Source: Candidatus Vogelbacteria bacterium (GTDB lineage: Bacteria > Patescibacteriota > Minisyncoccia > Phycocordibacterales > JACRKE01). From it: a stretch of 64,000 nt of DNA. How positions within the stretch are numbered: position 1 is the first letter of the stretch; the number at the start of each line of letters is the position of its first letter. Both the position numbers and the translations under genes were made by a program. The DNA lies in the NCBI GenBank assembly GCA_016215335.1, contig JACRKE010000037.1, forward strand, positions 2,924 through 66,923, given 5' to 3'. Under the pieces are notes generated by a model. The model did no database searches. It worked only from the letters and a program-made list of their open reading frames with translations, and was not told the origin of the DNA. This document shows, one piece after another, positions 1 to 64,000 of this stretch.

Positions 1-44
1 AGTGGATTAAATACAATAATCAAAAAACACCCCTTGAGGCCCAA

Positions 45-368
45 GTGCAACCCCTGCTTTCAGAAGAAAAAGTTACAGAGGATGAAGAGCGCAAAATGGA
101 ACAAGATGAAGCGGTAGCCGAGAGTACTCCCGGAACTCCGATCGCAAAAATTCAGGAACTCGAAGCAAAAAGGTGGGCAACTCAACAAAAGCGTCACGGT
201 ATCGAGGAACAAAAATGGGCTTTTCAAAAGCAGACTGAGTCATTTAGAACTTCAATGGATTCACTAAGTGAAGAGTACAGAAAAATACTTGCCGAAGAAG
301 ACAATGTAAAGAAACAAATCAACGACACCGATTTAGCAATCCGCAATCTGGGAACGGGTCATGTCTAA
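45..368 (+). CDS. hypothetical charged coiled-coil protein
   Basis: 107-aa ORF, E/K-rich; no recognisable motif; immediately precedes 375..1661. Confidence 0.3.
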   Translation: MQPLLSEEKVTEDEERKMEQDEAVAESTPGTPIAKIQELEAKRWATQQKRHGIEEQKWAFQKQTESFRTSMDSLSEEYRKILAEEDNVKKQINDTDLAIRNLGTGHV

Positions 369-374
369 ATAATA

Positions 375-1661
375 ATGGCAGAAGAATCACAAACCAAACC
401 CGAAGACAATCTTTTGGCTGAAAGGGCCCTGGCAAGTCACGCTATGGAAGGAGAACTCCACCGACGTACAGTTACGGAAGAAGAGATCGCGAAGGTCATG
501 AATGTGAGAACGGATGGACCGACAAATATTCAAAACTTCACCATGGAACTTGCACGCCAACGTCAGCTTGCCGAAGCTGCCATGGAGGGACCAGAACATA
601 AAAAGGCCCGCGAAGCAAAGGAGCTTGAAAAACGTGCTCGGGAAGAAGCAATCAAACGCGAACAAGAAGAGAAGGAGCGCGCTCTTCGCATGAAACGTGA
701 GGAAGCCTCGGAATTGGAGAGGATTACAAGTGAGGCAAGAGAAAGGCAAAGAAAAGCGCTCGACGAAAAAAAAGCTACCGTAGATCAACTTTTGAAATCT
801 CCCTCAATGTCGATTAGGCCCGTTCGCACCTATAAGGATGATATGAGTGAGGCCATGAAGGGAGGTAATTTTTCACTTGTTGGCATGGCCATAAAGGAAG
901 ATGAAAAACGACGTGAAAAAATCGAAGAAGTAACAGAAGAAAAAAAAGAGTCACATTTGTTTGCCATTTTAAGTACTATATTAATTTTGGGAGCTTTGGG
1001 TATTGGCGGCTATTTGGTTTATACAAAAATACTCAGAGCGCCGAATTCAGTCGACAAAGCAGCGACATCCGGCTATATTGCTCCGGTATTTTCTGAAAAA
1101 GTTAACACGCTTGTGCTCGACAACAAAACGGATACGCAACTTATGGCGGCAATCAAGAGTGACGTAAGAAATATTTCAGCACCCATAGGGACGATGCAAG
1201 CGGAACGCATTGTTAACTCTGAAGTAGACAACATAGATATAACTTTTCAACGTTTCGCTTCGTTTCTAAGGTTACGTGCTCCCGCGAGTTTGGTGAGAAA
1301 TATCGATCCTGAATTTATGATAGGTATTCATTCATCCGCAGAAAGCACGGGATTCGTCTATTTAAAGCCAACAAATTACGAGACTGTGTTCGCGGGAATG
1401 CTCGAGTGGGAACCTTCAATCATGCGAGATCTTTATGGGATGTTGACCGGCAAGACACCAGACGACAGCTTGCTCAAACTAAAATTCACGGATGCAGTAA
1501 TAAAGAATGTCGACGCACGAGTTGCAAAAAATGAAACTGGTCAAACTGTTTTCATGTATTCATTCTTTACTCAAAATACACTTATAATAAGCACGAATGA
1601 AGGCACCTTTACCGAAGTTATAACTCGTTTGACGACTCCAAGACCAAGAATCCAAAGGTAG
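375..1661 (+). CDS. hypothetical membrane-anchored protein
   Basis: 428-aa ORF; charged coiled-coil N-terminal half (REQEEKERALRMKREE), one hydrophobic helix (LFAILSTILILGALGIGGYLVY), unknown C-terminal domain. Confidence 0.35.
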   Translation: MAEESQTKPEDNLLAERALASHAMEGELHRRTVTEEEIAKVMNVRTDGPTNIQNFTMELARQRQLAEAAMEGPEHKKAREAKELEKRAREEAIKREQEEKERALRMKREEASELERITSEARERQRKALDEKKATVDQLLKSPSMSIRPVRTYKDDMSEAMKGGNFSLVGMAIKEDEKRREKIEEVTEEKKESHLFAILSTILILGALGIGGYLVYTKILRAPNSVDKAATSGYIAPVFSEKVNTLVLDNKTDTQLMAAIKSDVRNISAPIGTMQAERIVNSEVDNIDITFQRFASFLRLRAPASLVRNIDPEFMIGIHSSAESTGFVYLKPTNYETVFAGMLEWEPSIMRDLYGMLTGKTPDDSLLKLKFTDAVIKNVDARVAKNETGQTVFMYSFFTQNTLIISTNEGTFTEVITRLTTPRPRIQR

Positions 1662-1763
1662 CAAAGATACCGAGCATCATGTCTCTCTGTGGACAGTCAC
1701 TTTTGGCTTTGATAGAATGCACACATTATTAACATTGTTAAATCTTAAACTTTCTTCTATTTA

Positions 1764-2144
1764 ATGACATTGGATATCACAAAGTTTCAGAAGAAACTCG
1801 AGGAAGACAAAAAAAGGCTAGAAACAGAGCTAAGTGGTGTAAGTGTCAGAGTAAACCCAAAAGATCCAGAAAACTGGGAAGCCGCTTACGACACTCCGGA
1901 CGAACTTACCGAAACACACTCGGCAGAAATAGACCCGATGGATGTCGCCGAAACAATTGGAAATTATGAAAAAGGGTTTGCCTTAAATCAACAGTTGGAA
2001 GAACAATTAAACCGTGTAAAGCACGCCCTCGACAAAATTAAGGATGGAACTTACGGCATGTGCGACAAATGTAACTCGATGATTCCCCTGGCTCGACTTG
2101 AAGCAAACCCGGCCGCAGTTACGTGCATGGCACATTCGAGATAG
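1764..2144 (+). CDS. DksA/TraR-family C4-type zinc-finger protein
   Basis: 126 aa; C-terminal CDKC-x17-C spacing typical of zf-DksA/TraR; coiled-coil N-terminus. Confidence 0.5.
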   Translation: MTLDITKFQKKLEEDKKRLETELSGVSVRVNPKDPENWEAAYDTPDELTETHSAEIDPMDVAETIGNYEKGFALNQQLEEQLNRVKHALDKIKDGTYGMCDKCNSMIPLARLEANPAAVTCMAHSR

Positions 2145-2169
2145 GGAAAAGTACATAGTATGTAGCGAA

Positions 2170-2208
2170 CCCCTATATACGATATACTATTTACTATATA
2201 CTAATTCA
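2170..2208 (+). promoter_or_regulatory. conserved upstream motif CCCCTATATAC-N9-TTTACTATATACTAATTCA abutting the comM ATG
   Basis: Near-identical blocks precede pilB (rc of 49981-50020), yidC (rc of 37429-37497), yebC (rc of 46759-46800) and the 60773 ORF (60735-60772); the TATACT -10-like hexamer ends 6-7 nt before the ATG. Confidence 0.55.
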
Positions 2209-3912
2209 ATGCTCTCCAAAGTCTACTCTGCACAGGTGCATGGCCTAGATGCCATGATCGTCACCGTGGAAGTAGACATTTCCAAAAGCCTCAAATCTTT
2301 TACGATAGTGGGCCTGGGGGACAAGGCGGTCGGAGAGGCTAAAGACAGAATATCTGCGGCTATTAAAAATTCAGACTTTCCGTCACCGCACAAGGGTAAC
2401 AAGAAAACGGTAGTGGCACTGGCGCCGGCTGACGTTAAAAAGGAGGGGACGGTTTTTGACCTCGCGATAGCGCTCGGACATCTTCTTGCCTCCGGCGAAG
2501 TTATTTTCGACACCGATTCTAAAATTTTCGTCGGCGAGCTTGCGCTTGGTGGGGAAGTGAGACCCGTACGCGGAGCTCTTATGATAGCGCGTCTCGCAAA
2601 ACAGTTGGGTTATAAAGAACTTTACTTGCCGGAAGCAAACGCACTCGAGGCGGCAATAATTGACGGGGTCAAAATTTTCCCATGCGTAAATTTGAAGCAA
2701 GTAGTCGGACATTTGACGGCAAAGAAGACAAACGTCCGAAAACCAGAAGCTAAACAAAGAGCCTTGCTTCCAAATACATCTGCCTGCCCGTCTGGCAGGC
2801 GAGAAAGCAAGACTTCTAAGTCAGTTTTCGGAATTTCGCCTTCTTTCATGAGCAGTGAAATCACCCCCGCACCTCTGACCAAAATTAAATACAGAGAGAA
2901 CAAAGCGGCGCTCGACTTTTCAGACGTACGCGGCCAAGAGTCGGCAAAACGAGGGCTTGAAATCGCGGCGGCAGGAAGACACAACATCGCGATGTACGGA
3001 CCGCCCGGGACCGGTAAAACCATGCTCGCCAAGGCTTTTCTCGGCATTTTACCTTCGCTTTATTTTGATGAAGTTTTGGAAGTTACGGGAATTCATTCTG
3101 TGGCGGGGCACTTGGAGGATGGCCTAATCACCGAACCGCCATTTCGTTCCCCGCACCACAGTTCTTCGCACGTAGCTCTCATCGGAGGTGGAGCAAACCC
3201 AAAGCCGGGAGAAATTACGCTCGCGCATCGGGGTGTACTATTTCTTGACGAGTTTCCGGAGTTTGACAGGAGAGTAATCGAGTCTCTGCGCCAACCCCTC
3301 GAAGACAGAGTGGTGCATGTGTCGCGGGCAAAAGGCTCTGCCAAATTTCCGGCCAATTTTATTCTTATCGCGGCCATGAATCCCTGTCCATGCGGCAACA
3401 AAGGGATGAGCAACAAAATGTGCAACTGCACAATCGGCGCTATCCAGAATTATGAAAAGAAAATGTCGGGCCCCATTATGGACAGAATAGACATTTGGCT
3501 TGAAGTGCCACACATTGATTACGAAAAACTTTCTGATGTAACCCTGAAGGGTGAAATATCTAGTAAGGTACGCGAAAGAGTGAAGGAAGCACGAGATATT
3601 GCGATCGCACGGTTCCAAAAAACCCGCCTGTCGAACGGTGAAGTTGGCCTGCCGAAGGGGCTGGCAAATTTGGAAAAAAGCGCAAACAGCGACATGGGGG
3701 TGAAAGAGCTTGAACAGTTTGCCAAATTATCAGCAGATGTCTGCAAGCTCCTGAATGAATCGGCGAGAAAACTTGATCTGTCCGCCAGGGGATATCACAG
3801 GGTAATTAAATTAGCCAGAACCATCGCCGATCTAGGAAAGAGAGAGGAGATTAGTGGGGGTGACGTATTGGAAGCCCTGCAATTTCGTCCAAGGTCACTT
3901 TCGAATATATGA
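2209..3912 (+). CDS. comM: YifB/ComM family Mg-chelatase-like AAA+ ATPase
   Basis: Lon-like N-terminal domain (MLSKVYSAQVHGLDAMIVTVEVDI), Walker A GPPGTGKT, Walker B LFLDEFPEF, Cys-rich segment and C-terminal YifB-type domain. First ATG at 2209 lies directly after the conserved upstream motif, so the 2098 ORF start is read-through. Low-complexity linker between the Lon and AAA domains. Confidence 0.8.
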   Translation: MLSKVYSAQVHGLDAMIVTVEVDISKSLKSFTIVGLGDKAVGEAKDRISAAIKNSDFPSPHKGNKKTVVALAPADVKKEGTVFDLAIALGHLLASGEVIFDTDSKIFVGELALGGEVRPVRGALMIARLAKQLGYKELYLPEANALEAAIIDGVKIFPCVNLKQVVGHLTAKKTNVRKPEAKQRALLPNTSACPSGRRESKTSKSVFGISPSFMSSEITPAPLTKIKYRENKAALDFSDVRGQESAKRGLEIAAAGRHNIAMYGPPGTGKTMLAKAFLGILPSLYFDEVLEVTGIHSVAGHLEDGLITEPPFRSPHHSSSHVALIGGGANPKPGEITLAHRGVLFLDEFPEFDRRVIESLRQPLEDRVVHVSRAKGSAKFPANFILIAAMNPCPCGNKGMSNKMCNCTIGAIQNYEKKMSGPIMDRIDIWLEVPHIDYEKLSDVTLKGEISSKVRERVKEARDIAIARFQKTRLSNGEVGLPKGLANLEKSANSDMGVKELEQFAKLSADVCKLLNESARKLDLSARGYHRVIKLARTIADLGKREEISGGDVLEALQFRPRSLSNI

Positions 3913-3961
3913 GCGCGAGCAGAATCAGATGTTTGTTTTTGTAGAAGAGATTAAACATTTT

Positions 3962-5239
3962 CTAGAATGGGTTTCTAGCTCCACGAACCTCAAAATGAAG
4001 ATGGGGGCCCGTTGATTTGCCAGTATTACCCAATAAACCGACAGTCTCTCCCTGCGCGACCCTGTCTCCGACTCCAACTGAACTCCTTAACAAATGAGAG
4101 TACAAAGTTTGGGTGCCGTTATCGTGGCTTACCACAACATAGTTGCCATAACCTCCATTCCATCCGCCTTGTCGACTTACAATGACCGTTCCCGCGGCAG
4201 CAGCCTTTATCGGGGCACCAGAACAACGGCACTCCGAAGCCAAGTCAACGCCATTGTATCCGTGCAATCCCTGTGTACGCCTGCCACCAGGCAAAGGATT
4301 CGCATAGTATCCGTTATAAGTAGGGCCGTTTATATCGTGCGCAGGATTATCTTTAACAGAGTCTTTTGAAACCCTATTTTTCGGAGGAGTCAAAACTACA
4401 ATCTCTCCGTCAGGAACCAATATTTCATCTCCTGCGCTAAGTCCATCTTGGATCACTTCTGAATTGAACAGTAAAATTTCGTCCGGATCCGCTTTGTACT
4501 TCGCCGCAATGCCACTAACTGTTTCACCCTTTTTGACAATATGTCTGACTCCGGTAACGGGCAATATGGTAAGAACCTGTCCCTCGGTCAGTTTTGAATT
4601 ACGGGAGAGATTGTTCGCCCAAAGCACTGTGTTTACCGAAACATTAAACGTCTTCGCTATCTCTCTCACACTGTCTCCGGCGCGTACCGTATACAAAGAT
4701 ATTTGGTCCGACCCCGCATAATCTCCTATGACATCAGCGATAGTTCCAAGGGGGCCGTCATCCGGAAGAAGAGAACCGCCGATAACACTTATATCTCCGC
4801 CGCCCATGGCGACAATTGTATTCGGGTTCTTTTCCGGATTAAGCAACGGCAAAGTTTGAGAATTGTTTCTCAAAATGGTTGACGGAGCGGCCTCCGCTTC
4901 ATGAAAAAGTTTAAAAAATGCGCGAGCCGGAATAGTGACCGCGAAAACCAAGACAAGAACGCTAAAAACAAAAAAACGCCTGTTCTCTCGAACCGGTGAG
5001 CAGAGGGAGTATATTTTGGCCTTAAGGGAGCTCGTGACGCTCCGGCTGGCCTTGGAATCTATAGATAAAATAAGCCTAATTATTTGGGTATTTTCTGAAT
5101 TCTTGAGTTTAAGCCTTCTGACTCTGAACCGGCCAAACCCCAAGAAATGCAACTGTACTTCCGTCCCTCTATCATAGCATGAATGGGCATGAATGAGAAC
5201 TCTAAAACACATTATCCTGTGGATAGGGGATTTGGTCAA
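3962..5239 (-). CDS. LysM-domain M23 family metallopeptidase
   Basis: Two LysM repeats (YTVRAGDSVREIAKTF..., HIVKKGETVSGIAAKY...) and a C-terminal M23 signature (HxxxD...GNTGKSTGPHLHFE). TM helix RRFFVFSVLVLVFAV near the N-terminus. True start uncertain: no ATG between 5212 and the TM segment, so the start may be internal or non-ATG. Confidence 0.75.
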   Translation of the reverse strand: MTKSPIHRIMCFRVLIHAHSCYDRGTEVQLHFLGFGRFRVRRLKLKNSENTQIIRLILSIDSKASRSVTSSLKAKIYSLCSPVRENRRFFVFSVLVLVFAVTIPARAFFKLFHEAEAAPSTILRNNSQTLPLLNPEKNPNTIVAMGGGDISVIGGSLLPDDGPLGTIADVIGDYAGSDQISLYTVRAGDSVREIAKTFNVSVNTVLWANNLSRNSKLTEGQVLTILPVTGVRHIVKKGETVSGIAAKYKADPDEILLFNSEVIQDGLSAGDEILVPDGEIVVLTPPKNRVSKDSVKDNPAHDINGPTYNGYYANPLPGGRRTQGLHGYNGVDLASECRCSGAPIKAAAAGTVIVSRQGGWNGGYGNYVVVSHDNGTQTLYSHLLRSSVGVGDRVAQGETVGLLGNTGKSTGPHLHFEVRGARNPF

Positions 5240-5385
5240 AATTTGACACTAAAGACATACACATGTTAATATAATAATCGGATTCGCGGCTGGGCAGTCG
5301 CGAAAATTTGTTGAAATGGAGGCGCCGAGTGAACAATAATCGAAGCAAGGACAACGAGCACGCGGAAGTATCGAGAGTCGAGTGC

Positions 5386-5889
5386 ATGACTGACAATGAA
5401 TTTTCAGCATGGGAAAGAGGGGCGAGCACGGAACCCGATCCATTGAGGACGATCCACGAAGCACGCTCGGGACTGCGAGATGTCGCCAGTCAGTCCAGTA
5501 TCAAGTCGGCTGGCAGGAGAATGTTCTCCTGGAGGCTGTCAGGCAACCTCCAGTTGATTCTAGCCGTAGCTTCAATGCTCTGCACTGTCGCCATCTTGCT
5601 CTGCTTGATGAGGATCAGGGCAGAGCGTGAGATTGTGTTTGCTGTCAACGCGACACTGCGGGCCGAGCTCTCTGATACAAGAGAACAACTGGCAAAGATG
5701 GAAATGAGTGTCGGACTGTTCAAGCAGTTGAACGGACTAGAGTTCTTCAGAGCCAAGGAAGGTGCAAGGCTGTCGGCGAGAGCTGCAATCTTGCACAGCA
5801 ATCTCGATACTCTTTTCACGACGCTGTCAGATAAACAGCGTCACAACAACAGCACCGCGAGAAGCACTCCCATTCCAATAGTCAAGTAA
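5386..5889 (+). CDS. hypothetical membrane/coiled-coil protein inside a GC-rich patch
   Basis: First in-frame ATG (MTDNEFSAW...) of ORF 5308..5889. One hydrophobic segment (LILAVASMLCTVAILLCLM) followed by a coiled-coil. Local GC clearly above surroundings. Confidence 0.3.
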   Translation: MTDNEFSAWERGASTEPDPLRTIHEARSGLRDVASQSSIKSAGRRMFSWRLSGNLQLILAVASMLCTVAILLCLMRIRAEREIVFAVNATLRAELSDTREQLAKMEMSVGLFKQLNGLEFFRAKEGARLSARAAILHSNLDTLFTTLSDKQRHNNSTARSTPIPIVK

Positions 5890-5977
5890 CCCGCCGCGAT
5901 GGACGGCCGAAAGGCCCTCCGTCGCAGGCGGGCTTTTCGTTTGCGATTAACCATTCACAAGACTGTCCTCGATTTAG

Positions 5978-6135
5978 GTATCTGCTCACAACTCCGAATA
6001 AGCGTCTTTGCGAGGTACTCCGAAGCAATCTAGGTTTATCGGAGCAATACACTGGATTGCTTCGGAGTACCTCGCAAAGACAGAGCGAGATATACAGTGT
6101 ATGTTAGCCAGCACTCGTTTTTGTGAGCAGATACC
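5978..6135. other. nested long inverted repeat (outer 15-bp arms, inner 27-bp perfect arms)
   Basis: Outer GGTATCTGCTCACAA 5978-5992 / TTGTGAGCAGATACC 6121-6135. Inner GTCTTTGCGAGGTACTCCGAAGCAATC 6004-6030 / GATTGCTTCGGAGTACCTCGCAAAGAC 6054-6080. Confidence 0.7.
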
Positions 6136-6179
6136 GATTTAGGAATTGCCAGCAACAATAATCGTGCTACGATTATTGC

Positions 6180-6977
6180 ATGAAAGCACAAACTTTTTGG
6201 GAACGTTTCAGAGATCTGAATCCTTGGCACGGGATGCTCATCTCTCTCATTATCATGGTGCTTTATGGAATATGGGCGCTTGGCGATGTGCGCGGGTCTC
6301 TCACGGTACTTTTAATGGTTGTACCAGTTGGCTTAGCCCTTGACTACATCTTGCATTATTTGCAAAACACAACGCTAAAAGGCAAATTTCCGGAGTCAGG
6401 CCTCATAACTTCGCTTATAGTAACAGTGCTAATGCCTCTTCAAGTGGCACCTCCGATCGCAATCGGCTCTATCATACTTGCCATACTTTCAAAGCATTTC
6501 GTTCGCTACGGAGGAGAGCACGTCTTCAATCCGGCTTCGTTCGGGGTGGTGGTCGTATCTCTTTTCACTCCATTTCCTCTGGCGTGGTGGCCGGACGGGT
6601 ACATATGGCTTGCAATATTACTTGGAGTTGTGAACCTGTGGCGCACCCGTAAATATTTCCAAGCTATCACTTTTCTTGCAGTTTACCTTGTATTTCTATT
6701 CACCATAGTAAACGATTCGAAAATCGCCCTACTATCTCTGCCGTTCTTCTTCGCCTGTTTTATGTTGCCGGAGCCGGTAACTTCCGAGGGAGGAATCAAG
6801 GGGCAGATATTTTTCGGTCTTTCAGCCTCCGTGGGAGCGATAATCGCAACATACATTCCGGCGATTTCGATGGCATCACTGCCGGCAGGATTGATGCTTG
6901 CAAACCTTACTCGTTATTTATGGAAAGACAACTCGCCAAAGTATTCTTTAACTCCCGGATTTGTTCCGCAAAAATAG
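6180..6977 (+). CDS. polytopic inner-membrane protein, unknown function
   Basis: 265 aa with at least 6 hydrophobic helices; no family motif recognised. Confidence 0.4.
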   Translation: MKAQTFWERFRDLNPWHGMLISLIIMVLYGIWALGDVRGSLTVLLMVVPVGLALDYILHYLQNTTLKGKFPESGLITSLIVTVLMPLQVAPPIAIGSIILAILSKHFVRYGGEHVFNPASFGVVVVSLFTPFPLAWWPDGYIWLAILLGVVNLWRTRKYFQAITFLAVYLVFLFTIVNDSKIALLSLPFFFACFMLPEPVTSEGGIKGQIFFGLSASVGAIIATYIPAISMASLPAGLMLANLTRYLWKDNSPKYSLTPGFVPQK

Positions 6978-6987
6978 TACGCGCAAA

Positions 6988-7016
6988 CTAAAACAGGCCC
7001 AGTTGGGCCTGTTTTA
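6988..7016. terminator. bidirectional intrinsic terminator between convergent genes
   Basis: aaacaggccc-agtt-gggcctgttt, 10-bp stem with an A-run before and a T-run after. Confidence 0.6.
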
Positions 7017-7032
7017 GTTCGCGGAATTAACG

Positions 7033-7566
7033 TTACTTAACTGTAACCGATCCGGCCGCTCCCGGGTTTAAATGATTGTGGAAACCGTAAGTACCGGCGA
7101 CCTTAAATGTATAGCTCCAACTTGCACCGGGCTGCAGCATACCGGAATCCATATCCGGATGTTCGGAGTGAACCGGGTGCGGGTTTGAAGAAACACGAAT
7201 TGCGGCATCAGAATTGTTCTTAAACGTTAATGAATCACCGACCTTCAAGGCAAGTGACGTTACATCAAATGCGCCTGAAGAATAACTCGCGTTTATATTT
7301 TTAGCCACTTCTGCTATTACTTGAGTGTTGACTTTGACGGTTGCCGGTGCGGCATCTTCAGCCGTGGCACTTGATGTTTCGGACGGCGCACTTGACTCAC
7401 CCGAAGCTGAACCACCTCCGAGAGCGGCGTCCGAATCCTTGGTTTCTGTTGTTGGAGAAATCGGCGCCGGCTCGGGGTTTTGAGTACTATCCCCTTGATT
7501 CTTATACCAAAAACCGAGGGCTGCCAATATTACTATGACGACGACTACGATACCTGCTGTTTTCAT
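7033..7566 (-). CDS. membrane-anchored exported protein with S/A/T-rich linker and beta-sandwich-like C-terminal domain
   Basis: N-terminal TM (IVVVVIVILAALGFW), low-complexity linker, C-terminal ~100 aa with cupredoxin-like hydropathy (GFHNHLNPG) but no Cys ligand. Confidence 0.35.
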   Translation of the reverse strand: MKTAGIVVVVIVILAALGFWYKNQGDSTQNPEPAPISPTTETKDSDAALGGGSASGESSAPSETSSATAEDAAPATVKVNTQVIAEVAKNINASYSSGAFDVTSLALKVGDSLTFKNNSDAAIRVSSNPHPVHSEHPDMDSGMLQPGASWSYTFKVAGTYGFHNHLNPGAAGSVTVK

Positions 7567-7668
7567 ACTTATTATAATTTATTGTTAATGGTTCATTTTC
7601 CAATATGACAAAGATACCATAATAAAAGAGTGAATCAAGGATTCGGAACATCCCATTTCAAGGCGACT

Positions 7669-10074
7669 CTATCGTTTCAGACGAGCGAAAATGTTTTCGT
7701 CCACTTCGCGTCTGTCTTGACCGTAAATCAGACGAGACAACTCCTTTAATTTTTCGCGTACCTCAATGTTACCCCTCGGTGCAAATATGACTTTCGTCAA
7801 AAATGGGCGAGTGGGCACACCCCCGATAAGCATCTTTGTATGTCCAAAAAGATTATCTGAAGTCGTGAGATCGTGCGTGTTGAAAACCGGCTCAAACTGT
7901 TTACCTAGAGTTTCAGTATCCGGCACACCGACCCTGAAAGCGATCATGGAACCGACGTTTCCAAATATGGCATCTCTAATTTTGTCCCCCAATTGATTAA
8001 TGAACTGATTGGCGACTGTAAGACACAGACGATATTTTCTGGCTTCTGAAAGAATGGTTCCAATGGTATCCGTTGTGAAATTCTGGAACTCATCCATGTA
8101 CAGATAGAAATCTCGACGATCCTTCTCTTCCTGATCCACTCTCCCAAACGCAGCCATCATAAGTTTGCCTACAATTATCATACCTAGCAAATTTGCGTTC
8201 ATCTCGCCAATTACACCTTTTGGAAGGTTGACGAAGAGAATTTTGCCTTCATCCATAATCTTCCTGAAATCAAAAGCAGACTTCTGCTGACCGATAATAG
8301 GTCTCATATAGTCGTTGTTTACGAATTGTGTGAATTTGGAAGTTATATAAGTTGTCATGTTGGGAAGAGACCCTTCACCCGTACGCTTGGAAGCATTCTG
8401 CCAAAAACCGACAACAAGGGGATCCTTACAAAGTTCGAGTTTGCGATTACGATATTCATCGTCCGTAAACAGACGCTGGACATCGAGAAGGCTTGCGTGA
8501 GATTTCTCATACTGTGCGCACTCTGTGAGCAACAAAAGTGCGTTTCTGAAATAAAGTTCAAACATTGGACCGCCCGTGGTCTTCAAATCATAAAGCTTGT
8601 CGAAAATTGTGAGCATTTCATTCACCACAAACGATCTTTGCTCCGGGTGGTTGAGATCATACTCAAGCATATTGAGGCCAACAGGACGAGACATGTCGGA
8701 AGGGTCAAATATAATAACGTCTTCTATCCTTTCTTTTGGAACATTCGCAATCATTAGATTAAAGAAGTCAGTATTCGGGTCTATGATGCAGACTCCTTTA
8801 CCATTTCTAATATCCTGTGCGGCAAGGCTCGCGAGAAGTGCGGTCTTTCCGGATCCTGTCTGGCCAATGGAGTAAAGGTGGCGCCTGCGATCTTCGTCTG
8901 TCAGTTTTACCAGTTTTGTGTCGCCCCTGAAAACACTTTCACCTAAAATTATCCCCTCGTTCGGAAGATTCTCCGGAGGAGGGGCCTCCTTGTCCTTCAA
9001 CCATTTAACGTATGGCACCGAACTAGAAGTGGTCGGCAAGTGGAACATACTAGCCATCTCTTCGGTATTTAGAAGCATGGATTCGTCTTTCTTAAACTCT
9101 CTGAATGCGTACGAAAATATAAGCCCCCTCACATCTTTCGGCTTAATACACTCTATTGTATTTCTTTGCGGAGAAGAAAACTGAGCAAAGGCGCTGCCGA
9201 TAGAGAGAAGCAGGTCTTCGGCACGATCTTTCACGGTGGCAGCTGTTATAATTCTCAAATTAACTTCGAACAAAGGCTTCGCAATCTTCTGTTGTAGCGC
9301 CTTAATCGCATCTTCGTCGATTATGATTGGCTTTGTTTTGTCGTCATCTTTCTTGTCGTTATCGGTTGTCATGAGAAAAGATTTACCGATTTTTGCAATG
9401 TCTTTACCTCTTACGAATCTAGTGTCAATAGCCTCTGAAAGTTTCGTGCCCTTCTTTAGACTATTGATTGAACTTAGTATGGACTTTTTCGTAGAATCGG
9501 CACTTGGAATCGCAACCATTTGGAGAGAGGCGCCTTCACCTTCAGTCGCGAGCTTGCTAAATGAGCTCAAAATCGGCCCAAATGTATCGGCTTCAGCCTC
9601 TTTGTATGTACGAATTGGCAAGACGAAGCTATCTTTAAGGCGCATGTACGCCGCGGAAGCCTTGGCCCCAGGCGCAAAAATAGTGTAATCAGAAATCTCC
9701 TCAATCTGCGCATCTAGAAATACTCCCTGTATCTGTCTGGCCGCGAATTCTACGTATTGCTTTGGCACGGCAACGTAGAAAAGGATGTCTTGCGTTTTAT
9801 TCAAAACTGAAACCTCGAAAACAAATGGTTGCTTAATGGCCGCAAGAGCTGCGAAAACTTGTTCCGATAGCATTATCTGCTTTGTGAGTTCATTTTTTTC
9901 TTTAGCGGCCTCATCGCCCTCATTTCTCGGCAACCTGAGAGAGAGCAGTCTCAAATCAAGCATCTCTTGGGCAACCTTCGAACCGCCTTTTTTTGCTTTG
10001 AATATCAGATACGCGACCAGGAGCAACAGTGCGACCGCGACCAAAATATATAAATAGAGCGAAATTTGAGACAT
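7669..10074 (-). CDS. type IV secretion coupling-protein-like ATPase (VirD4/TraG/TraD-like)
   Basis: N-terminal TM helix, Walker A GQTGSGKT, Walker B-plus motif LYMDEFQNF...ARKYRLCLTVANQFINQL typical of TraG/VirD4 (DE...RK...Q..Q), 801 aa. Confidence 0.55.
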   Translation of the reverse strand: MSQISLYLYILVAVALLLLVAYLIFKAKKGGSKVAQEMLDLRLLSLRLPRNEGDEAAKEKNELTKQIMLSEQVFAALAAIKQPFVFEVSVLNKTQDILFYVAVPKQYVEFAARQIQGVFLDAQIEEISDYTIFAPGAKASAAYMRLKDSFVLPIRTYKEAEADTFGPILSSFSKLATEGEGASLQMVAIPSADSTKKSILSSINSLKKGTKLSEAIDTRFVRGKDIAKIGKSFLMTTDNDKKDDDKTKPIIIDEDAIKALQQKIAKPLFEVNLRIITAATVKDRAEDLLLSIGSAFAQFSSPQRNTIECIKPKDVRGLIFSYAFREFKKDESMLLNTEEMASMFHLPTTSSSVPYVKWLKDKEAPPPENLPNEGIILGESVFRGDTKLVKLTDEDRRRHLYSIGQTGSGKTALLASLAAQDIRNGKGVCIIDPNTDFFNLMIANVPKERIEDVIIFDPSDMSRPVGLNMLEYDLNHPEQRSFVVNEMLTIFDKLYDLKTTGGPMFELYFRNALLLLTECAQYEKSHASLLDVQRLFTDDEYRNRKLELCKDPLVVGFWQNASKRTGEGSLPNMTTYITSKFTQFVNNDYMRPIIGQQKSAFDFRKIMDEGKILFVNLPKGVIGEMNANLLGMIIVGKLMMAAFGRVDQEEKDRRDFYLYMDEFQNFTTDTIGTILSEARKYRLCLTVANQFINQLGDKIRDAIFGNVGSMIAFRVGVPDTETLGKQFEPVFNTHDLTTSDNLFGHTKMLIGGVPTRPFLTKVIFAPRGNIEVREKLKELSRLIYGQDRREVDENIFARLKR

Positions 10075-10089
10075 TATTTTAGCACAATC

Positions 10090-10533
10090 TTAGTTAATCA
10101 GATTATGATTTTTGAGCTCATCATAGAGCTTGTCCACGAGGGCATCATGAAATGCGTCCAGTATAAATGGGTCTTCTTCCACAACCTGCTTGATTGTTTG
10201 GCTGATTCCTTTTTCAAAGATAGTGGCCATAAGAGCGTTAATCTTAGCCACAGCATCGTTGTCTAGAGTATCCAAATAAGTCGGTCTCTTGGCTTTAACC
10301 ACGGGTGCGACTTTGGACGAAGCGGACGGGCTAGTTGTGGGCGGGGTGATACTCATTGCCTGGCCCATTACCTCTCCGATTTTTTCAGCCACAACATGAC
10401 GTACCAGCTCTTTTTCCTCGACTATGCCATGTCCAGCTTCAAGCATTCTCCTTTTCTCCTCAATCTGCCTAGACAGCTCGGCTATCTCAGCCTCCACATT
10501 TCCGCGATTTATTTGATCAGTCATAATATCCAT
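10090..10533 (-). CDS. hypothetical coiled-coil protein
   Basis: 147-aa ORF immediately downstream of the VirD4-like gene; no motif. Confidence 0.3.
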   Translation of the reverse strand: MDIMTDQINRGNVEAEIAELSRQIEEKRRMLEAGHGIVEEKELVRHVVAEKIGEVMGQAMSITPPTTSPSASSKVAPVVKAKRPTYLDTLDNDAVAKINALMATIFEKGISQTIKQVVEEDPFILDAFHDALVDKLYDELKNHNLIN

Positions 10534-10647
10534 TTTAGCACGACAAAAGAAGAAAAAGTGTGGACAGCAAAAAAGATTTCCCCAAAATATGCATTGACTA
10601 TGGTTGGAATAAGCAGGACAATTGGTACATATTCATATCTTTTATAA

Positions 10648-12558
10648 ATGACGGACAGACCTACAAATAGTTCCACGGAGTTGGAAGATTGGTACAACCC
10701 GATGAAACATACTCTCGATCAGCTTCGAGAGAGAATGGCTTTTATAAGAAAGCGCCTAAAAGACGTGGGGGAAATGTCCAAATTGGAACTTACTAACAAA
10801 GACGAAATTGAGGCAGATTTAAAAAGAGAACTCGAAGTTTTAGAAAAAGCCGAAAAAATAAGGACGGTTTTTGCATCAGACCCAGGACAGGTGAGAGAGA
10901 CCGTAAGCGACTCCGCAAAGCCCGCCTCACCAAAAAATGCGACAGGTCCATCGGAAAGTGCTAAAGCAAACCCACTCGTCGACGTACCTGAGTACAAGGA
11001 GGAAACAAGTGTATCCGGGATTTCACCTGAATCAGAGGACGGCGATGCCGAAGTACCGGAAGAAATACTAATTAAGCTCGACGAACTTGATTCGGCAGAA
11101 GAGGAGATCGAGACACTGGCGCTAAAAGCCGACAAAATTTCCAATAAAAGTAGCACGAGCGAACTACTGTCTACCGCTGGCCAACTCTCGGACAAAGTCA
11201 CCGCCTATCGAACCCTCACGGCGGCACTAATTGAACTCGCGGACAAATCGCCAAATGTAAGTGAAAGACTCCTCCAGATTATAGAAGACTCGAGCGAGAG
11301 GTCTGCCTTGGTGGAAAAATTGTACACAAAAAGACACGGGAGACTCCTCCTGATACTAACGGAAATTGCCGAGCAGGAATCAAAAAAAGCACCGACAGAA
11401 GAGGCCGCGCCAGAAACTAAAACGCCGAGTGAGCTTTCGAACCAAGAAGCTCTTAGACGACCTGTTGCAGATGTTTTAAAAGGAGAAACGCCCGAGACCG
11501 AGAATCGAACGCAGTCACCTGAAGAAAAAGCGCCCACGGAGGAAGAAAAATTGGAGGTCTTGCTCAAAAGAGTAGGTTTTACCGAACTCGAGGAAAAATT
11601 TGACCCAATCCTTGTGGAAATATCCGGACTTAAGCCGGGAAGTGACGAGAGGAAGGCGAAGCTTATGGATTTTGTGATTGATTACTACGCCAGCCAAGGA
11701 AAAGTGCTAGGAGGAGCTCAAAACGAAGCGGAAAGAGAATTAATAAGCCAACAGTTCAAAATTATTGATGAAGCGTTACAGGAAGTTTGGAATGATAGTT
11801 TTGAAACGAAAGCAAAATCAGAAACAGCGGAGAGCGCGGGACCTGACGATCTAGCTCACCCAACAGAAGAGTTGTCTGCCCTAACACCTGAAGAAAGGTT
11901 AGAGATAGAGAGCGACGCCGAAGAAACAGAAAAGTTTCTCCTGCAACTTATGGAGGAGATGTCTACCGCAATCGAAAATAAGCTGACAAAGACTTGGCAC
12001 GCGGCTGAATCATCGAAAAAACCAGAACCGGAGAAGGATGATTTATATTTAGAATATGAAAAAGCGCTAATAGAGGCAGAATCAGAACTTTCAGCCGCAC
12101 TTTCAGGAGTGGAGCAAAATCCCAAGTTCAGGAAGTATAATGATCTGCTCACTCGAATAAAGTTTGCTCTAGAACAGACCCGGGCATTAAGACTAAGGAT
12201 TGAGGCCTTGAGAGAGAGTAGGGGCAGTGAATCACACAAAAAACCAGAATCAAAAGAGGAGAGGCTCCAAAATTTAAAGACCAGATCTAGCTCGATTTTG
12301 GATCAGTATTTTTTGGCAAAAGTGCCTGAAGCAAAAACTCTGAAACATGACAAAGACTACTGGGAGGAAGTCCTGGCCACACTGATCTCACTTGTTTCAG
12401 CAATTGATGAAATTGACGAAGCAGGGAAAGAGGAAAACGAAGAGATTAGAGCTATCGCGAAATATTATATAGATATAGCCAATTTCCATAAAGCTGTTAT
12501 GGAAGCGGAAAGAAGAAACCGTGAAGACAAAAATACCTACCAAGGTTTGTTGGACTAA
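10648..12558 (+). CDS. large acidic coiled-coil protein
   Basis: 636 aa, strongly E/K/D-rich, heptad-like periodicity, no enzymatic motif. Confidence 0.4.
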   Translation: MTDRPTNSSTELEDWYNPMKHTLDQLRERMAFIRKRLKDVGEMSKLELTNKDEIEADLKRELEVLEKAEKIRTVFASDPGQVRETVSDSAKPASPKNATGPSESAKANPLVDVPEYKEETSVSGISPESEDGDAEVPEEILIKLDELDSAEEEIETLALKADKISNKSSTSELLSTAGQLSDKVTAYRTLTAALIELADKSPNVSERLLQIIEDSSERSALVEKLYTKRHGRLLLILTEIAEQESKKAPTEEAAPETKTPSELSNQEALRRPVADVLKGETPETENRTQSPEEKAPTEEEKLEVLLKRVGFTELEEKFDPILVEISGLKPGSDERKAKLMDFVIDYYASQGKVLGGAQNEAERELISQQFKIIDEALQEVWNDSFETKAKSETAESAGPDDLAHPTEELSALTPEERLEIESDAEETEKFLLQLMEEMSTAIENKLTKTWHAAESSKKPEPEKDDLYLEYEKALIEAESELSAALSGVEQNPKFRKYNDLLTRIKFALEQTRALRLRIEALRESRGSESHKKPESKEERLQNLKTRSSSILDQYFLAKVPEAKTLKHDKDYWEEVLATLISLVSAIDEIDEAGKEENEEIRAIAKYYIDIANFHKAVMEAERRNREDKNTYQGLLD

Positions 12559-12591
12559 GGTGAAATAAATTTAAGCGACTATGAAGCAGTT

Positions 12592-14220
12592 GTGGGATCA
12601 TTGTTAGAGGCTAAAAAAATGGTGGATCTCGCGGATAATGAAATAGACCAAATTGAACGACTGCACAGAGGAGACCTTTCCCCAAAATACAGTGGGCCGG
12701 GCGGAGAAGAAGAACTCCGCGTTGAAATTTACAAAAGAAAGGAGACTCTGAGAAGCATCGTGGAGCGAATCGAGAATAGGCAATTGTGGCTCAAGGGTTT
12801 GGTTGACGAGGCAAAAGAAAAACTGCAAAAAACCCGAGAACAAAAAGAGAAGGCAACTGACGAAGCATTAAAGCAGATGGGCCGCAACAGCGAAGGCCGT
12901 TTAAAAAGGATTGCCGGACACGTTGGAAAAGAGTTCGCAGAAACAATCTCCGATATGGCGCTCGCCGCAAAGAAGGGCATGGAAAAGTTGGGCTGGAAAG
13001 GCCGGGCGGGTGTTTCGCTCGCGTTGGTGGGACTTGCAATGACAGGAAGTCTGCTTGGGGGAACAACTGGTGCCGGACTCGTGGCGGCATCTTCTATGGG
13101 GGGACTCGCAATGCGAATGAGTAGTGCTCTTGCAATGTCTGTTGTGGCGCATAGCGTAAGCGGCAGATTTACAGATGACAAAATTTGGAGGGGGGCAGCC
13201 GCTATCGGTGGCGGAGTGGTATCATTCTTTGTGCTACCCGAGATCGTTAAATACGGCATGCATGAATCAGGCTTAAGCGACTGGTTGGGAAGTCAATTTG
13301 ATCATGTTAGACACTGGTGGAACGGAGATGCTAACTTACCAGATACTCCCATGGTCAGGCCGGCTGGAGTGGGTCCTTCAGTACATCCCGGAACATCGCC
13401 TCATTCAATAACACCAGTTCAGCCCACAGTAACACCCACGCATCCAGTGCCACCGGTTCAATCTGCGCCAGCAAGTGTAATCCCGACTGAAGGTGACTTT
13501 GATATTGAACCTGAAACAGAAATACCGCCCGCACGAGTAGGGCCTAGCGTAGACCCCACACCAGCGCTAACCGCTGAAAAAATCCCAGAAATGCCTCCTC
13601 TGCCACCAAAACCAATAATACAGATTGAACCACCGGCACCTCCGGAGCCGAAAGTAGCTACACCCATCGAAGCTTCTCCAACTACAACTTCTCCCGAACC
13701 AGTAGTTCCCGCAGAACCTGTTCCATTGGCAAAACCTCCGGTGCCCGCCGAGGCTTTGCCTCACACAGCACATCCGGCGCCAGACGTATCTCGTATAGGG
13801 CTCGACAGGCTACACTATCCTGAAACGGCGATCGTGGGCCCAGAGGATAGTTCGTGGAACTATATCCGTGAGACTCTTAAAGCGTCAGGCGTTGGATCTC
13901 CAAGAGAGGTTGAAAATATAACCGGCAATATCGTAAGAAGAATAGAATTTCTTGGCTCGAATCCCAGCGCCTTACACGACACACTTGAAAAAATAGGCAA
14001 GGAAGGCCTAAAAGAATTGAACCTGACTGAAAATTCTTCATACAAAGAAGTCCTACGCGCGCTTGGCTATCAAGGCAATAATCCGTCTCTTAGAAATATT
14101 TACGACGGAGCCAAGGCGCCAAACATAAAAGGCCTCCTTAAGGTTGTGGGCGGAGAGGAGCAACTCAAGCGCTGGGTAATCCACGCGCACGATCTGATCA
14201 TGAGAGCGGGCCTTAAATAG
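12592..14220 (+). CDS. large coiled-coil / glycine-zipper / proline-rich protein (cassette L1)
   Basis: 542 aa. N-terminal coiled-coil; Gly/Ala-rich hydrophobic block (GAGLVAASSMGGLAMRMSSALAMSVVAHSVSG, GxxxG-like); Pro-rich linker (PVQPTVTPTHPVPPVQ); unknown C-terminal domain. Confidence 0.4.
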   Translation: MGSLLEAKKMVDLADNEIDQIERLHRGDLSPKYSGPGGEEELRVEIYKRKETLRSIVERIENRQLWLKGLVDEAKEKLQKTREQKEKATDEALKQMGRNSEGRLKRIAGHVGKEFAETISDMALAAKKGMEKLGWKGRAGVSLALVGLAMTGSLLGGTTGAGLVAASSMGGLAMRMSSALAMSVVAHSVSGRFTDDKIWRGAAAIGGGVVSFFVLPEIVKYGMHESGLSDWLGSQFDHVRHWWNGDANLPDTPMVRPAGVGPSVHPGTSPHSITPVQPTVTPTHPVPPVQSAPASVIPTEGDFDIEPETEIPPARVGPSVDPTPALTAEKIPEMPPLPPKPIIQIEPPAPPEPKVATPIEASPTTTSPEPVVPAEPVPLAKPPVPAEALPHTAHPAPDVSRIGLDRLHYPETAIVGPEDSSWNYIRETLKASGVGSPREVENITGNIVRRIEFLGSNPSALHDTLEKIGKEGLKELNLTENSSYKEVLRALGYQGNNPSLRNIYDGAKAPNIKGLLKVVGGEEQLKRWVIHAHDLIMRAGLK

Positions 14221-14235
14221 TTAACTTTCACCAAA

Positions 14236-14547
14236 ATGTTGCCATCACAAAAACAGATTAGAGAAACTATAATTAAAGAGTTAGACCTTGGACTTTTGTC
14301 GGCCGAAAAACAGACTGAAATAATAACCGGCCTTGCCGAGGAGATAATGAAGCGCGTAATGATAATGGCTATGGAAAGATTGCCGGCGGAGAGGCATGCT
14401 GATTTCAAATCACTTATAGGAGGAGACGAGCTTACGATTGTTAAATTTTTAGATGAAAATATCCCCGAGTTTCAGAAACTGATTGACCACGAAGTGAAGT
14501 CCGCCATAAAGGAATTTCAGGAATTGAGCGGTGCTCGGAAAAAGTAA
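14236..14547 (+). CDS. small acidic alpha-helical protein (cassette S1), paralogue of 15770..16078
   Basis: 103 aa. Aligns with the S2 protein (IIKELDLGLLSAEKQTEIITGL / IIIEQLGIDELPKEDQDEIVAGI; ERLPAERHADF / ERVPKDDRPKF; GGDELTIVKFL / KGDREEIKKFL; KSAIKEFQ / KKCINEFR). Confidence 0.45.
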   Translation: MLPSQKQIRETIIKELDLGLLSAEKQTEIITGLAEEIMKRVMIMAMERLPAERHADFKSLIGGDELTIVKFLDENIPEFQKLIDHEVKSAIKEFQELSGARKK

Positions 14548-14570
14548 CTAATCAAGAAAACAGTCATCAA

Positions 14571-14614
14571 ATGTGAATGCGTGGCAGTTTTGCACCGAGC
14601 ATCCACATTTTTTG
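14571..14614 (+). terminator. intrinsic terminator after S1 gene
   Basis: atgtgaatgc...gcatccacat stem followed by TTTTTT. Confidence 0.5.
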
Positions 14615-14672
14615 CTTGACTAAATATTCACAAAGCACGACAATTGTATGCATAGTTTAACTTGTCTAATAA

Positions 14673-15767
14673 ATGCCCGACGCAACATCTACTTTACAGA
14701 CTGATAATCACGAGGAAGTGCTGAAAGCTCTTGATTCGCGCCTAAAAGAAATAAAGGATCAAGCAGGACTGCATGACAATCTTGTTGCTGGAGCAAATGC
14801 TCTAAACATTAATGTTCCAGTAGCCAGTGTTCCCTTAAATTTACCGACAGTTGAATCTCCAAATATAAACTTAACTCCTAAGACGGCAGAAACCCTTGTC
14901 GAGGCCGAAAAGATAATCACAGAAATTGTACCCCCGTTACCCACGGTACCAATTTTAAATGTCTCCCCAGTTATAGAAAAAGCGCCCATAACGTTACAAC
15001 CGGAGATTTCTTTATCTAAAGCAGTAACAGCGCCACCTAATGTAACCGTAGCTCCTATCGCTAATAAGGAAGAGGTCAGAACCGAAGTTAAAACAGAAAT
15101 AGTACCCCAAAAAATAGAACAAATCGGACCGGTTATTTCTATGCCCTCGATGCGAAAGATTGATATCGCCAATCCCAATGTCGAAGAACACCAAACGGAA
15201 GTCCCCGTCGCTTCAGACTTTGTTGTTCACAAGATACCGGAAGGCAAGTCAATCGTAGTGGTGGAATTTGAAAGAGACATAGCGGCCATTGATGCAAAGT
15301 TAGATCAAATCGAAGAAGCGCAAAACAAAATGTCTGAAGAAGCGACAGCGCTCACAACAAACAAACATTCACTCGAGATTGCTAAAAGCCAAGCGATAAC
15401 TCACGAAAGGACACAAAAAGAAAAACTGTCGAGAAACATTCGAGAACTGGCACAAAATATGGTGGACGCAGTAATGACAAAAGCTCCTCAGAAAGACAGA
15501 CTAAAACTTCAAAAAGAGTACGACGGTCTTTTAGAAGAACTCCGGCTGGTTACTGAAGAGGGAATCACGGACGATTATATGCCAAAGAAAGGTGCGGATG
15601 TTGTCTCGCCTGAAACAAAAATTGATCTAAGTGACAAAACAAAGATCAAGGAAGCTCTACTGAAACAAAGAGAATCAATCGAGTCAGACAGAGATGAGTG
15701 GGTAGGGGACCCCATGAACGGGCTAGTCGCAGCCGCCTTAGTAAGTGATTCCTTGTCTATAAATTAG
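14673..15767 (+). CDS. proline-rich / coiled-coil protein (cassette L2)
   Basis: 364 aa; Pro/Val-rich repeats in the N-terminal half, coiled-coil C-terminal half. Confidence 0.4.
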   Translation: MPDATSTLQTDNHEEVLKALDSRLKEIKDQAGLHDNLVAGANALNINVPVASVPLNLPTVESPNINLTPKTAETLVEAEKIITEIVPPLPTVPILNVSPVIEKAPITLQPEISLSKAVTAPPNVTVAPIANKEEVRTEVKTEIVPQKIEQIGPVISMPSMRKIDIANPNVEEHQTEVPVASDFVVHKIPEGKSIVVVEFERDIAAIDAKLDQIEEAQNKMSEEATALTTNKHSLEIAKSQAITHERTQKEKLSRNIRELAQNMVDAVMTKAPQKDRLKLQKEYDGLLEELRLVTEEGITDDYMPKKGADVVSPETKIDLSDKTKIKEALLKQRESIESDRDEWVGDPMNGLVAAALVSDSLSIN

Positions 15768-15769
15768 AA

Positions 15770-16078
15770 ATGTCAAAAACAAAGAAGGTACTCAAGGACA
15801 TTATTATAGAACAGCTCGGCATAGATGAACTTCCCAAAGAAGATCAGGATGAAATCGTGGCTGGCATAAGCGGTAACGTCCTAAAGTCCATTACTCTCGC
15901 AATCCTAGAAAGGGTACCTAAAGACGACAGGCCCAAATTCGACAAGGTTAAAGAGAAAGGCGACAGAGAAGAGATAAAAAAATTCCTACAAAAATACGTT
16001 TCTGATCTTGAGTCTCTAGTAGAAGAAGAGACCAAGAAATGCATCAATGAGTTCAGGGCAATCGTTGCGTCGCTTTAA
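15770..16078 (+). CDS. small acidic alpha-helical protein (cassette S2), paralogue of 14236..14547
   Basis: 102 aa, starts 3 nt after the L2 stop; ~30% identity to S1 over its full length. Confidence 0.45.
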   Translation: MSKTKKVLKDIIIEQLGIDELPKEDQDEIVAGISGNVLKSITLAILERVPKDDRPKFDKVKEKGDREEIKKFLQKYVSDLESLVEEETKKCINEFRAIVASL

Positions 16079-16101
16079 AGACAAGCCACTGAATTACTAG
16101 C

Positions 16102-16449
16102 TCACAGCCCTGCCATAGCTGGACTTTTCAGAACAGATAGATCTGAAACAAGATCTATTCTTATTTTGTTGAGTGCGTTTAACACCCGCAAAGAGAAATC
16201 AGGTATTTGAGAACCTATTTTTTCCATTACCCCTCTCGGGTCTGGCTTTTCTGATTCAATCTCTTTTTTGACGAGTGCGGCCTGTTCGGGATCCATCGCT
16301 CCAACCATTTCTAGGAAAAGGCGCGCGTTCACCCTGTCGATGAGAGTTTTTTTGAACTGCCAATAGTGCATCGAGTCGTCTTTTTCGTTTACTCCTACTT
16401 CATCTAAGATGTCCACTACAAACTGCTCAATTATATTTATTTGTTCCAT
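16102..16449 (-). CDS. small acidic protein (possible divergent third member of the S family)
   Basis: 115 aa; begins INIIEQFVVDILDEV, resembling the IIIEQLGIDEL start of S2; overlaps the stop of 16437..18287 by 13 nt. Confidence 0.35.
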   Translation of the reverse strand: MEQINIIEQFVVDILDEVGVNEKDDSMHYWQFKKTLIDRVNARLFLEMVGAMDPEQAALVKKEIESEKPDPRGVMEKIGSQIPDFSLRVLNALNKIRIDLVSDLSVLKSPAMAGL

Positions 16450-18287
16450 ATTCTTTTAACGGCACCCCACATTCGCGGAGGCCATGTTACTACTGATGCC
16501 GGATTAATTAATAATTTTAGTGAAGCCACTACTCCGTAACCACTTTCCTTTGCTGCTTGAAACAATTTAGGAAGTTGCGTCATCTCTGCACCGCTCGAGA
16601 CGAATGTACCCACAGTACGTTCAACCTTGGCAACCAAACCCTCGTCAAACATATCATTCACTTTGAGTCTTGCTAAATCTCTACTAACCGCAGTCTCCTC
16701 ATGAATACTATCCAGCATATATGTTGCTGTTTGTAATTCAGCACTTGTGAGTTTCTTCTGGCCTTCAATTAGACTGCCAACCAATTCAGCTCGTTCTCGT
16801 TGTTCAATTTTATTCCTATCGCTCGTTGCGCCGGACATTTTGGTTCGCTCGCGGATTAGACTCACATTAGCTTCATGCGCGGCATGAATAAATCTAAGCC
16901 AGCCAGGGGAAATCGTTTGGTTGCCTATTTTTTCAAACTTAAAGCCTAAATTATCTGGGCTGCTCGCTATTTTTTTCACAGTTTCGAGTATTATGAGTCT
17001 TGGATCAGCCTCTCCATCTTCAAGCGCTCGCGGCTTTTTTGAAAATTCTTCCGCAGCTTCGATCATGCTATCAAGTCTTGAGACATCCGCACGGCTCGCG
17101 TTTTCTTCAATTAAACCTTTTATTCCACCGGCGACGAACATTGCCGCAGCTCCTCCGGCAACTGCACTAGGCCACCACGCCAGTGAGCCCGCAACGTCGG
17201 CAATTGTTTGTATTTTTGAGGCCACCATGCCCGCAATATCTGCTTGCGATCTACTCATCATCTCTGTGGCCTGATTCACCATTCTTGTCGCCCATTCGCC
17301 TATAATAGGCATCTGGCCTGCGGTTTGTCTTAGCGACTCCACAGAAGCAAGTTTGCTTTGAATAAAACTTGCAATATCTTGCAAGTGGGGAGCAGCTAAC
17401 TCTGTAAGCTTTGCGGCTGTAGCATTTACTGCTGCGATAGCACCCGCTTCTCCAACCAAATATCCACCAACGGCAGCGCTTGTACCGGCCACTCCGACAT
17501 TCTTTACGATCTTTCCAACTTTTGTGGTTAATACATACTCAACAATACTCATAACATCCTCACTGCTCGCGGCTTTGTTCATGAGTTTTACTGTCTCTGC
17601 GTCAAACAGTGGTAATCCATCCACCGAAATTTTCTCCAGTTTACCGACCAGATCAATCATGCCTTTCTCGCCATCATAAGTTCGCAGGATATCTTTTTTC
17701 AACCTGTCTATCTTCGCATTATGATCCACCGTTGTCGTAACCAAATCTCTGGGAGCTTGGGAAACCAGTTCAGTTTGTTCTCTCTGTGGCCTAAGAGATT
17801 CAACACCTTGGGGCGCTTCAGCTTTCATTCCTGTTTTTTGCTCTTGTCGAGCTCCTTCCGCCGGATGCTCTCTTTCTACAGCTTTGTTTGTCGCTTTTTC
17901 AAGCTCAATCCTTTGTCTGATCCTGTCCGCCACCGCCTTGAATCTGTCAGACTCTTTCGACACGTCCGGGGAAGAAACAGTTTCGGGAGTTTTTGTGTCT
18001 GATTTTTTTGGAGGCACAACTGAAGCCTCTGCGCTTTGCGCGGGCGCTTCCGATGCTTTTGTTCTCGCTTTTAATCTTTCGGGCCTCTGCTCGCGTAGTC
18101 GGCGTAATTTTGCAAACTCGTCTTCCTCTGCGCTGTCTGCTTTCACATTTGGCTGGTTGGATGCGGATAATATCTTTTTCACAGAGTCGTCTATGCCTGC
18201 CGGCATAGAGTCAGCAGGGGAGCGATCTTTTTCATCTTTTCTGCTTCGGCCACTTTGTTGTGTAAAATCTGGGATGTCTTGGCTCAT
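16437..18287 (-). CDS. large charged protein with glycine-zipper blocks (cassette L0)
   Basis: 616 aa. K/E/R-rich N-terminal third; Gly/Ala-rich hydrophobic blocks (AVGGYLVGEAGAIAAV, SAVAGGAAAMFVAGGIKG). Confidence 0.4.
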   Translation of the reverse strand: MSQDIPDFTQQSGRSRKDEKDRSPADSMPAGIDDSVKKILSASNQPNVKADSAEEDEFAKLRRLREQRPERLKARTKASEAPAQSAEASVVPPKKSDTKTPETVSSPDVSKESDRFKAVADRIRQRIELEKATNKAVEREHPAEGARQEQKTGMKAEAPQGVESLRPQREQTELVSQAPRDLVTTTVDHNAKIDRLKKDILRTYDGEKGMIDLVGKLEKISVDGLPLFDAETVKLMNKAASSEDVMSIVEYVLTTKVGKIVKNVGVAGTSAAVGGYLVGEAGAIAAVNATAAKLTELAAPHLQDIASFIQSKLASVESLRQTAGQMPIIGEWATRMVNQATEMMSRSQADIAGMVASKIQTIADVAGSLAWWPSAVAGGAAAMFVAGGIKGLIEENASRADVSRLDSMIEAAEEFSKKPRALEDGEADPRLIILETVKKIASSPDNLGFKFEKIGNQTISPGWLRFIHAAHEANVSLIRERTKMSGATSDRNKIEQRERAELVGSLIEGQKKLTSAELQTATYMLDSIHEETAVSRDLARLKVNDMFDEGLVAKVERTVGTFVSSGAEMTQLPKLFQAAKESGYGVVASLKLLINPASVVTWPPRMWGAVKRIWNK

Positions 18288-18332
18288 GAGTATATATATG
18301 TGCTAAAGTATATCACGTGTGTTTAGGCAAAA

Positions 18333-20378
18333 ATGAACAACTTATCAACAACTAATTCTAACTTGAATGAGGCTCAGCAATCAGCTGCTAATCATAAAGA
18401 CGGGCCGCTTCTCATAATCGCGGGTGCTGGCGCAGGTAAAACCAAAACCATAGCCCATCGAATAGAGAATCTCGTGGCAGGAGGCATCCTTCCTCATAAA
18501 ATTCTAGCCGTAACCTTCACAAACAAAGCAGCAAAAGAGATGCGGGAACGGATTGAGAGATTACTCTCAGAGTCCAGAGGCAGGAACCAAGAGGTAAGAG
18601 CTGATACGGGCCCCACCACAACCTACAACCTACAACCTACAACCTTTCCGTTCGTTGCCACCTTCCACGGTCTCGGCGTTCAGATTATAAAAGAAAACGC
18701 GGGAATCTTCGGAACCACCAAATATTTCACTATTTTAGACAAAAGCGAGACCCTCTCACTCATTAAAAAAGCCCTAAAAGACAAGGGCTTTGATCCAAAA
18801 ATTGAGTCACCGGGGAGACTCCAAAACTTCATTTCAGGACAAAAGAACAAGCTTGTTTCGTATGTAGATTTCAAGAAACTCGAGCCCGAAAGCTATTTCT
18901 ATGAAGTAGCTGAAAAAGTGTGGGGGAGGTATGAACAGTCTCTGAATGAGCAAAAGTCGTTCGACTTTGACGACTTGATTTTGAAGCCAGTTCGTCTCTT
19001 TCGAGAGCATCCGGACATTCTCGAGCGCTATCAAGATCGCTGGACCTATATTCACATTGACGAATACCAAGACACCAACAAAGCGCAATATGAACTATCA
19101 CGGCTTCTTTCAGACAAACACAAAAACATTTGTGTCGTTGGAGACGCTGATCAAAGTGTGTACGGATGGAGGGGTGCAGACTTTAAAAATATTTTAGATT
19201 TCGAAGAAAACTTTCCGAATTCGACCGTAGTTTTACTTGAAGAAAATTATCGCTCTACCAAAATTATTCTCGACACCGCGAATGAGATAATAAAGAAGAA
19301 CAAACTGCGTAAAGAGAAAAATCTGTTCACACGGAAAACCGGTGGAGAAAAAATCTCTGTTTATGAAGCATTCGACGAAGCGGATGAAGCAAGAAATATT
19401 GCAAAAAACATCGATACTATTTTGAAATCAGGAGTAAAGCTGGAGGAGATTGCCGTTTTGTATCGTGCCAACTTTCAATCACGTGCAATCGAAGAAGCGC
19501 TTCTTTTGCGCGGAGTTCAGTATCAAGTGCTTGGTACGAAATTTTATGACAGAAAGGAGATCAAAGATACGATTGCGTTCGTGCGTGCGTCGATGAACGA
19601 AAAAGATTACGCGTCATGGGAAAGGATTATAAATGTGCCAGCCCGCGGAATAGGGGATGTAACATTCAATAAAATTATTTCGGGGAGACTCGCGGAATTA
19701 CCGCAAAAAATGCAAGAAAAAGTCAGAGATTTTGAAAGACAACTAGTACACTTTAGAGATTTTTTACTTGTAGATAAACTCTCCGAATCCATTAAAAAAA
19801 TTATACGAGAAAGTGGTATGGAAAAGATGTACACCGAAGGGTCAGAGGAAGATGAAGAACGCCTCGAAAACCTCAAAGAACTAGTTACCATAGCCACAAA
19901 ATACGATCTGTTTCCACCGGAAGAGGCTGTGGAACGGTTTCTCACCGATACCGGACTTATGTCGGATCAAGACAGTCTGAAGGAGCGAGGAGGGGGCGTA
20001 AAACTCATGACGATTCACGCGTCGAAGGGCCTAGAATTTCGACATGTTTTTGTTACAGGGCTTGAACAAGGTTTATTCCCGCACGAGCGTCTTGAAAGCT
20101 CGAGGTCAATGGAAGAAGAGAACGAGGAAGAGCGTAGACTTTTTTATGTTGCAGTTACGCGTGCAAAAGAAAAGTTGCACTTGTCGTACGCAATATGTCG
20201 AACAATTTTCGGAAACAGACGAACCAATTTACCATCAGAATATCTGGGAGATATTAGCGAGGACGTAATTGATTTAACAAGTGCAATGGGGAATAGCAGT
20301 GGTAGGCAGTACATGTATAGTGATCCAGAGGCAGGAGATGATGTTATACAGTGGGGATGTCTTGGGGGAGGAAAGTAG
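18333..20378 (+). CDS. uvrD: UvrD/PcrA-type SF1 DNA helicase
   Basis: Walker A AGAGAGKTKT, motif Ia ATFHGLG, UvrD-family motifs through VTRAKEKL; carries an in-frame CTACAAC heptamer array (TTYNLQPTT). Confidence 0.85.
   Translation: MNNLSTTNSNLNEAQQSAANHKDGPLLIIAGAGAGKTKTIAHRIENLVAGGILPHKILAVTFTNKAAKEMRERIERLLSESRGRNQEVRADTGPTTTYNLQPTTFPFVATFHGLGVQIIKENAGIFGTTKYFTILDKSETLSLIKKALKDKGFDPKIESPGRLQNFISGQKNKLVSYVDFKKLEPESYFYEVAEKVWGRYEQSLNEQKSFDFDDLILKPVRLFREHPDILERYQDRWTYIHIDEYQDTNKAQYELSRLLSDKHKNICVVGDADQSVYGWRGADFKNILDFEENFPNSTVVLLEENYRSTKIILDTANEIIKKNKLRKEKNLFTRKTGGEKISVYEAFDEADEARNIAKNIDTILKSGVKLEEIAVLYRANFQSRAIEEALLLRGVQYQVLGTKFYDRKEIKDTIAFVRASMNEKDYASWERIINVPARGIGDVTFNKIISGRLAELPQKMQEKVRDFERQLVHFRDFLLVDKLSESIKKIIRESGMEKMYTEGSEEDEERLENLKELVTIATKYDLFPPEEAVERFLTDTGLMSDQDSLKERGGGVKLMTIHASKGLEFRHVFVTGLEQGLFPHERLESSRSMEEENEEERRLFYVAVTRAKEKLHLSYAICRTIFGNRRTNLPSEYLGDISEDVIDLTSAMGNSSGRQYMYSDPEAGDDVIQWGCLGGGK
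18617..18646. repeat. CTACAAC/ACAACCT heptamer array (4 units) in frame within uvrD
   Basis: accacaacctacaacctacaacctacaacct encodes TTYNLQPTT. Confidence 0.8.
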
Positions 20379-20428
20379 TTAGTAGTTGGTAGATAGCCAC
20401 CGCATTTTGCGGGGCCCCGCCAGAGGCG

Positions 20429-21394
20429 ATGGTAGCTAGCATGAAATACAAAAAAACAAAACTGAATGATGGGCCCCAACCAGCTACTAACCACCGACTA
20501 CTAACTACGCATCCAAAACGCTCCCTAGGGCAAAATTTTTTAACTTCAGAAGCGGCTGTCGCGAAAATTGTTGCTGCGGGCGAAATCAAATCAGATGACA
20601 CTGTTCTTGAGATCGGTCCAGGGAGGGGAGTACTCACAAAAAAACTTCTATCCCTTGCTAGAAAAGTAATAGCGGTCGAAAAAGACGACGAGCTATTTGA
20701 ACTACTCCAAAATAAATTTGCCAAAGAAATCGAAACAGGAAGGTTGCAACTTGTGCATGAGGACATCTTGAAATTTGATGAATCTAACTACAACCTACTA
20801 ACTACAACCTACAACCTAATTTCAAACATTCCATACAACATTACAGGTGCGATCCTCCGTAAATTCTTAACATCAGAACACCAACCATCAACAATGGTTC
20901 TGCTCGTACAAAAAGAGGTGGCGGAAAGAATCGTTGCGCGTGACGGAAAAGAGAGTTTACTCTCCGTAAGTGTGAAGGTCTATGGAAATCCGCAATATAT
21001 AGCTACAGTTAAGGCCGGCAGCTTCTTCCCAGCTCCAAAAGTGGACTCGGCGATAATAAAAATAAGTGACATTTCCCGCGACTTTTTCACCCACATGGAA
21101 ACCGAGCTTCAAAATAAAATAACGTCTAAGAATAACGATTTTACAGAGGGTTCCCCTCTGTATGTGGATAAGTCTGACGTGGAAAGAGAGTTTTTTGAGT
21201 TTGTTTCGGCTGGGTTTGCTCACAAGCGCAAGCTTCTATCCCGGAATTTGGCAGGATATTTTGGAGACCAGGGAGAATGGCTTCAGGCGTGCACAATTGT
21301 AAAAATAAATCCCAAATCCAGGGCGGAAAACTTAAATATTGAAAATTGGAAAATACTCTTTAACTTATCCACAAAAAACCAGAAAAATCCTTAG
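20429..21394 (+). CDS. rsmA: 16S rRNA (adenine1518/1519-N6)-dimethyltransferase RsmA/KsgA
   Basis: SLGQNFL, SAM-binding motif LEIGPGRGVLT, NIPYNIT motif; in-frame heptamer-repeat insert (YNLLTTTYNL) and extended C-terminus. Confidence 0.8.
   Translation: MVASMKYKKTKLNDGPQPATNHRLLTTHPKRSLGQNFLTSEAAVAKIVAAGEIKSDDTVLEIGPGRGVLTKKLLSLARKVIAVEKDDELFELLQNKFAKEIETGRLQLVHEDILKFDESNYNLLTTTYNLISNIPYNITGAILRKFLTSEHQPSTMVLLVQKEVAERIVARDGKESLLSVSVKVYGNPQYIATVKAGSFFPAPKVDSAIIKISDISRDFFTHMETELQNKITSKNNDFTEGSPLYVDKSDVEREFFEFVSAGFAHKRKLLSRNLAGYFGDQGEWLQACTIVKINPKSRAENLNIENWKILFNLSTKNQKNP
20784..20818. repeat. CTAACTA/CAACCTA heptamer array (5 units) in frame within rsmA
   Basis: ctaactacaacctactaactacaacctacaaccta encodes NYNLLTTTYNL; related degenerate copies at 20379-20396 and 20477-20510. 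Confidence 0.8.
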
Positions 21395-21434
21395 GTTTAG
21401 AGCCTTTTCGGTGATAAAATAGAGCTATTCTTAT

Positions 21435-22151
21435 ATGAAGAAAGAGCCGCAAAAAATGTGGCCGATATTTGCATTAGGAGCGGTGGTAGTTCTCGCCATC
21501 GTGCTTAAGATTTATACATGGATATTTTCAGGGGAGACCCTCCCGCCGGCTGAATACAAGGCAGTTGTTGGACCAGTGGGGACGAGCACTGGACTTGCTT
21601 TCAATATGGCCAACTGGCAAATCAATCCCTCCACCTCAAGCAACGAGTTTTCTAGTGTTGAGCCGATGAAAAACTTCACCGACAGCGACATTAAGAAAAC
21701 TTCCGATAATGGCAAGACGAGAATAAAAATGTACGCGACAGCTTTGAAATCAGCTCTGGCGCCGTATTCTGACCCCAAGCAGAAAAGTGCACCAGAAATA
21801 CTCATGAAAGTGTACGAAACGAACGACCCCGCCGAGCTTTCGAAACTTCTAGAAGCAAAAAATAATCACCAAACGGCACTGAACTCTCTACTTGCAATTG
21901 AAGTACCATCAGACATTGCGCGTTACCACTTAGTCTTAATCAATTCTGTAGGAAGATTACACTTTCTCGTAAATAATATGCTCAAAGTGGGGGACAAGCC
22001 AGTACTCGCGCTCACGAGCGCTAGAATCTTTGGCTCCGAAGTAAACAGATTCGCTGATGCTCTGACCGTTTTAAATAATGTTTTTTATAACAAAGGTTTA
22101 GTTTTCGAAGAGAAGGACGAGGTTAGGATTTATTTAACCGCCACCAAGTAA
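21435..22151 (+). CDS. hypothetical membrane-anchored protein
   Basis: 238 aa, N-terminal TM (IFALGAVVVLAIVLKIYTWIF), periplasmic-type remainder. Confidence 0.35.
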   Translation: MKKEPQKMWPIFALGAVVVLAIVLKIYTWIFSGETLPPAEYKAVVGPVGTSTGLAFNMANWQINPSTSSNEFSSVEPMKNFTDSDIKKTSDNGKTRIKMYATALKSALAPYSDPKQKSAPEILMKVYETNDPAELSKLLEAKNNHQTALNSLLAIEVPSDIARYHLVLINSVGRLHFLVNNMLKVGDKPVLALTSARIFGSEVNRFADALTVLNNVFYNKGLVFEEKDEVRIYLTATK

Positions 22152-22160
22152 CTTGCAGTT

Positions 22161-25100
22161 ATGAAACCTAAAGAGAATAGCGCAAAAACAGACAGACACC
22201 GAGAGAACGTAAAAAAATACGCTTTGGTGATTTTACTTACGTTCCCCCTACTCGCGCTTTATTTAAAATTTGACACCCCTAAGGTTTCAGCTAGCATAAT
22301 CGAAACCATACAGAATGGAATGACAAACTTTAATCAATCCGTGGGTAACGCAACCGGCGGAGGGAACAGTGCGACAGGAGCTTCGAATTCAGGGGTTGGT
22401 AAAGTATCTTGCTTTGAACAAACCGGTCTACCGATATCTGACAGCGAACTTGCGCCAAACAAGACTCCGAGCGCAACACCGGCAGATGGAGTTAAGGCTA
22501 CTGTTGGCGCAGTAAGAACTATCGGAGAGGGAGTTGCCGCCAGACTAAATCAGGCCGGACCGGGCATTGAAGCACTTGGCATTGTGGCATTTGGCTCTAG
22601 ACCAGCGAGCACAGCTATAGCTATGGGGTTACCACTCACGAATAAAACACTGGCCACAACCCAAGTTTCGACCATAGGAAACTTCGCCAGTCACAGCATA
22701 AGTAATGAGGCTATCAAAGTAGACGATTCAAAACCCATTCTGCCACATAGCTACTATTCCATTATGGAATCTCCGAAAGTTTTAGCGGTCGCAGTTATTT
22801 CTGATACAACAACCATATCGGAACAGATGTCTTTACTGCTTGGCGTAGTTACTGAAATCGGAAAGGAGATAAAAACATTAGGGGGAACTGCTCCGAACAA
22901 GACTGAATTCTTCCAAGGTACACAGATTATTTCGACTTCTCTCGACAATCTTTCTTCAATGTTTAGAGCTCAACCGACATCAGCCAACCGCAATTTAATT
23001 CAAAGTTCTATTACCGCTCTAACAGCATCCCTAAAAGAAACCCAAATCGCTCAAACTGATGTGAACCGCGCCCTTGCCGTAAGTGACTTGGTAATAAGGG
23101 GGGGCAATCTGCTTTCACAGATTGCTCAAGTACCCATTAGGCCGTCATCCGAGGAAATTGAATCCCTGCGTCTTTTCAATGAGAACGGTGCCACATTCAA
23201 TCAAAGCATGCAAAATATTTATGACCTAACAAATGACACTGGCAGTGGAATGCCGCTTGAAAATGCAGCCGTTTTAGCTGAAATCATAAAAATAGTTTCG
23301 GATGAATATTCGGTGGCACTCCAAACCGCAAGCGCCACAGGAAATTACAATAGCCCTGCGTTTCTCGAGGCCGCCAGACGAATGAAGGTTCTGACTGACA
23401 ACCTGACCACACTATCAAACAGGAATGTGAGTGATGATGTGGCCACAGGGGCCACCAATAACTTAATTAACGGGGGAATTATTTCCAGCAACCAAGGACC
23501 ATCAGCCCTAAGCGGTATGCAGGCAATCAATACAATCGCGCAAATGAGCGGTTCAGGGGGAGGAACACAGTCATTTACAAATATAAATAGAGCAATACAA
23601 CAGTCAGGAATGCTTTCATCGGGAGCCGGGGCCCAAATGGGCAACGCACTTCAAGCATTCGAACAAATCCAAAAGATTTTCAGTGGGAAGGGAGGGGCAA
23701 TGGGGATTCTTCAGGGCGTAAAACAGCTTAGTGGCATGTTTAGTGGTGGCTCAAGCTCAATCGGACGAGCGGTTTCCAATATGGGTTCTGGGGCAGGGGG
23801 AGGAGGACTGGGAGCGGGTGGTGGAAACACTCCGCCCCTGAACCCGTCGCCCGAGGAAGTCAATGGCCAAAGAATTGCCGCACGAGATTTGTCCGATAGC
23901 GCTGGCGGAGTGAAGGAAGACGCAGACGATGCCGGCGATAAAGCGGCGGAAGCGCCGGCGGCGGGCGAAGGTACCCCAGAAGCAGTCGACAAAAAAGGAG
24001 CAGAAAAAGAAGGCGGGGCCGGAACCGGTGGCACAAGCAAGAAAACACCTATCGCCGACAATCTGGGTGGTAGTGAAATCGGCGTACCAGTAAACGTGAA
24101 GAAAGGGACACCATATTTCAATATAGTGAAAAGCATTCGAGAGATTAGCTCGCAAGCGTGCGATTATCTCGCAGACATTGACCTTATCCAGCAACTCACG
24201 TGGGACAAGATTCACGTGCAAGACCCTAAAACTGTGAATGAGGTCGCAGAAGCGACCAAGAAAGCCGCCGAAGAATGGGAGAAGACAATGGCAGACAAGC
24301 GTAAATTGCCGGATGGTAATAAGGGCTCTTTCCGTCCAACATATGAACAGTTTGAGAAAGAGAACGTAACAGTAGCGGACGCGGCCGCCTATGACCGAGC
24401 TAAAAAAGCTTTCGAAAAAAACGCGTTCAAGGATGAACTCCAAAAAAAACTTGAAGCTGAAATGAAAAAAAGTGCCGACAAGGACGTAAGCTTTGAAAGC
24501 GTGCTCAAAATTGCGAAAGAGAAGCCGAAAGAAGGCAAAGATCAGAAAACGGCAAACGACTTTATCCAGGCTCACTCGCCCTACTTTGATCCAACCATAC
24601 TTTATGGCAAAGCCATAGAAATGGTAAAGGACACTAGAACAAAGAGGATAGAAGACGCGCAAGCCACATACCAAGGCAACTTGACAGTCCCGCCCCAAAC
24701 AAAATGCGAAGGCGCAGGAAGAAAGGTGAAAAATGCGCAAGGGAAAGAGATCTGTATACATCCTGAAATAGACGGTCCGGCAGGTGCGGTGCTTGCACTT
24801 ACTGATTACAGATGGAGGACTTCACCCATAGAACAGGCGGATTCGACGACCGGAACAAGCCAAAGAGACCACAAGGAAAGAGTGGCCGAGGCTCCAAAAG
24901 AACAGCTACCTGATTCCGGTATGCAGGATGGTGGCGACGACCGTGATCAGGATGGTAATCCCGGTGGAGACAATGACGACGGCGGCGGAAATGACGATGA
25001 CGGAGATGGAGGTGGAGACGATGGAGGAGATGATGGCGGAGGAGGAGGCGGAAATGGCGGGGGCGGTGAAGACTGGCTAAAAAAACTGCTCGAAATTTAT

Positions 25101-25886
25101 TGCAGAGCCAATCCGACAAGTCGAATATGTGGCGGAAATGGCGGCGGGGGCGGGGGAGATAATCCACCTGCTGAAGTCAAACCAGTCCTCGCACTATCAA
25201 GCACAAAAACAACGGTGAATGGTCTGCCAGCGGTAAGTTTGACATGGGCCGTGAACGGCGCAAGGTCGTGCCGAACCGATAACGCTTGGGTGAGTTACGG
25301 CAAAGGCGCGAGCGCATCGCTTACAAAAGAAAACTTGGTAACATCAGGTTCATCACTCCCGCCAAAATGCGGGAGTGGAAATGGGACATGCAGCCAAACG
25401 GTTTATGAGCCGGCGGTGTTTAAAGTGGCAGTATCGATCACATCGCCATCAGGCGTTCCGCGCGCCGACCAATCGCGCTCATTTGAAACATCACTCACGA
25501 TGGAACCGACGCTCAATCAGTCTTCCGGCAGTACGGTCTACCAAACAACTTCATTTAGGCCAAACTTAAGTGGTGTTGTCGCGGGAGACTCTGTTGTTCT
25601 AACCGTAAACGGATCCACGCTTAGAGGTGTAATCCCGGCAGGAACAGTAAGCGCTTCACTCGTCACCGATCTTATACGAGACGCTAAGAGCCTTCTCACT
25701 CCTACGAGCCCGGAGTATGAAACGTTTAATTCTCTCACTCTCTCGTCTCTAAACGAAATCCTCACTATTTCCGGAAGCACACGAAGCACGGCCACAATAC
25801 CCGCGAATACAGAATACAAAATGTCTTGCGAGAACAACGCGGGAGAGACCAAAGATTCCACAGTTTCAACAATAGCAACCCCATAG
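22161..25886 (+). CDS. giant (1241-aa) membrane-anchored surface protein with G/S-rich and D/G-rich acidic tracts
   Basis: N-terminal TM (YALVILLTFPLLALYL); long low-complexity Gly/Ser/Ala/Asn-rich region; acidic DGGDDRDQDGNPGGDNDDGGGNDDDGDGGGDDGG tract; Cys-containing C-terminal domain. Confidence 0.5.
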   Translation: MKPKENSAKTDRHRENVKKYALVILLTFPLLALYLKFDTPKVSASIIETIQNGMTNFNQSVGNATGGGNSATGASNSGVGKVSCFEQTGLPISDSELAPNKTPSATPADGVKATVGAVRTIGEGVAARLNQAGPGIEALGIVAFGSRPASTAIAMGLPLTNKTLATTQVSTIGNFASHSISNEAIKVDDSKPILPHSYYSIMESPKVLAVAVISDTTTISEQMSLLLGVVTEIGKEIKTLGGTAPNKTEFFQGTQIISTSLDNLSSMFRAQPTSANRNLIQSSITALTASLKETQIAQTDVNRALAVSDLVIRGGNLLSQIAQVPIRPSSEEIESLRLFNENGATFNQSMQNIYDLTNDTGSGMPLENAAVLAEIIKIVSDEYSVALQTASATGNYNSPAFLEAARRMKVLTDNLTTLSNRNVSDDVATGATNNLINGGIISSNQGPSALSGMQAINTIAQMSGSGGGTQSFTNINRAIQQSGMLSSGAGAQMGNALQAFEQIQKIFSGKGGAMGILQGVKQLSGMFSGGSSSIGRAVSNMGSGAGGGGLGAGGGNTPPLNPSPEEVNGQRIAARDLSDSAGGVKEDADDAGDKAAEAPAAGEGTPEAVDKKGAEKEGGAGTGGTSKKTPIADNLGGSEIGVPVNVKKGTPYFNIVKSIREISSQACDYLADIDLIQQLTWDKIHVQDPKTVNEVAEATKKAAEEWEKTMADKRKLPDGNKGSFRPTYEQFEKENVTVADAAAYDRAKKAFEKNAFKDELQKKLEAEMKKSADKDVSFESVLKIAKEKPKEGKDQKTANDFIQAHSPYFDPTILYGKAIEMVKDTRTKRIEDAQATYQGNLTVPPQTKCEGAGRKVKNAQGKEICIHPEIDGPAGAVLALTDYRWRTSPIEQADSTTGTSQRDHKERVAEAPKEQLPDSGMQDGGDDRDQDGNPGGDNDDGGGNDDDGDGGGDDGGDDGGGGGGNGGGGEDWLKKLLEIYCRANPTSRICGGNGGGGGGDNPPAEVKPVLALSSTKTTVNGLPAVSLTWAVNGARSCRTDNAWVSYGKGASASLTKENLVTSGSSLPPKCGSGNGTCSQTVYEPAVFKVAVSITSPSGVPRADQSRSFETSLTMEPTLNQSSGSTVYQTTSFRPNLSGVVAGDSVVLTVNGSTLRGVIPAGTVSASLVTDLIRDAKSLLTPTSPEYETFNSLTLSSLNEILTISGSTRSTATIPANTEYKMSCENNAGETKDSTVSTIATP

Positions 25887-25887
25887 A

Positions 25888-28347
25888 ATGAATCTCTTGA
25901 ACTCAAAATACAGGAGACTCACCATTGCAATAATCGCGCTTACACTTGTGGCATCTTTTTTCTATCTGCCTGTCCAAAATTATGGAAAGCTTTCTTTGGC
26001 GGGAGCGAACACAGCATATGCCGAAGGAGTGAAAGAAGCGGTGGAAACATTCACTGCGACAGTCTCAAAATTCACTTCGTACCTTAGTAATCCAGACAAA
26101 ATTCTTGACCTTTTGGCTGATTTGGCAAATTCCTTCTTTTCAGCTGTAGATTGGATCTTTTCTTGGGTAATAATAGTGGCCTCTGCAATTTTTGAAACAG
26201 TGGTTTATCAGTTTGTAATAAAACTTAGTACGTATTTTCAGAAAGGCGAGTTCGTGGAAAAAATATGGATCCAACTCCGTAACTTCAGTAATATTTTCTT
26301 TATATTTATCCTGTTATATATAGGCATAATGACTATAATACAGCCTATTACCAAGCAAACTTTCGACTGGGGCAAAAGAACCATAGCAGTAATAATCGCC
26401 GCCCTACTGATCAACTTCAGTCTGCCTCTCACAAAGACCGTTGTCGACATTTCGAACATTGTCGCTTATCAGTTCTACAGCAAAATGAAGAGCGAACCCG
26501 ACAAGCCGATAGGCGTGTCATTTAACCTTGAAAAATTGAGGAACGTCGACTTGAGAAAAGAGTTTATGGTCTGGAGCGTGATTGAAGCCAGAGAAGAAGT
26601 GTCAAAAAAGCTAAAAAGTCTTGTGTCTGGGAAAGGTTTGGCGGCGGGACTGAATGCCGGTGTAACCATACTTAATATTCTACTCATTGCTGTTATGGCC
26701 TACGGCATAGTATACGGGGCCTTCATAATTCTAGTTCGTTTTATCGCCGTAGTAGTGCTTGTGGCTGTGTCGCCCCTGCCCTTTCTCTTGTGGCACTTCA
26801 GACCGACACAACCGTATGCCCATATGTATATAAGAGAACTGATCGCCTCGTGTGCCGTACTGCCAGTCTTTATGGCCTGTCTTTATATAGCGCTCTTTAC
26901 TGCGAAAGAATTGCCGAGATTACTGGGCACAGGATCGGGAACGGCAGGAGCGTCAACCGGAGCGACCGGATCATTCCTGGGGACCGCTGCCTACGCCGCG
27001 GGTGCTGACGGAAGTGGTGCGAGCATAGCGATGCTAATGATAGGCTATCTTGTACCAGCAGCCATGGTAATAGGCGCAACCATAATAGCCAAACAAGTTG
27101 GTGGAAGTGTCGGCAGTATGGCGGAAGCCGCAACTAAAAAAGTGGCGGCTTACGGAACACTTGGAATTGGTGCTTACGCTGGCTCAAGAGTGGGAGGAGC
27201 GATGTTAAATAATCGTTTAGGAAATTGGGTAGACCAAAAAACCGGCGGAAGAATTACTCAATTTTCTACAAAAGCAGCAGCCATCACAAACTCCGGCCTT
27301 GCAATGGCAGGAGTAGCGCCTCTAGCTTCCACAACTGCACAAAGATTAGAGGCTAAAGAAACATCAGACAAGGCTAAAGAAAAAACAAGAGTGGATACAA
27401 GAGTTGCGGCTCTGAAAAATATGGTCAAAGCTCAGGGGCTAGAGGACAAAGGCAGAGAAGCGGAACACGCAAAGGTTATAGACTCTTTGAAAGACAAAGA
27501 AGTACAAAAAGCGTACTACAAGTCACTTGATCCTAAACAACAAAAAGCCGTGGAGGGCAGTTTGTCGCCAACAACCAAGAGTAATTTGATATCGCTCAGA
27601 AGCGCGCAGGTGAAGGATAATCCTAAGGAAATTGCAGACCACCTAAACGGCCTCAAGGGGGACGATCTAATAGAATTCTACACCGATCCAACCAAGATGA
27701 AAGACTACCAGAAACAGCAGGTAGAGAAACTACTAAGCCCTGAAACCAAGAAGGCACTCGACAGTACCCTCACCTTCAACCAAAGGAAACTTGGAAAAAT
27801 GGCGGAACTCGAGGGGAACATCGCTGGCCAAATGGCGTATTTGAAAAACACCCTCGCGAGTAACCCGACAGACCAAGAGCTATTCTTCACAAGTCTCTCG
27901 AATGAAGATGCGGCAAGTTTACTCAATCAGTTGGAAGCAAGTGGAACAGGCGGAAAAGCTCTTGCCTTGAATCTAAAGAACTCTTTAAGCAAATCGGCCA
28001 AAGGAAACGTTGGAAAAGAAGCGACAAAGATAGCAGCCGCACAGGACACAACAAGAAATTTGACAACAGCCAACAATTCTTCAGCCGCTCCTTCTGATAT
28101 TAAAAATTCGCTCCAGTGGCTATCTGAGAATTCCAAAGACAAATTATTGAAAGGGAATATGCTTTCTAAACCACACGTACTTCCACACATTAGCGTAGAA
28201 TTACTGAGAGACTTGTCCGAGATGACAGTCCAAAGAAAAGCTGTTGTTAATAATCTGATCCAGAGTGCTAAGAATCCGGGATATGCTGGCCCAATGCCAA
28301 CTTCTGACGTTCTTGATTTCGTAATGGATCATCCAGAATGGAAATAA
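25888..28347 (+). CDS. polytopic membrane protein with long coiled-coil C-terminal half (VirB6/TrbL-like candidate)
   Basis: 819 aa, 7 or more TM helices in the first ~420 aa, then a K/E-rich coiled-coil; topology resembles T4SS VirB6 proteins; no sequence motif. Confidence 0.35.
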   Translation: MNLLNSKYRRLTIAIIALTLVASFFYLPVQNYGKLSLAGANTAYAEGVKEAVETFTATVSKFTSYLSNPDKILDLLADLANSFFSAVDWIFSWVIIVASAIFETVVYQFVIKLSTYFQKGEFVEKIWIQLRNFSNIFFIFILLYIGIMTIIQPITKQTFDWGKRTIAVIIAALLINFSLPLTKTVVDISNIVAYQFYSKMKSEPDKPIGVSFNLEKLRNVDLRKEFMVWSVIEAREEVSKKLKSLVSGKGLAAGLNAGVTILNILLIAVMAYGIVYGAFIILVRFIAVVVLVAVSPLPFLLWHFRPTQPYAHMYIRELIASCAVLPVFMACLYIALFTAKELPRLLGTGSGTAGASTGATGSFLGTAAYAAGADGSGASIAMLMIGYLVPAAMVIGATIIAKQVGGSVGSMAEAATKKVAAYGTLGIGAYAGSRVGGAMLNNRLGNWVDQKTGGRITQFSTKAAAITNSGLAMAGVAPLASTTAQRLEAKETSDKAKEKTRVDTRVAALKNMVKAQGLEDKGREAEHAKVIDSLKDKEVQKAYYKSLDPKQQKAVEGSLSPTTKSNLISLRSAQVKDNPKEIADHLNGLKGDDLIEFYTDPTKMKDYQKQQVEKLLSPETKKALDSTLTFNQRKLGKMAELEGNIAGQMAYLKNTLASNPTDQELFFTSLSNEDAASLLNQLEASGTGGKALALNLKNSLSKSAKGNVGKEATKIAAAQDTTRNLTTANNSSAAPSDIKNSLQWLSENSKDKLLKGNMLSKPHVLPHISVELLRDLSEMTVQRKAVVNNLIQSAKNPGYAGPMPTSDVLDFVMDHPEWK

Positions 28348-28366
28348 ATCATAAATATACAACATC

Positions 28367-28975
28367 ATGCAAAACTTAAACATAAACGACTACTCAAGTA
28401 GACTGACCAATCTTCCACCAAAACTGAAGCAGGCGATTTTGTCTGCCGATACACAATCGGCCATCGAAAACATTCACCAAAAGTACAAGCTTCATATTGA
28501 CAAACTAGGGAACCTTGAAGACATTACTCTCGATGTGCTGTACGGGGTGATAAAGCCCCAGGAGTATGTAGACAAGCTGGAATCAACACTTGGGATTGAT
28601 CGGGCTACAGCGGCGGGAATAACGGTCGACATGAACAACTCCCTCTTCCAGCCACTTCGAGACTCACTCATGGAGATTGGCACACCGAGTAATCACGTTG
28701 AATCTGATAGGACTTCCATTTTAAATGAAATACAGAATCCCACACCCACACCCATATCCGGAAGAGTAGTAATTGATTCAATGGGGGAGCCTGAAATTAG
28801 TGCGGCCCAGAGTCAAGAGTTAGGAGTTAGGAGCCAAGAATTAGAATCCGAATCCCAACTACCAACTACTGAACCCAAAGCATTCAACTCTATAGCGGAG
28901 GAGAAGCTTGCAGGCCCAGTAGTGGCAGAAAAAATAGAGACAAGGGTTGATCCGTATTTGGAAGCGCTGAATTAG
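28367..28975 (+). CDS. hypothetical protein
   Basis: 202-aa ORF inside the T4SS-like cluster; its stop codon TAG is the first unit of a TAGGTTG heptamer array. Confidence 0.3.
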   Translation: MQNLNINDYSSRLTNLPPKLKQAILSADTQSAIENIHQKYKLHIDKLGNLEDITLDVLYGVIKPQEYVDKLESTLGIDRATAAGITVDMNNSLFQPLRDSLMEIGTPSNHVESDRTSILNEIQNPTPTPISGRVVIDSMGEPEISAAQSQELGVRSQELESESQLPTTEPKAFNSIAEEKLAGPVVAEKIETRVDPYLEALN

Positions 28976-29003
28976 GTTGTAGGTGGTAGGTTATAGGTTG
29001 TAG
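28972..29003. repeat. TAGGTTG heptamer array (reverse complement of CAACCTA), about 4.5 units
   Basis: Begins with the TAG stop of 28367..28975. Confidence 0.8.
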
Positions 29004-29076
29004 AACATACGGGCACATCAATACACAAGAGCAAACACAGTGAGCGTAGTATAATAAAATCAATCTTAGATTTAAA

Positions 29077-29484
29077 ATGCAATTTCAAGTTCCACAATTC
29101 ATCGAAGTAGAGGACAAAATAGTCGGGCCTTTTACTTTTAAACAACTGATTTTTATGATCGGCGGTCTTGGCGGAATCTATATTCTCAAAAAAATTCTGC
29201 CCGCCATGCTTGCGTATCCGCTCATGCTCGCGCTCGGAGTGTTCACGTGGGCTCTCATTTTTTACAAATACAATGACAGGCCTTTTATTCTAGCTCTTCA
29301 ATCTTGGATAAAATACGAACTTTCCGCCAAATTGTATCTGTGGAACAAGCATCCGAAACCGATTACAACCAAAGACCCAAAGAAGCCCGGTGCCGCAATA
29401 CCAACCACAATGGCACCTACAGTATCGCAGAACAAATTAAAAGAGCTGTCATGGAGTTTAGACATTCAAGATAGTGTGAAGTGA
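29077..29484 (+). CDS. PrgI-like small membrane protein (T4SS VirB3-like candidate)
   Basis: 135 aa with two hydrophobic helices (LIFMIGGLGGIYIL, AYPLMLALGVFTWALIFY), located directly upstream of the VirB4-like ATPase as in Gram-positive-type conjugation loci. Confidence 0.5.
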   Translation: MQFQVPQFIEVEDKIVGPFTFKQLIFMIGGLGGIYILKKILPAMLAYPLMLALGVFTWALIFYKYNDRPFILALQSWIKYELSAKLYLWNKHPKPITTKDPKKPGAAIPTTMAPTVSQNKLKELSWSLDIQDSVK

Positions 29485-29566
29485 TTACGAATACAGATTT
29501 ATGATTTAGGAATAAATGTACAGCTCTTAAATCTTAAATCTAATCTCCTAAATCCACCTAAAACAA

Positions 29567-30223
29567 ATGGCCGACGCAAAACAAACGAGATTAACGCAGG
29601 ATTTTGTACCTATCGAGGAGGTGCGTGATGGAATTGCCTTGCTCAAAGACGGTACAATGTGCCTTATATTGATGGCATCCTCACTCAACTTCGCCCTCAA
29701 GTCTTCAGACGAGCAGCAAGCGATCCTGCTCCAATTCCAAAACTTTTTAAACTCTCTTGACTTCAGCGTGCAATTTTACGTTCAGTCAAGAAAACTCGAC
29801 ATCAGACCATATTTAGCGACTCTTGAGGATCGTTTGGCTCTGCAGACCAACGACCTTATCAAGATTCAGATTAAGGAATACATTGGATTTATTAAAAACT
29901 TCACCGAAAACACAAGTATCATGACCAAAAGTTTTTTCTTGGTTATTCCGTATACGCCTGCCATGCTCAACGTAAAACAAAGCAAAGGCATACTGTCACA
30001 GTTCTTCGGAAAAGGTTCGACTAAAGAACAGGACGATCTGAAAAAGTTAACCTTCGAGGAGAACCGTACACAACTTGAACAAAGAGCGAGCGTGGTAGAA
30101 CAGGGACTCGCGAGAACAGGAGTGAGGACCATCCCTCTCGGCACAGAGGAGCTCGTGGAACTTTATTACAAAATATTCAATCCTGGCGAACTCGAGAAGC
30201 CGATCGCCAACAGAATACAATAA
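29567..30223 (+). CDS. VirB4-like N-terminal domain encoded as a separate ORF
   Basis: 218 aa; the stop at 30221-30223 is followed 4 nt later by the ATG of the ATPase ORF in another frame; combined length 836 aa equals a full-length VirB4. Confidence 0.4.
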   Translation: MADAKQTRLTQDFVPIEEVRDGIALLKDGTMCLILMASSLNFALKSSDEQQAILLQFQNFLNSLDFSVQFYVQSRKLDIRPYLATLEDRLALQTNDLIKIQIKEYIGFIKNFTENTSIMTKSFFLVIPYTPAMLNVKQSKGILSQFFGKGSTKEQDDLKKLTFEENRTQLEQRASVVEQGLARTGVRTIPLGTEELVELYYKIFNPGELEKPIANRIQ

Positions 30224-30227
30224 ACAT

Positions 30228-32084
30228 ATGGCACTATTCGGATTCTTGGGCAAAAAAAATACAGAGAGCGAAAAAGCAAGCGAGCCGACGACCGCGCCTA
30301 TTCTCCCGCAGCAGATTTATGAGGCGGGCCTGCTTGATCTTAAAGACGTCATCGCTCCTTCCGCTCTCAAAATCACGCCTCAAGAGCTCAATTTGGGAGA
30401 GAAAATCGCCAGAACATTTTTCGTAATTTCATACCCGAGGTTTCTTTCTGAAAATTGGTTCTCGCCAATTATCAACTTAGACAAAATTTTCGACGTATCC
30501 ATTCTGGTACACCCCATAGACACGGCTGATGTCTTGCACAAACTGCAGAAAAAGGTGGCGCAAGTGGAAAGCCAGATAGCCCTAAGAGCAGAGAAAGGTA
30601 TGGTCCGGGATCCTGTTCTTGATGTCGCCTTTCAAGACATCGAACAGTTGCGAGATCAGCTCCAGCAATCGAGAGAGCATATTTTCGATGTCGGTCTTTA
30701 CATCACAATTTACGCAGACACAATAGAAGAGCTAAACAAAACCGAGTCCGAGGTTAAATCTATCCTCGAGGCCAAATTAGTCTACATCAAGCCCGCGCTC
30801 TTCCAGCAAGAAGAAGGCTTCTCGACCGTAATGCCAATTGCAACCGACAAACTATCAGTAAACTCAAAGCTTAATTCATCACCGCTCTCAAGTCTTTTTC
30901 CATTCATCTCATTCGACTTGTCTTCTGATAAAGGTATTCTTTACGGCATCAACAGGCACAACTCGGGTCTTGTTTTATTTGACAGATTCTCTTTGGAGAA
31001 TTATAACTCGGTCGTATTCGCTAAGGCTGGATCGGGTAAGAGCTATCTCACAAAACTCGAGATTCTCCGCACACTAATGTTCGATACGGACGTCATTGTT
31101 ATAGATCCAGAGCGCGAGTACGAATACTTAGCCGAAGCTGCGGGTGGACGTTACTTTAACATTTCACTTACTTCAGAAAACCATATAAATCCGTTTGATC
31201 TACCTCCTGTGGGAGAAGGGGAAACTGCTGCTGACGTGCTTCGTTCAAACATTATTAACCTTGTTGGACTATTTCGTCTCATGCTTGGAGGGCTCACTCC
31301 GGAAGAAGATTCTATTATTGACTCTGCTGTTACTGAAACCTACGCCTTAAAAGACATCACTCCGGAAGCCGATTTCACAGGCAAAGAACCTCCGCTCCTT
31401 TCTGATATGGAACTTGTGCTTGCCGGCATGGAAGGAGGAGCGTCGCTCGCACAAAGAATGCTCAAGTATACTCAAGGTACGTGGGCGGGATTCATTAATC
31501 GCCCAACAAACGTAGACATCAACAAAAAGTTCGTAGTGTTTTCTATCCGCGATATGGAAGAAGAACTGAAGCCGGTCGCAATGTACATAGTCATGCACAA
31601 TATCTGGAACTCTGTGCGCAAAGAGCTGAAGAAGAGACTGCTTGTGGTGGACGAGGCGTGGTTTATGATGAAATCGCAAGATACCGCGTCCTTCCTATAC
31701 GGACTTGCCAAACGAGGCCGTAAATATTTCCTCGGGGTGGCTACGATCACCCAAGACGTGGAAGACTTCCTTAAATCTCCTTACGGAATTCCAATCATTA
31801 CGAACTCTTCTATTCAGGTGTTAATGAAGCAATCACCGGCATCCATTGATATTGTTCAGAAGACATTCAACCTGACAGAGGAGGAGAAATATCTGCTCCT
31901 TGAATCGGCGGTCGGAGAGGGGATCTTCTTCGCTGGGATGAAGCATGTGGCGATCAAAGTTATCGCGTCATACACCGAAGACCAGATCATTACGTCGGAC
32001 CCATCACAACTCCTGTCGATAAGAAAAGCGAAAGCTGAGTTGAAGATGGTGGAGGGTGAAGTCGGGCAGGGAACCGTAAATTAG
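30228..32084 (+). CDS. VirB4/TrbE/CagE-like type IV secretion ATPase (C-terminal ATPase part)
   Basis: Walker A AKAGSGKSYLTK, Walker B LLVVDEAWFMM, conserved VirB4 C-terminal motifs (GVATITQDVEDF). Confidence 0.75.
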   Translation: MALFGFLGKKNTESEKASEPTTAPILPQQIYEAGLLDLKDVIAPSALKITPQELNLGEKIARTFFVISYPRFLSENWFSPIINLDKIFDVSILVHPIDTADVLHKLQKKVAQVESQIALRAEKGMVRDPVLDVAFQDIEQLRDQLQQSREHIFDVGLYITIYADTIEELNKTESEVKSILEAKLVYIKPALFQQEEGFSTVMPIATDKLSVNSKLNSSPLSSLFPFISFDLSSDKGILYGINRHNSGLVLFDRFSLENYNSVVFAKAGSGKSYLTKLEILRTLMFDTDVIVIDPEREYEYLAEAAGGRYFNISLTSENHINPFDLPPVGEGETAADVLRSNIINLVGLFRLMLGGLTPEEDSIIDSAVTETYALKDITPEADFTGKEPPLLSDMELVLAGMEGGASLAQRMLKYTQGTWAGFINRPTNVDINKKFVVFSIRDMEEELKPVAMYIVMHNIWNSVRKELKKRLLVVDEAWFMMKSQDTASFLYGLAKRGRKYFLGVATITQDVEDFLKSPYGIPIITNSSIQVLMKQSPASIDIVQKTFNLTEEEKYLLLESAVGEGIFFAGMKHVAIKVIASYTEDQIITSDPSQLLSIRKAKAELKMVEGEVGQGTVN

Positions 32085-32110
32085 GGGGACAGAAAATACA
32101 CATTGGAAAC

Positions 32111-32168
32111 TTGAAACTGGAAGTTAGAAACTGGAATGGTACATTATTCAAGTTTCCATATTCCAGTT
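32111..32168 (+). repeat. cassette-boundary repeat copy A (AAACTGGAAGTTAGAAACTGGAATGGTACATTATTCAAG)
   Basis: ~40-nt unit sharing ~85% identity with copy B; lies 27 nt after the VirB4 stop. Confidence 0.7.
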
Positions 32169-32188
32169 ACCAGATTCTAAACAAAAAA

Positions 32189-32626
32189 ATGGCGAGCCAA
32201 GAGTCCGTAAAACTAGAGAAAAGAATCGAGGTCAGGTGGCCTCTTGTTTTCCTCGCCGCAATTATTTTCGATGGGATAAAGCTTTTACTGCTCGCCCTAG
32301 ATTTGATCGGCTTGCTTGGAGCGGGGTCAGCGGTGAACAGTATTTTGAGCTCAATTTCGGGCTGGATTATTTGGACTCTTTTGAAGTCGGGAGGCGCTCC
32401 AAATCCATGGAAAGATATCCAGAGTTCATTCATTTCAGGCATAATCCCGTTCTGGCACTACATAGGCCAATCGTGGATTGTGAGAAGCGCAAGGCTTCTC
32501 AAGAAATACAAGAAAATGAATGCCGAGTTTGATAAAAAGCGAGCGGAAGAGCTGAACAATCTTATAGCAGAGATAAACAGAGAATCTGCAGAAGCCTTGA
32601 GTTCACCTGAACCCCAAATAGCATAA
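32189..32626 (+). CDS. small membrane protein
   Basis: First ATG (MASQESVKLEK...). The upstream part of track ORF 32111.. is a TTG-initiated read-through of a repeat element. Two TM helices, then a charged C-terminus. Confidence 0.4.
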   Translation: MASQESVKLEKRIEVRWPLVFLAAIIFDGIKLLLLALDLIGLLGAGSAVNSILSSISGWIIWTLLKSGGAPNPWKDIQSSFISGIIPFWHYIGQSWIVRSARLLKKYKKMNAEFDKKRAEELNNLIAEINRESAEALSSPEPQIA

Positions 32627-32628
32627 CC

Positions 32629-33657
32629 ATGTTTCAAATTCAAAACCTAAAAAAATATCTGCCCGGAATATTACTTATAGCGGTGATATTGTTTGCCCTT
32701 CCGGAAAACAGTTGGGCGATAACACAATATTCAATCAAAGGAGATGTTTCCGTGGAAGCAGTACCCGAAAATCCCATTCCAAATTCAAGCGTTAAATTCA
32801 GCGTTACAGACGGTTCAACCGAGTACGAAAATTCAATATACCAGTGGACGCTCGATGGAAAAACTATCCTGAAGGGGCTCGGCCAGAAATCAGTGACTTT
32901 TGCCACCGGACGAGCGGGCAAAGTCATGCAACTTTCGCTCGAACTGCTGACCCCGAGGGGAGAGCTCGTGCAAAAAAAGTTCAGTATAAATCCCGCAAGC
33001 GTTTCAATTGTTTGGGAGACAGATAGTTACACTCCGGACTTCTACGACGGCAAGCCGTTGCCGACGGAAGGTTCCAACGTGCGTTTTATCGCTGTGCCCG
33101 AAATGTACGAGCCGAACGGCAGAAAACTCACGCCAAGCGAACTATACTTTGAATGGAGTCATGAATTCGAAAAAGATTCAGCCATGTCAGGCTACAACAA
33201 AGATGTTTACCCCTACGAGTTTTTAAACACTCTGCGTGAAGATAATTTCTCGGTCAGAGTGAGGAACTTGGATGGCAGTATCGTGGCCGATACCGCGACA
33301 TATCTTGAAGCCATAGATCCGGAAATGTACTTCTACGAGGACAGTCCTCTCCGCGGCACTATATTCAGTAGAGCGGTGAGCGGGGAGTACAATATGGGTT
33401 CGCGAGAAATTACACTCCGCGCAGAACCATATTTTCTGCCGCTCGATAACAAGAGCAGATTGGTGAATGGAATCTTCGACTGGGAGATCGACGGCAAGTT
33501 AGCCACTCCAAGCTCTGGAGACAGGTCTGCGATTACTCTCAGACAAGACAAGGCGGGCAGTGGTAGTGCTGATCTCTCGGCCAAAGTGACAACGGGAACA
33601 GTCGACGTGTCGGCAAATCTTACTGTAAACTTCAGCAAGGGAAGCGTTAGATTTTGA
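32629..33657 (+). CDS. exported protein (signal peptide)
   Basis: 342 aa; N-terminal signal (LLIAVILFALPENSWA); beta-rich composition. Confidence 0.4.
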   Translation: MFQIQNLKKYLPGILLIAVILFALPENSWAITQYSIKGDVSVEAVPENPIPNSSVKFSVTDGSTEYENSIYQWTLDGKTILKGLGQKSVTFATGRAGKVMQLSLELLTPRGELVQKKFSINPASVSIVWETDSYTPDFYDGKPLPTEGSNVRFIAVPEMYEPNGRKLTPSELYFEWSHEFEKDSAMSGYNKDVYPYEFLNTLREDNFSVRVRNLDGSIVADTATYLEAIDPEMYFYEDSPLRGTIFSRAVSGEYNMGSREITLRAEPYFLPLDNKSRLVNGIFDWEIDGKLATPSSGDRSAITLRQDKAGSGSADLSAKVTTGTVDVSANLTVNFSKGSVRF

Positions 33658-34565
33658 TCTATATGAACAGCAAAAAACATCTAAAAATTACAGGACTTAT
33701 AGTGATATTACTCTTTTCTCTTTCTATTTTTACTACAAGCTCATACGCGCTTCAGAACCCGGAAGGTCTCTCCGACAGCTCGGGCAATTCAGGAGCAAAT
33801 CTCCTCGAACCGAGCGTCGAAACAGTGCTTGGCTTCAGCTTTAATAGTTCTTTTGAATCTTTCGCTCTCAAAACATACCAGTGGCTTTTCTGGCTTGCGG
33901 AACTGCTGGCGGTCATAATGCTCGCAATGTATGGCATAGCCTATGTTTGGGGCGCTTTTGGCAGTGAGGCACTAATCAATGAATATAGAGGATACATTAA
34001 AGACATTTTAATCGGCGGCACAATACTGCTTTTAAGCTATCTCATACTAAATACAATCAATCCCAAACTTCTAACAAGTAAACTTTCCATTGAATGCATA
34101 GCAGCGAACGGCTGCAAGGGAATGACGGGGGGTGGGGGAAATAATGATGATTTGAATGTTGCGAGAGACACAACAGAGGCTAATCCGCCACAACGTTTTG
34201 TTCCACCAGTAGACAGAGGGACCGGAGATTTAATTACTGCAATGCGAACAAGTGGTATAGCGGTGAATGGAGACGTAACAAACATAACAAGTACGACAGT
34301 AGGAGGACTTAACGTATTGAACGGAGATATTACAGGAGATTTAACTGACTCGCGAGTCACTGGCACAACTCTCGATTATCGTGGGTTTGTCATCGGGGCT
34401 GACGGAAACCAAACAGTTATTTTAGCCCCGACAGAGAGATTAAATCTTTACTATAACACCTTGCCACGTTCGGGAATCACCGACTCTAGAAGTACTCCCC
34501 ACGGACTGCTTACATTTGATGAAACAAGTGGAAACTACGAATATCGTAATTCTCCAAGATTTTAA
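33654..34565 (+). CDS. membrane protein with signal peptide and two further hydrophobic helices (pilin/VirB2-like topology) plus G/T/N-rich C-terminal extension
   Basis: 303 aa; overlaps the previous stop by 4 nt; topology only. Confidence 0.35.
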   Translation: MIYMNSKKHLKITGLIVILLFSLSIFTTSSYALQNPEGLSDSSGNSGANLLEPSVETVLGFSFNSSFESFALKTYQWLFWLAELLAVIMLAMYGIAYVWGAFGSEALINEYRGYIKDILIGGTILLLSYLILNTINPKLLTSKLSIECIAANGCKGMTGGGGNNDDLNVARDTTEANPPQRFVPPVDRGTGDLITAMRTSGIAVNGDVTNITSTTVGGLNVLNGDITGDLTDSRVTGTTLDYRGFVIGADGNQTVILAPTERLNLYYNTLPRSGITDSRSTPHGLLTFDETSGNYEYRNSPRF

Positions 34566-34579
34566 CTACCCTGCATTCC

Positions 34580-35905
34580 ATGACCTACAAAAGTTTAATT
34601 ATTATAGTTCTAATCTTCCTCTCCATCGGAGCTGGGGCTGGTTGGTATTTCTTTCGGCCCGCCGCGCCGGCTCCGGACGGCGCGGCGGGTGATGCTGTTT
34701 CTGACACAGGCTATTTTCCATCCACGGGTAACTCTTCCGGCGATTCGTCGGGCAAAGGCTCGGGAGGAGCCACAATAATTAAACCTTCGGATCAGGCGGA
34801 CGGGGGTGATAATCTTAACGCAAATGTGAATGTAAATGTGCCGGTTATGCGCCAACTGGTATCGTCACCAGTTTCTGGAGCCACGATACTTACTCACGGG
34901 AGTTCAACATACGTAAGATACATCGAACAAAATACGGGACATATGAGTGAGATCGCTGCGACCGAAAAAGTCTCGAACAAAATCACAAACACAACTATTC
35001 CAAAGACTTACAAAATATTCTGGGGGCCTAAGGGAACTGCCGTCGTTGCAAAGATGTTTGGAGATGAAGGACGCATGAACATTTTGTTCGCCACAACCAC
35101 AATACCTCTTAAGGCCACCACCACGGAAGAAACCTATCGGACATTCACACCGGACTTCGGCTCTTCTATCGGAACACTAGATGGTCTTCTTCTCCCATCG
35201 ATAATAAAAAGTATCGCAGTCTCGCCGGACTCAAACAAACTTTTTTTCCTACTCAAAACCGAAAGCGGGACTGTGGGGGTAATTTCGAATTTCAAAGATG
35301 CCGTTTCAGCTAAAGCACAGATACCCATATTCCAGTCCAGATTGTCAGAGTGGCTTTCGGATTGGCCGGGGAGTGACATTATATTACTCAATTCAAGGCC
35401 GTCTTCAGGAATAACAGGCCTGACTTATTTATTAAACGCGAAAACCAAAAGAACCGAAAAAATTCTTGAAGGCATGGGTCTCACCGCAAAAGCAAGTCCG
35501 GATACCAAGAAGGTAATATTTGCCACCGGCGAGGGAAGCGGACTAAAAACTTTTCTCTATAACATCAATACAAACAAGAAGTTGGCATTTCCACTTCAAA
35601 CCTTGCCGGAAAAATGCACTTTTAGTTTCGACTCGCGTTATGCGTATTGTGGCGTACCCGCACAATTGCCTCTGGGAGAATACCCTGATGACTGGTACAA
35701 AGGCAAAATTCAGTTCAATGACGCAATATGGAAAGTGGACCTGGACAATTTAATCTCCACCGTAATTTCTCCTACCAACACATCACGTACAAGCAGAATT
35801 ATAGACGCAATAGAGTTGAAAACAGATCAAACAGGCGATCTGCTTATCTTTAAGAACAAAATAGATGACACGCTGTGGGCACTCACGCTGGAAACTGGAA
35901 GATAG
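34580..35905 (+). CDS. membrane-anchored exported protein
   Basis: 441 aa, N-terminal TM (LIIIVLIFLSIGAGAGWYFF), Gly/Ser-rich linker; stop codon lies inside repeat copy B. Confidence 0.4.
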   Translation: MTYKSLIIIVLIFLSIGAGAGWYFFRPAAPAPDGAAGDAVSDTGYFPSTGNSSGDSSGKGSGGATIIKPSDQADGGDNLNANVNVNVPVMRQLVSSPVSGATILTHGSSTYVRYIEQNTGHMSEIAATEKVSNKITNTTIPKTYKIFWGPKGTAVVAKMFGDEGRMNILFATTTIPLKATTTEETYRTFTPDFGSSIGTLDGLLLPSIIKSIAVSPDSNKLFFLLKTESGTVGVISNFKDAVSAKAQIPIFQSRLSEWLSDWPGSDIILLNSRPSSGITGLTYLLNAKTKRTEKILEGMGLTAKASPDTKKVIFATGEGSGLKTFLYNINTNKKLAFPLQTLPEKCTFSFDSRYAYCGVPAQLPLGEYPDDWYKGKIQFNDAIWKVDLDNLISTVISPTNTSRTSRIIDAIELKTDQTGDLLIFKNKIDDTLWALTLETGR

Positions 35906-35944
35906 AAACTAGAATGGCGCATTATTCTAGACTACAGATTCAAG
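35887..35944 (+). repeat. cassette-boundary repeat copy B (GAAACTGGAAGATAGAAACTAGAATGGCGCATTATTCTAG)
   Basis: Overlaps the stop codon of 34580..35905; contains a 7-bp hairpin CTAGAAT/ATTCTAG; 47 nt upstream of the MNT start. Confidence 0.7.
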
Positions 35945-35990
35945 TCTATGGCTCGTTCGGCTAGTTCAACCAATCAATTCGTGCTAACAT

Positions 35991-36287
35991 TTGGCTATGG
36001 AAGACATAAAACAATTAGAACAAAGTACGGATATATTTAAAAAATACGGCGCTAAATACGCCGCTCTTTTCGGTTCTCGCGCTCGGGGAGAGGCGGGGCC
36101 CGACAGTGATTTCGATATTTTGGTAAAACTAGAAAAACCAATAGGGCTGTTCTCATTTTCAAATTTCCAATTGGAACTTGAAGATAGACTTAAACGAAAA
36201 GTAGACCTAGTTTCAGAGGGAGGGTTGAATTCTAAAATTCGCGAATTTGTTATGCGCGACCTTAAAATTTTTTATGGACACAGATAA
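35991..36287 (+). CDS. minimal nucleotidyltransferase (MNT) antitoxin-like protein
   Basis: GSRARGEAGPDSDFDILV (GS-x9-DxD pol-beta-type NTase motif), 98 aa. Confidence 0.7.
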   Translation: MAMEDIKQLEQSTDIFKKYGAKYAALFGSRARGEAGPDSDFDILVKLEKPIGLFSFSNFQLELEDRLKRKVDLVSEGGLNSKIREFVMRDLKIFYGHR

Positions 36288-36612
36288 AGTTTACATCGAA
36301 CATATCATTGAGGCCATTGATGCGATACGGGATTATTCGAAGGATTTAACTCGTGACACGCTGAAGGACGCTGAACACCGAATGGCAAAAGACGCAATCG
36401 TTAGAGAGTTAGAAATAATAGGTGAAGCCTCTAAAAACCTGTCTGATGAATTTAAAGAAAAAGAGGAGGGAACCCCATGGCGAGCAGTTGTTGCCATGAG
36501 AAACAACTTAATCCACGAATATTTTGGGATTGACCTTGAAGACGTGTGGGACACAGTCCAGAACGATTTGCCGAAGCTCAAAATCTCACTCAAAAAATAT
36601 CTCGTTAATTAG
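36274..36612 (+). CDS. HepT-like (DUF86) HEPN toxin
   Basis: R-x4-HEY motif (RNNLIHEYF) near the C-terminus; 14-nt overlap with the MNT gene; classic HepT/MNT pair. Confidence 0.7.
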   Translation: MDTDKVYIEHIIEAIDAIRDYSKDLTRDTLKDAEHRMAKDAIVRELEIIGEASKNLSDEFKEKEEGTPWRAVVAMRNNLIHEYFGIDLEDVWDTVQNDLPKLKISLKKYLVN

Positions 36613-36625
36613 ACGCTACGCTTGG

Positions 36626-36683
36626 CGTTGAATCTTGAAGCTAGAATAGTGCATTATTCCAGTATCTAGTTTCTATTCTCCAA
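36626..36683 (+). repeat. cassette-boundary repeat copy C (CTTGAAGCTAGAATAGTGCATTATTCCAG)
   Basis: 14 nt after the HepT stop; shares the core AGAATRGYGCATTATTCYAG with A and B. Confidence 0.65.
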
Positions 36684-37428
36684 CTTCCTGTTTCCCGTCT
36701 ACACTTAACTTCTCCGCCTTCTTCTTGACGTAAAGTTCATGGGCTACTCCGACCGCACTATTAACTACCCAATATATTGAGACTGCAGCAGGTAATGTCA
36801 TCCCTATAAAGGTAATCATGACCGGAAGGAAATACACCATTTGAGTTTGCATGCTCTTCTGAAAGCTGCCGGAAAAACTCGCCGGTCCAGCTTCGACCAC
36901 CTTACTTTTGTCTAGCTTAGGGATAGAGAGCTTGGCTTGGAAAAACTGCGCGACGCCTGCGAGAATGGCAATTACAATGCTTGATTTTGTAACATCGACA
37001 AACCCAAGGAACATAAGGTTGAGCGAAGGGGGGAATGGAGTAAAAGAGTAAAGTTCGGCGGGAACAATCGCGAGGCCCTGAACAACCCAAAACAGTGCGT
37101 AAATAATTGGAATCTGGATAATCAGCGCGCCAAAGCCAGAAAATGGATTGATCCCGTGTTCCTTATAGAGCGCCATAATTTTCGCCCCTTGTTCTTGTGT
37201 GTTTCCTTTGTGTTTTACACGGATTGCCTCTATCTCCGGTTCTATCTCTTTCATTCTTCGCTGTGATTTCACGGACTTGTGCATAAGAGGGAGAGTAACA
37301 AGCCTGATTACAACTGTAACGATTATTATGGCCACACCTACGTCATTCGTGGGAAGAACTGCCGCTAGCCCGACCAAAAGGTTGTAGATAGGCTGGTAGA
37401 AAATTGTGTGAAATAGGAATGAGAACAT
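36673..37428 (-). CDS. yidC: membrane protein insertase YidC (short form)
   Basis: YidC/Oxa1 core with a 5-TM pattern, in the conserved rpmH-rnpA-yidC context. Confidence 0.8.
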   Translation of the reverse strand: MFSFLFHTIFYQPIYNLLVGLAAVLPTNDVGVAIIIVTVVIRLVTLPLMHKSVKSQRRMKEIEPEIEAIRVKHKGNTQEQGAKIMALYKEHGINPFSGFGALIIQIPIIYALFWVVQGLAIVPAELYSFTPFPPSLNLMFLGFVDVTKSSIVIAILAGVAQFFQAKLSIPKLDKSKVVEAGPASFSGSFQKSMQTQMVYFLPVMITFIGMTLPAAVSIYWVVNSAVGVAHELYVKKKAEKLSVDGKQEVGE

Positions 37429-37497
37429 GAGCTAATTAGTATATAGTAAGACCAATCAGTATATAGTATATAGTATATAGTATATAGTATATAGGGG
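37429..37497 (-). promoter_or_regulatory. same upstream motif before yidC, containing a (GTATATA)x5 tandem expansion
   Basis: rc reads TCTCCCCTATATAC(TATATAC)x4...TACTATATACTAATTAGCTC-ATG. Confidence 0.5.
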
Positions 37498-37508
37498 AGA
37501 AAATTCTT

Positions 37509-37865
37509 CTACGGTAAACCAAGTTTTGTGAGCACTCCCTCAATGTCTCGCTTAAGTTCGTCAAAGGTAGCCAAGACGGCGGGTTTTTTGAATATAAACA
37601 TAATGGTATGGCCGTCTTTCAGGTTCGGTAAAAGTCTGGCTACAATCGCACGGGCGCGACGTTTAATAAGATTTCGTCCCACCGCTGTCTTTTCTACAGA
37701 ACTACTGACAACAAAAGCGAACTTGCTTCCTTCGTTTTCTGTCTTCGTACTCTTGACCAAGAAGAGGGGGGAGTGAGTAGTTTGAAAAACTTTTTTCTTC
37801 GCCGGATCAGAACTAAAAAAAACATCGAGCTCATTCCTTCCCGCCCGATTAACCTTTGGTAACAT
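37509..37865 (-). CDS. rnpA: ribonuclease P protein component
   Basis: 118 aa, basic; RNR-like motif region (GRNLIKRRARAIVAR); position between rpmH and yidC. Confidence 0.7.
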   Translation of the reverse strand: MLPKVNRAGRNELDVFFSSDPAKKKVFQTTHSPLFLVKSTKTENEGSKFAFVVSSSVEKTAVGRNLIKRRARAIVARLLPNLKDGHTIMFIFKKPAVLATFDELKRDIEGVLTKLGLP

Positions 37866-37877
37866 AAAAGCGCTGTT

Positions 37878-38012
37878 CTAAACGGCTAATTTTTTGCGGC
37901 CCTTGCGTCTCCTTCGAAGGAGTGTCGCGCGTCCGGCTGCAGTTTTTTGACGCTCGAGAAAACCGTGTGTTGTTTTTCGTTTTTTTCGCTTCGGATTGTA
38001 TGTAAACGACAT
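37878..38012 (-). CDS. rpmH: 50S ribosomal protein L34
   Basis: Not in the ORF track (44 aa). Minus-strand translation [44 protein letters not shown] matches the L34 consensus; divergent from dnaA. Confidence 0.8.
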
Positions 38013-38175
38013 AAAGTTAGTGTATACTATTTGCACTCTGAAGACAAATAGTTTTTATTTCAAAAGTTTTTCGTAAAAAAAGTTAGACACAGGCAATCCA
38101 CAGACTTATGCACACATTTAGGTAGTTTTCCACAGGGGATAGAGGAGTATACTAAGAAAATTCTAACCATAAACT
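38013..38175. promoter_or_regulatory. rpmH-dnaA divergent spacer with DnaA-box-like 9-mers (candidate oriC segment / dnaA promoter)
   Basis: CAATCCACA 38094-38102, TTATGCACA 38106-38114, TTTTCCACA 38126-38134 (consensus TTATCCACA). Confidence 0.5.
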
Positions 38176-39549
38176 ATGCTAGAAAATAAAAAACTTTGGG
38201 ATGACGTGATTTCACAGATAGAGCTCGGAATTTCAAAGGCGAACTTTAGCACTTGGTTTAAAAACACTTATATTTCAAAGCAGGAAGATGGCATGGTGTT
38301 CCTCTCAGTGCCAAACGACTTTGTTAAAGAGTGGATTTGCAACAAATACCACAAATTTATTCTAAAGATTCTAAGGGATACCAACCCCGGTATACGCGGC
38401 GTCGAATATATAATTCACAAAGAGGACGGTTCGGCGAAACGAGTTGATATGGACGCTGAGGCAGCAGAAAATATCTTCGCCAATCAGCTCAAAATGCAAG
38501 AGATCTATATAAACAAGGAGGACAACCTGAATCCTCGCTACACTTTCGACACCTTAATCATTGGATCATTTAACGAATTGGCTCACGCGGCGGCACAAAG
38601 CGTAGTGCGCAAACCGGGCATGTCTTACAATCCCCTATTTATATACGGAGGAACGGGTCTTGGCAAAACTCATCTCATCCAGTCGATCGGAAATGAGATC
38701 AAGAAGGCTGATCCATCCAAAAAAATCTTCTACATGGGTGCCGAGAAATACGCCGTTGATCTCGTTAATTCCATAAACACAAACAAAATGCATGTGTTCA
38801 AAGACAAATACAAAAGATACGACGTCCTAATTCTCGACGATATTCAGTTCATAGCAGGCAAGGAGCGCACCCAAGAAGAGTTTTTCCATCTGTTCAACAG
38901 TTACCACGACAACAACAAACAGATTGTATTCTCCTCCGATAAACCCCCAAAGCATATAAACGAACTCGAAGAGAGACTTCGCTCAAGGTTTGAGGGTGGG
39001 ATGATTGTAGACATTTCAAGGCCGGAATTCGAGGCAAGACTCGCAATATTGAATGCCAAATTAAAACAAGTTGGGGTTTCGCTTGCCGACGAAGTGGTGC
39101 ACTATGTAGCAACATCCATCCAAGACAGCATACGTGAACTTGAAGGCTCGCTTAACTCGATTGTCTGCCAATCACAACTCAAAAAACGGCCACTGACCTT
39201 AAACGAAGTCAAAACATTAATAAAAAACAATGTTAAACCCCAAAGAACCATCTCAACAAAGGATGTAATTCAGACGGTCGCTGGCTTTTACAATATCGAG
39301 GAGAAAATTCTTTATGAAAAGAGCCGGCGGAAGGAGGTTGTAAAGCCGAGGCAAATTGTTATGTATATTTTACGAGAGGATTTCAACACCTCCTATCCAT
39401 ATATCGGCCAAAAGCTGGGCGGACGCGACCACACTACGGTCATGCATGCATACGAGAAGATCAAGCGTGAGTTAAAGACAGATAGATTACTCGAGCAAGA
39501 AATGGAACAGATAAAAAATATGCTCTACAACGAATACAGTACGGTATGA
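38176..39549 (+). CDS. dnaA: chromosomal replication initiator DnaA
   Basis: AAA+ Walker A GGTGLGKTHL, Walker B VLILDDIQF, sensor and box motifs, C-terminal DNA-binding domain (HTTVMHA). Confidence 0.9.
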   Translation: MLENKKLWDDVISQIELGISKANFSTWFKNTYISKQEDGMVFLSVPNDFVKEWICNKYHKFILKILRDTNPGIRGVEYIIHKEDGSAKRVDMDAEAAENIFANQLKMQEIYINKEDNLNPRYTFDTLIIGSFNELAHAAAQSVVRKPGMSYNPLFIYGGTGLGKTHLIQSIGNEIKKADPSKKIFYMGAEKYAVDLVNSINTNKMHVFKDKYKRYDVLILDDIQFIAGKERTQEEFFHLFNSYHDNNKQIVFSSDKPPKHINELEERLRSRFEGGMIVDISRPEFEARLAILNAKLKQVGVSLADEVVHYVATSIQDSIRELEGSLNSIVCQSQLKKRPLTLNEVKTLIKNNVKPQRTISTKDVIQTVAGFYNIEEKILYEKSRRKEVVKPRQIVMYILREDFNTSYPYIGQKLGGRDHTTVMHAYEKIKRELKTDRLLEQEMEQIKNMLYNEYSTV

Positions 39550-39857
39550 ACAGTATAAGTGTATAGTATAAATGCGTATACCTGTGGAAAAGATGTTAGT
39601 AGCACATCGAAATGTGAGGAAAAATCACTGGAGTAACGGGGGAGACGAAGACGGACGAGTGGGATAAAAATTACAGGTGGAATGCGACTGGGGATACAGT
39701 CTTTATAAATAGAGGTTTTATGAATAAGTTATACACATTGGTGATTAGAGAAAGAACGGCTATATATAAAGGTAGAACAAACTAAGTGAAGTGGTTATCA
39801 ACTTATCAACAACTTTAATAATAACAGTAAGCTAATTATTTAAATAGTACAGACACT
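39550..39857. promoter_or_regulatory. dnaA-dnaN spacer with DnaA-box-like 9-mers and AT-rich stretches (candidate oriC)
   Basis: TGTGGAAAA 39583-39591 (rc of TTTTCCACA), TTATACACA 39729-39737, tandem TTATCAACT/TTATCAACA 39795-39812; AT-rich runs tttataaatagaggttttatgaataag and taataataacagtaagctaattatttaaatag. Confidence 0.5.
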
Positions 39858-40973
39858 ATGAAAGTCGAATGCCTAAAAGAAAAACTGAGGACGGCTGCCA
39901 CAAACGCGGAAAGAGTAACCGGCAAGAATTTAGCGTTGCCGATTCTCGGTTCAATTCTTATTGAGGCCAAAGAAAAGACTCTCCTGATCCGTGCCACAAA
40001 TCTTGAGGTGGGAGTTGAATTTGAAATACCTTCAAAAATTTTAGAGAAAGGCAAAGTGGCTGTTTCGGGCTCACTCCTTAATAGTTTTCTTGGGCTGGTT
40101 GGTGACGGTGATGTTATCAAGATTGAGACCGTGAACGAAAACATGGTTCTTACAACCAGATCAAGCTCGTCCATGATTAAGTGTTTACCCTCTGATGACT
40201 TTCCAACTATTCCAAAGCTTGGCGACTCTAATGTCCTAGAATTGGACGCCGTAAAATTGGTAAACGGTCTCCGGTCGGTGGCATACGCGGCTTCGCTTTC
40301 AGACATGAAGCCGGAAATTTCGAGCGTCTACTTGTACGGAGAAGAGGACGAAATTGTTTTTGCGGCGACTGACTCGTTTCGCCTTGCCGAAAAAAGAATC
40401 AAACTTAAAAGCAGAGAACAGAAGGGAGATCAAATATCAATTATCATTCCTATTAAAAACGCGCTCGAAATCATACGTGTGCTCGAAGGCTTGAACGACT
40501 CTGTGTCTATCTACTACACAAAGAACCAGGTGTCGTTTTCGTCCGGTACGGGCGGAATCTACATCACTTCGCGACTGGTGAATGGTATATTCCCGAATTA
40601 CGGGCAGATCATTTCCAAGGATAAAAAAAGCGAAGTGGTCGTATCCAAGAAGGAACTGCTTAACGCTTTGAAACTCGCTACGGTTTTTACCGATAAATTC
40701 AATCAAGTGACATTCCGCATAATACCCGGGGAGGCGCTGTTCGAAGTAAGCTCGAGGAACAGTGACACCGGGGAGAACACAACCAAAGTTGAGGCTACTG
40801 TTGAAGGCGAAGATATCACTGTGAATTTCAACAACAAATATATTCTGGATTGTTTCAGCTCTATAGAAGAAAACACCCTTGGAATCGCGTTTAACGGTGC
40901 CCAGAGACCGATGGTGATAAGGGGGGTCGGGGATACATCATTTTTCTATCTTGTAATGCCTCTGAACCGATAG
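39858..40973 (+). CDS. dnaN: DNA polymerase III beta sliding clamp
   Basis: 371 aa, three-domain clamp pattern, typical N-terminus (MKVECLKEKL...NLALPILGSILIEA), directly downstream of dnaA. Confidence 0.9.
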   Translation: MKVECLKEKLRTAATNAERVTGKNLALPILGSILIEAKEKTLLIRATNLEVGVEFEIPSKILEKGKVAVSGSLLNSFLGLVGDGDVIKIETVNENMVLTTRSSSSMIKCLPSDDFPTIPKLGDSNVLELDAVKLVNGLRSVAYAASLSDMKPEISSVYLYGEEDEIVFAATDSFRLAEKRIKLKSREQKGDQISIIIPIKNALEIIRVLEGLNDSVSIYYTKNQVSFSSGTGGIYITSRLVNGIFPNYGQIISKDKKSEVVVSKKELLNALKLATVFTDKFNQVTFRIIPGEALFEVSSRNSDTGENTTKVEATVEGEDITVNFNNKYILDCFSSIEENTLGIAFNGAQRPMVIRGVGDTSFFYLVMPLNR

Positions 40974-40979
40974 TAAGCA

Positions 40980-41237
40980 ATGCTAAAGATTGCAGATTTA
41001 ATAAATAGATACACTAAACTTACGGTTCCTGATGGAATTTTACGCGCGAAAGTTTCAGAACTCATTATGCGGGAAATAGGTTTTGATATCCCCGTAGACA
41101 AAATAACAGTTAGAAGAAAAATTGCATTTGTAAATTGCTCACCAGCCATAAAATGTGAATTACAGATTAGAAAAGAGAAGATTCTCTCTAGTCTTATGGA
41201 CGAGTTAGGTAAAGATGCCCCGATAGACATCTCGTGA
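40980..41237 (+). CDS. small protein downstream of dnaN (DUF721/DciA-like candidate)
   Basis: 85 aa; a DUF721 gene is often found at this position; assignment by context only. Confidence 0.3.
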   Translation: MLKIADLINRYTKLTVPDGILRAKVSELIMREIGFDIPVDKITVRRKIAFVNCSPAIKCELQIRKEKILSSLMDELGKDAPIDIS

Positions 41238-41267
41238 TTCACTTGGAAGCTCGGCTTCCAAGTGAAT
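41237..41267. repeat. REP-like palindrome copy (ATTCACTTGGAAGC-TCGG-CTTCCAAGTGAAT)
   Basis: Perfect 13-bp stem; fills exactly the gap between the convergent stop codons of 40980..41237 and PBP1A. Confidence 0.8.
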
Positions 41268-43891
41268 TAATTCAAGGAAATAATTATCGCCTGAGTTGCT
41301 TCACCTTTATTCCCGATAGAATCTGTAACTACTGCTTTCAAAACATTGTTGGAGCCAATGAGACCGATGTCTTGCGGTACAAAAGTGAAACTGTACGGTT
41401 TTATGGTGCTTGATCCTATGTAGATGTTATTGAAATAAAATGAAGCTTGTGTGGTGGGGTACTGGCTCGTGGCCGTTACACTAATCGCTATTCGATCGTA
41501 TGTCCTAAACACGCTCGAAGTTCCTGGAAGATCGAATACAACTGTGGGTCTAGTTGATCTTGAGTGCGAAGTATCTACTGTGGTTGGTATCACAGAGCTG
41601 TCGCTATCAACGTATCCTTGTGCCGCAGCCCAAATTCTTACCGGTGTTTCCCATAGATTAAATTGCGGGTCGTTGCCCGGGTTTGAGGGTTTCGGTCCTA
41701 GCGGGTCATTTTTGTTTACCCAATATAAAATGGAGTGTACGCTTGGCACTACTCTAGGCTCTCTATAATCCTCGGGAGTTTCGGCTGTAGCAAGAGCTCC
41801 TGAAACCTTGTCTATTACATATTCTTGGCCGCCTTGCCATACTCCCCTTAGCACAGGTTTGATGTTTGTCGGAGTGGGTTCCGGTTTAGGAAAAGTTTCT
41901 TTGGGAAGAGAAGGCAGTAAATCTTGCATGAGAGAATTCCAGACAGGGGCCACCACCATTCCCGCCACTTTTTTGTCGATCGGCTTGTTGTCATTGTTTC
42001 CTGCCCAGATACCCACTGCTATATTCGGTGTATATCCCATAATCCAAACGTCTCTGTAATTATTGGTGGTTCCAGTCTTTGCAGCTACTGGTCGGTCGGG
42101 TATATAGAGTAGGGAATTGCTTCCAAACGCCGGAGTACGCGCTTCGTTGTCTGTTAAAATGTCTGTGATCTGTCGTGCTACCTGTTCAGAAATTGCCCTT
42201 TCCGGTTCTGATTGCCACTGCTCAAGAGTATTACCGTCTCTATCTTCTACCTTTATTATACTTGCCTCAGGATTTCTCATTCCATCGTTTGCAAACACAC
42301 TGTAGGCTTCTGTGAGATCAAGTAGTGACACTTCGCCTCCTCCAAGTACCAGCGTGAGGCCGTATCTAGCTGGGTCATCTAATCCGCGTATCCCCATTTT
42401 CTTTGCTGTCGCTATCGAATCTTTTATCCCGGCGAGGTATAGGGCCTTGATGGCGGGAACGTTTACTGACTGGGCGAGTGCATTCCTTATCGTCATTGGA
42501 CCTGTGTATTTGAGGTCATAGTTTTCAGGAGAGTAACATCTACTAGGGTTTGTGTTGCCTATTGGCCTCGAATCGTAAGTGCAGTTTGCGTTGAATTCGG
42601 TCCTTAAGTTAAAGAGAATGGTGTCTGGGGTGTAACCCTTGGCGAATGCCGTGGCGTATACGAATGGTTTGAAAGTAGAACCCGGTTGTCTGTGAGCGAT
42701 TGCGACGTTGAAATTTCCCTCGCCACCCTCTTCGAAGTAATCACGTGAGCCGACCATAACCAGTATCTGTCCTGTTTTTGGATCGACACCGACGATGCTC
42801 ATATTTTTTGCGTTGAATTTGGCCTCAAGTTCCGGTCCGAATTTGCGTGCGTTAGCTTCGGCTTTCTGTTGCATCTCCCAATCAAGCGAGGTGGTAACTT
42901 TAAGTCCGCCGTTGTCTACAACATCTTTGCCGTACTTTTCTTCAAGATACATTTTCACATACATTACAAAATGCGGGGCTTTAATTTTTCGGTTTGCAAC
43001 CGGTGCAAACTGGACATCTTCCGCTTTAGCCTGTTCTTCTTCGTCTTTAGTGATAAAACCAAGCTCTTTCATTCTACGCAATACTGTTTTCTGCCTGTTC
43101 CGGAGTGCATCTATGTGAGTACCATAGGGTGAATAGTAACTTGGGGCTTGCGGCATGGCGGCCAGATATGCTGCTTCAGCTATAGTTACGTCGTTCGCGT
43201 TTTTGCCGAAATAAGCGAGACTGGCCTCCTCAACGCCATATAAGCTTCCACCATACGGACTTTCGTTTAAATAAAGTGCGAGAATCTGGTCTTTGCCGAT
43301 AACACGCTCGAGTTTTATGGCGAGAATCATTTCAACAATTTTTCTGGATACGGACTTTTGTTGAGTGAGGAGCGAGTTTTTTATTACCTGCTGAGTAATA
43401 GTAGAACCGCCTTGGCTGAACCTGCCAGATGTTAAGTTGACCCAAGTGGCGCGGGCTAACGAGAGTGGCTCTATCCCTATGTGATGATAAAAGTTCGAAT
43501 CTTCAATGGCTACAGTCGCGTTTTTTATATTTCTTGAAATCTGGTCACCCGAGACAACTGTTCGTTGTATGTCTTGGTGCGCGTCAAAAAGCAAAATTTT
43601 TCCGGTTTTGTCATAAATCTTCGTCGACTGCGTAATTAAACGTTCATTGAACGAATTAAAGTCTGGGATAGTGAGGGTGGAGACCCATATCATAAACAAG
43701 CCACTCAAAATAAGGATGAACGCAAGCAGGGCGAAAGCGAGTTCTTTCAGATGATGCCGTGTTATTTTCTTTGTTCTGCGCCATAGTCGTTTGGACCAGG
43801 GTACATTATGTGTTGTGTGCGAAACGAAGTCTTTCATAAACTTATTAAAGAATGCTAGCATGATTTTCGGGCTTCTGATAGGTTTGAGCAA
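41267..43891 (-). CDS. class A penicillin-binding protein (PBP1A-type transglycosylase/transpeptidase) with C-terminal beta-rich extension
   Basis: N-terminal TM; GT51 motifs (EDSNFYHH, GGSTITQQV); transpeptidase SxxK (STFKPF), SVN and KTGTT motifs; ~200-aa C-terminal extension. Confidence 0.85.
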   Translation of the reverse strand: MLKPIRSPKIMLAFFNKFMKDFVSHTTHNVPWSKRLWRRTKKITRHHLKELAFALLAFILILSGLFMIWVSTLTIPDFNSFNERLITQSTKIYDKTGKILLFDAHQDIQRTVVSGDQISRNIKNATVAIEDSNFYHHIGIEPLSLARATWVNLTSGRFSQGGSTITQQVIKNSLLTQQKSVSRKIVEMILAIKLERVIGKDQILALYLNESPYGGSLYGVEEASLAYFGKNANDVTIAEAAYLAAMPQAPSYYSPYGTHIDALRNRQKTVLRRMKELGFITKDEEEQAKAEDVQFAPVANRKIKAPHFVMYVKMYLEEKYGKDVVDNGGLKVTTSLDWEMQQKAEANARKFGPELEAKFNAKNMSIVGVDPKTGQILVMVGSRDYFEEGGEGNFNVAIAHRQPGSTFKPFVYATAFAKGYTPDTILFNLRTEFNANCTYDSRPIGNTNPSRCYSPENYDLKYTGPMTIRNALAQSVNVPAIKALYLAGIKDSIATAKKMGIRGLDDPARYGLTLVLGGGEVSLLDLTEAYSVFANDGMRNPEASIIKVEDRDGNTLEQWQSEPERAISEQVARQITDILTDNEARTPAFGSNSLLYIPDRPVAAKTGTTNNYRDVWIMGYTPNIAVGIWAGNNDNKPIDKKVAGMVVAPVWNSLMQDLLPSLPKETFPKPEPTPTNIKPVLRGVWQGGQEYVIDKVSGALATAETPEDYREPRVVPSVHSILYWVNKNDPLGPKPSNPGNDPQFNLWETPVRIWAAAQGYVDSDSSVIPTTVDTSHSRSTRPTVVFDLPGTSSVFRTYDRIAISVTATSQYPTTQASFYFNNIYIGSSTIKPYSFTFVPQDIGLIGSNNVLKAVVTDSIGNKGEATQAIIISLN

Positions 43892-44016
43892 GGAAAAACT
43901 TTTGGTTTTAGCGCTTTTCTGCTTTAATTACGATAAGCGAGGAGCGCGTGGAGATGTAATCATCCACACGACGTCCGAGTCGAAATCGGAAAAAGGACTC
44001 GTGAACTTATTGAGAG

Positions 44017-45225
44017 ATGGACGACAAAGAAAAAATTGTAGATGACTTGCTTGCGCGCAGTATTGCGCTTGTTTTGCCATCTAAGGATGAGCTCAAAAAA
44101 GCATTGCTATCTGGGGAAAAATTGAGGATTTATTCCGGCTATGATGCAACTGCTCCAAAACTTCACCTGGGACATAGTACCAATTTTATTTTACTTGAAA
44201 AATTAAGGAGGCTCGGGCATGAGATTGTTGTACTTTTTGGGAACTTCACGGCTCGCATAGGAGACCCGTCTGATAAAACTGCGGCCAGAGTAAGATTAAA
44301 CGAAGAAGAAGTCGAGAAAAATATAGGAACATGGAAAGAGCAAGTTAGCCCCATCCTTAACTTTGATGATAGTGAAAATCCGGCAAGAATTGTAAGGAAT
44401 GCAGATTGGCTTTCTAAACTTACATTCGAAGATGTGATAAATTTGTCTTCCAATTTTACCGTTCAGCAGATGCTCGAGCGCGATATGTTTCAAGCGAGGC
44501 TTAAAGAAGAAAAGCCGATTTACCTACACGAGTTTTTTTATCCCCTTATGCAGGGTTACGATAGCGTACATTTGAATGTAGATGTGGAAATAGGGGGCAC
44601 AGACCAGACGTTCAATATGCTTATGGGGCGGACACTGCAACGTAAATACCACAATAAAGAGAAGTTTGTGATTTCCACAACGCTTCTCACTAATCCCACA
44701 ACTGGCAAAAAATTAATGAGCAAAAGCGAGGGCGGATATATAGCGCTGAATGACAACCCGCGCGACATGTTCGGCAAGACCATGTCGCTTCCCGATGAAA
44801 CAATAATTCAGATGTTTGTGGACTGCACTTTTGTTCCATTGTCAGAAATAGGTGAATTCGAGAAAGCAATGGACTTGGGAAATGTGAATCCTCGCGATCT
44901 TAAAATGAGACTCGCAGAGGAGATAACGCGGATTTATCATGGCGACTCAAAGGCTTGGGCTGCACGAGATGACTTCAATGCCGCTTTCAGAGATAGGGGG
45001 ATACCACAGAATATTCCTGAGTTCTCATGTAATTCAGGCACGCTATTCATAGACATCGCCACGGAAGCAAAGTTGGTTTCTTCACGGAGCGAGTACAAAC
45101 GCCTAGTGGGGGAAGGAGGAGTTAGTTTCGGTGAGGCAAAAATAGATGATTTCGCTACTGTGGTTGGTCGGGATGGAGTTTTCAAAATCGGCAAACACAA
45201 GTTTATTAAAATAGTCCTGAAGTAA
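44017..45225 (+). CDS. tyrS: tyrosine--tRNA ligase
   Basis: Class I HIGH-type motif (KLHLGHS) and KMSKS (KLMSKSEG); 402 aa including a C-terminal S4-like region. A TrpRS would be ~330 aa. Confidence 0.7.
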   Translation: MDDKEKIVDDLLARSIALVLPSKDELKKALLSGEKLRIYSGYDATAPKLHLGHSTNFILLEKLRRLGHEIVVLFGNFTARIGDPSDKTAARVRLNEEEVEKNIGTWKEQVSPILNFDDSENPARIVRNADWLSKLTFEDVINLSSNFTVQQMLERDMFQARLKEEKPIYLHEFFYPLMQGYDSVHLNVDVEIGGTDQTFNMLMGRTLQRKYHNKEKFVISTTLLTNPTTGKKLMSKSEGGYIALNDNPRDMFGKTMSLPDETIIQMFVDCTFVPLSEIGEFEKAMDLGNVNPRDLKMRLAEEITRIYHGDSKAWAARDDFNAAFRDRGIPQNIPEFSCNSGTLFIDIATEAKLVSSRSEYKRLVGEGGVSFGEAKIDDFATVVGRDGVFKIGKHKFIKIVLK

Positions 45226-45270
45226 TTAACCTAAACAAAAATGGCCCAGAGATAGCCATTTTTGTTTAGG
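45226..45270. terminator. bidirectional terminator hairpin between tyrS and the acidic small ORF
   Basis: aacctaaacaaaaatggc-ccagagata-gccatttttgtttaggtt, 18-bp perfect stem. Confidence 0.6.
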
Positions 45271-45537
45271 TTAGTCAGATTCTTCGTCGTCTATGTCTTC
45301 TTCAAAATAGTCAGTGGGTTCGTCGTTTCGATCTATGCCGTATTTACCCTTGGGCAGGCCGTCGGCTTCTTCGTCGTCATCGAGGACTTCGTCATCTGGC
45401 AGTTCAACCGGACGCTCAACTGCATCGATGCCACCTTCATCTAACTCAACGGGTTCTGCTGCTGGTTTCACCGAATCAGCCTCCTCGTCACCTGAATTAA
45501 TTTTCTTCTTCTTGTCTTCTTTCTTTGCCATATGCAA
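45271..45537 (-). CDS. small highly acidic protein
   Basis: 88 aa (MAKKEDKKKK..., D/E-rich). Preferred over the overlapping plus-strand ORF 45314..45601 because of its clean ATG start and compositional coherence. Confidence 0.3.
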   Translation of the reverse strand: MHMAKKEDKKKKINSGDEEADSVKPAAEPVELDEGGIDAVERPVELPDDEVLDDDEEADGLPKGKYGIDRNDEPTDYFEEDIDDEESD

Positions 45538-45641
45538 ATTTGTTTTAACTGCTCTTAATTCGAGGATAATTTCCTCATGTGTAATCTTTTATCAGAACTG
45601 AATATTTTATGCAACTTTAGCAGAAAGAAAATTGTGGAAAA

Positions 45642-46163
45642 TTATACAAATCTAGACTGAGCCAAACACGTCAGACCAACCGCGATCGCGTCGTACTCGT
45701 CATCATGTTTGATTTGCTTTTCTATTTTAAGAAGTTTGTGGAGCATGTCGGTAACTTGTTTTTTGTCCGCTCTGCCGTAACTCGCGACTGCCAGCTTAAC
45801 TTCATTTGGCGCGAACTCTTTAAAGGTTAGACCATTGGAACTTGCAATATAAGTAACCATGCCTTTGACCTCGGCGACATTGAGAGCTGTCTTCTGGTTT
45901 GCCGCGAAAAAAAGTTTCTCAATCGCGAGTACATTTGGCTTCCATTTTTTTATAACTTTCTCAAGTTCTCGGCCTAATAATAAAAGTCGTTCGTTGAATT
46001 CAATTTTTGGAGTGATTACACAGTCGGAGTAGAGGAGTGAATCTTTTTGGGCTATTCGTTCAAGTACGGCAATCCCCATACGCTCGTAGCCGGGGTCCAC
46101 TGCCAAAACCCGGAGGGTTTTGGGTGAGTGAGTAGTTTGTAGTGAGTAGTTCCTAGTGAGCAC
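45642..46163 (-). CDS. ruvC: Holliday junction resolvase RuvC
   Basis: LAVDPGYERMGIAVLE catalytic-Asp N-terminus and RuvC-like remainder. The annotated N-terminal ~19 aa translate the heptamer repeat array, so the real start is probably the TTG near 46106 (MAVDPGY...). Confidence 0.8.
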   Translation of the reverse strand: MLTRNYSLQTTHSPKTLRVLAVDPGYERMGIAVLERIAQKDSLLYSDCVITPKIEFNERLLLLGRELEKVIKKWKPNVLAIEKLFFAANQKTALNVAEVKGMVTYIASSNGLTFKEFAPNEVKLAVASYGRADKKQVTDMLHKLLKIEKQIKHDDEYDAIAVGLTCLAQSRFV

Positions 46164-46216
46164 GGACTTATTCTACAACCTACAACCTACAACCTACAAC
46201 CTACAACCTACAACCC
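46129..46216. repeat. heptamer tandem array: (NNNTAGT)x4 followed by (CTACAAC)x6
   Basis: Directly visible; lies in the yebC-ruvC spacer and the annotated ruvC 5' end. Confidence 0.85.
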
Positions 46217-46224
46217 GTCTTGGT

Positions 46225-46758
46225 CTATTCTGCCGCACTATGCCAAACGTCCTCAATATCCTCGTGTTCTTCGAGGAGATCCAAAAGTTCTCCAAGTTTT
46301 TCACCGTCTTCAGGCGAGAGAGGTAGTGGCGAGTTTGGCACCCATTCACCTCCGACTTTTGTAAATGCCCATGTGGTCGAACCCGAACCACCGAGCGAGC
46401 CTCCGTGTTCACTAAGCAGATGCTTTATTTCCGCATTTGTTCGATTTTTGCTGTCTGTGATACCGGTGATAATAATAGCGACACCTCCGGGTCCGTAAGC
46501 TTCGTACATTACTTCGGTTATTGATTCGCTTCCGGCACCCATGCCTTTCTGTATGGCGCGTTCGATATTGTCGTTTGGGAAATTAGACGCTTTCGCTTTT
46601 TCAATTACAGCACGAAGGCGAGGTGAGTTCCTATCGCCTTTTGCAGCTTTCGATTCCATGGCAATCTGTTTTGCAAAAACCGAAAAGATTTTGCTCTTTT
46701 TGGCGTCCTCGGCACCCTTCTTGTGCTTGATCTTTGACCATTTATTGTGACCTGACAT
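46225..46758 (-). CDS. yebC: YebC/PmpR-family transcriptional regulator (short)
   Basis: Characteristic N-terminus MSGHNKWSKIKHKKGAEDAKKSKIF; 177 aa versus ~240 typical. Confidence 0.75.
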   Translation of the reverse strand: MSGHNKWSKIKHKKGAEDAKKSKIFSVFAKQIAMESKAAKGDRNSPRLRAVIEKAKASNFPNDNIERAIQKGMGAGSESITEVMYEAYGPGGVAIIITGITDSKNRTNAEIKHLLSEHGGSLGGSGSTTWAFTKVGGEWVPNSPLPLSPEDGEKLGELLDLLEEHEDIEDVWHSAAE

Positions 46759-46874
46759 GGTTTGTATATGGTATATAGTACATAGTATATAGGAAAACTC
46801 AATATTTTATTCAGCGAGGATTAATGGGTTGGAGTTCACTATATACTATGTACAATTTACTATATACTTTCCCC

Positions 46875-47921
46875 CTATATACCCATCCGAGTTTGTTTGT
46901 CATCAGGTGCTGGAAATCCAAGATGCTCGTATCCCTTCGACGTCGCCACTCGTCCTCTCGGCGTGCGCTCGATCATTCCTTGTTGGAGTAGAAATGGTTC
47001 GTACACATCTTCAATAGTTGCTTCTTCTTCTGATGTTGCAGCTGCAAGAGTGCTGACTCCCACGGGGCCACCGTTGAACTTTTCAATAAGTACTGAAAGT
47101 ATCCTTCTGTCAGACGCAGTCAGTCCAAGCTCATCCACTTCGAGCATATTGAGCGCTTCTTTTACCGTCTTTTTGTCTAGTTTTATTTTGTGTACTTGTG
47201 CATAGTCGCGACAGCGTTTTAGAAACTGGTTTGCAATGCGCGGAGTACAACGACTGCGAGCCGCGATCTCTTTACATGCATCGTTTTCAGTATCAACACT
47301 TAAAATTTCTGCAGAACGCCTTATGATTTTCTCTACTTCATCCGGAGAATAAAACTCCATGCGAAAAGTTCCTCCGGAAAAACGTGAACGAAGCGGGGAA
47401 GAGAGTAGAGCCATGCGTGTGGTGGCGGCAATTAGAGTAAACGGCGGAAGTTCGAGCTGGATTGTGCGCGCTGATGGACCTTTGCCAATAATAATATTGA
47501 GTACGCCTGACTCCATGGCCGGGTAAAGTACTTCTTCTATGGTTTTGTTTAATCGATGTATCTCGTCAATGAAAAGTATGTCTCCAGCCTGTAGGTTCGT
47601 AAGGATCGATGCAAGGTCTCCGACTTTTTCTACGGCAGGACCGGAAGTTACCTTCATTTGAGCGGAAAGTTCTTTGGCAATTAGATGCGCGAGGGTTGTT
47701 TTGCCAAGTCCGGGCGGGCCATAGAACAAAAGATGTTCCGGCGGGTGGCCGCGTTCACGCGCCGCCTGCAGAAGAATTTTCAAATTATTTTTGATGTTTT
47801 CTTGCCCGACGTACTCTTCCCAAACGGCGGGTCTAAGCGCGCTATCAAGAAAGCGATCATCCATCTGACCTTGGTTTTTCTCTTTGCTAGAGCCGTTTTT
47901 TGGCGCGCTACTGCTTGACAT
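46875..47921 (-). CDS. ruvB: Holliday junction branch-migration ATPase RuvB
   Basis: LLFYGPPGLGKTTLAHLIA Walker A, DEIHRL Walker B, sensor motifs, winged-helix C-terminus. Confidence 0.9.
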   Translation of the reverse strand: MSSSSAPKNGSSKEKNQGQMDDRFLDSALRPAVWEEYVGQENIKNNLKILLQAARERGHPPEHLLFYGPPGLGKTTLAHLIAKELSAQMKVTSGPAVEKVGDLASILTNLQAGDILFIDEIHRLNKTIEEVLYPAMESGVLNIIIGKGPSARTIQLELPPFTLIAATTRMALLSSPLRSRFSGGTFRMEFYSPDEVEKIIRRSAEILSVDTENDACKEIAARSRCTPRIANQFLKRCRDYAQVHKIKLDKKTVKEALNMLEVDELGLTASDRRILSVLIEKFNGGPVGVSTLAAATSEEEATIEDVYEPFLLQQGMIERTPRGRVATSKGYEHLGFPAPDDKQTRMGI

Positions 47922-48279
47922 GTAAATTTTATTATGCTATTCTCGAACCAGTAACATTTATGCTCCAGAGTCTGAATCTCTAGGCGATTGAGTTTTACCG
48001 CTCACGGGTTTTGCTCTAAGGACGTTTCGGTTTCCACGCTTGTTCGCGGAAGTGCTTGGACTATCCTTAAGTTTCAACCTAACTCTTCTGTCTTTGGCAG
48101 AGGAGGAATCGCCTAGAGATTTAAATTCTCGAGTTTCCGCCATCTGGCGGATTGTAAAAAAGAACTCTTGTCCCGTTAGAGACAGTTTCCCATTATGGCC
48201 TTAGAAACGAGGTCTCAAATGGGGGCTTCTCCCACCCTAGCACTTAACTCTGTGGAAGCAAGTGGATACTAGTTCATTG
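47922..48279. other. 358-bp gene-free segment with long-range complementarity (candidate structured ncRNA, unidentified)
   Basis: 15-bp inverted repeat AATCTCTAGGCGATT 47977-47991 / AATCGCCTAGAGATT 48108-48122; hairpin CCGCCATCTGGCGG 48138-48151; no ORF with a convincing start. Confidence 0.25.
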
Positions 48280-49980
48280 CTATTTTCCAACTCCGTACAA
48301 ATCGACCACGCGGTCGAGTTCTTCAACTGATGTTATCCCTTTGAGCACTTTAAGCACTCCGTCTTGGCGCATATCGAGAATGCCTTGAGGTCTTGCCGCT
48401 ACAACAATGTCACGTTCGCTCGGGTTGTTTATAATTGCTGTCTCGACAGCTTTGTTAGAAATAATGGCTTCAAAGAGCCCAATGCGCCCTTTGTAGCCAA
48501 TGCCGTGACACGCCCCGCAAGTTTTACCATCCGCCGGCGGCACCCAAACTTTTTCAACAGTTGGAATTTTCTCCCCGGTTTCCGGCGCGATGCCTGAAAG
48601 AATTGTTTGGATAATTTTCCACTGATCAGCTGATGGTGCGACAGCGACTTTGCAAGTTTGGCAGAGGCGGCGAACCAGACGTTGCGCGATCGAGATACTA
48701 ATGGCTGAAGTAATAACTTTCGGGTTCACGCCAAGGTCAATGAGGCGGGGATAGGAGCCGGCTGCGTCGTTCGTGTGAAGTGTCGAGAACACCAAGTGTC
48801 CGGTAAGCGAGGAGTTTATAGCAATCTTCGCTGTCTCAGTGTCTCTGATTTCGCCAATCATAATTACGTCAGGATCTTGACGCAGTACCGAGCGGAGCCC
48901 TTCGAGGAATGTGTAGCCTTTCTCGTCATTCACCTGCGTCTGTTCGATACCTTTCACGTGGTATTCGATCGGGTCTTCGATTGTAATTATCTTTATCGCA
49001 GGGTCGTTGATTTTTTTCAGGCAGGCGTAGAGCGTTGTTGACTTACCGGATCCCGTTGGTCCTGTCACCAGCACCATGCCATTAGGCTTCAAAATTTCCT
49101 TGTTTAAAATGTCTAGGAGTTTGGAACCGAAGCCCATGTCTTCGAGCGCGATATTGAGTGACGCTGGGTTTAGAATACGGAGCACTATAGATTCTCCGTA
49201 CCCTCCCGGAAGTACGGAAGTACGGATTTCAAAGCTGTCGCTGTCTAAGTTTATTGTCAAACGTCCATCTTGAGCACTCTGCTTAACGTTAAGTTTCAAA
49301 CCGGAAATCAGCTTTACGCGTGAAAGCAACAGTAGATATATTTCCTTTTTGAAATCAGAAATGTCGTGGAGCACGCCGTCCAAACGAAAACGCAAACGCA
49401 CGGTCGTCTCTTGCGGTTCGAAGTGAATATCAGAGGAGTTCACCGCAATCGCACCGGCTAATATAATTTCCAAGATTTTTGAAATTCCTTGCCCCTGCTC
49501 TTTTTCAGAACCGACTATCTCTTCTATGTGTTCCTGTAAGTCTACAACGGTATGAATCTTGTCCATGAAATATTTCAGGTGTTCTGAAGATATCTCAATG
49601 AGGCCCGCCTTGGTGCTTAAAGCGTCAGACACTTCCTTGTACCTATCCCATGCTCGTTTTAGGCTCGCTGGGGACACCATGTACATAGTAACTTTGTAAT
49701 GGTCTCGGCTAAGGTCTTCAAGAATGCCGGGGATAAGTTCTCCGTGAGGCGATAATACTGCGAGGCTTAACTCTTTGCCTTGAAGTTGAAATGCTGCCAC
49801 TTCCGAGCGTCGTGCGAGTTCTTCGTCGATGACTTTAAGCGCGTCGGTATTTATGGAAGTCCTTGAGAGATCAGCATAGATAAGCTTGTATCTGGCAGCG
49901 AGGATCTGTGCCAGCTCCTCGGCCTCTTTGAGCTTGAGATCGTCTATTTTTTTTGTATTCAGTGTGTCGTCGAATGGCAT
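48280..49980 (-). CDS. pilB: type IV pilus / type II secretion assembly ATPase (PilB/GspE family)
   Basis: Walker A LVTGPTGSGKSTTL, GEIRD, tetracysteine motif (CQTC...CGAC). Start taken as the ATG at 49980 (MPFDDT...) directly after the conserved upstream motif; residues upstream of it in the track ORF translate that motif. Confidence 0.85.
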   Translation of the reverse strand: MPFDDTLNTKKIDDLKLKEAEELAQILAARYKLIYADLSRTSINTDALKVIDEELARRSEVAAFQLQGKELSLAVLSPHGELIPGILEDLSRDHYKVTMYMVSPASLKRAWDRYKEVSDALSTKAGLIEISSEHLKYFMDKIHTVVDLQEHIEEIVGSEKEQGQGISKILEIILAGAIAVNSSDIHFEPQETTVRLRFRLDGVLHDISDFKKEIYLLLLSRVKLISGLKLNVKQSAQDGRLTINLDSDSFEIRTSVLPGGYGESIVLRILNPASLNIALEDMGFGSKLLDILNKEILKPNGMVLVTGPTGSGKSTTLYACLKKINDPAIKIITIEDPIEYHVKGIEQTQVNDEKGYTFLEGLRSVLRQDPDVIMIGEIRDTETAKIAINSSLTGHLVFSTLHTNDAAGSYPRLIDLGVNPKVITSAISISIAQRLVRRLCQTCKVAVAPSADQWKIIQTILSGIAPETGEKIPTVEKVWVPPADGKTCGACHGIGYKGRIGLFEAIISNKAVETAIINNPSERDIVVAARPQGILDMRQDGVLKVLKGITSVEELDRVVDLYGVGK

Positions 49981-50020
49981 ACGAATTAGTATATAGTAAA
50001 TAGCATATGGTATGTAGGGG
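49981..50020 (-). promoter_or_regulatory. same upstream motif before pilB
   Basis: rc reads TTCCCCTACATACCATATGCTATTTACTATATACTAATTCGT-ATG. Confidence 0.5.
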
Positions 50021-50036
50021 AATACACACATGTCAG

Positions 50037-50150
50037 GAATTTTCAACTTACAATTTTGCAGTTTTCAATAAATTTTTAATTTTCAAATCTTGAATTGCGC
50101 GTGGTTTTATAACTTTACGCTGAAAATTGAAAATCGAGCCTTGAAAATTT
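50037..50150. promoter_or_regulatory. cluster of three direct and three inverted copies of ATTTTCAA in the pilB / 50223 divergent promoter region
   Basis: gaattttcaa 50037-46, gttttcaa 50061-68, aattttcaa 50078-86; inverted tgaaaattgaaaat 50121-34 and ttgaaaattt 50141-50; TTGACA-N17-TAGCAT about 50 nt upstream of 50223. Confidence 0.4.
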
Positions 50151-50222
50151 GCTCGGGACTTGTCCATTGACAGAGTACCTAAAAAAAGGTAGCATATAAC
50201 GTTTTAATTTAACACAAATTAT

Positions 50223-51035
50223 ATGCCCCAAAAATACAAACTTTTAAGTTTCGTAACAGCAGTTTTGATGCTTGTTTCCTTCGTGCGCGTAGCAGAGGCC
50301 GGAACACCTGCTTGTGGAACGTATGATCCTTCGTATGGTTACGGAGATTGCTCTACTAATCCCTCGACCGTTACCGGTACAAATAATGCAGGAATCAATA
50401 ACACTAATCGTACCGTTACCTACGACAATACCTACTACAACAATTCAAGTAACGTAATAGGAAATTTGCCTTGGGGCACGAGCAATAGTTCGTCTAATAC
50501 TACAAACACGGTATATACTCCATCAAACTATACGACTGTTACGTATTCACCAGCTCCAGCCTATGCCCCAGTAGCGAATTACGGTACTCCTAATTATGCG
50601 CCTTCTTACGGCAATATTCCTTACGGCGGGTATATGCCAACCTACAATTATGCTCCAAGTTATAACGACGGATACGGCTATAACTACGGGTACAACAATC
50701 ATAACTACTCAAACAATTCGGGCGGTAGCGACGCGCTGGATTGGATCTACGCGATTGGTTCACTTGCGAATATTTTCGGAGGTGGCAATTCGGGATATGG
50801 CGGAGGTTATGGTGGCTATGATGATTACGGTTATGGAGGCGGTTACGATGATTATGCCTACAACGGTGGTTATGATTATAATGACAGCTATTACGGTGGC
50901 TATGATGATTACGGTTATGGTGGCGGTTCAAGCTGGGATAACTATACAACGGACTATGGCACCTCTTGGAACTATGGCGGGGGATCGTCCTGGGATGACT
51001 ATACAACGGACTACGGCACTGGCTGGAACTACTAA
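50223..51035 (+). CDS. secreted Tyr/Gly/Asn-rich low-complexity repeat protein
   Basis: Signal peptide (LLSFVTAVLMLVSFVRVAEA); repeats YGYGGGYDDY and SWDDYTTDYGT. Confidence 0.45.
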   Translation: MPQKYKLLSFVTAVLMLVSFVRVAEAGTPACGTYDPSYGYGDCSTNPSTVTGTNNAGINNTNRTVTYDNTYYNNSSNVIGNLPWGTSNSSSNTTNTVYTPSNYTTVTYSPAPAYAPVANYGTPNYAPSYGNIPYGGYMPTYNYAPSYNDGYGYNYGYNNHNYSNNSGGSDALDWIYAIGSLANIFGGGNSGYGGGYGGYDDYGYGGGYDDYAYNGGYDYNDSYYGGYDDYGYGGGSSWDNYTTDYGTSWNYGGGSSWDDYTTDYGTGWNY

Positions 51036-51086
51036 ATAAATTGCGACACGATGGGTATTGACATAGTATTACTGGTGTGGTAGGGT

Positions 51087-51902
51087 ATGATTATGAAAAA
51101 TATATACATCAAAATAGCCTTATTTGTAAGCATAATTCTCGCACCCGTGGTTTCTTCGGCGAGCAATATGCTTGATCCATATCCGATAAACGCGAATGAC
51201 AATCGTTCTGTTTATAACGCATCAGTAACAACATCTCTTGCACTTGCAGGGCGTAATCAAAATCAGGTTTATACAACCATACCCGCAGTTACTCAACCCG
51301 CGCAAGTTACAATACCGGCTCAGACAATGTACACTACGAATACAGTACAAAATACAACACAGCCCGCAGCAGTTTATACTAATTACAGTAATCTATCAGC
51401 AAATTCAGGTATTCAAACTTATGTAGGCGTAGGAACAAATAACAATAGTTACGCGAACAACAATTACACTGTCGCACAGACAGCACAGCCTGTTTACGCA
51501 AACTACACAAACATTACACAGCCGAACACTGCTTCAAACAGTTGGACGTACAACCTTCCAAATCAGTCACTTGTGCCTGCATCAGTGGCGGGGAATCAGT
51601 ACGCTTTTTCTAATCAGAATCTCGTCGCCATGGATACGAGCTATAAATATAGTTACGCAAATTCTCTCCCAAGTTATTACGGAGCAGGTGCGACGAGTGG
51701 TGTGTACACAGTGTACGGAGGACAGAACTACGATGCCTCGAACATTTACAACAGGGGCTTAGCTCTCGCTACCGGCACAACTCACAATACAAACAGACCG
51801 AATATGTCAGGAGTATCATCGGGCGATTGGGTCCAAACCTCCGGGCTAGCAAACTCCAATCAGTATTCGAACAGGAGAGTGTCAGGGCATTTGCCTTGGT
51901 AA
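51087..51902 (+). CDS. secreted Asn/Thr/Gln/Tyr-rich low-complexity protein
   Basis: Signal peptide (IALFVSIILAPVVSSA); NYT / QPA-type repeats. Confidence 0.45.
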   Translation: MIMKNIYIKIALFVSIILAPVVSSASNMLDPYPINANDNRSVYNASVTTSLALAGRNQNQVYTTIPAVTQPAQVTIPAQTMYTTNTVQNTTQPAAVYTNYSNLSANSGIQTYVGVGTNNNSYANNNYTVAQTAQPVYANYTNITQPNTASNSWTYNLPNQSLVPASVAGNQYAFSNQNLVAMDTSYKYSYANSLPSYYGAGATSGVYTVYGGQNYDASNIYNRGLALATGTTHNTNRPNMSGVSSGDWVQTSGLANSNQYSNRRVSGHLPW

Positions 51903-52118
51903 AAGACTCCACTCGCACCCTTTTCTGGGTACGGATATTTTCTTGCTAGAAAATTCCTCGTGCTCGCGCCGTCGCGCTCCCAAGTCCCAGAAAAGGGTGC
52001 GAGTTCCGTCATTGCTTATTTCAAAACATCAAAAAACTGTCTTCTGGGCAGTTTTTTGATGTTTTGAAATGGGCTTATCCACATCTAAAACTTGCAAATA
52101 GACAGGGGGGTTTGTTGC

Positions 52119-52148
52119 TTGACAGTTGTCAGCTAAATGTTATACAAT
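52119..52148 (+). promoter_or_regulatory. consensus sigma70-type promoter (TTGACA-N16-TATACAAT) with an operator-like palindrome TGACAGTTGTCA over the -35
   Basis: Read directly; 68 nt upstream of the SD/ATG of the GC-rich island gene. Confidence 0.5.
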
Positions 52149-52215
52149 AGGCTTGGAAAACTAACTAATTTTGGCCGATGAAACGGCCACGACATCGAGC
52201 TCTAGGAGGGCCACG

Positions 52216-53367
52216 ATGAAGTATCTTGAGAACCTTTTCAAACTATTTGTTCTGGTTTGTATTTCCGTGAGTTCGGCTGGTGCGGATTGCCATCCGGGCC
52301 ATGTTGGCAGTGCGGGCTCGACGTCTTCGACATCGAGCCCGAGGATCGTATCCGCCGCGAAACATAAAGCGGCGCGCCAACACAGGTCGGCCCCGAGATC
52401 GCGGGTGACGGAGGCGCCCGTGGAAGCCCCTGAAGCTGTTATGCACCGCTTCTCTCGGACAAGTTTCCACGTCAGAGACGAGTCGAGTGCTGGCACCGCG
52501 GCTCGCATGATTCGCGACTGGCTTGCGGGCAAGAGCTCGTCGAGTCCAATGCGGGCGGGTGTGACTCGTGAAGAGTACGCTGAAGCGCTCGGCTGCTCTT
52601 CGCCCGAAGAGGCAGCGCAGAAGGTGGCTGGCATGCACCTATACCACGTTGACATAACTATTACCCAGGATCTTTTCGAAATGGCCTACTTGGCCGCAGA
52701 CGAGAGGGTCCACTGGGCAAGTTATCGGTCAATGCCGGAGGGGACGTGGGCCTTGTTCGACAAGGAGTCGTCCATCGGGATTGACCTTGGCGACGAGCAC
52801 GACCCAAAGCGAGGGGGGTGCTTCAACCCTTTCCGGTTCCATCCGGAGGAGGTCGAGCATCAGGAACCGCCACCTGAGCACATGCACGTCGCCAAGGGCA
52901 ACATGCCGACTCAGTGTCGGCAGCGATGCTCGGAGGGCTTCATGTCTGCTCCGCCACGCCGGGTGCAGATTCGAGAAGCTCGACCACGCTACGCATCGGC
53001 GACCTATCGGCAGCCGCCTCCAAGGTTCGTGATGCGGCCGCAGTTCAAGCGGCGGCAGTTCAGGCAGTACAGGCCGCATCAGTACCGCGGTCCGCACTTC
53101 CGCCAGGCGCCGCCGCAGATGGTGCGTACGCGCCGTGGTCCGCCCCAGCCGGGACCTCAATGGCGCGGCGTTCCACGAAGTCCGGTCTATATTCCACCCC
53201 AGGCTCGTGGCGGACCGATGAACCCCTACAGCCAGCCGTTCAATCCGGTACCCCGGTCTGGCGGTGGACCGACGAACCCTTACGGTCAGCCATTCCAAGG
53301 TCTGTCTCGAGGTGGTGGGCCGGCGAGTCCTGGCGGAGGGTTCAACCCTCTGCCACGGAACTACTAG
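52216..53367 (+). CDS. exported Pro/Arg/Gln/Gly-rich protein encoded in a GC-rich island
   Basis: First in-frame ATG, preceded by AGGAGG at 52204-52209; signal peptide (LFKLFVLVCISVSSAGA); C-terminal third consists of RGGPxNPYxQPF-type repeats; local GC far above window average. Confidence 0.45.
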   Translation: MKYLENLFKLFVLVCISVSSAGADCHPGHVGSAGSTSSTSSPRIVSAAKHKAARQHRSAPRSRVTEAPVEAPEAVMHRFSRTSFHVRDESSAGTAARMIRDWLAGKSSSSPMRAGVTREEYAEALGCSSPEEAAQKVAGMHLYHVDITITQDLFEMAYLAADERVHWASYRSMPEGTWALFDKESSIGIDLGDEHDPKRGGCFNPFRFHPEEVEHQEPPPEHMHVAKGNMPTQCRQRCSEGFMSAPPRRVQIREARPRYASATYRQPPPRFVMRPQFKRRQFRQYRPHQYRGPHFRQAPPQMVRTRRGPPQPGPQWRGVPRSPVYIPPQARGGPMNPYSQPFNPVPRSGGGPTNPYGQPFQGLSRGGGPASPGGGFNPLPRNY

Positions 53368-53405
53368 AGAACCAGAACAAGAAGTACCCGAACTATCCCA
53401 AAACA

Positions 53406-53443
53406 AGAAGCCTTGCTTCCTAATGCATTTGGAAGCAAGGCTT
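53406..53443 (+). terminator. strong hairpin after the GC-island gene
   Basis: gaagccttgcttcc-taatgcattt-ggaagcaaggcttc, 14-bp perfect stem, then aaagcctgttt. Confidence 0.5.
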
Positions 53444-53767
53444 CAAAGCCTGTTTGGCGGATAGTCCGGGCCAAACCCAAGGGCGGCGAGCACTTGCTCG
53501 CGGGTTTCAGTGGAAGGAGGACGATATGACAGCGAGAGAGCGCATGTCCCGCCCGACTTCCACTCTCTCATTAAGTTGTTGACTAAGGCTTAAAGTAAGC
53601 ATAGCCTAGTCGAGAACTTATAAGAGAATTCAACAGGACATATACAATTTCGTCTTTACGAAGCAATCGGGCCATGGCGGTCCATGGGTCTCAATTGCTT
53701 CGCGTTAGCTCGCAAAGACGTCCAAATTGTGAATCCTTCGAGCATATTAATGAGTAATTTAAACATT

Positions 53768-56700
53768 ATGAAAATAGATAAAATCTTTAACAAGCGAGCC
53801 ATCGCGCTCTTCACGTTTCTGTTTTCAATAATATTGCCACTTCAAGCGAGTGCATATGCCGCCATGAATACGGATCCGCAGGATTACCCGACAGTGGCAG
53901 TAGTTAATGTTCGCACTAACCCTGTTCCGTCACAAACTGTATGGAGCACATCTGAAACCGCGCGACCTGGTGACCCCATGAATGTCCGTATCTATTTTCA
54001 CACTGACAATGCATCCACCGAGCCGGCTCGTCAGGTACGCGCCAGGATTCAGATGCCAACTGGCAACTCGACCCAGTTCACAATTTCTGGAAGCGTTGGT
54101 GGAACAAACACTAATCTTTCGACTGGTCAATCAACTATTACACTAAACCCCGCCGAACAGCAGCATATTATAATCCGACCGAATTCAGTGAAGTGGTTCC
54201 CAACTCAAGCATCGATACAAGCCAACCAACCTGCTCCATTTCCTAATGGTCAGACAGGAGATGAAATTTTCACAAGCGGTGGAGTACTACTCGGTGATGT
54301 TCCTGGTGGGTGGCCGAATCAAGGCGCGATAGTCGCTGATTTTTGGATCAGTAATGACGCGCCCGTAGCGCCCGTTGTTACAACCAATCCCGCAACCAAC
54401 GTGACCGTGAGTTCAGCAACACTGAATGGTAATGTCACAACGAACGGTGCCCCAGGAATGACCGCATGGTTTGATTGGGGGACTGACCAAAACAACCTTT
54501 CGAATCGCACTCAAGTCATTTCGACATCGGGCGGCGTCTATTCGGCAAACTTGAACGGACTTTCCTCAAACACAACTTATTACTTTAGAGCATCCGGCAA
54601 GGCATCAGATTCAGTGCAAATTTTCAGCGGTGCTACATTGAATTTCACCACAGGTAATAACCCCGCATCAGTCTGTCCAGCAGTGACTACCTCGCCGGCA
54701 ACATCCGTCACTCAAACTTCCGCAACTATTGGGGGGTCAATAACCGGAACTTCGGGTTCGACTGTTACTCGTTGGTTTGATCTTGGTAATTCGCCTTCAA
54801 ATTTAGGACAATTTACTCAAGAGATTCCAGCAAATGTCGATGGATCAGTTTCGCAAAATCTTTTCAACCTTCAACCAAATCAGATCTATTATTACAGATT
54901 AGTTGCAAGAACATCTAATCTTTCATGTCCGGGTGCCGTGAACGGTATTATATTGGGGAACGCTTTGAACTTCACAACGGGAGCGCAAGCACAGGGCATA
55001 AGCGCCACCACAAATCCGGCAACTTCGGTAACTCAGGCTTCAGCAACCCTAAACGGTGCCACTACCTTGAACGGTAACACCAATGTTACGCGATGGTTCG
55101 AATGGGGCCCAACTCAAGGACTTGGTGTGCTTACAGCGCCACAGAATGCTTCGGACTCGAACTATCAGGACGCGATCGGCAATCTAAGCCCAAATACAAC
55201 TTACTATTTCCAAGCTGTTGCGAGAACACAAACAGGTCAAGTGGCGAGAGGTGTCATACTGCCGTTCGCTACACAGGGTACGGTTAATAGTTGTCCCACG
55301 ATAACAACTTTATCGGCTACCAACTTAACCATAAACGGTGCCACATTGAACGCGACTGTTTCGGGTATTACTGGCATTGGCCCAGGCATGTGGTTTGAAT
55401 ACGGCCCAACAACAAGCTACGGTTACACCACAACCATACAAGCTCCGCAGAATGGTCAGAACCAAGCTTTCGCCGGAAATCTGACCCCCGGCCAGACGTA
55501 TTTCTTCCGTGCCATTCTGCAAGCACCTAACTGTGCAGTTACAAATGGAGGTCAGATGTCATTTACACTTGGGCAACAAGCACAAAATCTTTCCGTTACA
55601 ACTCAATCTGCTACGAATGTAACGGTGAGTTCTGCGACGTTGAACGGTTACCTAACCGCATCGAACTATTCGAACGTCACAAGGTGGTTTGAGTGGGGCA
55701 CGAACTCTTCATACGGCAATCGCACAAACACCCAGTCCGCTTATTCCGCCGGAAATTTTAGCGATTACATTTCCGGACTTTCGCAGAACACTACTTATTT
55801 CTTTAGGGCAGTGGCACAAGATGGCAACGGGAATGTCGCCTACGGTTCACAGCTTAACTTCACCACTCCATCATCTGGCGGTAGCGCTAACTTCTATAGT
55901 TGTCCTAACTACACCATAGGAACGCTTACGGCTTCTCCAATTGATTCAACTTCCGCATACTTGAGAGGAGTTGTGAATTCAAACAGTTCGAGTGGTTATA
56001 GTTACACAACATGGATTGAATACGGTCCGACAACTTCCTACGGCATGTCCACAACTCGTCAATATAATTCTGGAGGCACATTTACCCAGTTAGTAGCAAA
56101 TCTTCAGCCCGGAGTGATTTATTATTACAGGGCAGTGGCCCAGGTTGAGAATAACGGTTACTCCGGGGGTTACTTCAACAGTTTCTTCTGCGGTTATCAG
56201 AACATCCAGTATGGAAATTCACTTACAGTGAGCACCCAAAGTCAGACGTTCGTTCCTTATGTACAGCCGGTGATTCAGCCGCAGCCTGTAATTATTCAAC
56301 AGCAAATTACGCAAAGCGTAATTACCCAACCTGCAACATCAATAACTCAAACCGCTGCCAGAGTGAATGGTGTTGCGACAATTAGTAATGTTCCCACAAA
56401 TGGATGGTTTGAGTGGGGTACGAGCGTTAACCTTGGCAGTCAGACCAACCCAGCGGATCTTGGTAACTACTCTTCAAATACTTTCTACGCGAACTTAAAC
56501 AGTTTGCAGCCAGGACAGACCTACTATTTCAGAGCGGTTATTCAAAACAAGCAAAACGGTAATACCTTAAAAGGCGACGTACTCTCGTTCCGCACCCTTA
56601 CTCCGGTTTACGTTCCACCTGTTTACGATTACACGCCACCGGTTAAACCAAGTACCGCTCCAGTAAAATTAACGATTGCAAAGGAGGCTCAAAATATCTC

Positions 56701-57628
56701 TTCTCCAAATGGAGGTATTGGATGTTCAGACGCTGTGACTGCAAAAGCAGGAAACACAATCGCGTACTACATAACAGTAAAAAATAGCGGAGGGGTAGAG
56801 GCAAATGGTGTCTTGGTTAAAGATGTAATGCCTGATTTCCTACGGTTTAGAGCTGGAAGTGATAATGCCAGATATGATGAGTCATCGAGAGAAGTTTCTT
56901 GGAATATCGACCTTCGCGCCGGTGAGACAAAGCAGCTGCAGGTTCAAGCATTAGTCGACCGCGTAACAGAGAATAAGACAGTAAAGAATACAGCATCAAT
57001 AACTTACGGCTCAACGGTAAAGCGCTCAGGTACTCCATGTTTGATAATCATGGTGGACCCCGTAACTCTCGTGTTGTCACCCGACAAAAACTCCGTAAAC
57101 GCTGGTGACACTCTTACGTACACTGTAATCTACAGAAATAGTAGTGGTGCAAAGATAAGTTCCGCTGTACTTCGAGTATTGCTTCCTGCGGACACGACAC
57201 TCATTTCTGCGGAAAAGGGAACGATTTCTTCATCTGACGGCACGATCGTTCTAACCGTTGGCGACATGCAGCCAAAAGAGGAGGGAAGATTTAGAATTAC
57301 AGTCAAGATTGGTAATACTGCAGCGGCAGGGTCAACTTTGACTGCGGTACTTGTAATGGATTATCGCGATGCTGTCGGGCAGGAACAGGCTGAAGCGCAC
57401 AGTTTTGTACCAGTATTAATCGGAGGTTCAGCTGCGACTCAGATTCTCGACTCATCCATGGAAAAACAAGGAACGGGTCTCGGAGCTCTGTTCGGTACGG
57501 GTTTCTTGCCTCAGACCTTGATTGGTTGGCTCGTGCTCATTGTGATTTTACTCGCTCTCTACTTCATTGGACGTAAGATTTTGAATCCGAATGCTGGAGT
57601 AAGTAAAACAGACGTAATCGTTAAATAA
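53768..57628 (+). CDS. giant surface protein with ~10 tandem Fn3-like ~100-aa repeats, DUF11-like repeat region and C-terminal LPxTx-like sorting signal
   Basis: Signal peptide (MKIDKIF...ILPLQASAYA). Recurrent WF(E/D)WG...Y...L.PNTTYYFRAVA.....G motif at least 8 times. C-terminus ...GFLPQTLIGWLVLIVILLALYFIGRK (LPQTL + hydrophobic + basic). Start could also be 53750 or 53684. Confidence 0.6.
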   Translation: MKIDKIFNKRAIALFTFLFSIILPLQASAYAAMNTDPQDYPTVAVVNVRTNPVPSQTVWSTSETARPGDPMNVRIYFHTDNASTEPARQVRARIQMPTGNSTQFTISGSVGGTNTNLSTGQSTITLNPAEQQHIIIRPNSVKWFPTQASIQANQPAPFPNGQTGDEIFTSGGVLLGDVPGGWPNQGAIVADFWISNDAPVAPVVTTNPATNVTVSSATLNGNVTTNGAPGMTAWFDWGTDQNNLSNRTQVISTSGGVYSANLNGLSSNTTYYFRASGKASDSVQIFSGATLNFTTGNNPASVCPAVTTSPATSVTQTSATIGGSITGTSGSTVTRWFDLGNSPSNLGQFTQEIPANVDGSVSQNLFNLQPNQIYYYRLVARTSNLSCPGAVNGIILGNALNFTTGAQAQGISATTNPATSVTQASATLNGATTLNGNTNVTRWFEWGPTQGLGVLTAPQNASDSNYQDAIGNLSPNTTYYFQAVARTQTGQVARGVILPFATQGTVNSCPTITTLSATNLTINGATLNATVSGITGIGPGMWFEYGPTTSYGYTTTIQAPQNGQNQAFAGNLTPGQTYFFRAILQAPNCAVTNGGQMSFTLGQQAQNLSVTTQSATNVTVSSATLNGYLTASNYSNVTRWFEWGTNSSYGNRTNTQSAYSAGNFSDYISGLSQNTTYFFRAVAQDGNGNVAYGSQLNFTTPSSGGSANFYSCPNYTIGTLTASPIDSTSAYLRGVVNSNSSSGYSYTTWIEYGPTTSYGMSTTRQYNSGGTFTQLVANLQPGVIYYYRAVAQVENNGYSGGYFNSFFCGYQNIQYGNSLTVSTQSQTFVPYVQPVIQPQPVIIQQQITQSVITQPATSITQTAARVNGVATISNVPTNGWFEWGTSVNLGSQTNPADLGNYSSNTFYANLNSLQPGQTYYFRAVIQNKQNGNTLKGDVLSFRTLTPVYVPPVYDYTPPVKPSTAPVKLTIAKEAQNISSPNGGIGCSDAVTAKAGNTIAYYITVKNSGGVEANGVLVKDVMPDFLRFRAGSDNARYDESSREVSWNIDLRAGETKQLQVQALVDRVTENKTVKNTASITYGSTVKRSGTPCLIIMVDPVTLVLSPDKNSVNAGDTLTYTVIYRNSSGAKISSAVLRVLLPADTTLISAEKGTISSSDGTIVLTVGDMQPKEEGRFRITVKIGNTAAAGSTLTAVLVMDYRDAVGQEQAEAHSFVPVLIGGSAATQILDSSMEKQGTGLGALFGTGFLPQTLIGWLVLIVILLALYFIGRKILNPNAGVSKTDVIVK

Positions 57629-57663
57629 TCCTTACAGCTAAAGAGGCCACCAGGATCTCATAA

Positions 57664-57707
57664 AAGCACAAAAATACCCCCCTCCGCCCATTGGCGGAAA
57701 GGGGGTA
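57664..57707. terminator. bidirectional terminator hairpin after the giant surface-protein gene
   Basis: aaaataccccctccgcc-catt-ggcggaaagggggtatttt with a flanking A-run and T-run. Confidence 0.6.
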
Positions 57708-57729
57708 TTTTTGTGCTAAACTATTTCAA

Positions 57730-58179
57730 ATGGCAAGACAAGTTATAACCAAAAGCCTAAAGGAAACACATGATGTGGCTCGCGGGTTTTACTCGTGGCT
57801 TACGCAACAACCGAATGGGTCCGGTACTGGGCATATTGTGTGTCTCAGGGGTGATCTTGGTGCTGGCAAAACGTCATTCACCCAGGGTCTCGCTCTGGCC
57901 ATGGGGGTAGAAGATAATATCACAAGCCCTACGTTTGTGCTCATGAAAAAATACAAAGGCCTTAACGAGAAAAATTTAGTTCACTTCGATGTGTATAGGC
58001 TTGAGAATTCAAAAGATCTCGAGCCTCTTCGATTTGAAGAATATGTCGGAAACTTGAACAATATAGTTGTTGTAGAATGGCCGGAGAAGATTGGCGAAGC
58101 ATTACCGGCACACGCGCATACAGTGCTTTTTAAATTTATAGATGAAAATACCAGAGAGATAACCTTGCCCTATGAGTGA
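57730..58179 (+). CDS. tsaE: tRNA threonylcarbamoyladenosine biosynthesis protein TsaE
   Basis: P-loop GDLGAGKTSF and PTFVLM motif typical of YjeE/TsaE; first ATG downstream of the terminator hairpin. Confidence 0.7.
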   Translation: MARQVITKSLKETHDVARGFYSWLTQQPNGSGTGHIVCLRGDLGAGKTSFTQGLALAMGVEDNITSPTFVLMKKYKGLNEKNLVHFDVYRLENSKDLEPLRFEEYVGNLNNIVVVEWPEKIGEALPAHAHTVLFKFIDENTREITLPYE

Positions 58180-60688
58180 CCAAAGAAAAAAAATAGTTCT
58201 TCTTGATACTCACGCGATTCTTCATCGCGCATACCATGCCCTGCCGGATTTTGCGAGCGACAAGGGAGAACCGACTGGTGCGCTCTATGGCTTAACGGTT
58301 TTGCTTCTAAAACTTATCAAAGAATTTCGGCCGGAGATAATCGTGGCATGTTACGATCTGCCGAAACTTACTTTTAGACACGCAAAGTTTGCTGAATATA
58401 AAGCTGGTAGAGCACAAGTCGAGGATAACTTAATTTCCCAAATTAGGCGTTCGAGCCAGCTTTTCGAGGCGTTTGGAATTCCTATCGTGGCGGCGCCAGG
58501 TTTTGAGGCAGATGACATGCTAGGAACCATTGTAGAAAAGTTGAAAGGTAATAGGAGTTATCAAATTATTATTGCGTCGGGAGACATGGACACTCTCCAG
58601 CTCGTGACAGACGATAATGTGGTTGTATATACTCTGAAAAAAGGTATCAACGACACAATAATTTATGACGAGAAAGGGGTAAAAGCCCGCTTCGGTTTTG
58701 GGCCTGAACTTTTGCCTGATTATAAGGGGCTTCGTGGAGATCCGACTGACAATATACCGGGGGTGAAAGGCATAGGGGAGAAGACTGCAACGGAACTCAT
58801 CCTGAAGTTTGGCACGATCGAGAAAATGTACGAAACATTAGAAAAGCACAAAACACAAACCGTACAAAAACCAAACAAAACACAAAACTCAAAAAACAAA
58901 AGTTCGTCAAAAAACCAAAACGAATTCGGATTGTCACCGAGGATTTTGGATTTATTACTTGCGAACAAAGAAGAGGCTGAATTTTCAAAAATGCTTGGTA
59001 CCATCAGACGCGATGCGCCAATTGATTTTTCGCTAGAGCTGAGTAACTTCAAAGATAATTTCAAAATTGAAACAGCCAAAAAGTTTTTAGGCGAACTATC
59101 ATTTAGAAGCTTAGTTCCGCGACTCAATGAGGTTGCGACCGGAGAAGTTAAGAAACCGCAGATGTCGACAAAACCTAATCATGGAAGCGAGCTCTCTGTT
59201 GACTGGGCAGAAAGCCCTGCGAATGCAATAGATGCTGTTGTCCGAGGCGAGACCTCGGACATGCCGATTGTTGACGTAAATTCTCAGCAGTTCAAACGTT
59301 CGGCTATTATGTATTGGCTTATTGATTCCAGTAAGACCGATCCGACAGGACAACAGATATTTGAATATACCAAAACTAACAATCTTGAAGACGCGGAAAA
59401 TTTTTTATTAAAAAAAATTAAAATCGACAAGCTCGAAGATGTGTATAAGGAAATCGAGCTTCCACTTATTCCCATTCTTGAACGAGTAAAAGAACACGGA
59501 ATGCTCGTGGATGTAGGGTATCTGAAAGAGCTCTCAGATAAATATCATATAGTTTTAAGCCAACTTGAAAAAGATATTTGGGAACTTGCGGGAGGCGAGT
59601 TTAATATTAATTCTCCAAAACAACTTGGGGAAATCATTTTCGATAAACTCGGACTGGGTGGTAAGAAAGTGAAGAAAACCGCAACAGGAAACGCTTCGAC
59701 CAAAGTGGAAGAATTGGAGAAGCTAAAAGGCACTCATCCTATTATTGAAAAGATCATGGATTATCGAGAATACCAAAAGTTACTCTCAACCTATATTGAC
59801 TCTATACCGGAACAACTCGGCAAGGATGGCAGACTCCACTCAGATTTGATTCAGACTGGTGCCGCAACGGGTAGAATGTCGTCTCACAATCCAAATCTTC
59901 AAAATATTCCCATTAAAACTGAACTAGGCAGGGTAATTAGGAAGGCATTTGTTGCGAGCCTCGGATTTGTGCTCGCCGCCTTCGACTACTCGCAAATTGA
60001 TCTACGCATGGCGGCACTGCTCTCTAGGGATCCGCTGTTTATAAAAATATTTCAAGGCAAGAATGATGTACATACGAGTGTGGCGTCTCTTGTATTTAAA
60101 GTTGCACCAGAGAAAGTGGATCGTGAGATGCGAAGACGGGCTAAAGTAATAAACTTCGGAATATTGTACGGTATGGGAGTGAATGCGCTTAAACAAAATT
60201 TAGGCACAGAGAGAAAGGAAGCCGAAGAGTTTTACAAAATGTATTTTGAACAGTTCCATGGGCTTCGAGAATATCTTGATTCTCTAAAAGAGTTTGCCAG
60301 AAAAAACGGCTACACCACAACCTTTTTTGGCCGCAGGAGATACTATCCAAAAATTAAATCCCCGATGCCTTTCGTCCGAAGTATGGAAGAACGTATGGCT
60401 ATGAACGCGCCAATACAAGGCACCTCTGCCGACGTGATTAAACTTGCCATGAGCAAGGCGGATGAAGAACTTAAAAAAGCGGGCATTGAAACTAAAGTTT
60501 TTCCACTGCTTCAGGTGCACGATGAACTAATATATGAAATAAAAAAGGGTGTAGAGAAAGAAGCTACTAAAATAATAATTAAAGCAATGGAAAGCGTGCT
60601 CGACGGGCCGGTACCACTCGAAGTACATGCATCTTTAGGCAAGGATTGGGGAACTCTCGTTGGTACTAATATAGTATATTGTACATAG
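58172..60688 (+). CDS. polA: DNA polymerase I (5'-3' exonuclease + family A polymerase)
   Basis: 5'-nuclease motifs (LLDTHAILHRAYHA, GDPTDNIPGV); polymerase motif A (DYSQIDLRMAA), motif B (RRRAKVINFGILYGMG), motif C (LQVHDELIYE); low-complexity K/N/Q/S insert between domains; overlaps tsaE by 8 nt. Confidence 0.85.
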   Translation: MSDQRKKIVLLDTHAILHRAYHALPDFASDKGEPTGALYGLTVLLLKLIKEFRPEIIVACYDLPKLTFRHAKFAEYKAGRAQVEDNLISQIRRSSQLFEAFGIPIVAAPGFEADDMLGTIVEKLKGNRSYQIIIASGDMDTLQLVTDDNVVVYTLKKGINDTIIYDEKGVKARFGFGPELLPDYKGLRGDPTDNIPGVKGIGEKTATELILKFGTIEKMYETLEKHKTQTVQKPNKTQNSKNKSSSKNQNEFGLSPRILDLLLANKEEAEFSKMLGTIRRDAPIDFSLELSNFKDNFKIETAKKFLGELSFRSLVPRLNEVATGEVKKPQMSTKPNHGSELSVDWAESPANAIDAVVRGETSDMPIVDVNSQQFKRSAIMYWLIDSSKTDPTGQQIFEYTKTNNLEDAENFLLKKIKIDKLEDVYKEIELPLIPILERVKEHGMLVDVGYLKELSDKYHIVLSQLEKDIWELAGGEFNINSPKQLGEIIFDKLGLGGKKVKKTATGNASTKVEELEKLKGTHPIIEKIMDYREYQKLLSTYIDSIPEQLGKDGRLHSDLIQTGAATGRMSSHNPNLQNIPIKTELGRVIRKAFVASLGFVLAAFDYSQIDLRMAALLSRDPLFIKIFQGKNDVHTSVASLVFKVAPEKVDREMRRRAKVINFGILYGMGVNALKQNLGTERKEAEEFYKMYFEQFHGLREYLDSLKEFARKNGYTTTFFGRRRYYPKIKSPMPFVRSMEERMAMNAPIQGTSADVIKLAMSKADEELKKAGIETKVFPLLQVHDELIYEIKKGVEKEATKIIIKAMESVLDGPVPLEVHASLGKDWGTLVGTNIVYCT

Positions 60689-60734
60689 TATATAGGGATG
60701 AAAACCTTGTAGCTCTCGAAATAATCTTAAATTT

Positions 60735-60772
60735 ACCTATATACAATTTACTATTTACCATATACTAACCCG
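60735..60772 (+). promoter_or_regulatory. same upstream motif before ORF 60773
   Basis: TACCTATATACAATTTACTATTTACCATATACTAACCCG-ATG; an oppositely oriented degenerate copy overlaps the polA 3' end at 60668-60702. Confidence 0.45.
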
Positions 60773-61492
60773 ATGATTCATATAATCCACGGAAAAGATC
60801 AATCGAAAGCTTACAAACGCTTTTGTGAAGTCTCAAAAAAGATTCAGACAGATGATCCGACTCTTGCTCTGTATAATTTTTCACCTGAAAATTTCGTCGC
60901 ATCATCACTCGATGAACTCGTGCAAGCCCAGTCACTTTTTGGTGGAGGACACTTGGTGCTCGGAGAAAATCTGCTAAGCAATACTAACTTAAGCGGGGCC
61001 ATACTTGCATCTCTCGAAAACTTGAGCCTATCACCCCATATGTTTGTGTTTTTTGAAGAAGAGCTGAACAAAGAAATCTTAGAGAAAATTAAACCACATG
61101 CCAAAGTTGAAGAGTTTACAATGGCAAAAGGTTGGGACAAAGATCTGGAGAAGCCGGTTTATGCTCTTCAAGATGCTATTGGAGCGCACGACAAAAAAAC
61201 AATTTGGGTTTCATATCAAAAAGTGCTTTATGCAGGTTTCGCTGAAGAGATGATCTTCTGGAAACTGGCAAAATATTTGAAAAACTTGCTTGTTATTCAA
61301 AGGGGAGGCGGGATGTCTGAAATCGGAACCACGAGTGAATATTATTTCGGAAAGTTAAAGGCTCAGTCGAGTAAGTTTAAAGACAAAGAGTTAATTACCA
61401 AACTGGGTGACCTGATTTCAATCTGGCATGATTCGCACAGGGGACTTTGTGACTTTGATCTGGCACTAGAGAGATGGGTACTTGGGATTTAA
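60773..61492 (+). CDS. hypothetical protein (possible DNA polymerase III delta subunit HolA-like)
   Basis: 239 aa; N-terminus IHIIHGKDQSKAYKRF is reminiscent of HolA starts; weak. Confidence 0.3.
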   Translation: MIHIIHGKDQSKAYKRFCEVSKKIQTDDPTLALYNFSPENFVASSLDELVQAQSLFGGGHLVLGENLLSNTNLSGAILASLENLSLSPHMFVFFEEELNKEILEKIKPHAKVEEFTMAKGWDKDLEKPVYALQDAIGAHDKKTIWVSYQKVLYAGFAEEMIFWKLAKYLKNLLVIQRGGGMSEIGTTSEYYFGKLKAQSSKFKDKELITKLGDLISIWHDSHRGLCDFDLALERWVLGI

Positions 61493-61595
61493 ATTTTCGA
61501 TCGGCATTTACTTATCACTAAAACGTGATAGTATGTTCACCGGATAGGAGAAGTTAAAAACTGAAACAACGACCCGGAGTCAAGTGAATTAAGAG

Positions 61596-62315
61596 GTGCT
61601 AGATGCCCATAATACTTGGAGTAGTCGCTACCTTGGTTGCCTTCTTGGTGACTGGAGCGATTCAATGCCAACAATTTACGTTGGCATCATGACAGGTGTA
61701 AGTACGGTCTACATCACTAAGGCGTGGCAACGACAGACTTCGCCCGTACTGGTAACGTGGGTGATATTTGCGTTCGCAACAGTCCTCGCACTTTGGACCG
61801 CCCTCTCGTTTGGCGAGGCGCTTTCGGTCAACGTTCCAAACTTGCTCGACATCCCAGTAACTTGGGGAGTCGCAGCAGTTCTTGTCTATCGTAGGCGAGA
61901 CATTAAGTTTTTCCCAGCAGAGAAACTTGATAAGTGGCTCACCGCTCTGTGTCTTGTTGCGACCGTGGTAGTCTTCGTAGAATGGTTGATTAGTCATGAT
62001 CACAAACACGCGAACAACTGCATTCAGGTGATAATGTCTGTCGCCTATATTCCCACGTGGAGGGGATTGTATAAGGCGGACAAAAACCCAGAAGCTTACG
62101 GTGTTTGGTGCGTCATCTTTATCGTATCAGCTCTCGCTATGCTAATGGGATTCTTGCGAGGGCAGGATGTGGCCATGAAGTACGGTATTAGGGCGACGGT
62201 GTGCGTGGGCGGAGTGCTGTTGCTCATGGTGCGCCTGGATTATTACCTTCCAACGTTCGCCCTCACAAACGGTACAATTCCGGACTGGCTAAGGAAAAAA
62301 GACATTGGTGCATAA
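61596..62315 (+). CDS. polytopic membrane protein
   Basis: The track start is probably non-ATG; first ATG is MPTIYVGIMTG near 61665; ~6 TM helices; moderately GC-rich. Confidence 0.4.
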   Translation: MLDAHNTWSSRYLGCLLGDWSDSMPTIYVGIMTGVSTVYITKAWQRQTSPVLVTWVIFAFATVLALWTALSFGEALSVNVPNLLDIPVTWGVAAVLVYRRRDIKFFPAEKLDKWLTALCLVATVVVFVEWLISHDHKHANNCIQVIMSVAYIPTWRGLYKADKNPEAYGVWCVIFIVSALAMLMGFLRGQDVAMKYGIRATVCVGGVLLLMVRLDYYLPTFALTNGTIPDWLRKKDIGA

Positions 62316-62346
62316 AGGCTAACACACGATAGAAAGGAGAGTCTCT

Positions 62347-62520
62347 ATGCAGTGTCCTGAATGTCAGGCGTACAGTGGGAATACTCACGAGACGTGGTGT
62401 CCTGGTAGAAGGAAAGAAGAAGAGGTGAAGAATTTCGGTAAAGTGCAGGCATACAGATGTCCGACGTGCCAAGCGTACAAAGGCAACGTGCACGAATCAT
62501 GGTGCCAGTATCGCAAATAG
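62347..62520 (+). CDS. small Cys-rich protein with tandem CPxCQAYxGNxHExWC motifs (zinc-ribbon-like)
   Basis: Not in the ORF track (57 aa): MQCPECQAYSGNTHETWCPGRRKEEEVKNFGKVQAYRCPTCQAYKGNVHESWCQYRK. AAGGAG SD 9 nt upstream; followed by a hairpin plus T-run terminator. Confidence 0.5.
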   Translation: MQCPECQAYSGNTHETWCPGRRKEEEVKNFGKVQAYRCPTCQAYKGNVHESWCQYRK

Positions 62521-62603
62521 GAAAGAAGCAGACGAAAGGTTATCAATCCGTGCAGGCCAGACGTAACATCTGACGGCAGAACGTCTTAGATTCTGTCACT
62601 ATC

Positions 62604-62634
62604 GACCCCGCCCAAGGCGGGGCCGTTTTCTTTA
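62604..62634 (+). terminator. intrinsic terminator after the small Cys-rich ORF
   Basis: gaccccgcc-caa-ggcggggcc followed by gttttcttt. Confidence 0.6.
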
Positions 62635-62648
62635 GTAAATTTAATTTG

Positions 62649-62721
62649 TCCGCCCACCTGGATTCGAACCAGGGACCACTTCCTTAAAAGGGAATTGCTC
62701 TACCAACTGAGCTATGGGCGG
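62649..62721 (-). tRNA. tRNA-Lys (anticodon UUU)
   Basis: Minus-strand cloverleaf: acceptor CCGCCCA/TGGGCGG; D-arm GCTC-AGTTGGTA-GAGC; anticodon loop CTTTTAA (U33, UUU, A37); T-arm CCTGG-TTCGAAT-CCAGG; discriminator A; CCA not encoded. Confidence 0.85.
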
Positions 62722-62773
62722 GAATAACAAACTAGTCAGAAAACAATACCAGAAAGTTACACTTAAGTCTATA

Positions 62774-62798
62774 CACTTGGAAGCCGAGCTTCCAAGTG
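62774..62798. repeat. REP-like palindrome copy, inverted orientation (CACTTGGAAG-CCGAG-CTTCCAAGTG)
   Basis: Same core, with loop CCGAG (the reverse complement of the CTCGG loop of the other copies); 14 nt upstream of the HUH transposase start. Confidence 0.8.
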
Positions 62799-62811
62799 AT
62801 ATGATTAAATT

Positions 62812-63453
62812 ATGAGAAACTTAGATTTTGTGGAGGGCGAATATTACCATATTTACAATCGGGGCACTGACAAAAGGTCGATTGTTGAGGATGCTTATGA
62901 TTCCAATCGTTTTGTTCAGTGCCTTAAGGAGTTGAATGTAAAGGACCCGATTGGTAGTATGTTTGAAAATTCATTTAGGAATAAAGACACATCATCAGAA
63001 CCGCTTGTTGATATCGTATGCTATTGTCTGAATCCTAATCACTACCATTTACTTCTTAGCCCTCACGTTGAAAATGGAATAGAAAAGTTCATGCATAGAC
63101 TCGGGACCGCACATACCAAATATTATAACAATAGACACAAGAGAAATGGAGTCTTGTTTCAGGGCAAGTTTAAGGCGGTATATGTAGCGGATAATGACTA
63201 TTTGCTACACGTTAGTTCGTATGTGAATATTAATGATAGGGTACACCAACTTGGAAGCTCGGCTTCCAAGTTGGTGAGATCGAGCTGGGATGAGTATGTT
63301 CTGAACAAGACTGGATTTTGTGTTAAGGATGTTGTTTTGGGTCAATTTAAAAATCCGAATGAGTACAAGAAGTTTGCGGAGGATTCCTTGAGTTCAATGT
63401 TAGACAGCAAGAAAGAACAACGGGAGCTGGATAATTTTGAGTTTGACGTATAG
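62812..63453 (+). CDS. HUH/Y1 single-strand DNA transposase (IS200/IS605 TnpA- or RAYT-like)
   Basis: YCLNPNHYHLLLSP (HuH motif in IS200-typical context) and a downstream Tyr-rich catalytic segment QGKFKAVYVADNDYLLHVSSYVNIN. The ORF continues through an internal REP-like palindrome, so the functional protein may end near 63240. Confidence 0.65.
   Translation: MRNLDFVEGEYYHIYNRGTDKRSIVEDAYDSNRFVQCLKELNVKDPIGSMFENSFRNKDTSSEPLVDIVCYCLNPNHYHLLLSPHVENGIEKFMHRLGTAHTKYYNNRHKRNGVLFQGKFKAVYVADNDYLLHVSSYVNINDRVHQLGSSASKLVRSSWDEYVLNKTGFCVKDVVLGQFKNPNEYKKFAEDSLSSMLDSKKEQRELDNFEFDV
63244..63276. repeat. REP-like palindrome copy inside the transposase ORF (CACCAACTTGGAAGC-TCGG-CTTCCAAGTTGGTG)
   Basis: 14-bp perfect stem; reads in frame as HQLGSSASKLV. 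Confidence 0.75.
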
Positions 63454-63465
63454 GTAGCTTAACAA

Positions 63466-63502
63466 CCCATCTACTTGGAAGCTCGGCTTCCAAGTAGATG
63501 GG
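63466..63502. repeat. REP-like palindrome copy (CCCATCTACTTGGAAGC-TCGG-CTTCCAAGTAGATGGG)
   Basis: 16-bp perfect stem, 13 nt downstream of the transposase stop. Confidence 0.8.
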
Positions 63503-63520
63503 TATAGGAGTTTTAACAAT

Positions 63521-63994
63521 ATGAATCACGAGCTTTGTTTGATACTGCATAACATTCGGAGCGTTTATAATGTTGGGGCGATTTTCCGTACCGCTGATGC
63601 TTGTGGTGTGGCTAAGATTTATCTAACTGGCTACACACCAACGCCACTTGATCGCTTTGGCTTGTCGCGAAAGGATCTACATAAAGCGGCGCTTGGAGCG
63701 GAAAAAAGTGTAGCTTGGGAGCAGATTAAATCACCAACCCGGCTTGTCCTCAGACTTAAGTCAGAAGGCTTAGAAATTCTTGCACTTGAGCAATCTCCTA
63801 AGTCTGTTGATTATAAAAATTCCGAATTAACCAAAAGCTCTGCATTGATTATAGGAAATGAGGTTAGGGGAGTCTCTGAATCTTTACTAGAGAAGTGCGA
63901 CAAAATTTTAGAAATCCCGATGCGGGGCAAGAAGGAGTCTTTGAACGTTTCTGTTGCTACTGGGATACTGTTGGCTCGTCTATTAAATCTGTAG
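63521..63994 (+). CDS. SpoU/TrmH-family RNA 2'-O-methyltransferase (TrmL-like)
   Basis: 157 aa; SPOUT motifs (NVGAIFRTADACG, IGNEVRGVS, ESLNVSVATGILLARL); size fits TrmL. Confidence 0.6.
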   Translation: MNHELCLILHNIRSVYNVGAIFRTADACGVAKIYLTGYTPTPLDRFGLSRKDLHKAALGAEKSVAWEQIKSPTRLVLRLKSEGLEILALEQSPKSVDYKNSELTKSSALIIGNEVRGVSESLLEKCDKILEIPMRGKKESLNVSVATGILLARLLNL

Positions 63995-64000
63995 TGCTAG

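What the first reader, a model, noticed from the sequence alone, without database searches (positions are those of the whole stretch)
35887..36683. HepT/MNT toxin-antitoxin module bracketed by ~40-nt direct repeats that also mark another gene block (cassette-like organisation)
Copy B (35887-35944, overlapping the stop of the upstream gene) and copy C (36626-36683) are direct repeats sharing the core AGAATRGYGCATTATTCYAG with an internal hairpin. They flank exactly the MNT-HepT pair.

Copy A (32111-32168), ~85% identical to B, follows the VirB4 stop. A and B therefore also bracket the four exported-protein genes 32189..35905.

Each repeat carries a TAG, and in one case supplies the host gene's stop.

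This looks like repeat-delimited cassettes (integron/attC-like, MITE-like or recombination-site-delimited modules). It is not the canonical attC R/L core.
Basis: seen in the sequence. Interest (0 to 1): 0.65.

Follow-up and report, generated by a model that had tools for sequence, protein, structure and literature searches.

The report
Toxin-antitoxin pair enclosed by heptamer-repeat stem
An acquired toxin-antitoxin gene pair in an uncultivated groundwater bacterium (Candidatus Vogelbacteria) sits inside a ~55-base-pair stem built from 7-base repeats, the same layout that small selfish genes have in ribosomal-RNA "intervening sequences", here found between the genes of an ordinary operon.

Summary
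The three repeats are real. A and B are 81% identical over 58 nt. C is weaker, and its orientation is ambiguous because the element is a palindrome.

The window is the dnaA/yidC origin region of a Candidatus Vogelbacteria MAG. A, B and C form one family of imperfect palindromes built from degenerate heptamers (GAANNTN). Other heptamer families (TATAGTA, CTACAAC) occupy many other spacers.

- **A–B block is not a cassette.** In 79 related Paceibacteria loci the order VirB4–exported genes–yidC–dnaA is conserved.
- **MNT–HepT is an acquired insertion.** No related locus carries it.
- **B and C are complementary halves.** The B×C duplex is −59 kcal/mol, against −34 for B×B and −40 for C×C. It encloses the toxin-antitoxin pair.
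- **Relatives show the same layout.** Eighteen 23S-rRNA-IVS-protein genes, plus GIY-YIG, DUF559, GxxExxY and Y1-transposase genes, sit inside similar heptamer stems. Two paralogues in one genome show that arms plus ORF are copied as one unit.
- **A is an empty copy** of the same family.

No integrase and no attC features were found, so this is not an integron. The best reading is an IVS-like or MIC-like stem-enclosed module. RNase III processing of the stem is inferred, not shown. I rate it a new variant of a known kind, of moderate interest.

The parts
32103..32180 (+). Repeat A: an empty (ORF-less) heptamer-array palindrome between the VirB4 stop (32084) and the next gene (32189). Left arm is GAAACTT GAAACTG GAAGTTA GAAACTG GAATGGT; the apical core is CTGGAATGGTACATTATTCAAG.
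   Evidence: RNA fold -26.2 kcal/mol, z -4.1. TRF reports period 7/14 at 32104-32136 and 32145-32177. Self-complement score 70.
34580..35905 (+). e441: the last conserved exported-protein gene of the T4SS-like operon. Its last 6 codons and its TAG stop lie inside repeat B.
   Evidence: 575 stretches in species-representative genomes encode a relative, of which the best 79 loci were kept. The conserved C-terminus ends before the LETGR* tail.
35887..35946 (+). Repeat B: the left half of the enclosing stem. Heptamers are GAAACTG GAAGATA GAAACTA GAATGGC; the core is CTAGAATGGCGCATTATTCTAG (35909-35930). It does not fold well on its own.
   Evidence: Alone z 0.03. B x C duplex -59.2 kcal/mol with 54 pairs.
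35997..36287 (+). MNT (MntA-like nucleotidyltransferase antitoxin), with an intact GS...DxD motif.
   Evidence: PF18765 E 9.5e-13 and PF01909 E 1e-11. NCBIfam MntA_antitoxin 48 bits, below the 60-bit cutoff.
36274..36612 (+). HepT (HEPN RNase toxin), with the RNNLIH motif. It overlaps MNT by 14 nt.
   Evidence: PF01934 E 1.6e-27. The nearest homologue is 56% identical.
36626..36697 (+). Repeat C: the right half of the enclosing stem. The core is CTAGAATAGTGCATTATTCCAG (36641-36662). The right arm TAGTTTC TATTCTC CAACTTC CTGTTTC overlaps the last codons and the stop of yidC.
   Evidence: The yidC stop is at 36673-36675.
36673..37428 (-). yidC, convergent with the operon; its 3' end lies inside C.
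   Evidence: PF02096 E 8.9e-46.

Best explanation
**What it is.** A, B and C belong to one genome-specific family of intergenic elements. Each element has two inverted arms made of degenerate tandem heptamers (GAANNTN and its complement) around a small apical core. Such heptamer-array inverted repeats punctuate many spacers in this genome and in a subset of related Paceibacteria.

**Shown here.**
- B and C are not two self-sufficient hairpins and are not att-type direct repeats. They are the two complementary halves of one stem of about 55 bp.
- That stem encloses an acquired MNT-HepT toxin-antitoxin operon, inserted at the convergent junction between the T4SS-like operon and yidC.
- A is an empty copy of the same element.
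- The architecture matches ORF-bearing 23S rRNA intervening sequences (IVS), and matches the stem-enclosed S23p/IVP, GIY-YIG, DUF559, GxxExxY and Y1-transposase genes in relatives.

**Inferred mechanism.**
- The arms are the ends of the unit that gets copied.
- They supply stop codons to the genes they abut.
- In the read-through transcript they form a long dsRNA stem that RNase III can cut, so the inserted module is tolerated inside or beside an essential operon.
- The directly repeated 22-nt core could allow the cargo to be lost by recombination, leaving an A-like solo element.
For: **Acquisition.** Synteny is conserved in 79 loci and none carries MNT/HepT at the junction. The gap there is -39 to +200 nt in 20 of the 62 loci measured, including both other Vogelbacteria, or it holds a jag-like gene.

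**Stem.**
- B x C duplex is -59.2 kcal/mol (z -9.2), against -27.9 for the two local hairpins combined.
- The MFE fold of RNA 35870-36710 has 55 long-range B:C pairs.
- B x C equals A x A (-59.1) and far exceeds B x B (-33.9) and C x C (-39.5).
- The hybrid of B-left, core and C-right folds like A.

**Class.**
- Period-7 arrays make up 18 of the 40 tandem arrays found in the window, and most of those in several relatives.
- In 10 cases the gaps PrgI|TraC-N or TraC-N|VirB4 are oversized. Eight of them hold one ORF: seven PF05635 and one PF13366. Every one is bracketed by heptamer arms of 22-52 nt.
- All 18 IVP genes have flank complementarity of at least 11 (median 18.25), against medians of 7-8 for core genes. 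The window's toxin-antitoxin pair scores 18.0.
- The same e441|yidC junction holds stem-enclosed IVP genes (L058, L062) and a GIY-YIG gene (L038).

**Mobility.** Two IVP paralogues in L058 share DNA only from the left arm to the right arm.

**Precedent.** The Coxiella IVS is a 428-nt selfish element with a 28-bp TIR stem, an S23p ORF and tandem heptameric repeats. RNase III cuts at the first repeat (PMC4990558).
Against: - Only three family members are visible, and no sister strain exists to show an empty site.
- Core genes (PrgI, TraC-N, dnaN) are also flanked by complementary arrays where one family fills successive spacers. Enclosure alone therefore does not prove a cassette.
- No RNA data are available, so RNase III cleavage is pure inference, and no rnc gene lies in the window.
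- No transposase is tied to this family and no target-site duplication is seen.
- The cargo differs from that of classical IVS elements.
- Three other CPR MNT-HepT loci lack such arms. One (L084) has a 37-nt direct repeat instead.
Confidence: 0.55

Rival explanations
1. Ordinary REP-like or terminator-like hairpins. Each transcription unit ends in a member of a genome-wide heptamer hairpin family. The toxin-antitoxin pair landed by chance between the hairpin of e441 (B) and that of yidC (C). The resemblance among A, B and C reflects local duplication or gene conversion.
For: - Heptamer palindromes sit at many gene ends.
- Relatives have their own arrays at the A and B positions.
- The L003 junction holds two hairpins in 194 nt.
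- Intergenic heptameric SSRs are known elsewhere: Xanthomonas/Nostoc (PMC4692102) and Beggiatoaceae (PMC4679880).
Against: - B alone folds no better than shuffled sequence (z 0.03 as RNA, +0.5 as DNA).
- B x B and C x C are much weaker than B x C.
- No U-tract follows A, B or C, and none was called by the terminator scan.
- The toxin-antitoxin flank score equals that of the IVP elements, and only 5 of 169 core-gene controls reach it.
Confidence: 0.22
2. attL/attR-type direct repeats. A circular MNT-HepT module carrying a copy of the 22-nt core integrated by site-specific or homologous recombination into the apical core of a pre-existing A-like palindrome, duplicating the core.
For: - The cores of B and C match at 19 of 22 positions in direct orientation. 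The asymmetric loop (GYRCATT) keeps the same orientation in A, B and C.
- Outer arms pair with each other, and so do inner arms.
- The Wolfebacteria MNT-HepT locus L084 is flanked by a 37-nt direct repeat, 95% identical, that duplicates the 3' end of the upstream gene.
Against: - No integrase or recombinase lies in the 64 kb.
- The core is quasi-palindromic, so its orientation is only weakly defined.
- In relatives the IVP elements need no core duplication.
- This reading is compatible with the main explanation rather than exclusive of it.
Confidence: 0.15
3. An integron-like cassette array with non-canonical attC sites.
For: Imperfect palindromes follow gene blocks, and toxin-antitoxin cassettes are common in chromosomal integrons (general knowledge, not tested here).
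Against: - No IntI is present.
- No paired R/L boxes are present.
- The ssDNA folds of B and C are poor.
- The A-B block is a conserved core operon in 79 loci.
Confidence: 0.02

Closest known systems
ORF-bearing 23S rRNA intervening sequences (IVS) of Coxiella, Leptospira and Xanthomonas (PMC4990558)
   Same: - A selfish element of about 430 nt bounded by terminal inverted repeats that form a long stem.
- A small ORF sits in the loop, in the sense orientation of the host transcript.
- Tandem heptameric repeats lie in the stem region.
- In relatives the ORF belongs to the same Pfam family (PF05635).
   Different: - These elements sit in spacers of protein-coding operons, not in a 23S rRNA helix.
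- In the window the cargo is an MNT-HepT toxin-antitoxin pair (732 nt between the cores).
- RNase III excision has not been demonstrated.
MITEs whose hairpin RNA is cut by RNase III (Neisseria Correia/NEMIS elements, ERIC) and mobile insertion cassettes (MICs: TIR-bounded passenger genes without a transposase). Comparison from general knowledge.
   Same: - TIR-bounded, non-autonomous elements, co-transcribed with their neighbours.
- Empty copies (A) and cargo-bearing copies (B-TA-C) belong to one family.
- Such elements can alter gene 3' ends.
   Different: - The arms are arrays of degenerate heptamers that are specific to each genome.
- No target-site duplication or cognate transposase was identified.
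Intergenic heptameric simple-sequence repeats: cyanobacterial STRR, Xanthomonas GGGAATC and Nostoc GGGGAYT (PMC4692102), Beggiatoaceae TAACTGA (PMC4679880)
   Same: - Tandem 7-nt units over-represented in spacers.
- Sometimes arranged as inverted pairs between genes.
- Length varies between relatives.
   Different: - Here the arrays are systematically paired into stems that enclose small selfish genes.
- Several unrelated heptamer families coexist in one genome.
Type VII HepT/MntA toxin-antitoxin systems
   Same: - Both Pfam domains are present.
- The gene order is MNT then HepT, with overlapping genes.
- The catalytic motifs are intact.
   Different: - Scores fall below the NCBIfam equivalog cutoffs.
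- Activity has not been tested.
- The enclosing stem is not a described feature of these systems.

Membership tests
Integron gene cassette / attC | IntI tyrosine integrase and attI adjacent to the array | tested here: not met
   Pfam scan of about 54 ORFs across the 64 kb finds no integrase. The only recombination-related hits are RuvB, RuvC and one Y1_Tnp at 62812-63453.
Integron gene cassette / attC | Paired R''/R' core sites (RYYYAAC ... GTTRRRY) at the ends of each repeat | tested here: not met
   Reading the sequence: A and B have neither box. C has one GTTGAAT and no inverse partner.
Integron gene cassette / attC | Each repeat folds on its own as an ssDNA hairpin | tested here: not met
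   ssDNA folds: A z -3.0, B z +0.5, C z -1.95.
Integron gene cassette / attC | Units between repeats are variable accessory genes | tested here: not met
   The A-B block (e342, e441) is conserved and syntenic in the 79 related loci. Only MNT-HepT is accessory.
23S rRNA IVS-type selfish element | Terminal inverted repeats forming a long stem that encloses the element | tested here: met
   B x C duplex -59.2 kcal/mol with 54 pairs. 55 long-range pairs appear in the MFE fold of the 841-nt RNA.
23S rRNA IVS-type selfish element | S23p/IVP (PF05635) ORF in the loop | tested here: not met
   The window's cargo is MNT plus HepT. The feature is met for 18 elements in relatives.
23S rRNA IVS-type selfish element | Located in a 23S rRNA helix | tested here: not met
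   The element lies between protein-coding genes. Rfam finds only one tRNA in the window.
23S rRNA IVS-type selfish element | Excised from the transcript by RNase III | not testable with these tools
   No transcript data are available. The stem length and geometry are compatible with an RNase III substrate.
MITE / mobile insertion cassette | Terminal inverted repeats, with several copies in the genome | tested here: met
   55-nt arms, 73% complementary. There are 3 family members in 4.6 kb. In L058, arms plus ORF are duplicated as one unit.
MITE / mobile insertion cassette | Target-site duplication and a cognate transposase | tested here: inconclusive
   No TSD is seen at B/C or at the L058 copies. 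The one Y1 transposase in the window is flanked by a different hairpin family, D4.
Type VII toxin-antitoxin (HepT/MntA) | HEPN Rx4-6H toxin next to a GSx10DxD nucleotidyltransferase | tested here: met
   PF01934 E 1.6e-27. PF18765 and PF01909 are both hit. The motifs RNNLIH and GS...DSDFD are read from the sequence.
Rho-independent terminator | GC-rich hairpin followed by a U-tract | tested here: not met
   None of A, B or C was called by the terminator scan. A is followed by AAACAAAAAAA.

The most novel reading that the evidence does not exclude
Paceibacteria (CPR) carry a class of 'operon intervening sequences'. These are mobile modules bounded by genome-specific heptamer-array inverted repeats. 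They insert into the spacers of essential operons, supply stop codons to the neighbouring genes, and are cut out of the polycistronic RNA by RNase III, as rRNA IVSs are. Their cargo ranges from S23p/IVP and small nucleases to a complete toxin-antitoxin system. A directly repeated apical core would allow reversible loss of the cargo, leaving empty palindromes such as A.
Probability: 0.3. Interest if true: 0.75.

Novelty: new variant of a known kind. Interest (0 to 1): 0.55.

Why it matters
If the reading holds, three things follow.
- It links three poorly understood phenomena: intergenic heptameric repeats, ORF-bearing rRNA intervening sequences, and the scattered "four-helix-bundle", GIY-YIG and toxin-antitoxin mini-genes of CPR genomes. 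All three would belong to one element architecture.
- It offers a concrete, testable explanation for how selfish genes can sit inside compact, essential operons of reduced genomes without breaking them: RNase III processing of an enclosing stem.
- It warns annotators that such repeats can rewrite gene 3' ends, and can appear in frame inside genes.

Tried and rejected
- **Sister strains.** Exact-protein look-ups for yidC and e441 returned only one Logan contig identical to the window. The nearest e441 homologue is 36-41% identical. A strain-level presence/absence test was therefore impossible.
- **More family copies.** A metagenome-wide scan for the 20-nt core gave 63 single hits. That is a number I estimate chance alone could give in a collection of this size, and none shows similarity in the flanks. 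BLAST of A, B and C against all 79 related loci found nothing.
- **Known RNA families.** Rfam at gathering thresholds found only one tRNA.
- **Terminators.** The promoter/terminator scan did not call A, B or C.
- **Toxin-antitoxin pairs elsewhere.** The nearest HepT homologues are at most 56% identical. Their contexts (L082, L083, L084) show no heptamer stems. L084 has a 37-nt direct repeat instead.
- **Integron reading.** Rejected; see the membership test.
- **Split-palindrome test.** The hybrid fold is suggestive, but B-left plus A-right folds equally well. The decisive comparison was the duplex matrix.
- **Enclosure as proof of a cassette.** Rejected as sufficient evidence, because core genes are also flanked by complementary arrays where one family fills neighbouring spacers.

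Full report
**Observation.** The three repeats exist. The repeat finder groups them as one family: A 32110-32167, B 35888-35945 (81% identical to A) and C 36620-36677 (62%). The shared core, allowing up to 3 mismatches, matches 4 times against 0.04 expected by chance. Each element is an imperfect palindrome. A aligns to its own reverse complement (score 70) as well as it aligns to B (72). C aligns to B better in reverse (61) than in direct orientation (46). The arms are arrays of degenerate heptamers (GAAACTG, GAAGATA, GAAACTA and so on); TRF reports period 7/14 for both arms of A. B contains the stop codon of the upstream gene, and C contains the stop of yidC on the other strand.

**Context.** Pfam shows the following gene order:
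- PrgI, a split VirB4/TraC, and four exported proteins without a family;
- MNT and HepT;
- yidC and rnpA on the minus strand;
- dnaA and dnaN.

This is a chromosomal origin region. The 441-aa protein is annotated in NCBI as coming from a Candidatus Vogelbacteria MAG. No integrase or other site-specific recombinase is present among about 54 ORFs. The only transposase-like gene is a Y1 (IS200-like) protein at 62812-63453, flanked by a different perfect hairpin family.

**The repeats are one flavour of a wider class.** Many spacers in the window carry inverted arms built from other heptamers. TATAGTA occurs at 2145-2208, 37454-37503, 46759-46874, 49983-50026 and 60669-60775. CTACAAC occurs at 20374-20507, 28973-29005 and 46127-46217. 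TAAATCT occurs at 29500-29560. Period-7 arrays make up 18 of the 40 tandem arrays found in the window. They also dominate in some relatives: L003 14 of 17, L050 13 of 25, L058 11 of 24 and L007 10 of 23. Most lie outside the genes I could map by homology. Intergenic heptameric repeats are known from Xanthomonas, Nostoc and Beggiatoaceae but are poorly understood (PMC4692102, PMC4679880).

**Comparative test of the cassette idea.** I retrieved 79 loci encoding e441 homologues from species-representative genomes and mapped the window's proteins onto them. The order g819–g202–PrgI–TraC-N–VirB4–e342–e441, then yidC–rnpA on the opposite strand, then dnaA–dnaN, is conserved across Paceibacteria. The A-B block is therefore core, not a cassette. 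Several relatives carry their own heptamer family at both the A and B positions: TTAGGCN in L007, GGGCRTA in L003 and GAACGTN in L024. No locus has MNT/HepT. The e441-to-yidC gap is -39 to +200 nt in 20 of the 62 loci measured, including both other Vogelbacteria, or it holds a jag-like gene. The toxin-antitoxin pair is a lineage-specific insertion.

**B and C are halves of one stem.**
- As RNA, A folds at -26.2 kcal/mol (z -4.1), B shows no excess (z 0.03) and C is moderate (z -2.15).
- The B×C duplex is -59.2 kcal/mol (z -9.2 against shuffled C), compared with -27.9 for the two local hairpins together.
- The MFE fold of the whole 841-nt RNA has 55 long-range B:C pairs enclosing MNT-HepT.
- In the duplex matrix, B×C (-59.2) equals A×A (-59.1) and far exceeds B×B (-33.9) and C×C (-39.5).
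- A hybrid of B-left, core and C-right folds like A (-32 to -34 kcal/mol, z -4.5 to -5.5).
- As ssDNA, B and C fold poorly, which argues against an attC-like site.

**The same architecture in relatives.** The gaps PrgI|TraC-N (median 80 nt) and TraC-N|VirB4 (median 46 nt) are at least 300 nt in ten cases. Eight of these hold one ORF on the operon strand: seven are PF05635 (23S rRNA intervening-sequence protein) and one is PF13366. All eight are tightly bracketed by genome-specific heptamer arms of 22-52 nt, 74-91% complementary. In L003 the arms belong to the same family as an empty palindrome in the neighbouring spacer.

The e441|yidC/jag junction itself holds stem-enclosed IVP genes in L058 and L062 and a GIY-YIG gene in L038. 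A scan of all loci adds DUF559, another GIY-YIG and a Y1 transposase.

As a control, I scored complementarity between the upstream flank and the reverse complement of the downstream flank. All 18 IVP genes score at least 11 (median 18.25). Core genes have medians of 7-8, and only 5 of 169 reach 18. The window's toxin-antitoxin pair scores 18.0. Seventeen of the 18 IVP genes are on the operon strand.

Two IVP paralogues in L058 share DNA exactly from the left arm to the right arm and nothing beyond it. Arms plus ORF (about 435 nt) are therefore the unit that is copied.

**Link to known biology.** The Coxiella 23S rRNA IVS is a 428-nt selfish element with a 28-bp terminal-inverted-repeat stem and an ORF of the same family. 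It carries tandem heptameric repeats whose number varies between strains, and RNase III cuts at the first repeat (PMC4990558). The Paceibacteria elements look like the same kind of element placed in mRNA spacers. The window's copy carries a toxin-antitoxin pair instead.

**Mechanism: shown and inferred.**
- *Shown:* the pair is acquired; the stem geometry; the family relation to the empty copy A; the parallel with IVP elements; the copied unit in L058.
- *Inferred:*
  - the stem is an RNase III substrate that insulates the insertion;
  - the arms supply stops to neighbouring genes;
  - the directly repeated 22-nt core (19 of 22 identical, same loop orientation in A, B and C) allows cargo loss that leaves an A-like element.

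On the stop-supplying idea, TAG/CTA occurs in 38 of 93 heptamer units against 21.6 ± 4 expected. AGG and GAA are also enriched, so this is only suggestive.

**Caveats.**
- Where one family fills successive spacers, core genes are also flanked by complementary arrays.
- Only three family members are visible.
- No sister strain is available.
- Other CPR MNT-HepT loci lack such arms. One has a 37-nt direct repeat that duplicates the 3' end of the upstream gene.

**Verdict.** The cassette reading is partly right for the toxin-antitoxin pair, wrong for the A-B block, and wrong as an integron. I rate it a new variant of a known kind (IVS-like or MIC-like stem-enclosed module) and put interest at 0.55.

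Noticed in passing
window 62771-63507; also 41237-41275: A 213-aa Y1 (IS200-like) transposase gene at 62812-63453 (PF01797, E 4.9e-9; weak NCBIfam REP-associated tyrosine transposase hit) is flanked by perfect hairpins CACTTGGAAGC...GCTTCCAAGTG with 23-nt arms, 100% complementary. A third copy lies inside its 3' part and a fourth 21 kb away. This looks like a RAYT/REP or IS200 arrangement in a CPR genome. A second case is L040 2881-3345.
   Followed up: partly
window 18616-18646, 20477-20507, 20774-20818: (CTACAAC)n heptamer arrays lie in frame inside coding regions. In the UvrD-like helicase they encode ..PTTTYNLQPTT.., and in RsmA/KsgA ..NYNLLTTTYNL... This is reminiscent of the Rickettsia palindromic elements that insert in frame into genes.
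   Followed up: partly
window 2145-2208, 37454-37503, 46759-46874, 49983-50026, 60669-60775: A second heptamer family, (TATAGTA)n, is mostly arranged as inverted arms with 36-46-nt loops. One single-arm array sits between yidC and rnpA. The only other public contig of this sequence ends at that array, which may reflect an assembly break.
   Followed up: partly
L058 2527-2955 and 8723-9146: Two copies of an IVP element in one genome, about 86% identical, lie at two different spacers of the same locus. Similarity starts and stops exactly at the heptamer arms, and the arms are better conserved than the ORF.
   Followed up: yes
L084 3584-3620 and 4332-4368: A Wolfebacteria MNT-HepT pair is flanked by a 37-nt direct repeat, 95% identical. 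The repeat duplicates the last ~12 codons of the upstream methyltransferase gene. This is a different insertion signature from the window's.
   Followed up: partly
window 5890-6179: A 290-nt spacer contains an extremely stable nested palindrome (about -150 kcal/mol) with inner arms 6004-6033/6052-6081 that are 97% complementary. A 24-nt stretch is 96% identical to L003 7184-7207, in the other Vogelbacteria genome.
   Followed up: no
heptamer arrays in window plus 79 loci: TAG/CTA is enriched in heptamer units: 38 of 93 arrays against 21.6 ± 4 expected from shuffled units. TAA and TGA are not enriched. With a 7-nt period, three repeats place a TAG in every reading frame.
   Followed up: partly
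L003, L008, L018, L042, L050, L016, L077: Core genes (PrgI, TraC-N, dnaN) are each flanked by complementary arrays of one heptamer family in successive spacers. Single cistrons could therefore be enclosed by long-range stems, much as 16S and 23S rRNA are in rRNA operons.
   Followed up: no
window 36673-40973: This is the replication-origin neighbourhood: yidC-rnpA on the minus strand, then dnaA-dnaN, with 310-nt and 308-nt spacers on either side of dnaA. The jag-like gene found between e441 and yidC in about 40 relatives is missing here and in the two other Vogelbacteria.
   Followed up: no
window 29567-32084: The VirB4/TraC ATPase is split into a 218-aa N-terminal ORF and a 618-aa ORF. The split is conserved in nearly all related loci.
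   Followed up: no

Follow-up and report, generated by a model that had tools for sequence, protein, structure and literature searches.

Probable DnaA-dependent chromosomal origin, with proposed melting just before dnaN, in a CPR/Patescibacteria bacterium

The locus described here was compared with the basal unwinding system (BUS) of Bacillus subtilis, reportedly described in Richardson 2016. The BUS belongs to the incC region of B. subtilis oriC and consists of DnaA boxes 6 and 7 together with the DnaA-trios (PMC8287927, PMC10721633). According to PMC8287927, the B. subtilis sequence just upstream of dnaN is TTATCCACA/AATCCACA/GGCC/CTA CTA TTA CTT CTA CTA. Asn187 of B. subtilis DnaA is essential and contacts the central adenine of the trio, and Arg202 contacts the first base. 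According to the paper describing them, the residues of the DnaA dinucleotide pocket are not universally conserved. The published search pattern treats the GAT trio and a GC-rich gap as a preference and not as a requirement, and the general trio pattern is permissive, being matched by 85% of predicted origins in the published survey. A term search of that survey's main text gave no hit for the CPR radiation, and no origin study specific to CPR bacteria was found in the literature searched.

Bipartite origins were described for Helicobacter pylori (oriC1/oriC2; PMC3479198) and Clostridioides difficile (PMC7561715); in both, box clusters are reported to flank dnaA, with the unwinding element in the downstream sub-region on the dnaA-dnaN side. 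Among origin predictors, the 2022 version of Ori-Finder adds DnaA-trios to its criteria (PMC10225481, PMC6323995). A BUS is recognised by a pair of co-oriented boxes with a gap of at most 3 bp, accompanied by at least three consecutive trios with a central adenine, on the strand that runs 3'->5' away from the boxes and no more than 16 bp from a box. Our locus is probably the DnaA-dependent chromosomal oriC of a CPR/Patescibacteria bacterium, with melting at the end of the dnaA-dnaN spacer.

Gene order and DnaA boxes

The window, that is the whole 64-kb stretch of DNA that was analysed, contains rpmH, rnpA and yidC divergent from dnaA and dnaN. This order had been proposed in the initial annotation and was borne out by Pfam, and the 44-aa L34 gene listed there was recovered by translation and by its own Pfam match (Table 1). 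The spacers, given earlier as 163 and 308 bp, have exactly these lengths (rpmH-dnaA, 38013-38175; dnaA-dnaN, 39550-39857). The rpmH/dnaA/dnaN layout is typical of Firmicutes-like origins. The encoded DnaA is a complete protein that matches B. subtilis DnaA (8BTG) with E=3e-111. Among 22 related loci (L002-L023), rpmH was found upstream of dnaA in 19 by tblastn, the remaining three being without upstream flank, and the rpmH-dnaA-dnaN synteny was kept wherever the flank was captured. An Rfam search gave no relevant match.

Table 1. Coordinates of genes, DnaA boxes and predicted elements at the locus
Feature	Position	Strand	Details
yidC (membrane insertase, 251 aa)	36673..37428	-	Pfam 60KD_IMP, E=9e-46; same position occupied in relatives
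rnpA (RNase P protein, 118 aa)	37509..37865	-	Pfam Ribonuclease_P, E=4e-15
rpmH (ribosomal protein L34, 44 aa)	37878..38012	-	translation; Pfam Ribosomal_L34, E=4e-16
DnaA box, 2 mismatches	38083	+	TTAGACACA
Head-to-tail array of three DnaA boxes	38083..38114	+	11-12-bp pitch; TTAGACACA 38083, CAATCCACA 38094, TTATGCACA 38106
DnaA box TTTTCCACA	38126..38134	+	13 nt upstream of putative dnaA -10, at -35 position
Putative dnaA promoter -10 hexamer TATACT	38148..38153	+	22 nt before ATG; predicted from sequence
dnaA (initiator, 457 aa, domains I-IV)	38176..39549	+	Pfam DnaA_N, Bac_DnaA, Bac_DnaA_C
DnaA boxes, dnaA-proximal part of dnaA-dnaN spacer	39583..39727	-	four boxes
DnaA box TTTTCCACA (9-mer also given as TGTGGAAAA)	39583	-	1 mismatch
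DnaA boxes, 2 mismatches each	39615, 39689, 39719	-	
DnaA box TTATACACA	39729..39737	+	
Tandem co-oriented DnaA boxes TTATCAACT / TTATCAACA	39795..39811	+	8-nt offset, one base shared
Gap ACT, proximal box to first trio	39812..39814	+	3 nt
DnaA-trio-like repeats	39815..39829	-	top TTA ATA ATA (ACA) GTA; bottom 3'-AAT TAT TAT (TGT) CAT-5'
AT-rich stretch, proposed DNA unwinding element	39812..39857	.	78% A+T; reaches dnaN start codon
dnaN (beta sliding clamp, 371 aa)	39858..40973	+	Pfam DNA_pol3_beta, _2, _3 (three beta-clamp domains)

All boxes named before are present, both the three within 41 nt of the rpmH-dnaA spacer (CAATCCACA, TTATGCACA and TTTTCCACA) and the 9-mers of the dnaA-dnaN spacer (TGTGGAAAA, TTATACACA, TTATCAACT and TTATCAACA). 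Box clusters flank dnaA on both sides in the window, with four boxes upstream and seven downstream. Boxes are enriched here: the window has 22 with at most one mismatch, and five of these fall into the 471 bp of the two spacers, against ~0.16 predicted from its overall rate. Among 500-bp bins of the 64-kb window, box density is greatest in the dnaA-dnaN spacer, followed by the rpmH-dnaA spacer. Box density relative to background, which had been suggested as a check and was scored within this window, is thus highest at the locus. As a conservative null model, first-order Markov simulations were used, each trained on its own spacer. An excess was found for the rpmH-dnaA spacer (P=0.0014 for at most one mismatch, P=0.002 for at most two) and for the dnaA-dnaN spacer (P=0.0002 for at most one mismatch; for at most two, 0/5000 simulations gave as many boxes as observed). 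In all relatives, the boxes in the part of the dnaA-dnaN spacer nearest to dnaA are mainly minus-oriented.

Three perfect TTATCCACA boxes were considered as other origins and rejected. Two of them (21163 and 21365) are within ksgA, and the third (52075) is a single intergenic box; none comes with a cluster, a composite module or a skew switch.

The end of the dnaA-dnaN spacer

From the sequence, the tandem TTATCAAC pair is proposed to be the anchor of a conserved box-pair and DnaA-trio unwinding module, which the initial annotation overlooked. In the window the module occupies 39795-39829. Its boxes, TTATCAACT at 39795 and TTATCAACA at 39803, are offset by 8 nt, and 3 nt past the second box the bottom strand carries three consecutive trios with a central adenine, 3'-AAT TAT TAT-5' (39815-39823); CAT follows after one break. 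The trio 3'-GAT-5', which is preferred above all next to the box, and a GC-rich gap are absent from the module of the window, with AAT/TAT/TAT and ACT in their places. AT-rich stretches fit for a DNA-unwinding element had been noted in this spacer before, and 39812-39857 agrees with that description. Nearest-neighbour calculation gives 39817 as the first position of the spacer's least stable 30-bp segment, which falls on the trios and the bases behind them; only ~0.1% of positions in the window are computed to be less stable. Since the tandem pair would anchor an unwinding module, the likely melting site lies within the final ~45 bp of the spacer, next to dnaN.

The composite pattern of box pair and trios has a single occurrence in the 64-kb window and likewise a single one in each matching locus. 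It is always located at the end of the dnaA-dnaN spacer, on the same strand, and was found nowhere else in 193 kb; among 300 simulated windows it arose in five. A profile HMM built from 15 relatives only was run on the window and gave one significant match (plus strand, 39795; E=3e-4), the next best having E=2.4.

Conservation was analyzed with 16 distinct dnaA-dnaN spacers from CPR bacteria (DnaA 60-81% identical). These spacers are otherwise unalignable, with a mean column identity of 45% among the six closest, and the invariant columns of these six are concentrated in the module. In 16/16 relatives the spacer ends with a pair of co-oriented boxes offset by 8 nt, 22-51 nt before the dnaN ATG (101 nt in L002). 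The pair is followed by a gap of 2-4 nt and at least three consecutive phased 5'-NTA-3' triplets in 12/16; the gap measures 3 nt in 14/16. Across the relatives, T stands at +5/+8/+11 and A at +6/+9/+12. One phase holds 51 of the 70 TA dinucleotides and 0/5000 shuffles reached this number. Statistically, the sequences of the relatives are not independent. The clade consensus of the triplets on the top strand is nTA ATA (A/G)TA ATA. GAT is the first trio in five of the 16 relatives; L004 and L008 alone have a GC-rich gap. In L005, the closest relative (81% DnaA identity), the box pair is present without clean trios.

The box pair and the TA-rich element might be only a DnaA-controlled dnaN promoter, with melting elsewhere or with a dual role. 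The boxes would then lie over the -35 element and the triplets would act as the -10. A scan gives TTATCA(39795)-16-AATAAT on the plus strand, but promoter-like matches in the region number 4 versus 4.6 expected from shuffles. A perfect TATAAT is found within the triplet run of four relatives (L009, L014, L018 and L023), yet A is found at +13 in 15/16 sequences, where a -10 hexamer needs T. The position of the module relative to the dnaN ATG would leave a plausible leader, and TATACT is likewise seen ~20 nt before starts in the window. However, the 3-nt phasing spans 12-15 nt, exceeding a hexamer, and keeps a fixed register from the end of the box; TATAAT-like hexamers, by contrast, stand at a variable distance from -35-like elements. 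Together with the strand-asymmetry switch at the dnaA-dnaN spacer (see below), these data make a promoter-only function unlikely. A dual role of the module in promotion and unwinding would be compatible with the origin reading.

Strand composition and the boxes upstream of dnaA

A cumulative GC-skew minimum had been suggested as a further check. With raw skew this failed, since no minimum was found at the locus in the 64-kb window. The local minima of raw GC skew at ~10 and ~18 kb coincide with gene-orientation switches, and raw skew is uninformative because coding-strand bias swamps the signal. As the data comprised a 64-kb window, raw skew was replaced by third-codon-position skew, with gene strand included as a term. 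By this measure, cumulative GC3 skew bottoms at 40901 and cumulative AT3 skew peaks at 39917. The best AT3 breakpoint was observed between dnaA and dnaN, independent of gene strand (0/1000 gene-order permutations). The polarity is G,T-rich rightward and thus that of an origin, not of a terminus. In 10/11 related loci, GC3 skew is negative to the left and positive to the right (p=0.002). In the window alone, the best GC3 split is at 57 kb and not significant (116/1000 permutations), and the GC3 sign is wrong over 0-16 kb. The AT3 left/right flip was not replicated across the relatives (7/11).

The dnaA gene of the window carries the third-position skews of the left replichore (AT3 +0.13, GC3 -0.16). 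In 12/14 loci, dnaN has a higher GC3 skew than dnaA (p=0.013), which is a weak hint only; AT3 and four-fold sites gave no significant difference between dnaA and dnaN in the relatives. Skew by itself cannot separate the two candidate spacers, which are 1.4 kb apart.

Gene orientation was also recorded. Coding bases are co-directional with the departing fork in 21% of cases left of the site (leftward fork) and in 70% to the right. The left flank has 79% of its coding bases head-on to replication, which is unusual beside an origin.

Boxes linked to dnaA are found at autoregulated dnaA promoters even where the origin lies elsewhere, for example in E. coli. With promoter boxes distant from the origin as precedent, the boxes of our locus could be purely transcriptional regulators and the chromosome origin could lie outside the window. 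Raw GC skew without a switch at the locus and the head-on gene bias of the left flank, unexpected beside an origin, would both fit. We regard this as very improbable: the AT3 skew flips at the locus with origin polarity in the permutation analysis, GC3 flips there in 10 of the 11 relatives, and simple autoregulation would have no use for the conserved module of unwinding type.

The rpmH-dnaA spacer contains a putative dnaA promoter. Its TATACT is found again ~20 nt ahead of the starts of several genes in the window, and relatives have GTATACT or TATAAT at the equivalent position. A scan of the locus for sigma-70 promoters and terminators left this likely promoter unflagged and found no terminator after dnaA. 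Judged by its position relative to TATACT, box TTTTCCACA at 38126 may be an autoregulatory operator. Triple box arrays with a 10-11-bp pitch are located upstream of dnaA in five relatives (L003, L011, L013, L016 and L019), with a two-box form in L014. No upstream box cluster was found in L008-L010, which have upstream spacers of 71-74 bp, though the downstream module is kept there. The upstream boxes adjoin the likely dnaA promoter, and three relatives lack them; they are thus probably accessory or autoregulatory. The four boxes of the rpmH-dnaA spacer (38083-38134) most likely serve dnaA autoregulation and/or form an accessory DnaA-loading platform, and are not the melting site.

Alternatively, melting could take place in this upstream spacer, and the dnaA-dnaN boxes could have a regulatory role or form that half of a bipartite origin which does not melt. 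Four boxes in 52 bp with an 11-12-bp helical pitch, and similar arrays in many relatives, would suit such a function; however, the cluster is wholly missing in L008-L010, and no upstream spacer searched contained the composite of box pair and trios. The boxes are preceded by an AT-rich segment (38036-38085; z=2.4, 0.76% of window positions less stable), but the helix is less unstable there than at 39817. The spacer is too close to the dnaA-dnaN spacer for the resolution of the skew data to decide, yet the left-replichore skews of the window dnaA and the lower GC3 of dnaA than dnaN in 12 of the 14 loci speak against it. The boxes also overlap the likely dnaA promoter, so autoregulation fits. 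Upstream melting is therefore quite unlikely.

We prefer an origin that melts at the end of the dnaA-dnaN spacer. A box cluster, an AT-rich element, a third-position skew switch and the rpmH-dnaA-dnaN linkage, by which oriC is recognised, are found together at the locus. The initial proposal that the window probably contains oriC is supported by the boxes, the conserved module and the skew switch. From these features we infer DnaA binding, the melting site and promoter function. By analogy with B. subtilis, DnaA would bind the box array of the 308-bp spacer, especially the tandem pair (39795-39811). ATP-DnaA would oligomerise from this double-stranded anchor onto the neighbouring trinucleotide repeats (39815-39829; 3'-NAT-5' on the bottom strand), capture the bottom strand and melt the AT-rich stretch 39812-39857 just before dnaN. 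The helicase would be loaded at the melted stretch, and forks would depart from it bidirectionally.

Comparison with described origins

The position of an origin in an uncultured CPR genome aids genome orientation, replichore analysis and coverage-based growth-rate estimates. A CPR/Patescibacteria clade shows, as a conserved footprint, the layout of box pair and DnaA-trios defined in Bacillus, which widens the reach of the known mechanism. The locus extends this mechanism and opens no new question; as an annotation it is well founded but unremarkable. Natural variants are offered in the first base of the trio, the 3-nt gap and Asn187Val.

The window DnaA keeps E183, I193, N196, K222, E223 and E228 of the single-strand-binding pocket of B. 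subtilis DnaA. Substitutions are I190V, R202K and N187V, the last being non-conservative. Within the clade, Val, Ile, Thr or Ser is found at the position of Asn187 and Lys at that of Arg202. L004 is the sole relative that keeps both Asn and Arg, and it has a 4-nt GC-rich gap like that of B. subtilis and purine-first trios (3'-AAT-5'). It is conceivable, though rather doubtful, that the DnaA of this clade reads a different trio (3'-TAT-5' on the bottom strand, 1 nt closer to the box) via an altered single-strand pocket. If true, this would be a case of natural covariation between initiator and origin.

As in B. subtilis, the module of the window occupies the dnaN-proximal end of the dnaA-dnaN spacer, its boxes are co-oriented with the 8-nt offset of boxes 6 and 7, and its trios agree in strand (central A, 3'->5' away from the boxes) and register. 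An AT-rich stretch comes next after the trios in both, and both have a second box cluster upstream of dnaA, beside rpmH. In contrast to B. subtilis, the gap is 3 nt (ACT) instead of 4 nt (GGCC), the trios are 3'-AAT/TAT/TAT-5' and not GAT-rich, three trios are consecutive instead of six, and position 6 of the box is often A in the clade (TTATCAACA).

The bipartite origins of H. pylori and C. difficile, as reported, resemble the locus in that the clusters flank dnaA and the proposed unwinding element is on the dnaA-dnaN side. Unlike in these origins, the upstream cluster is not universal in the clade (none in L008-L010) and overlaps the probable dnaA promoter. Since it is lost in three relatives, a strict need for both halves is doubtful in this clade. 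Like the predictions of Ori-Finder and DoriC (PMC10225481, PMC6323995), our assignment is based on box clusters, adjacency of dnaA and dnaN, and compositional asymmetry. It differs from them in that a 64-kb window was analyzed with third-position skews, and in that conservation across 16 uncultured relatives was added.

Gene order and DnaA boxes at the dnaA locus

All five genes of the rpmH-rnpA-yidC / dnaA-dnaN arrangement proposed by the initial annotation were found as described, including the small L34 gene. The spacer lengths of 163 bp (rpmH-dnaA) and 308 bp (dnaA-dnaN) were right, and every quoted 9-mer was found where expected. The same DnaA was also present on a single short public contig. 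The nearest genomes by DnaA were uncultured CPR/Patescibacteria, with identities of 77% for a Candidatus Vogelbacteria MAG, 65% for a Roizmanbacteria-labelled MAG and 60% for a Saccharibacteria-labelled MAG. A metagenome scan added 19 further loci (DnaA identity 60-81%). The order yidC-rnpA-rpmH / dnaA-dnaN was kept in related loci wherever the flank was captured.

Genes of the dnaA locus and parts of the module before dnaN (window positions)
Feature	Position	Strand	Sequence or evidence
rpmH	37878..38012	-	44-aa translation; Pfam Ribosomal_L34, E=4e-16
rnpA	37509..37865	-	Pfam
yidC	36673..37428	-	Pfam
dnaA	38176..39549	+	DnaA_N, Bac_DnaA, Bac_DnaA_C
dnaN	39858..40973	+	Pfam
Module, box pair	39795-39811		TTATCAAC TTATCAACA
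Module, gap	between 39811 and 39815		ACT
Module, triplets	39815-39829		TTA ATA ATA ACA GTA

Several further features flank these genes. The yidC-rnpA spacer (37458-37494) carries a perfect 7-nt tandem repeat, AGTATAT x5.3, the least stable 30-50-bp duplex of the whole window. Read on the minus strand, it supplies five TATACT hexamers in tandem, 29-57 nt ahead of the yidC start, and yidC may use it as a reiterated -10 element. A toxin-antitoxin pair of an MNT-like nucleotidyltransferase (Polbeta/NTP_transf_2) and a HepT-like RNase (35991-36612) adjoins yidC and is separated from the predicted origin by roughly 1.5-3 kb. An unbroken + strand block spans 18333-36612, and the gene just past yidC is likewise on the + strand in at least eight relatives. 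Directly after dnaN, an ORF of 81-87 aa without a Pfam family is conserved (window 40980-41237; relatives L002 6955-7218, L003 4094-4348, L004 6698-6943). Presumably, it stands where Firmicutes carry yaaA, a small S4-like gene.

DnaA boxes with at most one mismatch were in mild excess in the whole window (22 observed, 13.7 expected), and 5 of the 22 lay within the two spacers (471 bp together). Within the 64-kb window box density stood above background, the dnaA-dnaN spacer being the densest 500-bp bin and the rpmH-dnaA spacer the second. As a control, each spacer was itself used to train first-order Markov simulations, a conservative choice because the training sequence includes the boxes. 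Counts as high as those observed were rare upstream (P=0.0014 at ≤1 mismatch, P=0.002 at ≤2) and downstream (P=0.0002 at ≤1 mismatch; 0 of 5000 simulations reached the count at ≤2).

Perfect boxes also occur elsewhere. Two copies of TTATCCACA lie 200 bp apart inside ksgA/rsmA (RrnaAD, 20429..21394) at 21163-21171 (-) and 21365-21373 (+); this site showed no box cluster, trio module or skew change, and the copies are therefore probably due to chance. An isolated TTATCCACA at 52075-52083 follows a long near-perfect hairpin (52011-52078). Downstream of this box, a near-consensus promoter, TTGACA(52120)-17-TATACAAT, is directed at a GC-rich island and may be DnaA-regulated. The island (52100-53450; about 0.55-0.6 G+C against 0.45 for the window) has overlapping ORFs on both strands and gave no match in Pfam (even at E≤1) or Rfam. 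In the island's ORF 52171..53367 (+), the N-terminus resembles a signal peptide, the tail is rich in Pro, Arg and Gln, and the usual codon-position purine pattern is missing; this ORF could encode an orphan secreted protein or be non-coding.

Strand asymmetry

The annotation had suggested a cumulative GC-skew minimum as a check, and raw GC skew showed none at the locus. Its local minima at about 10 and 18 kb fell at changes in gene orientation, and regression confirmed the coding-strand effect on skew. We therefore give skews at third codon positions (GC3, AT3). Measured on the + strand, almost every gene on the left had a positive AT3 and almost every gene on the right a negative one, independent of gene strand. 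Cumulative AT3 had its maximum at 39917. The best AT3 breakpoint fell between dnaA and dnaN and halved the residual variance, which 0 of 1000 gene-order permutations matched. Cumulative GC3 had its window minimum at 40901; for GC3 alone the breakpoint in the window was not significant, and 0-16 kb had the opposite sign.

In related loci, GC3 was negative left and positive right of the spacer in 10 of 11 (Wilcoxon p=0.002), and the AT3 switch was not reproduced in these 11. Of 14 loci, 12 had a lower GC3 in dnaA than in dnaN (p=0.013); at four-fold sites this comparison was not significant in relatives. Leading strands carry more G than C and more T than A. G and T are in excess on the + strand right of the site, and by this rule the polarity is that of an origin and not of a terminus. 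An origin outside the window is disfavoured by the presence of the switch at this locus. Skew puts the switch at the dnaA locus but cannot firmly assign it to one of the two spacers. Gene orientation was strongly asymmetric and at odds with an origin here: head-on coding bases made up 79% left of the site (leftward fork) against 30% to the right, that is, 21% (1-39800) and 70% (39900-64000) were co-directional.

A conserved module before dnaN

We compared 16 distinct dnaA-dnaN spacers (191-380 bp, 12-46% G+C), which were largely unalignable. The six closest had a mean column identity of 45%, with invariant columns clustered in one block. A co-oriented DnaA-box pair at 8-nt offset was present in 16 of 16, ending 22-51 nt before the dnaN ATG (101 nt at one locus). 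In 12 of them a gap of 2-4 nt followed, then 5'-NTA-3' triplets, three or more in a row. Column counts over the 16 spacers gave T at +5, +8 and +11 after box 2 in 11, 14 and 13, and A at +6, +9 and +12. Of the TA dinucleotides in the 21 nt past box 2, 51 of 70 were in one phase, matched by 0 of 5000 mononucleotide shuffles, a statistic that overstates independence as related sequences have common ancestry.

The window contained a single copy of the composite pattern, and the 193 kb of related loci had none outside this place; 5 of 300 simulated windows produced it by chance. A profile HMM built from 15 relatives only had its sole significant window match at 39795 (+) (E=3e-4; runner-up E=2.4). 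L005, the closest relative, fits less well, as it has the box pair and lacks clean trios. By nearest-neighbour parameters, the dnaA-dnaN spacer is least stable in the 30 bp that start at 39817, on the trios and past them; lower stability occurs at only some 0.1% of window positions. The minimum of the rpmH-dnaA spacer is weaker (0.9%). The likely unwinding module is located at 39795-39857.

The same element could be read as a dnaN promoter only. A promoter scan matched TTATCA-16-AATAAT at the module, and TATAAT-like hexamers lie within the modules of relatives. However, two features fit this poorly: a phasing that runs over 12-15 nt in register with the box end, and an A that 15 of 16 sequences have at +13. 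The element may also serve both as promoter and as unwinding module.

Upstream of dnaA, head-to-tail boxes at 38083, 38094 and 38106 (11-12-bp pitch) are followed by a fourth (38126), with 13 nt between its end and a TATACT hexamer (38148). This hexamer is 22 nt from the dnaA ATG, and copies of TATACT also precede other start codons of the window by about 20 nt. Many relatives have similar triple arrays, then TATAAT or TATACT. Melting at this upstream site is disfavoured, as the cluster is missing in three relatives and the composite module is absent from upstream spacers. L008-L010 (upstream spacers 71-74 bp) lack the array and retain the downstream module; we therefore infer an autoregulatory or accessory role for the upstream cluster.

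In L011 (980-2386) and L012 (1265-2500), 1.2-1.4 kb with an extra ORF are inserted between rpmH and dnaA, and the triple array keeps its place about 200 nt upstream of dnaA. A conserved AGTGTATACTA motif with a GTATAC palindrome lies 6-10 nt from the rpmH start codon (38019-38029) and at the equivalent place in L002, L003, L005 and L013. Were this motif the -10 element of rpmH, the mRNA would have almost no leader.

In summary, box enrichment, the conserved module and the third-position skew switch support the oriC claim for this locus. Its assignment as the oriC of a CPR bacterium is a well-supported, ordinary computational call. Our literature search, incomplete in coverage, found no CPR-specific origin description.

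DnaA and the basal unwinding system

B. subtilis DnaA (8BTG) and the window DnaA align over their full length (E=3e-111). Nine B. subtilis residues are reported to contact the trio strand (PMC10721633). E183, I193, N196, K222, E223 and E228 are identical in the window DnaA; I190 is replaced by Val, R202 by Lys and N187 by Val. N187 reads the central adenine in B. subtilis (PMC10721633), and across the clade Val, Ile, Thr or Ser stands in its place. Asn and Arg are both retained in L004 alone, which also has a 4-nt GC-rich gap (GTCC) and TTA TTA TTA trios; this single data point is no more than a lead.

The basal unwinding system consists of a co-oriented DnaA-box pair, a short gap and three or more DnaA-trios (with 3'-GAT-5' as their consensus, central adenine conserved), and ATP-DnaA opens the duplex by extending from the boxes onto the trios (PMC8287927; PMC10721633). 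The general trio pattern is permissive and matched by 85% of predicted origins (PMC8287927). The B. subtilis element, directly before dnaN at 1852-1900, is listed in a supplementary table as the complement of TTATCCACA, AATCCACA, GGCC and CTA CTA TTA CTT CTA CTA (PMC8287927). B. subtilis and the window are alike in box orientation, 8-nt box offset, trio strand and trio register. In contrast to GGCC, the window gap is 3 nt and not GC-rich, and its trios read 3'-AAT/TAT/TAT-5' instead of the consensus. The top-strand trio consensus of the clade, nTA ATA (A/G)TA ATA, likewise differs from B. subtilis.

What the first reader, a model, noticed from the sequence alone, without database searches (positions are those of the whole stretch)
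46129..46216. CTACAAC-family heptanucleotide tandem arrays in intergenic spacers and in frame inside uvrD and rsmA
Arrays of the 7-mer CTACAAC (rotations ACAACCT / CAACCTA; reverse complement TAGGTTG) occur at:
- 46171-46216 (6 perfect units before ruvC, preceded by 4 units of NNNTAGT)
- 18617-18646 (inside uvrD, encoding TTYNLQPTT)
- 20784-20818 (inside rsmA, encoding NYNLLTTTYNL)
- 20379-20396 and 20477-20510 (uvrD-rsmA junction)
- 28972-29003 (starting with a stop codon)

A 7-nt unit is not a multiple of 3, so a single-unit slippage inside uvrD or rsmA would frameshift these housekeeping genes. In spacers it would change promoter/start spacing.

The annotated ruvC N-terminus is simply a translation of the array.

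Possible interpretations: slipped-strand (contingency-like) loci, protein-binding iterons, or remnants of a small mobile repeat.
Basis: seen in the sequence. Interest (0 to 1): 0.65.

Follow-up and report, generated by a model that had tools for sequence, protein, structure and literature searches.

The report
Seven-base tandem repeats in Vogelbacteria genes
The CTACAAC arrays are real and belong to the long-known but unexplained class of 7-base tandem repeats; in this tiny-genome (Patescibacteria) bacterium they sit at gene junctions and, read in frame, inside loops of housekeeping proteins, and nothing seen here suggests they work as genetic switches.

Summary
Observation confirmed. 46173-46215 is 6.1 perfect CTACAAC units. 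Related arrays lie in uvrD, in rsmA, at the uvrD/rsmA junction and at the stop of ORF 28367-28975: 11 matches against 0.01 expected.

They are heptanucleotide simple-sequence repeats of the STRR/LSSR kind known from Cyanobacteria, Bacteroidetes and Beggiatoaceae, here in a Candidatus Vogelbacteria MAG.

- **Period:** 7 is specifically favoured in the window, in 846 kb of other array-bearing genomes and in 408 kb of rsmA loci.
- **Unit:** CTACAAC is not special; composition-matched heptamers are equally common, and flanks are not conserved.
- **rsmA:** the "insert" is not an insert. The segment has the modal orthologue length.
- **Hot spots:** the rsmA loop (9 of 82 loci) and the uvrD loop (4 of 32) recurrently carry heptamer arrays with different units, always in frame.
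- **Junctions:** the arrays form inverted pairs. A TAG-rich arm follows the upstream stop, then the start codon, then a stop-free arm translated as an N-terminal extension.

Best reading: slippage or template-switch products filtered by selection. A contingency switch, iterons and a mobile element are not supported, but read-level variation could not be tested. New member of a known kind; moderate interest.

The parts
46173..46215 (-). Perfect heptamer array: CTACAAC x6.1 on the + strand, (GTTGTAG)6 in the sense of the ruvB-yebC-ruvC operon. It lies in the spacer, 10 nt after the yebC stop and 10 nt before the annotated ruvC GTG. In this orientation TAG occurs in all three frames.
46127..46160 (-). 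Degenerate CTAC-NNN arm (CTCACTA GGAACTA CTCACTA CAAACTA CTCAC in sense). It is an imperfect reverse complement of the upstream array and is translated as the 16-residue N-terminal extension of the annotated RuvC (LTRNYSLQTTHSPKTL).
45642..46163 (-). ruvC, 173 aa from GTG 46163. The RuvC profile starts at residue 18-19. The codon where the canonical Met would be is CTC, so the array-coded extension is probably real.
46225..46758 (-). yebC (short form, 177 aa), the upstream gene of the junction.
18618..18645 (+). CTACAAC x4.0, perfect, in frame in uvrD. It encodes PTTTYNLQPTT in the loop between helicase motif Ia (TFTNKAA) and TFH. That loop is 48 aa here against a mode of 36.
18333..20378 (+). 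uvrD/pcrA helicase gene (681 aa).
20374..20396 (+). TAG-rich arm (AGTAGTT AGTAGTT GGTAGAT AG) overlapping the uvrD stop codon. It is the 5' arm of the inverted repeat.
20479..20510 (+). Stop-free CTAC arm (CTACTAA type). It is 86% complementary over 22 nt to 20375-20396 and is translated as the rsmA N-terminal extension (PQPATNHRLLTTH), which is predicted disordered.
20784..20818 (+). CTAACTA/CTACAAC array in frame in rsmA, encoding NYNLLTTTYNL. This is the beta3-beta4 connector plus the start of strand beta4 before the NIPY motif. It is also 86% complementary to 20375-20396.
20429..21394 (+). rsmA/ksgA (321 aa).
28973..29003 (+). TAGGTTG x4.4 (83%), the reverse complement of the CTACAAC family. 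Its first TAG is the stop codon of ORF 28367-28975. It lies 74 nt upstream of the PrgI-like gene, with a TAGTATAAT box in between.
28817..28869 (+). Two short heptamer arrays (GAGTTAG x2.4 and CCAACTA x2.1) translated in the low-complexity C-terminal tail of ORF 28367-28975.

Best explanation
These are heptanucleotide simple-sequence repeats of the kind called STRRs in cyanobacteria and long SSRs more generally.

**Origin (inferred).** I think they arise and turn over through a replication error process that favours a 7-nt register. That process would be slipped-strand mispairing, plus short template switches between nearby direct or inverted copies.

**Filtering (shown as a pattern).** Selection then decides where the arrays survive in a gene-dense Patescibacteria genome. 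There are two kinds of place.
- *Gene junctions.* Here they occur as inverted pairs. The arm that has TAG in all three frames sits in the spacer, at or just after the upstream stop codon. The stop-free arm (CTAC-NNN) has been absorbed into the downstream gene as a disordered N-terminal extension. The start codon has moved into the region between the arms.
- *Tolerant protein loops.* Here the arrays occur only in the stop-free orientation and only in frame. They are translated as TTYNLQP-type peptides.

**rsmA.** In rsmA, units of the form CTAY-NNN are the ones that reproduce the conserved Y-x-L of the loop and strand. This explains why this unit recurs at that site.

**Consequence (inferred).** The arrays are mostly neutral passengers that remodel loops and junctions. 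They are not switches.

Shown: existence, period specificity, hot spots, orientation and frame, absence of conserved flanks, and the non-special status of the unit. Inferred: the slippage or template-switch mechanism and the neutrality.
For: - **Period 7 is specifically favoured in three data sets.**
  - In the window, perfect arrays occur only at periods 7 and 4, and there are many other period-7 units.
  - In 846 kb from 118 other genomes' loci there are 67 further period-7 arrays, against at most 10 for any other period from 4 to 15.
  - In 408 kb of rsmA loci there are 21 period-7 arrays, against 0-6 for other periods.
- **The unit is not special.**
  - (CTACAAC)3 occurs in many phyla.
  - In viral contigs, composition-matched heptamers are equally frequent (31, 11 and 16 stretches against 14), while a period-8 variant gives 1.
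- **No element around the arrays.** Information content in the flanks is 0.2 bit or less. Singleton copies of the heptamer are at most 2-fold over expectation.
- **Hot spots with unit turnover.**
  - 9 of 82 rsmA loci have a perfect heptamer array in the ~90 nt before the NIPY codon, a density of 0.91 per kb against 0-0.14 per kb in the other bins (mostly 0.05 or less); at least 8 different units occur there.
  - 4 of 32 uvrD loops carry such an array.
  - No other period occurs at either site.
- **Frame is kept.** All of these arrays are in frame, and 5 of 9 rsmA-loop arrays keep the modal loop length.
- **The same unit recurs at the same rsmA site.** CTACAAC is found there in the window, L023 and L122, although these proteins are only about 50-55% identical.
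- **Inverted pairs.**
  - 20375-20396 is complementary to 20487-20508 and to 20784-20805.
  - The uvrD|rsmA junction folds with z = -6.1.
  - L398 has the same stop / TAG arm / ATG / stop-free arm layout at yebC|ruvC with a different unit, z = -4.6.
- **The closest relative lacks the arrays.** L400 has a plain TAATG stop-start overlap at yebC|ruvC.
- **Structure model.** The N-terminal extension is disordered (pLDDT below 50), while the loop array is folded as a short helix, a loop and strand beta4.
- **Literature.** Heptanucleotide repeats are the most abundant long-SSR class in many prokaryotes and were attributed to slippage. TAACTGA repeats show the same stop-in-all-frames orientation logic and 7-nt indels between strains (PMC4679880; PMC4692102).
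Against: - No direct evidence of slippage exists here. There are no reads, and no second strain of this species is in the databases (UvrD cluster size 1, nearest relative 68% identical).
- Two samples of the L398 species have identical copy numbers, but they are 100% identical over 3.5 kb and so say little.
- The same unit family at 4-6 unlinked sites within 64 kb is not expected from independent local slippage. It needs either ectopic copying or selection for the sequence.
- Arrays that overwrite the rsmA loop without changing its length are awkward for simple unit gain and loss.
- Strong hairpins that bracket start codons could reflect function rather than mechanism.
- Why the period is 7 remains unexplained.
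Confidence: 0.6

Rival explanations
1. Functional junction hairpins. The inverted heptamer-array pairs would be selected RNA (or DNA) structures at operon junctions. They enclose the downstream start codon. A ribosome terminating on the upstream stop, which lies in or next to the 5' arm, would melt the stem and so couple or tune translation of rsmA to uvrD and of ruvC to yebC. This would matter in an organism with little Shine-Dalgarno signal.
For: - The uvrD|rsmA junction folds with a 16-bp stem, z = -6.1, 0 of 200 shuffles as good, with the rsmA ATG inside.
- L398 has the same layout at yebC|ruvC with a different unit (TAGATGG/CCATCTA), z = -4.6, with the ATG in the apical loop. Both arms differ together, which resembles covariation.
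- In L023 the spacer arm (GTTGTAG) matches that genome's own rsmA-loop array.
- The 5' arm starts at or within 10 nt of the upstream stop in all four cases.
- The relative without arrays uses a TAATG overlap, that is, direct coupling.
Against: - The main array of the finding folds only weakly with its partner (z = -1.4, 17 of 200 shuffles as good).
- The 28973 array has no convincing partner (z = -0.5).
- L023's spacer alone does not fold.
- Inverted copies are also the expected product of template switching.
- Only 2 of 6 relatives examined have arrays at yebC|ruvC.
- In other phyla the orientation in co-directional spacers is not biased: 14 against 8.
Confidence: 0.2
2. Contingency (phase-variation) loci. 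Gain or loss of a single 7-nt unit would reversibly frameshift uvrD or rsmA, or change ruvC expression. This would give, for example, a switchable mutator or recombination state.
For: - The unit length is not a multiple of 3.
- The arrays are perfect (28 nt in uvrD, 43 nt before ruvC).
- The affected genes are DNA-repair and recombination genes.
- 7-nt indels between strains are documented for other heptamer repeats (PMC4679880).
Against: - Copy numbers inside the genes are low.
- All 13 orthologous in-gene arrays read are in frame.
- No frameshifted homologue was seen.
- The rsmA array encodes a structured, conserved Y-x-L strand.
- The same species sampled twice shows no difference (L398 = L399).
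- The genes are not of the surface, restriction or virulence classes typical of contingency loci.
Confidence: 0.07
3. Small palindromic insertion elements. The junction pairs, and possibly the in-gene arrays, would be copies of a tiny non-autonomous mobile element built from heptamers. It would insert in frame into genes, like the Rickettsia palindromic elements.
For: - The pair at yebC|ruvC sits exactly where the closest relative has a TAATG overlap. It looks like one palindromic block inserted between the stop and the old start.
- Three copies of a ~22-nt block lie within 450 nt at uvrD/rsmA.
- The arrays are translated in frame in housekeeping proteins in many genomes.
Against: - No conserved ends, no target-site duplication and no conserved flank in 122 arrays.
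- Array phases and lengths are continuous, from 21 to 95 nt.
- The uvrD array has no inverted partner.
- Units differ from genome to genome at the same site.
Confidence: 0.1
4. Protein-binding iterons or operator arrays acting on DNA.
For: - Direct repeats of one sequence occur at several loci.
- Three units equal 21 bp, which is two helical turns.
Against: - There is no replication or partition gene context.
- The unit is 7 bp rather than 17-22 bp.
- Half of the arrays are inside coding sequence.
- Arrays occur on either strand.
- Equally frequent arrays exist with unrelated units.
Confidence: 0.03

Closest known systems
STRR (short tandemly repeated repetitive) heptanucleotide sequences of heterocystous cyanobacteria (Calothrix, Anabaena, Nostoc), and the heptanucleotide class of long simple sequence repeats (Mrazek et al. 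2007, as cited in PMC4679880 and PMC4692102)
   Same: - 7-nt unit in perfect head-to-tail arrays of 3 to about 10 copies.
- Several unit families per genome.
- Many dispersed loci, mostly between genes.
- A strong excess of period 7 over neighbouring periods.
- No known function.
   Different: - The lineage is Patescibacteria (Candidatus Vogelbacteria), for which I found no report.
- The unit sequence differs.
- A large share of the arrays is translated in frame inside housekeeping genes.
TAACTGA heptamer direct repeats of Beggiatoaceae, Cyanobacteria and Bacteroidetes (MacGregor 2015, PMC4679880)
   Same: - One orientation has stops in all three frames, so it is confined to spacers and often overlaps the upstream stop codon.
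- The other orientation is found inside ORFs at the protein periphery.
- The arrays sit close to start codons where Shine-Dalgarno sites are lacking.
- The phylogenetic distribution is patchy and crosses phyla.
- Assemblies break at the arrays.
   Different: - Here the unit is not uniquely favoured: control heptamers are equally common.
- The arrays form inverted pairs that bracket start codons.
- Orthologous protein loops are recurrent hot spots with changing units.
GGGAATC / GGGGA(T/C)T heptameric repeats of Xanthomonas and Nostoc (Rehm et al. 2015, PMC4692102)
   Same: - Intergenic heptamer arrays, some arranged as inverted pairs able to form hairpins.
- Length and sequence vary between related genomes at the same intergenic site.
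   Different: - Those units are G-rich and form quadruplexes.
- The present units are A/C-rich (or G/T-rich on the other strand) and have no G-runs.
Contingency loci: simple-sequence phase variation in Haemophilus, Neisseria and Campylobacter
   Same: A tandem repeat whose unit is not a multiple of three lies inside an ORF or between a stop and a start, so a one-unit slip would shift the frame or change the spacing.
   Different: - Classic loci have 1-5 nt units in long tracts.
- They sit in surface, restriction-modification or virulence genes.
- ON and OFF alleles are both seen in populations.
- Here the arrays are short, the genes are housekeeping genes, and only in-frame alleles are seen across relatives.
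Rickettsia palindromic elements (RPE; from my own knowledge, not checked with a tool)
   Same: Repeated DNA is tolerated in frame inside conserved housekeeping proteins. It is translated into surface or terminal peptide segments and recurs in many genes.
   Different: - RPEs are 100-150 bp elements with a conserved consensus.
- The present arrays have no consensus beyond the 7-nt unit and no defined ends.

Membership tests
Heptanucleotide tandem repeats (STRR / long SSR class) | Unit of exactly 7 nt repeated head to tail, at least 3 copies, high identity | tested here: met
   6.1 and 4.0 perfect units, plus 4.4 units at 83%.
Heptanucleotide tandem repeats (STRR / long SSR class) | Same unit family at several dispersed loci of one genome, beyond chance | tested here: met
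   Four main loci plus variants in 64 kb; 11 matches against 0.01 expected.
Heptanucleotide tandem repeats (STRR / long SSR class) | Genome-level excess of period 7 over neighbouring periods | tested here: met
   Shown in the window, in 846 kb of array-bearing loci (67 against at most 10) and in 408 kb of rsmA loci (21 against 0-6). The whole genome was not available.
Heptanucleotide tandem repeats (STRR / long SSR class) | Predominantly intergenic location | tested here: inconclusive
   In the window roughly half of the CTAC-family arrays are translated. Elsewhere 26 of 131 lie deep inside ORFs.
Heptanucleotide tandem repeats (STRR / long SSR class) | Copy number differs between strains in 7-nt steps | not testable with these tools
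   No second strain is available. Logan contigs break inside the 43-nt array. Between species the arrays at the same site differ in length.
Contingency (phase-variable) locus | Repeat tract in an ORF or 5' region whose unit gain or loss changes frame or expression | tested here: met
   A 7-nt unit lies inside uvrD and rsmA and between the yebC stop and the ruvC start.
Contingency (phase-variable) locus | ON and OFF length alleles coexist in populations or among strains | tested here: not met
   All 13 orthologous in-gene arrays are in frame. L398 and L399 are identical. Read-level data were not available, so this test is partial.
Contingency (phase-variable) locus | Gene class under fluctuating selection (surface, restriction-modification, virulence) | tested here: not met
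   The genes are UvrD, RsmA and RuvC.
Iterons | Direct repeats of about 17-22 bp next to a replication initiator gene or origin | tested here: not met
   The unit is 7 bp, there is no rep or par gene nearby, and the arrays lie inside coding sequence.
Miniature mobile / palindromic element (REP, MITE, RPE-like) | Conserved consensus with defined ends, with or without a target-site duplication | tested here: not met
   Flank information content is 0.2 bit or less in 122 arrays, and lengths are continuous from 21 to 95 nt.
Known RNA family | Match to an Rfam covariance model | tested here: not met
   Only a tRNA-Lys reaches the gathering score in the window.

The most novel reading that the evidence does not exclude
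Patescibacteria would run a phylum-wide, period-7-specific template-switch process. It repeatedly rewrites the same protein loops (RsmA beta3-beta4, UvrD Ia-Ib) and the same operon junctions with heptamer arrays. At junctions the inverted arms would have been recruited as start-codon-bracketing hairpins that couple translation of neighbouring genes. The arrays would then be both a generator of protein-loop and N-terminus novelty and a regulatory device. The rsmA hot spot would give a natural system for finding out why bacteria favour 7-nt repeats.
Probability: 0.2. Interest if true: 0.65.

Novelty: new member of a known kind. Interest (0 to 1): 0.4.

Why it matters
Heptanucleotide tandem repeats have been known since 1990, and were known to be the commonest long SSR class since 2007. 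Neither the preference for 7 nt nor any function has been explained.

This window adds three things.
- The phenomenon extends to Patescibacteria, whose compact genomes force the arrays into coding sequence.
- Particular loops of universal proteins (RsmA, UvrD) are recurrent, unit-changing hot spots. This gives a comparative system for measuring array birth, homogenisation and decay.
- Arrays at gene junctions come as inverted pairs that displace start codons and add N-terminal extensions. This matters for gene calling in MAGs, for example the 173-aa RuvC and the 321-aa RsmA. It could also matter for translational coupling.

It also warns that such arrays break short-k assemblies.

Tried and rejected
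- **Rfam scan of the window:** only one tRNA.
- **RNA folding of the main array region and of the 28973 array:** not better than shuffles (z = -1.0, -0.5 and -1.4).
- **Promoter and terminator scan around ruvC:** nothing above the shuffle expectation.
- **A stop-in-all-frames backstop orientation as a general rule:** rejected. Co-directional spacers in other genomes split 14 against 8.
- **CTACAAC as a specially favoured or horizontally spread unit:** rejected. Three composition-matched controls are equally frequent in viral contigs. The period-6 control was uninformative because it encodes poly-Thr.
- **A conserved flank or larger element:** none.
- **Enrichment of single CTACAAC copies as seeds:** at most 2-fold.
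- **A second strain for copy-number comparison:** none.
  - The only other source (Logan SRR12113407) is 100% identical and breaks in the array.
  - UvrD has no relative above 68% identity.
- **RuvC N-terminal extensions in other relatives:** in L402 and L403 they are gene-call overlaps with yebC, not arrays, and L404 has none.
- **Upstream inverted partners of rsmA-loop arrays across 72 loci:** only a modest excess (10 of 72 against 13 of 400 with matches of at least 11 nt).
- **Literature search for heptamer repeats in Patescibacteria:** nothing found.
Full report
**1. The observation**

The sequence at 46173-46215 is 6.1 perfect CTACAAC units. It is preceded at 46127-46160 by a 14-nt period x2.4, that is, degenerate heptamers.

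The other listed sites are also real.
- 18618-18645: 4.0 perfect units.
- 20784-20818: 4.4 units at 83%.
- 20374-20396: AGTAGTT x3.3.
- 20479-20510: CTACTAA type.
- 28973-29003: TAGGTTG x4.4. Its first TAG is the stop of ORF 28367-28975.

A two-unit probe with at most 1 mismatch finds 11 sites against 0.01 expected. Among perfect arrays of at least 2.5 units, only periods 7 and 4 occur in the window. TRF also lists many period-7 arrays with other units: CTATATA, AGTATAT x5.3, TGGAAAC, GAGTTAG, AAAACAC and more.

**2. Context**

The window comes from a Candidatus Vogelbacteria (Patescibacteria) MAG. UvrD and RuvC are 100% identical to NCBI proteins so named. A Logan assembly of SRR12113407 is identical to the window, and its contigs break inside the 43-nt array.

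On the minus strand the genes run ruvB, yebC, ruvC. In operon sense the main array reads (GTTGTAG)6. It lies 10 nt after the yebC stop and 10 nt before the GTG that NCBI and Logan use as the ruvC start.

The RuvC profile begins at residue 18-19. In 101 of 119 homologues the catalytic Asp is residue 7. In the window the codon where the canonical Met would be is CTC. The 16-residue extension encoded by the degenerate array 46127-46160 is therefore probably genuine.

**3. A period-7 phenomenon, not a CTACAAC phenomenon**

They come from Saprospiraceae, Flavobacterium, filamentous Cyanobacteria, many Patescibacteria, Planctomycetota, Gammaproteobacteria and others.

In those 846 kb there are 67 further perfect arrays of at least 3 units with period 7, against at most 10 for any other period from 4 to 15.

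The flanks of 122 arrays carry no conserved sequence beyond a decaying array. In IMG/VR, three composition-matched stop-free heptamers are as frequent as CTACAAC (31, 11 and 16 stretches against 14). A period-8 variant gives 1. Single CTACAAC copies are at most 2-fold enriched in the window.

The published record describes the same class.
- Heptanucleotides are the most abundant long SSRs in many prokaryotes.
- STRRs occur in Calothrix.
- TAACTGA repeats occur in Beggiatoaceae, Cyanobacteria and Bacteroidetes.
- GGGAATC repeats occur in Xanthomonas (PMC4679880; PMC4692102).

I found nothing linking such repeats to Patescibacteria.

**4. The arrays inside genes**

In sense orientation CTACAAC has no stop in any frame, while GTTGTAG has TAG in all three. 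This is why only the former is found in ORFs. The same logic was noted for TAACTGA.

*uvrD.* The loop between TFTNKAA and TFH has a modal length of 36 residues in 120 Parcubacteria homologues. It is 48 here. The closest relative (68% identity) has 50 residues with a degenerate CTACCAT array.

*rsmA.* The segment HEDILKFDESNYNLLTTTYNLISNIPY has the modal length, so it is not an insert. Many homologues read xYNLxxxxYKL(I/V)ANIPY.

At the DNA level, the same rsmA site looks like this in relatives.
- L122 carries a perfect (CTACAAC)3.5.
- L023 carries an expanded 33-residue version.
- L123 carries a TGAATTA array.

*Wider sampling.* A metagenome scan with an RsmA alignment gave 80 more loci.
- In 82 loci, 9 perfect period-7 arrays lie in the ~90 nt before the NIPY codon.
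- Their density is 0.91 per kb, against 0-0.14 per kb in the other bins (mostly 0.05 or less).
- At least eight different units are involved, and 5 of the 9 keep the modal loop length.
- No other period occurs there.
- In 32 loci that include the uvrD loop, 4 carry a period-7 array and none carries another period. All four loops are longer than the mode.

Units of the form CTAY-NNN encode the conserved Y-x-L in the right frame. This accounts for CTACAAC, CTACCAC and CTACAGT at the rsmA site (read from the sequences).

*Structure.* An AlphaFold model (pLDDT 87) puts the rsmA loop array in a short helix, a loop and strand beta4. It leaves the array-coded N-terminal extension disordered (alignment to 6ifs).

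*Other phyla.* Elsewhere, 26 of 131 CTACAAC arrays lie deep inside long ORFs and read ..LQPTTYN...

**5. The arrays at junctions are inverted pairs**

The arm 20375-20396, which overlaps the uvrD stop, is 86% complementary over 22 nt to two other arrays. One is 20487-20508, in the rsmA N-terminal extension. The other is 20784-20805, in the rsmA loop.

The junction folds at -53.5 kcal/mol with z = -6.1, and the rsmA ATG lies inside the fold. No in-frame start codon lies between the 3' arm and the conserved KRSLGQNFL motif, so that arm must be translated.

At yebC|ruvC the perfect (GTTGTAG)6 faces a degenerate CTAC-NNN arm. The pairing is weak (z = -1.4).

A related species (L398 = L399; RuvC 61% identical) has the same layout with another unit. 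The order is stop, (TAGNNTG)5, ATG, (CCATCTA)4, then the RuvC core, and it folds with z = -4.6.

The closest relative (L400/L401) has a plain TAATG overlap and no arrays. Three further relatives have none.

In other genomes the orientation of arrays in co-directional spacers is unbiased. Inverted CTACAAC pairs are nevertheless common: L018, L021, L043, L119, L127 and L132.

**6. Interpretation**

The simplest account is a 7-nt-biased slippage or template-switch process, with selection filtering its products. The TAG-rich orientation can survive only in spacers. The stop-free orientation can survive in disordered termini and tolerant loops, in frame.

Short template switches between nearby copies would explain three things.
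- The inverted and direct 22-nt copies within 450 nt at uvrD/rsmA.
- The way a spacer arm tracks its own genome's loop array (window and L023).
- The overwriting of the rsmA loop without a change in length.

This part is inference. No reads or sister strains were available.

The main rival is that the junction hairpins are selected for translational coupling. That is compatible with the data, but it is not needed for the array the finding centres on.

A contingency switch, iterons and a discrete mobile element each fail at least one defining feature (see the membership table).

**7. Verdict**

The finding is real and far beyond chance, and it belongs to a known but unexplained class. It is a new member in a lineage where it had not been reported.

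Two further descriptive points are of moderate interest.
- Conserved protein loops are recurrent heptamer hot spots.
- Inverted arrays at junctions displace start codons.

Noticed in passing
window 2173-2203, 37458-37494, 46764-46792 / 46839-46867, 60669-60695 / 60731-60767: A second heptamer family built on TATA (AGTATAT x5.3 perfect, GTATATA, ACTATAT, CTATATA, ATATAGT). It lies in spacers a few to about 30 nt upstream of start codons, for example those of yebC and gene 60773. The ruvB-yebC pair is a 29-nt inverted repeat folding with z = -5.6. The units contain -10-like TATACT/TATAGT boxes every 7 nt, so they could be promoters of short-leader or leaderless mRNAs.
   Followed up: partly
window 46104-46124: A perfect 9-bp stem with a 3-nt loop (CCAAAACCC GGA GGGTTTTGG) lies exactly over the position where the canonical RuvC start would be (the ...TLRVLAVDPG region).
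   Followed up: no
window 46225-46758 (-); L398, L400, L402, L404: YebC is a short form (176-191 aa against about 240). It matches only profile positions 1-138 of the YebC/PmpR models, and this is conserved in the relatives. The synteny ruvB-yebC-ruvC-small ORF-tyrS(-) is also conserved. L404 has a PemK toxin gene inserted between yebC and ruvC.
   Followed up: partly
window 20429-21394 (RsmA residues ~228-250): RsmA is 321 aa against about 262 in relatives. Besides the array-coded N-terminal extension it has a roughly 25-residue low-confidence insertion (pLDDT ~66) in the C-terminal domain that is not heptamer-periodic.
   Followed up: no
L027 2285-2318 and L078 4647-4675; L017 3166-3199 and L106 565-598: In unrelated genomes, CTACAAC arrays sit at the same position of homologous genes. 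One case is a glycosyltransferase, just before the ..PY(I/F)LFIGR.. motif. The other is a LeuRS-like gene, between ..YRFLQRVW.. and ..HKTIKKVTE... This suggests further protein-loop hot spots.
   Followed up: no
L001 end (window 46187) and L317 start (window 46201): The Logan (k=31) contigs of SRR12113407 end inside the 43-nt array from both sides. The copy number given in the MAG cannot be confirmed from that assembly.
   Followed up: yes
window 32104-32177 and 58843-58901: Further period-7/14 arrays. TGGAAAC/TAGAAAC and a 14-mer lie at the junction of genes 30228-32084 and 32111-32626. An A-rich AAAACAC array (8.6 copies, 71%) lies inside gene 58172-60688.
   Followed up: no
L122 2200-2330; L123 3270-3300 and 5340-5375: AT-rich Parcubacteria carry AT-rich heptamer families (TTTTCAA / GAAAATT inverted arrays in the uvrD-rsmA spacer; AAATTAG in UvrD; TGAATTA in RsmA). 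The preferred units appear to follow genome composition.
   Followed up: partly
window 6985-7020, 45228-45272, 63466-63505: GC-rich perfect palindromes flanked by A- and T-runs lie between genes. They look like ordinary bidirectional intrinsic terminators unrelated to the heptamers.
   Followed up: no
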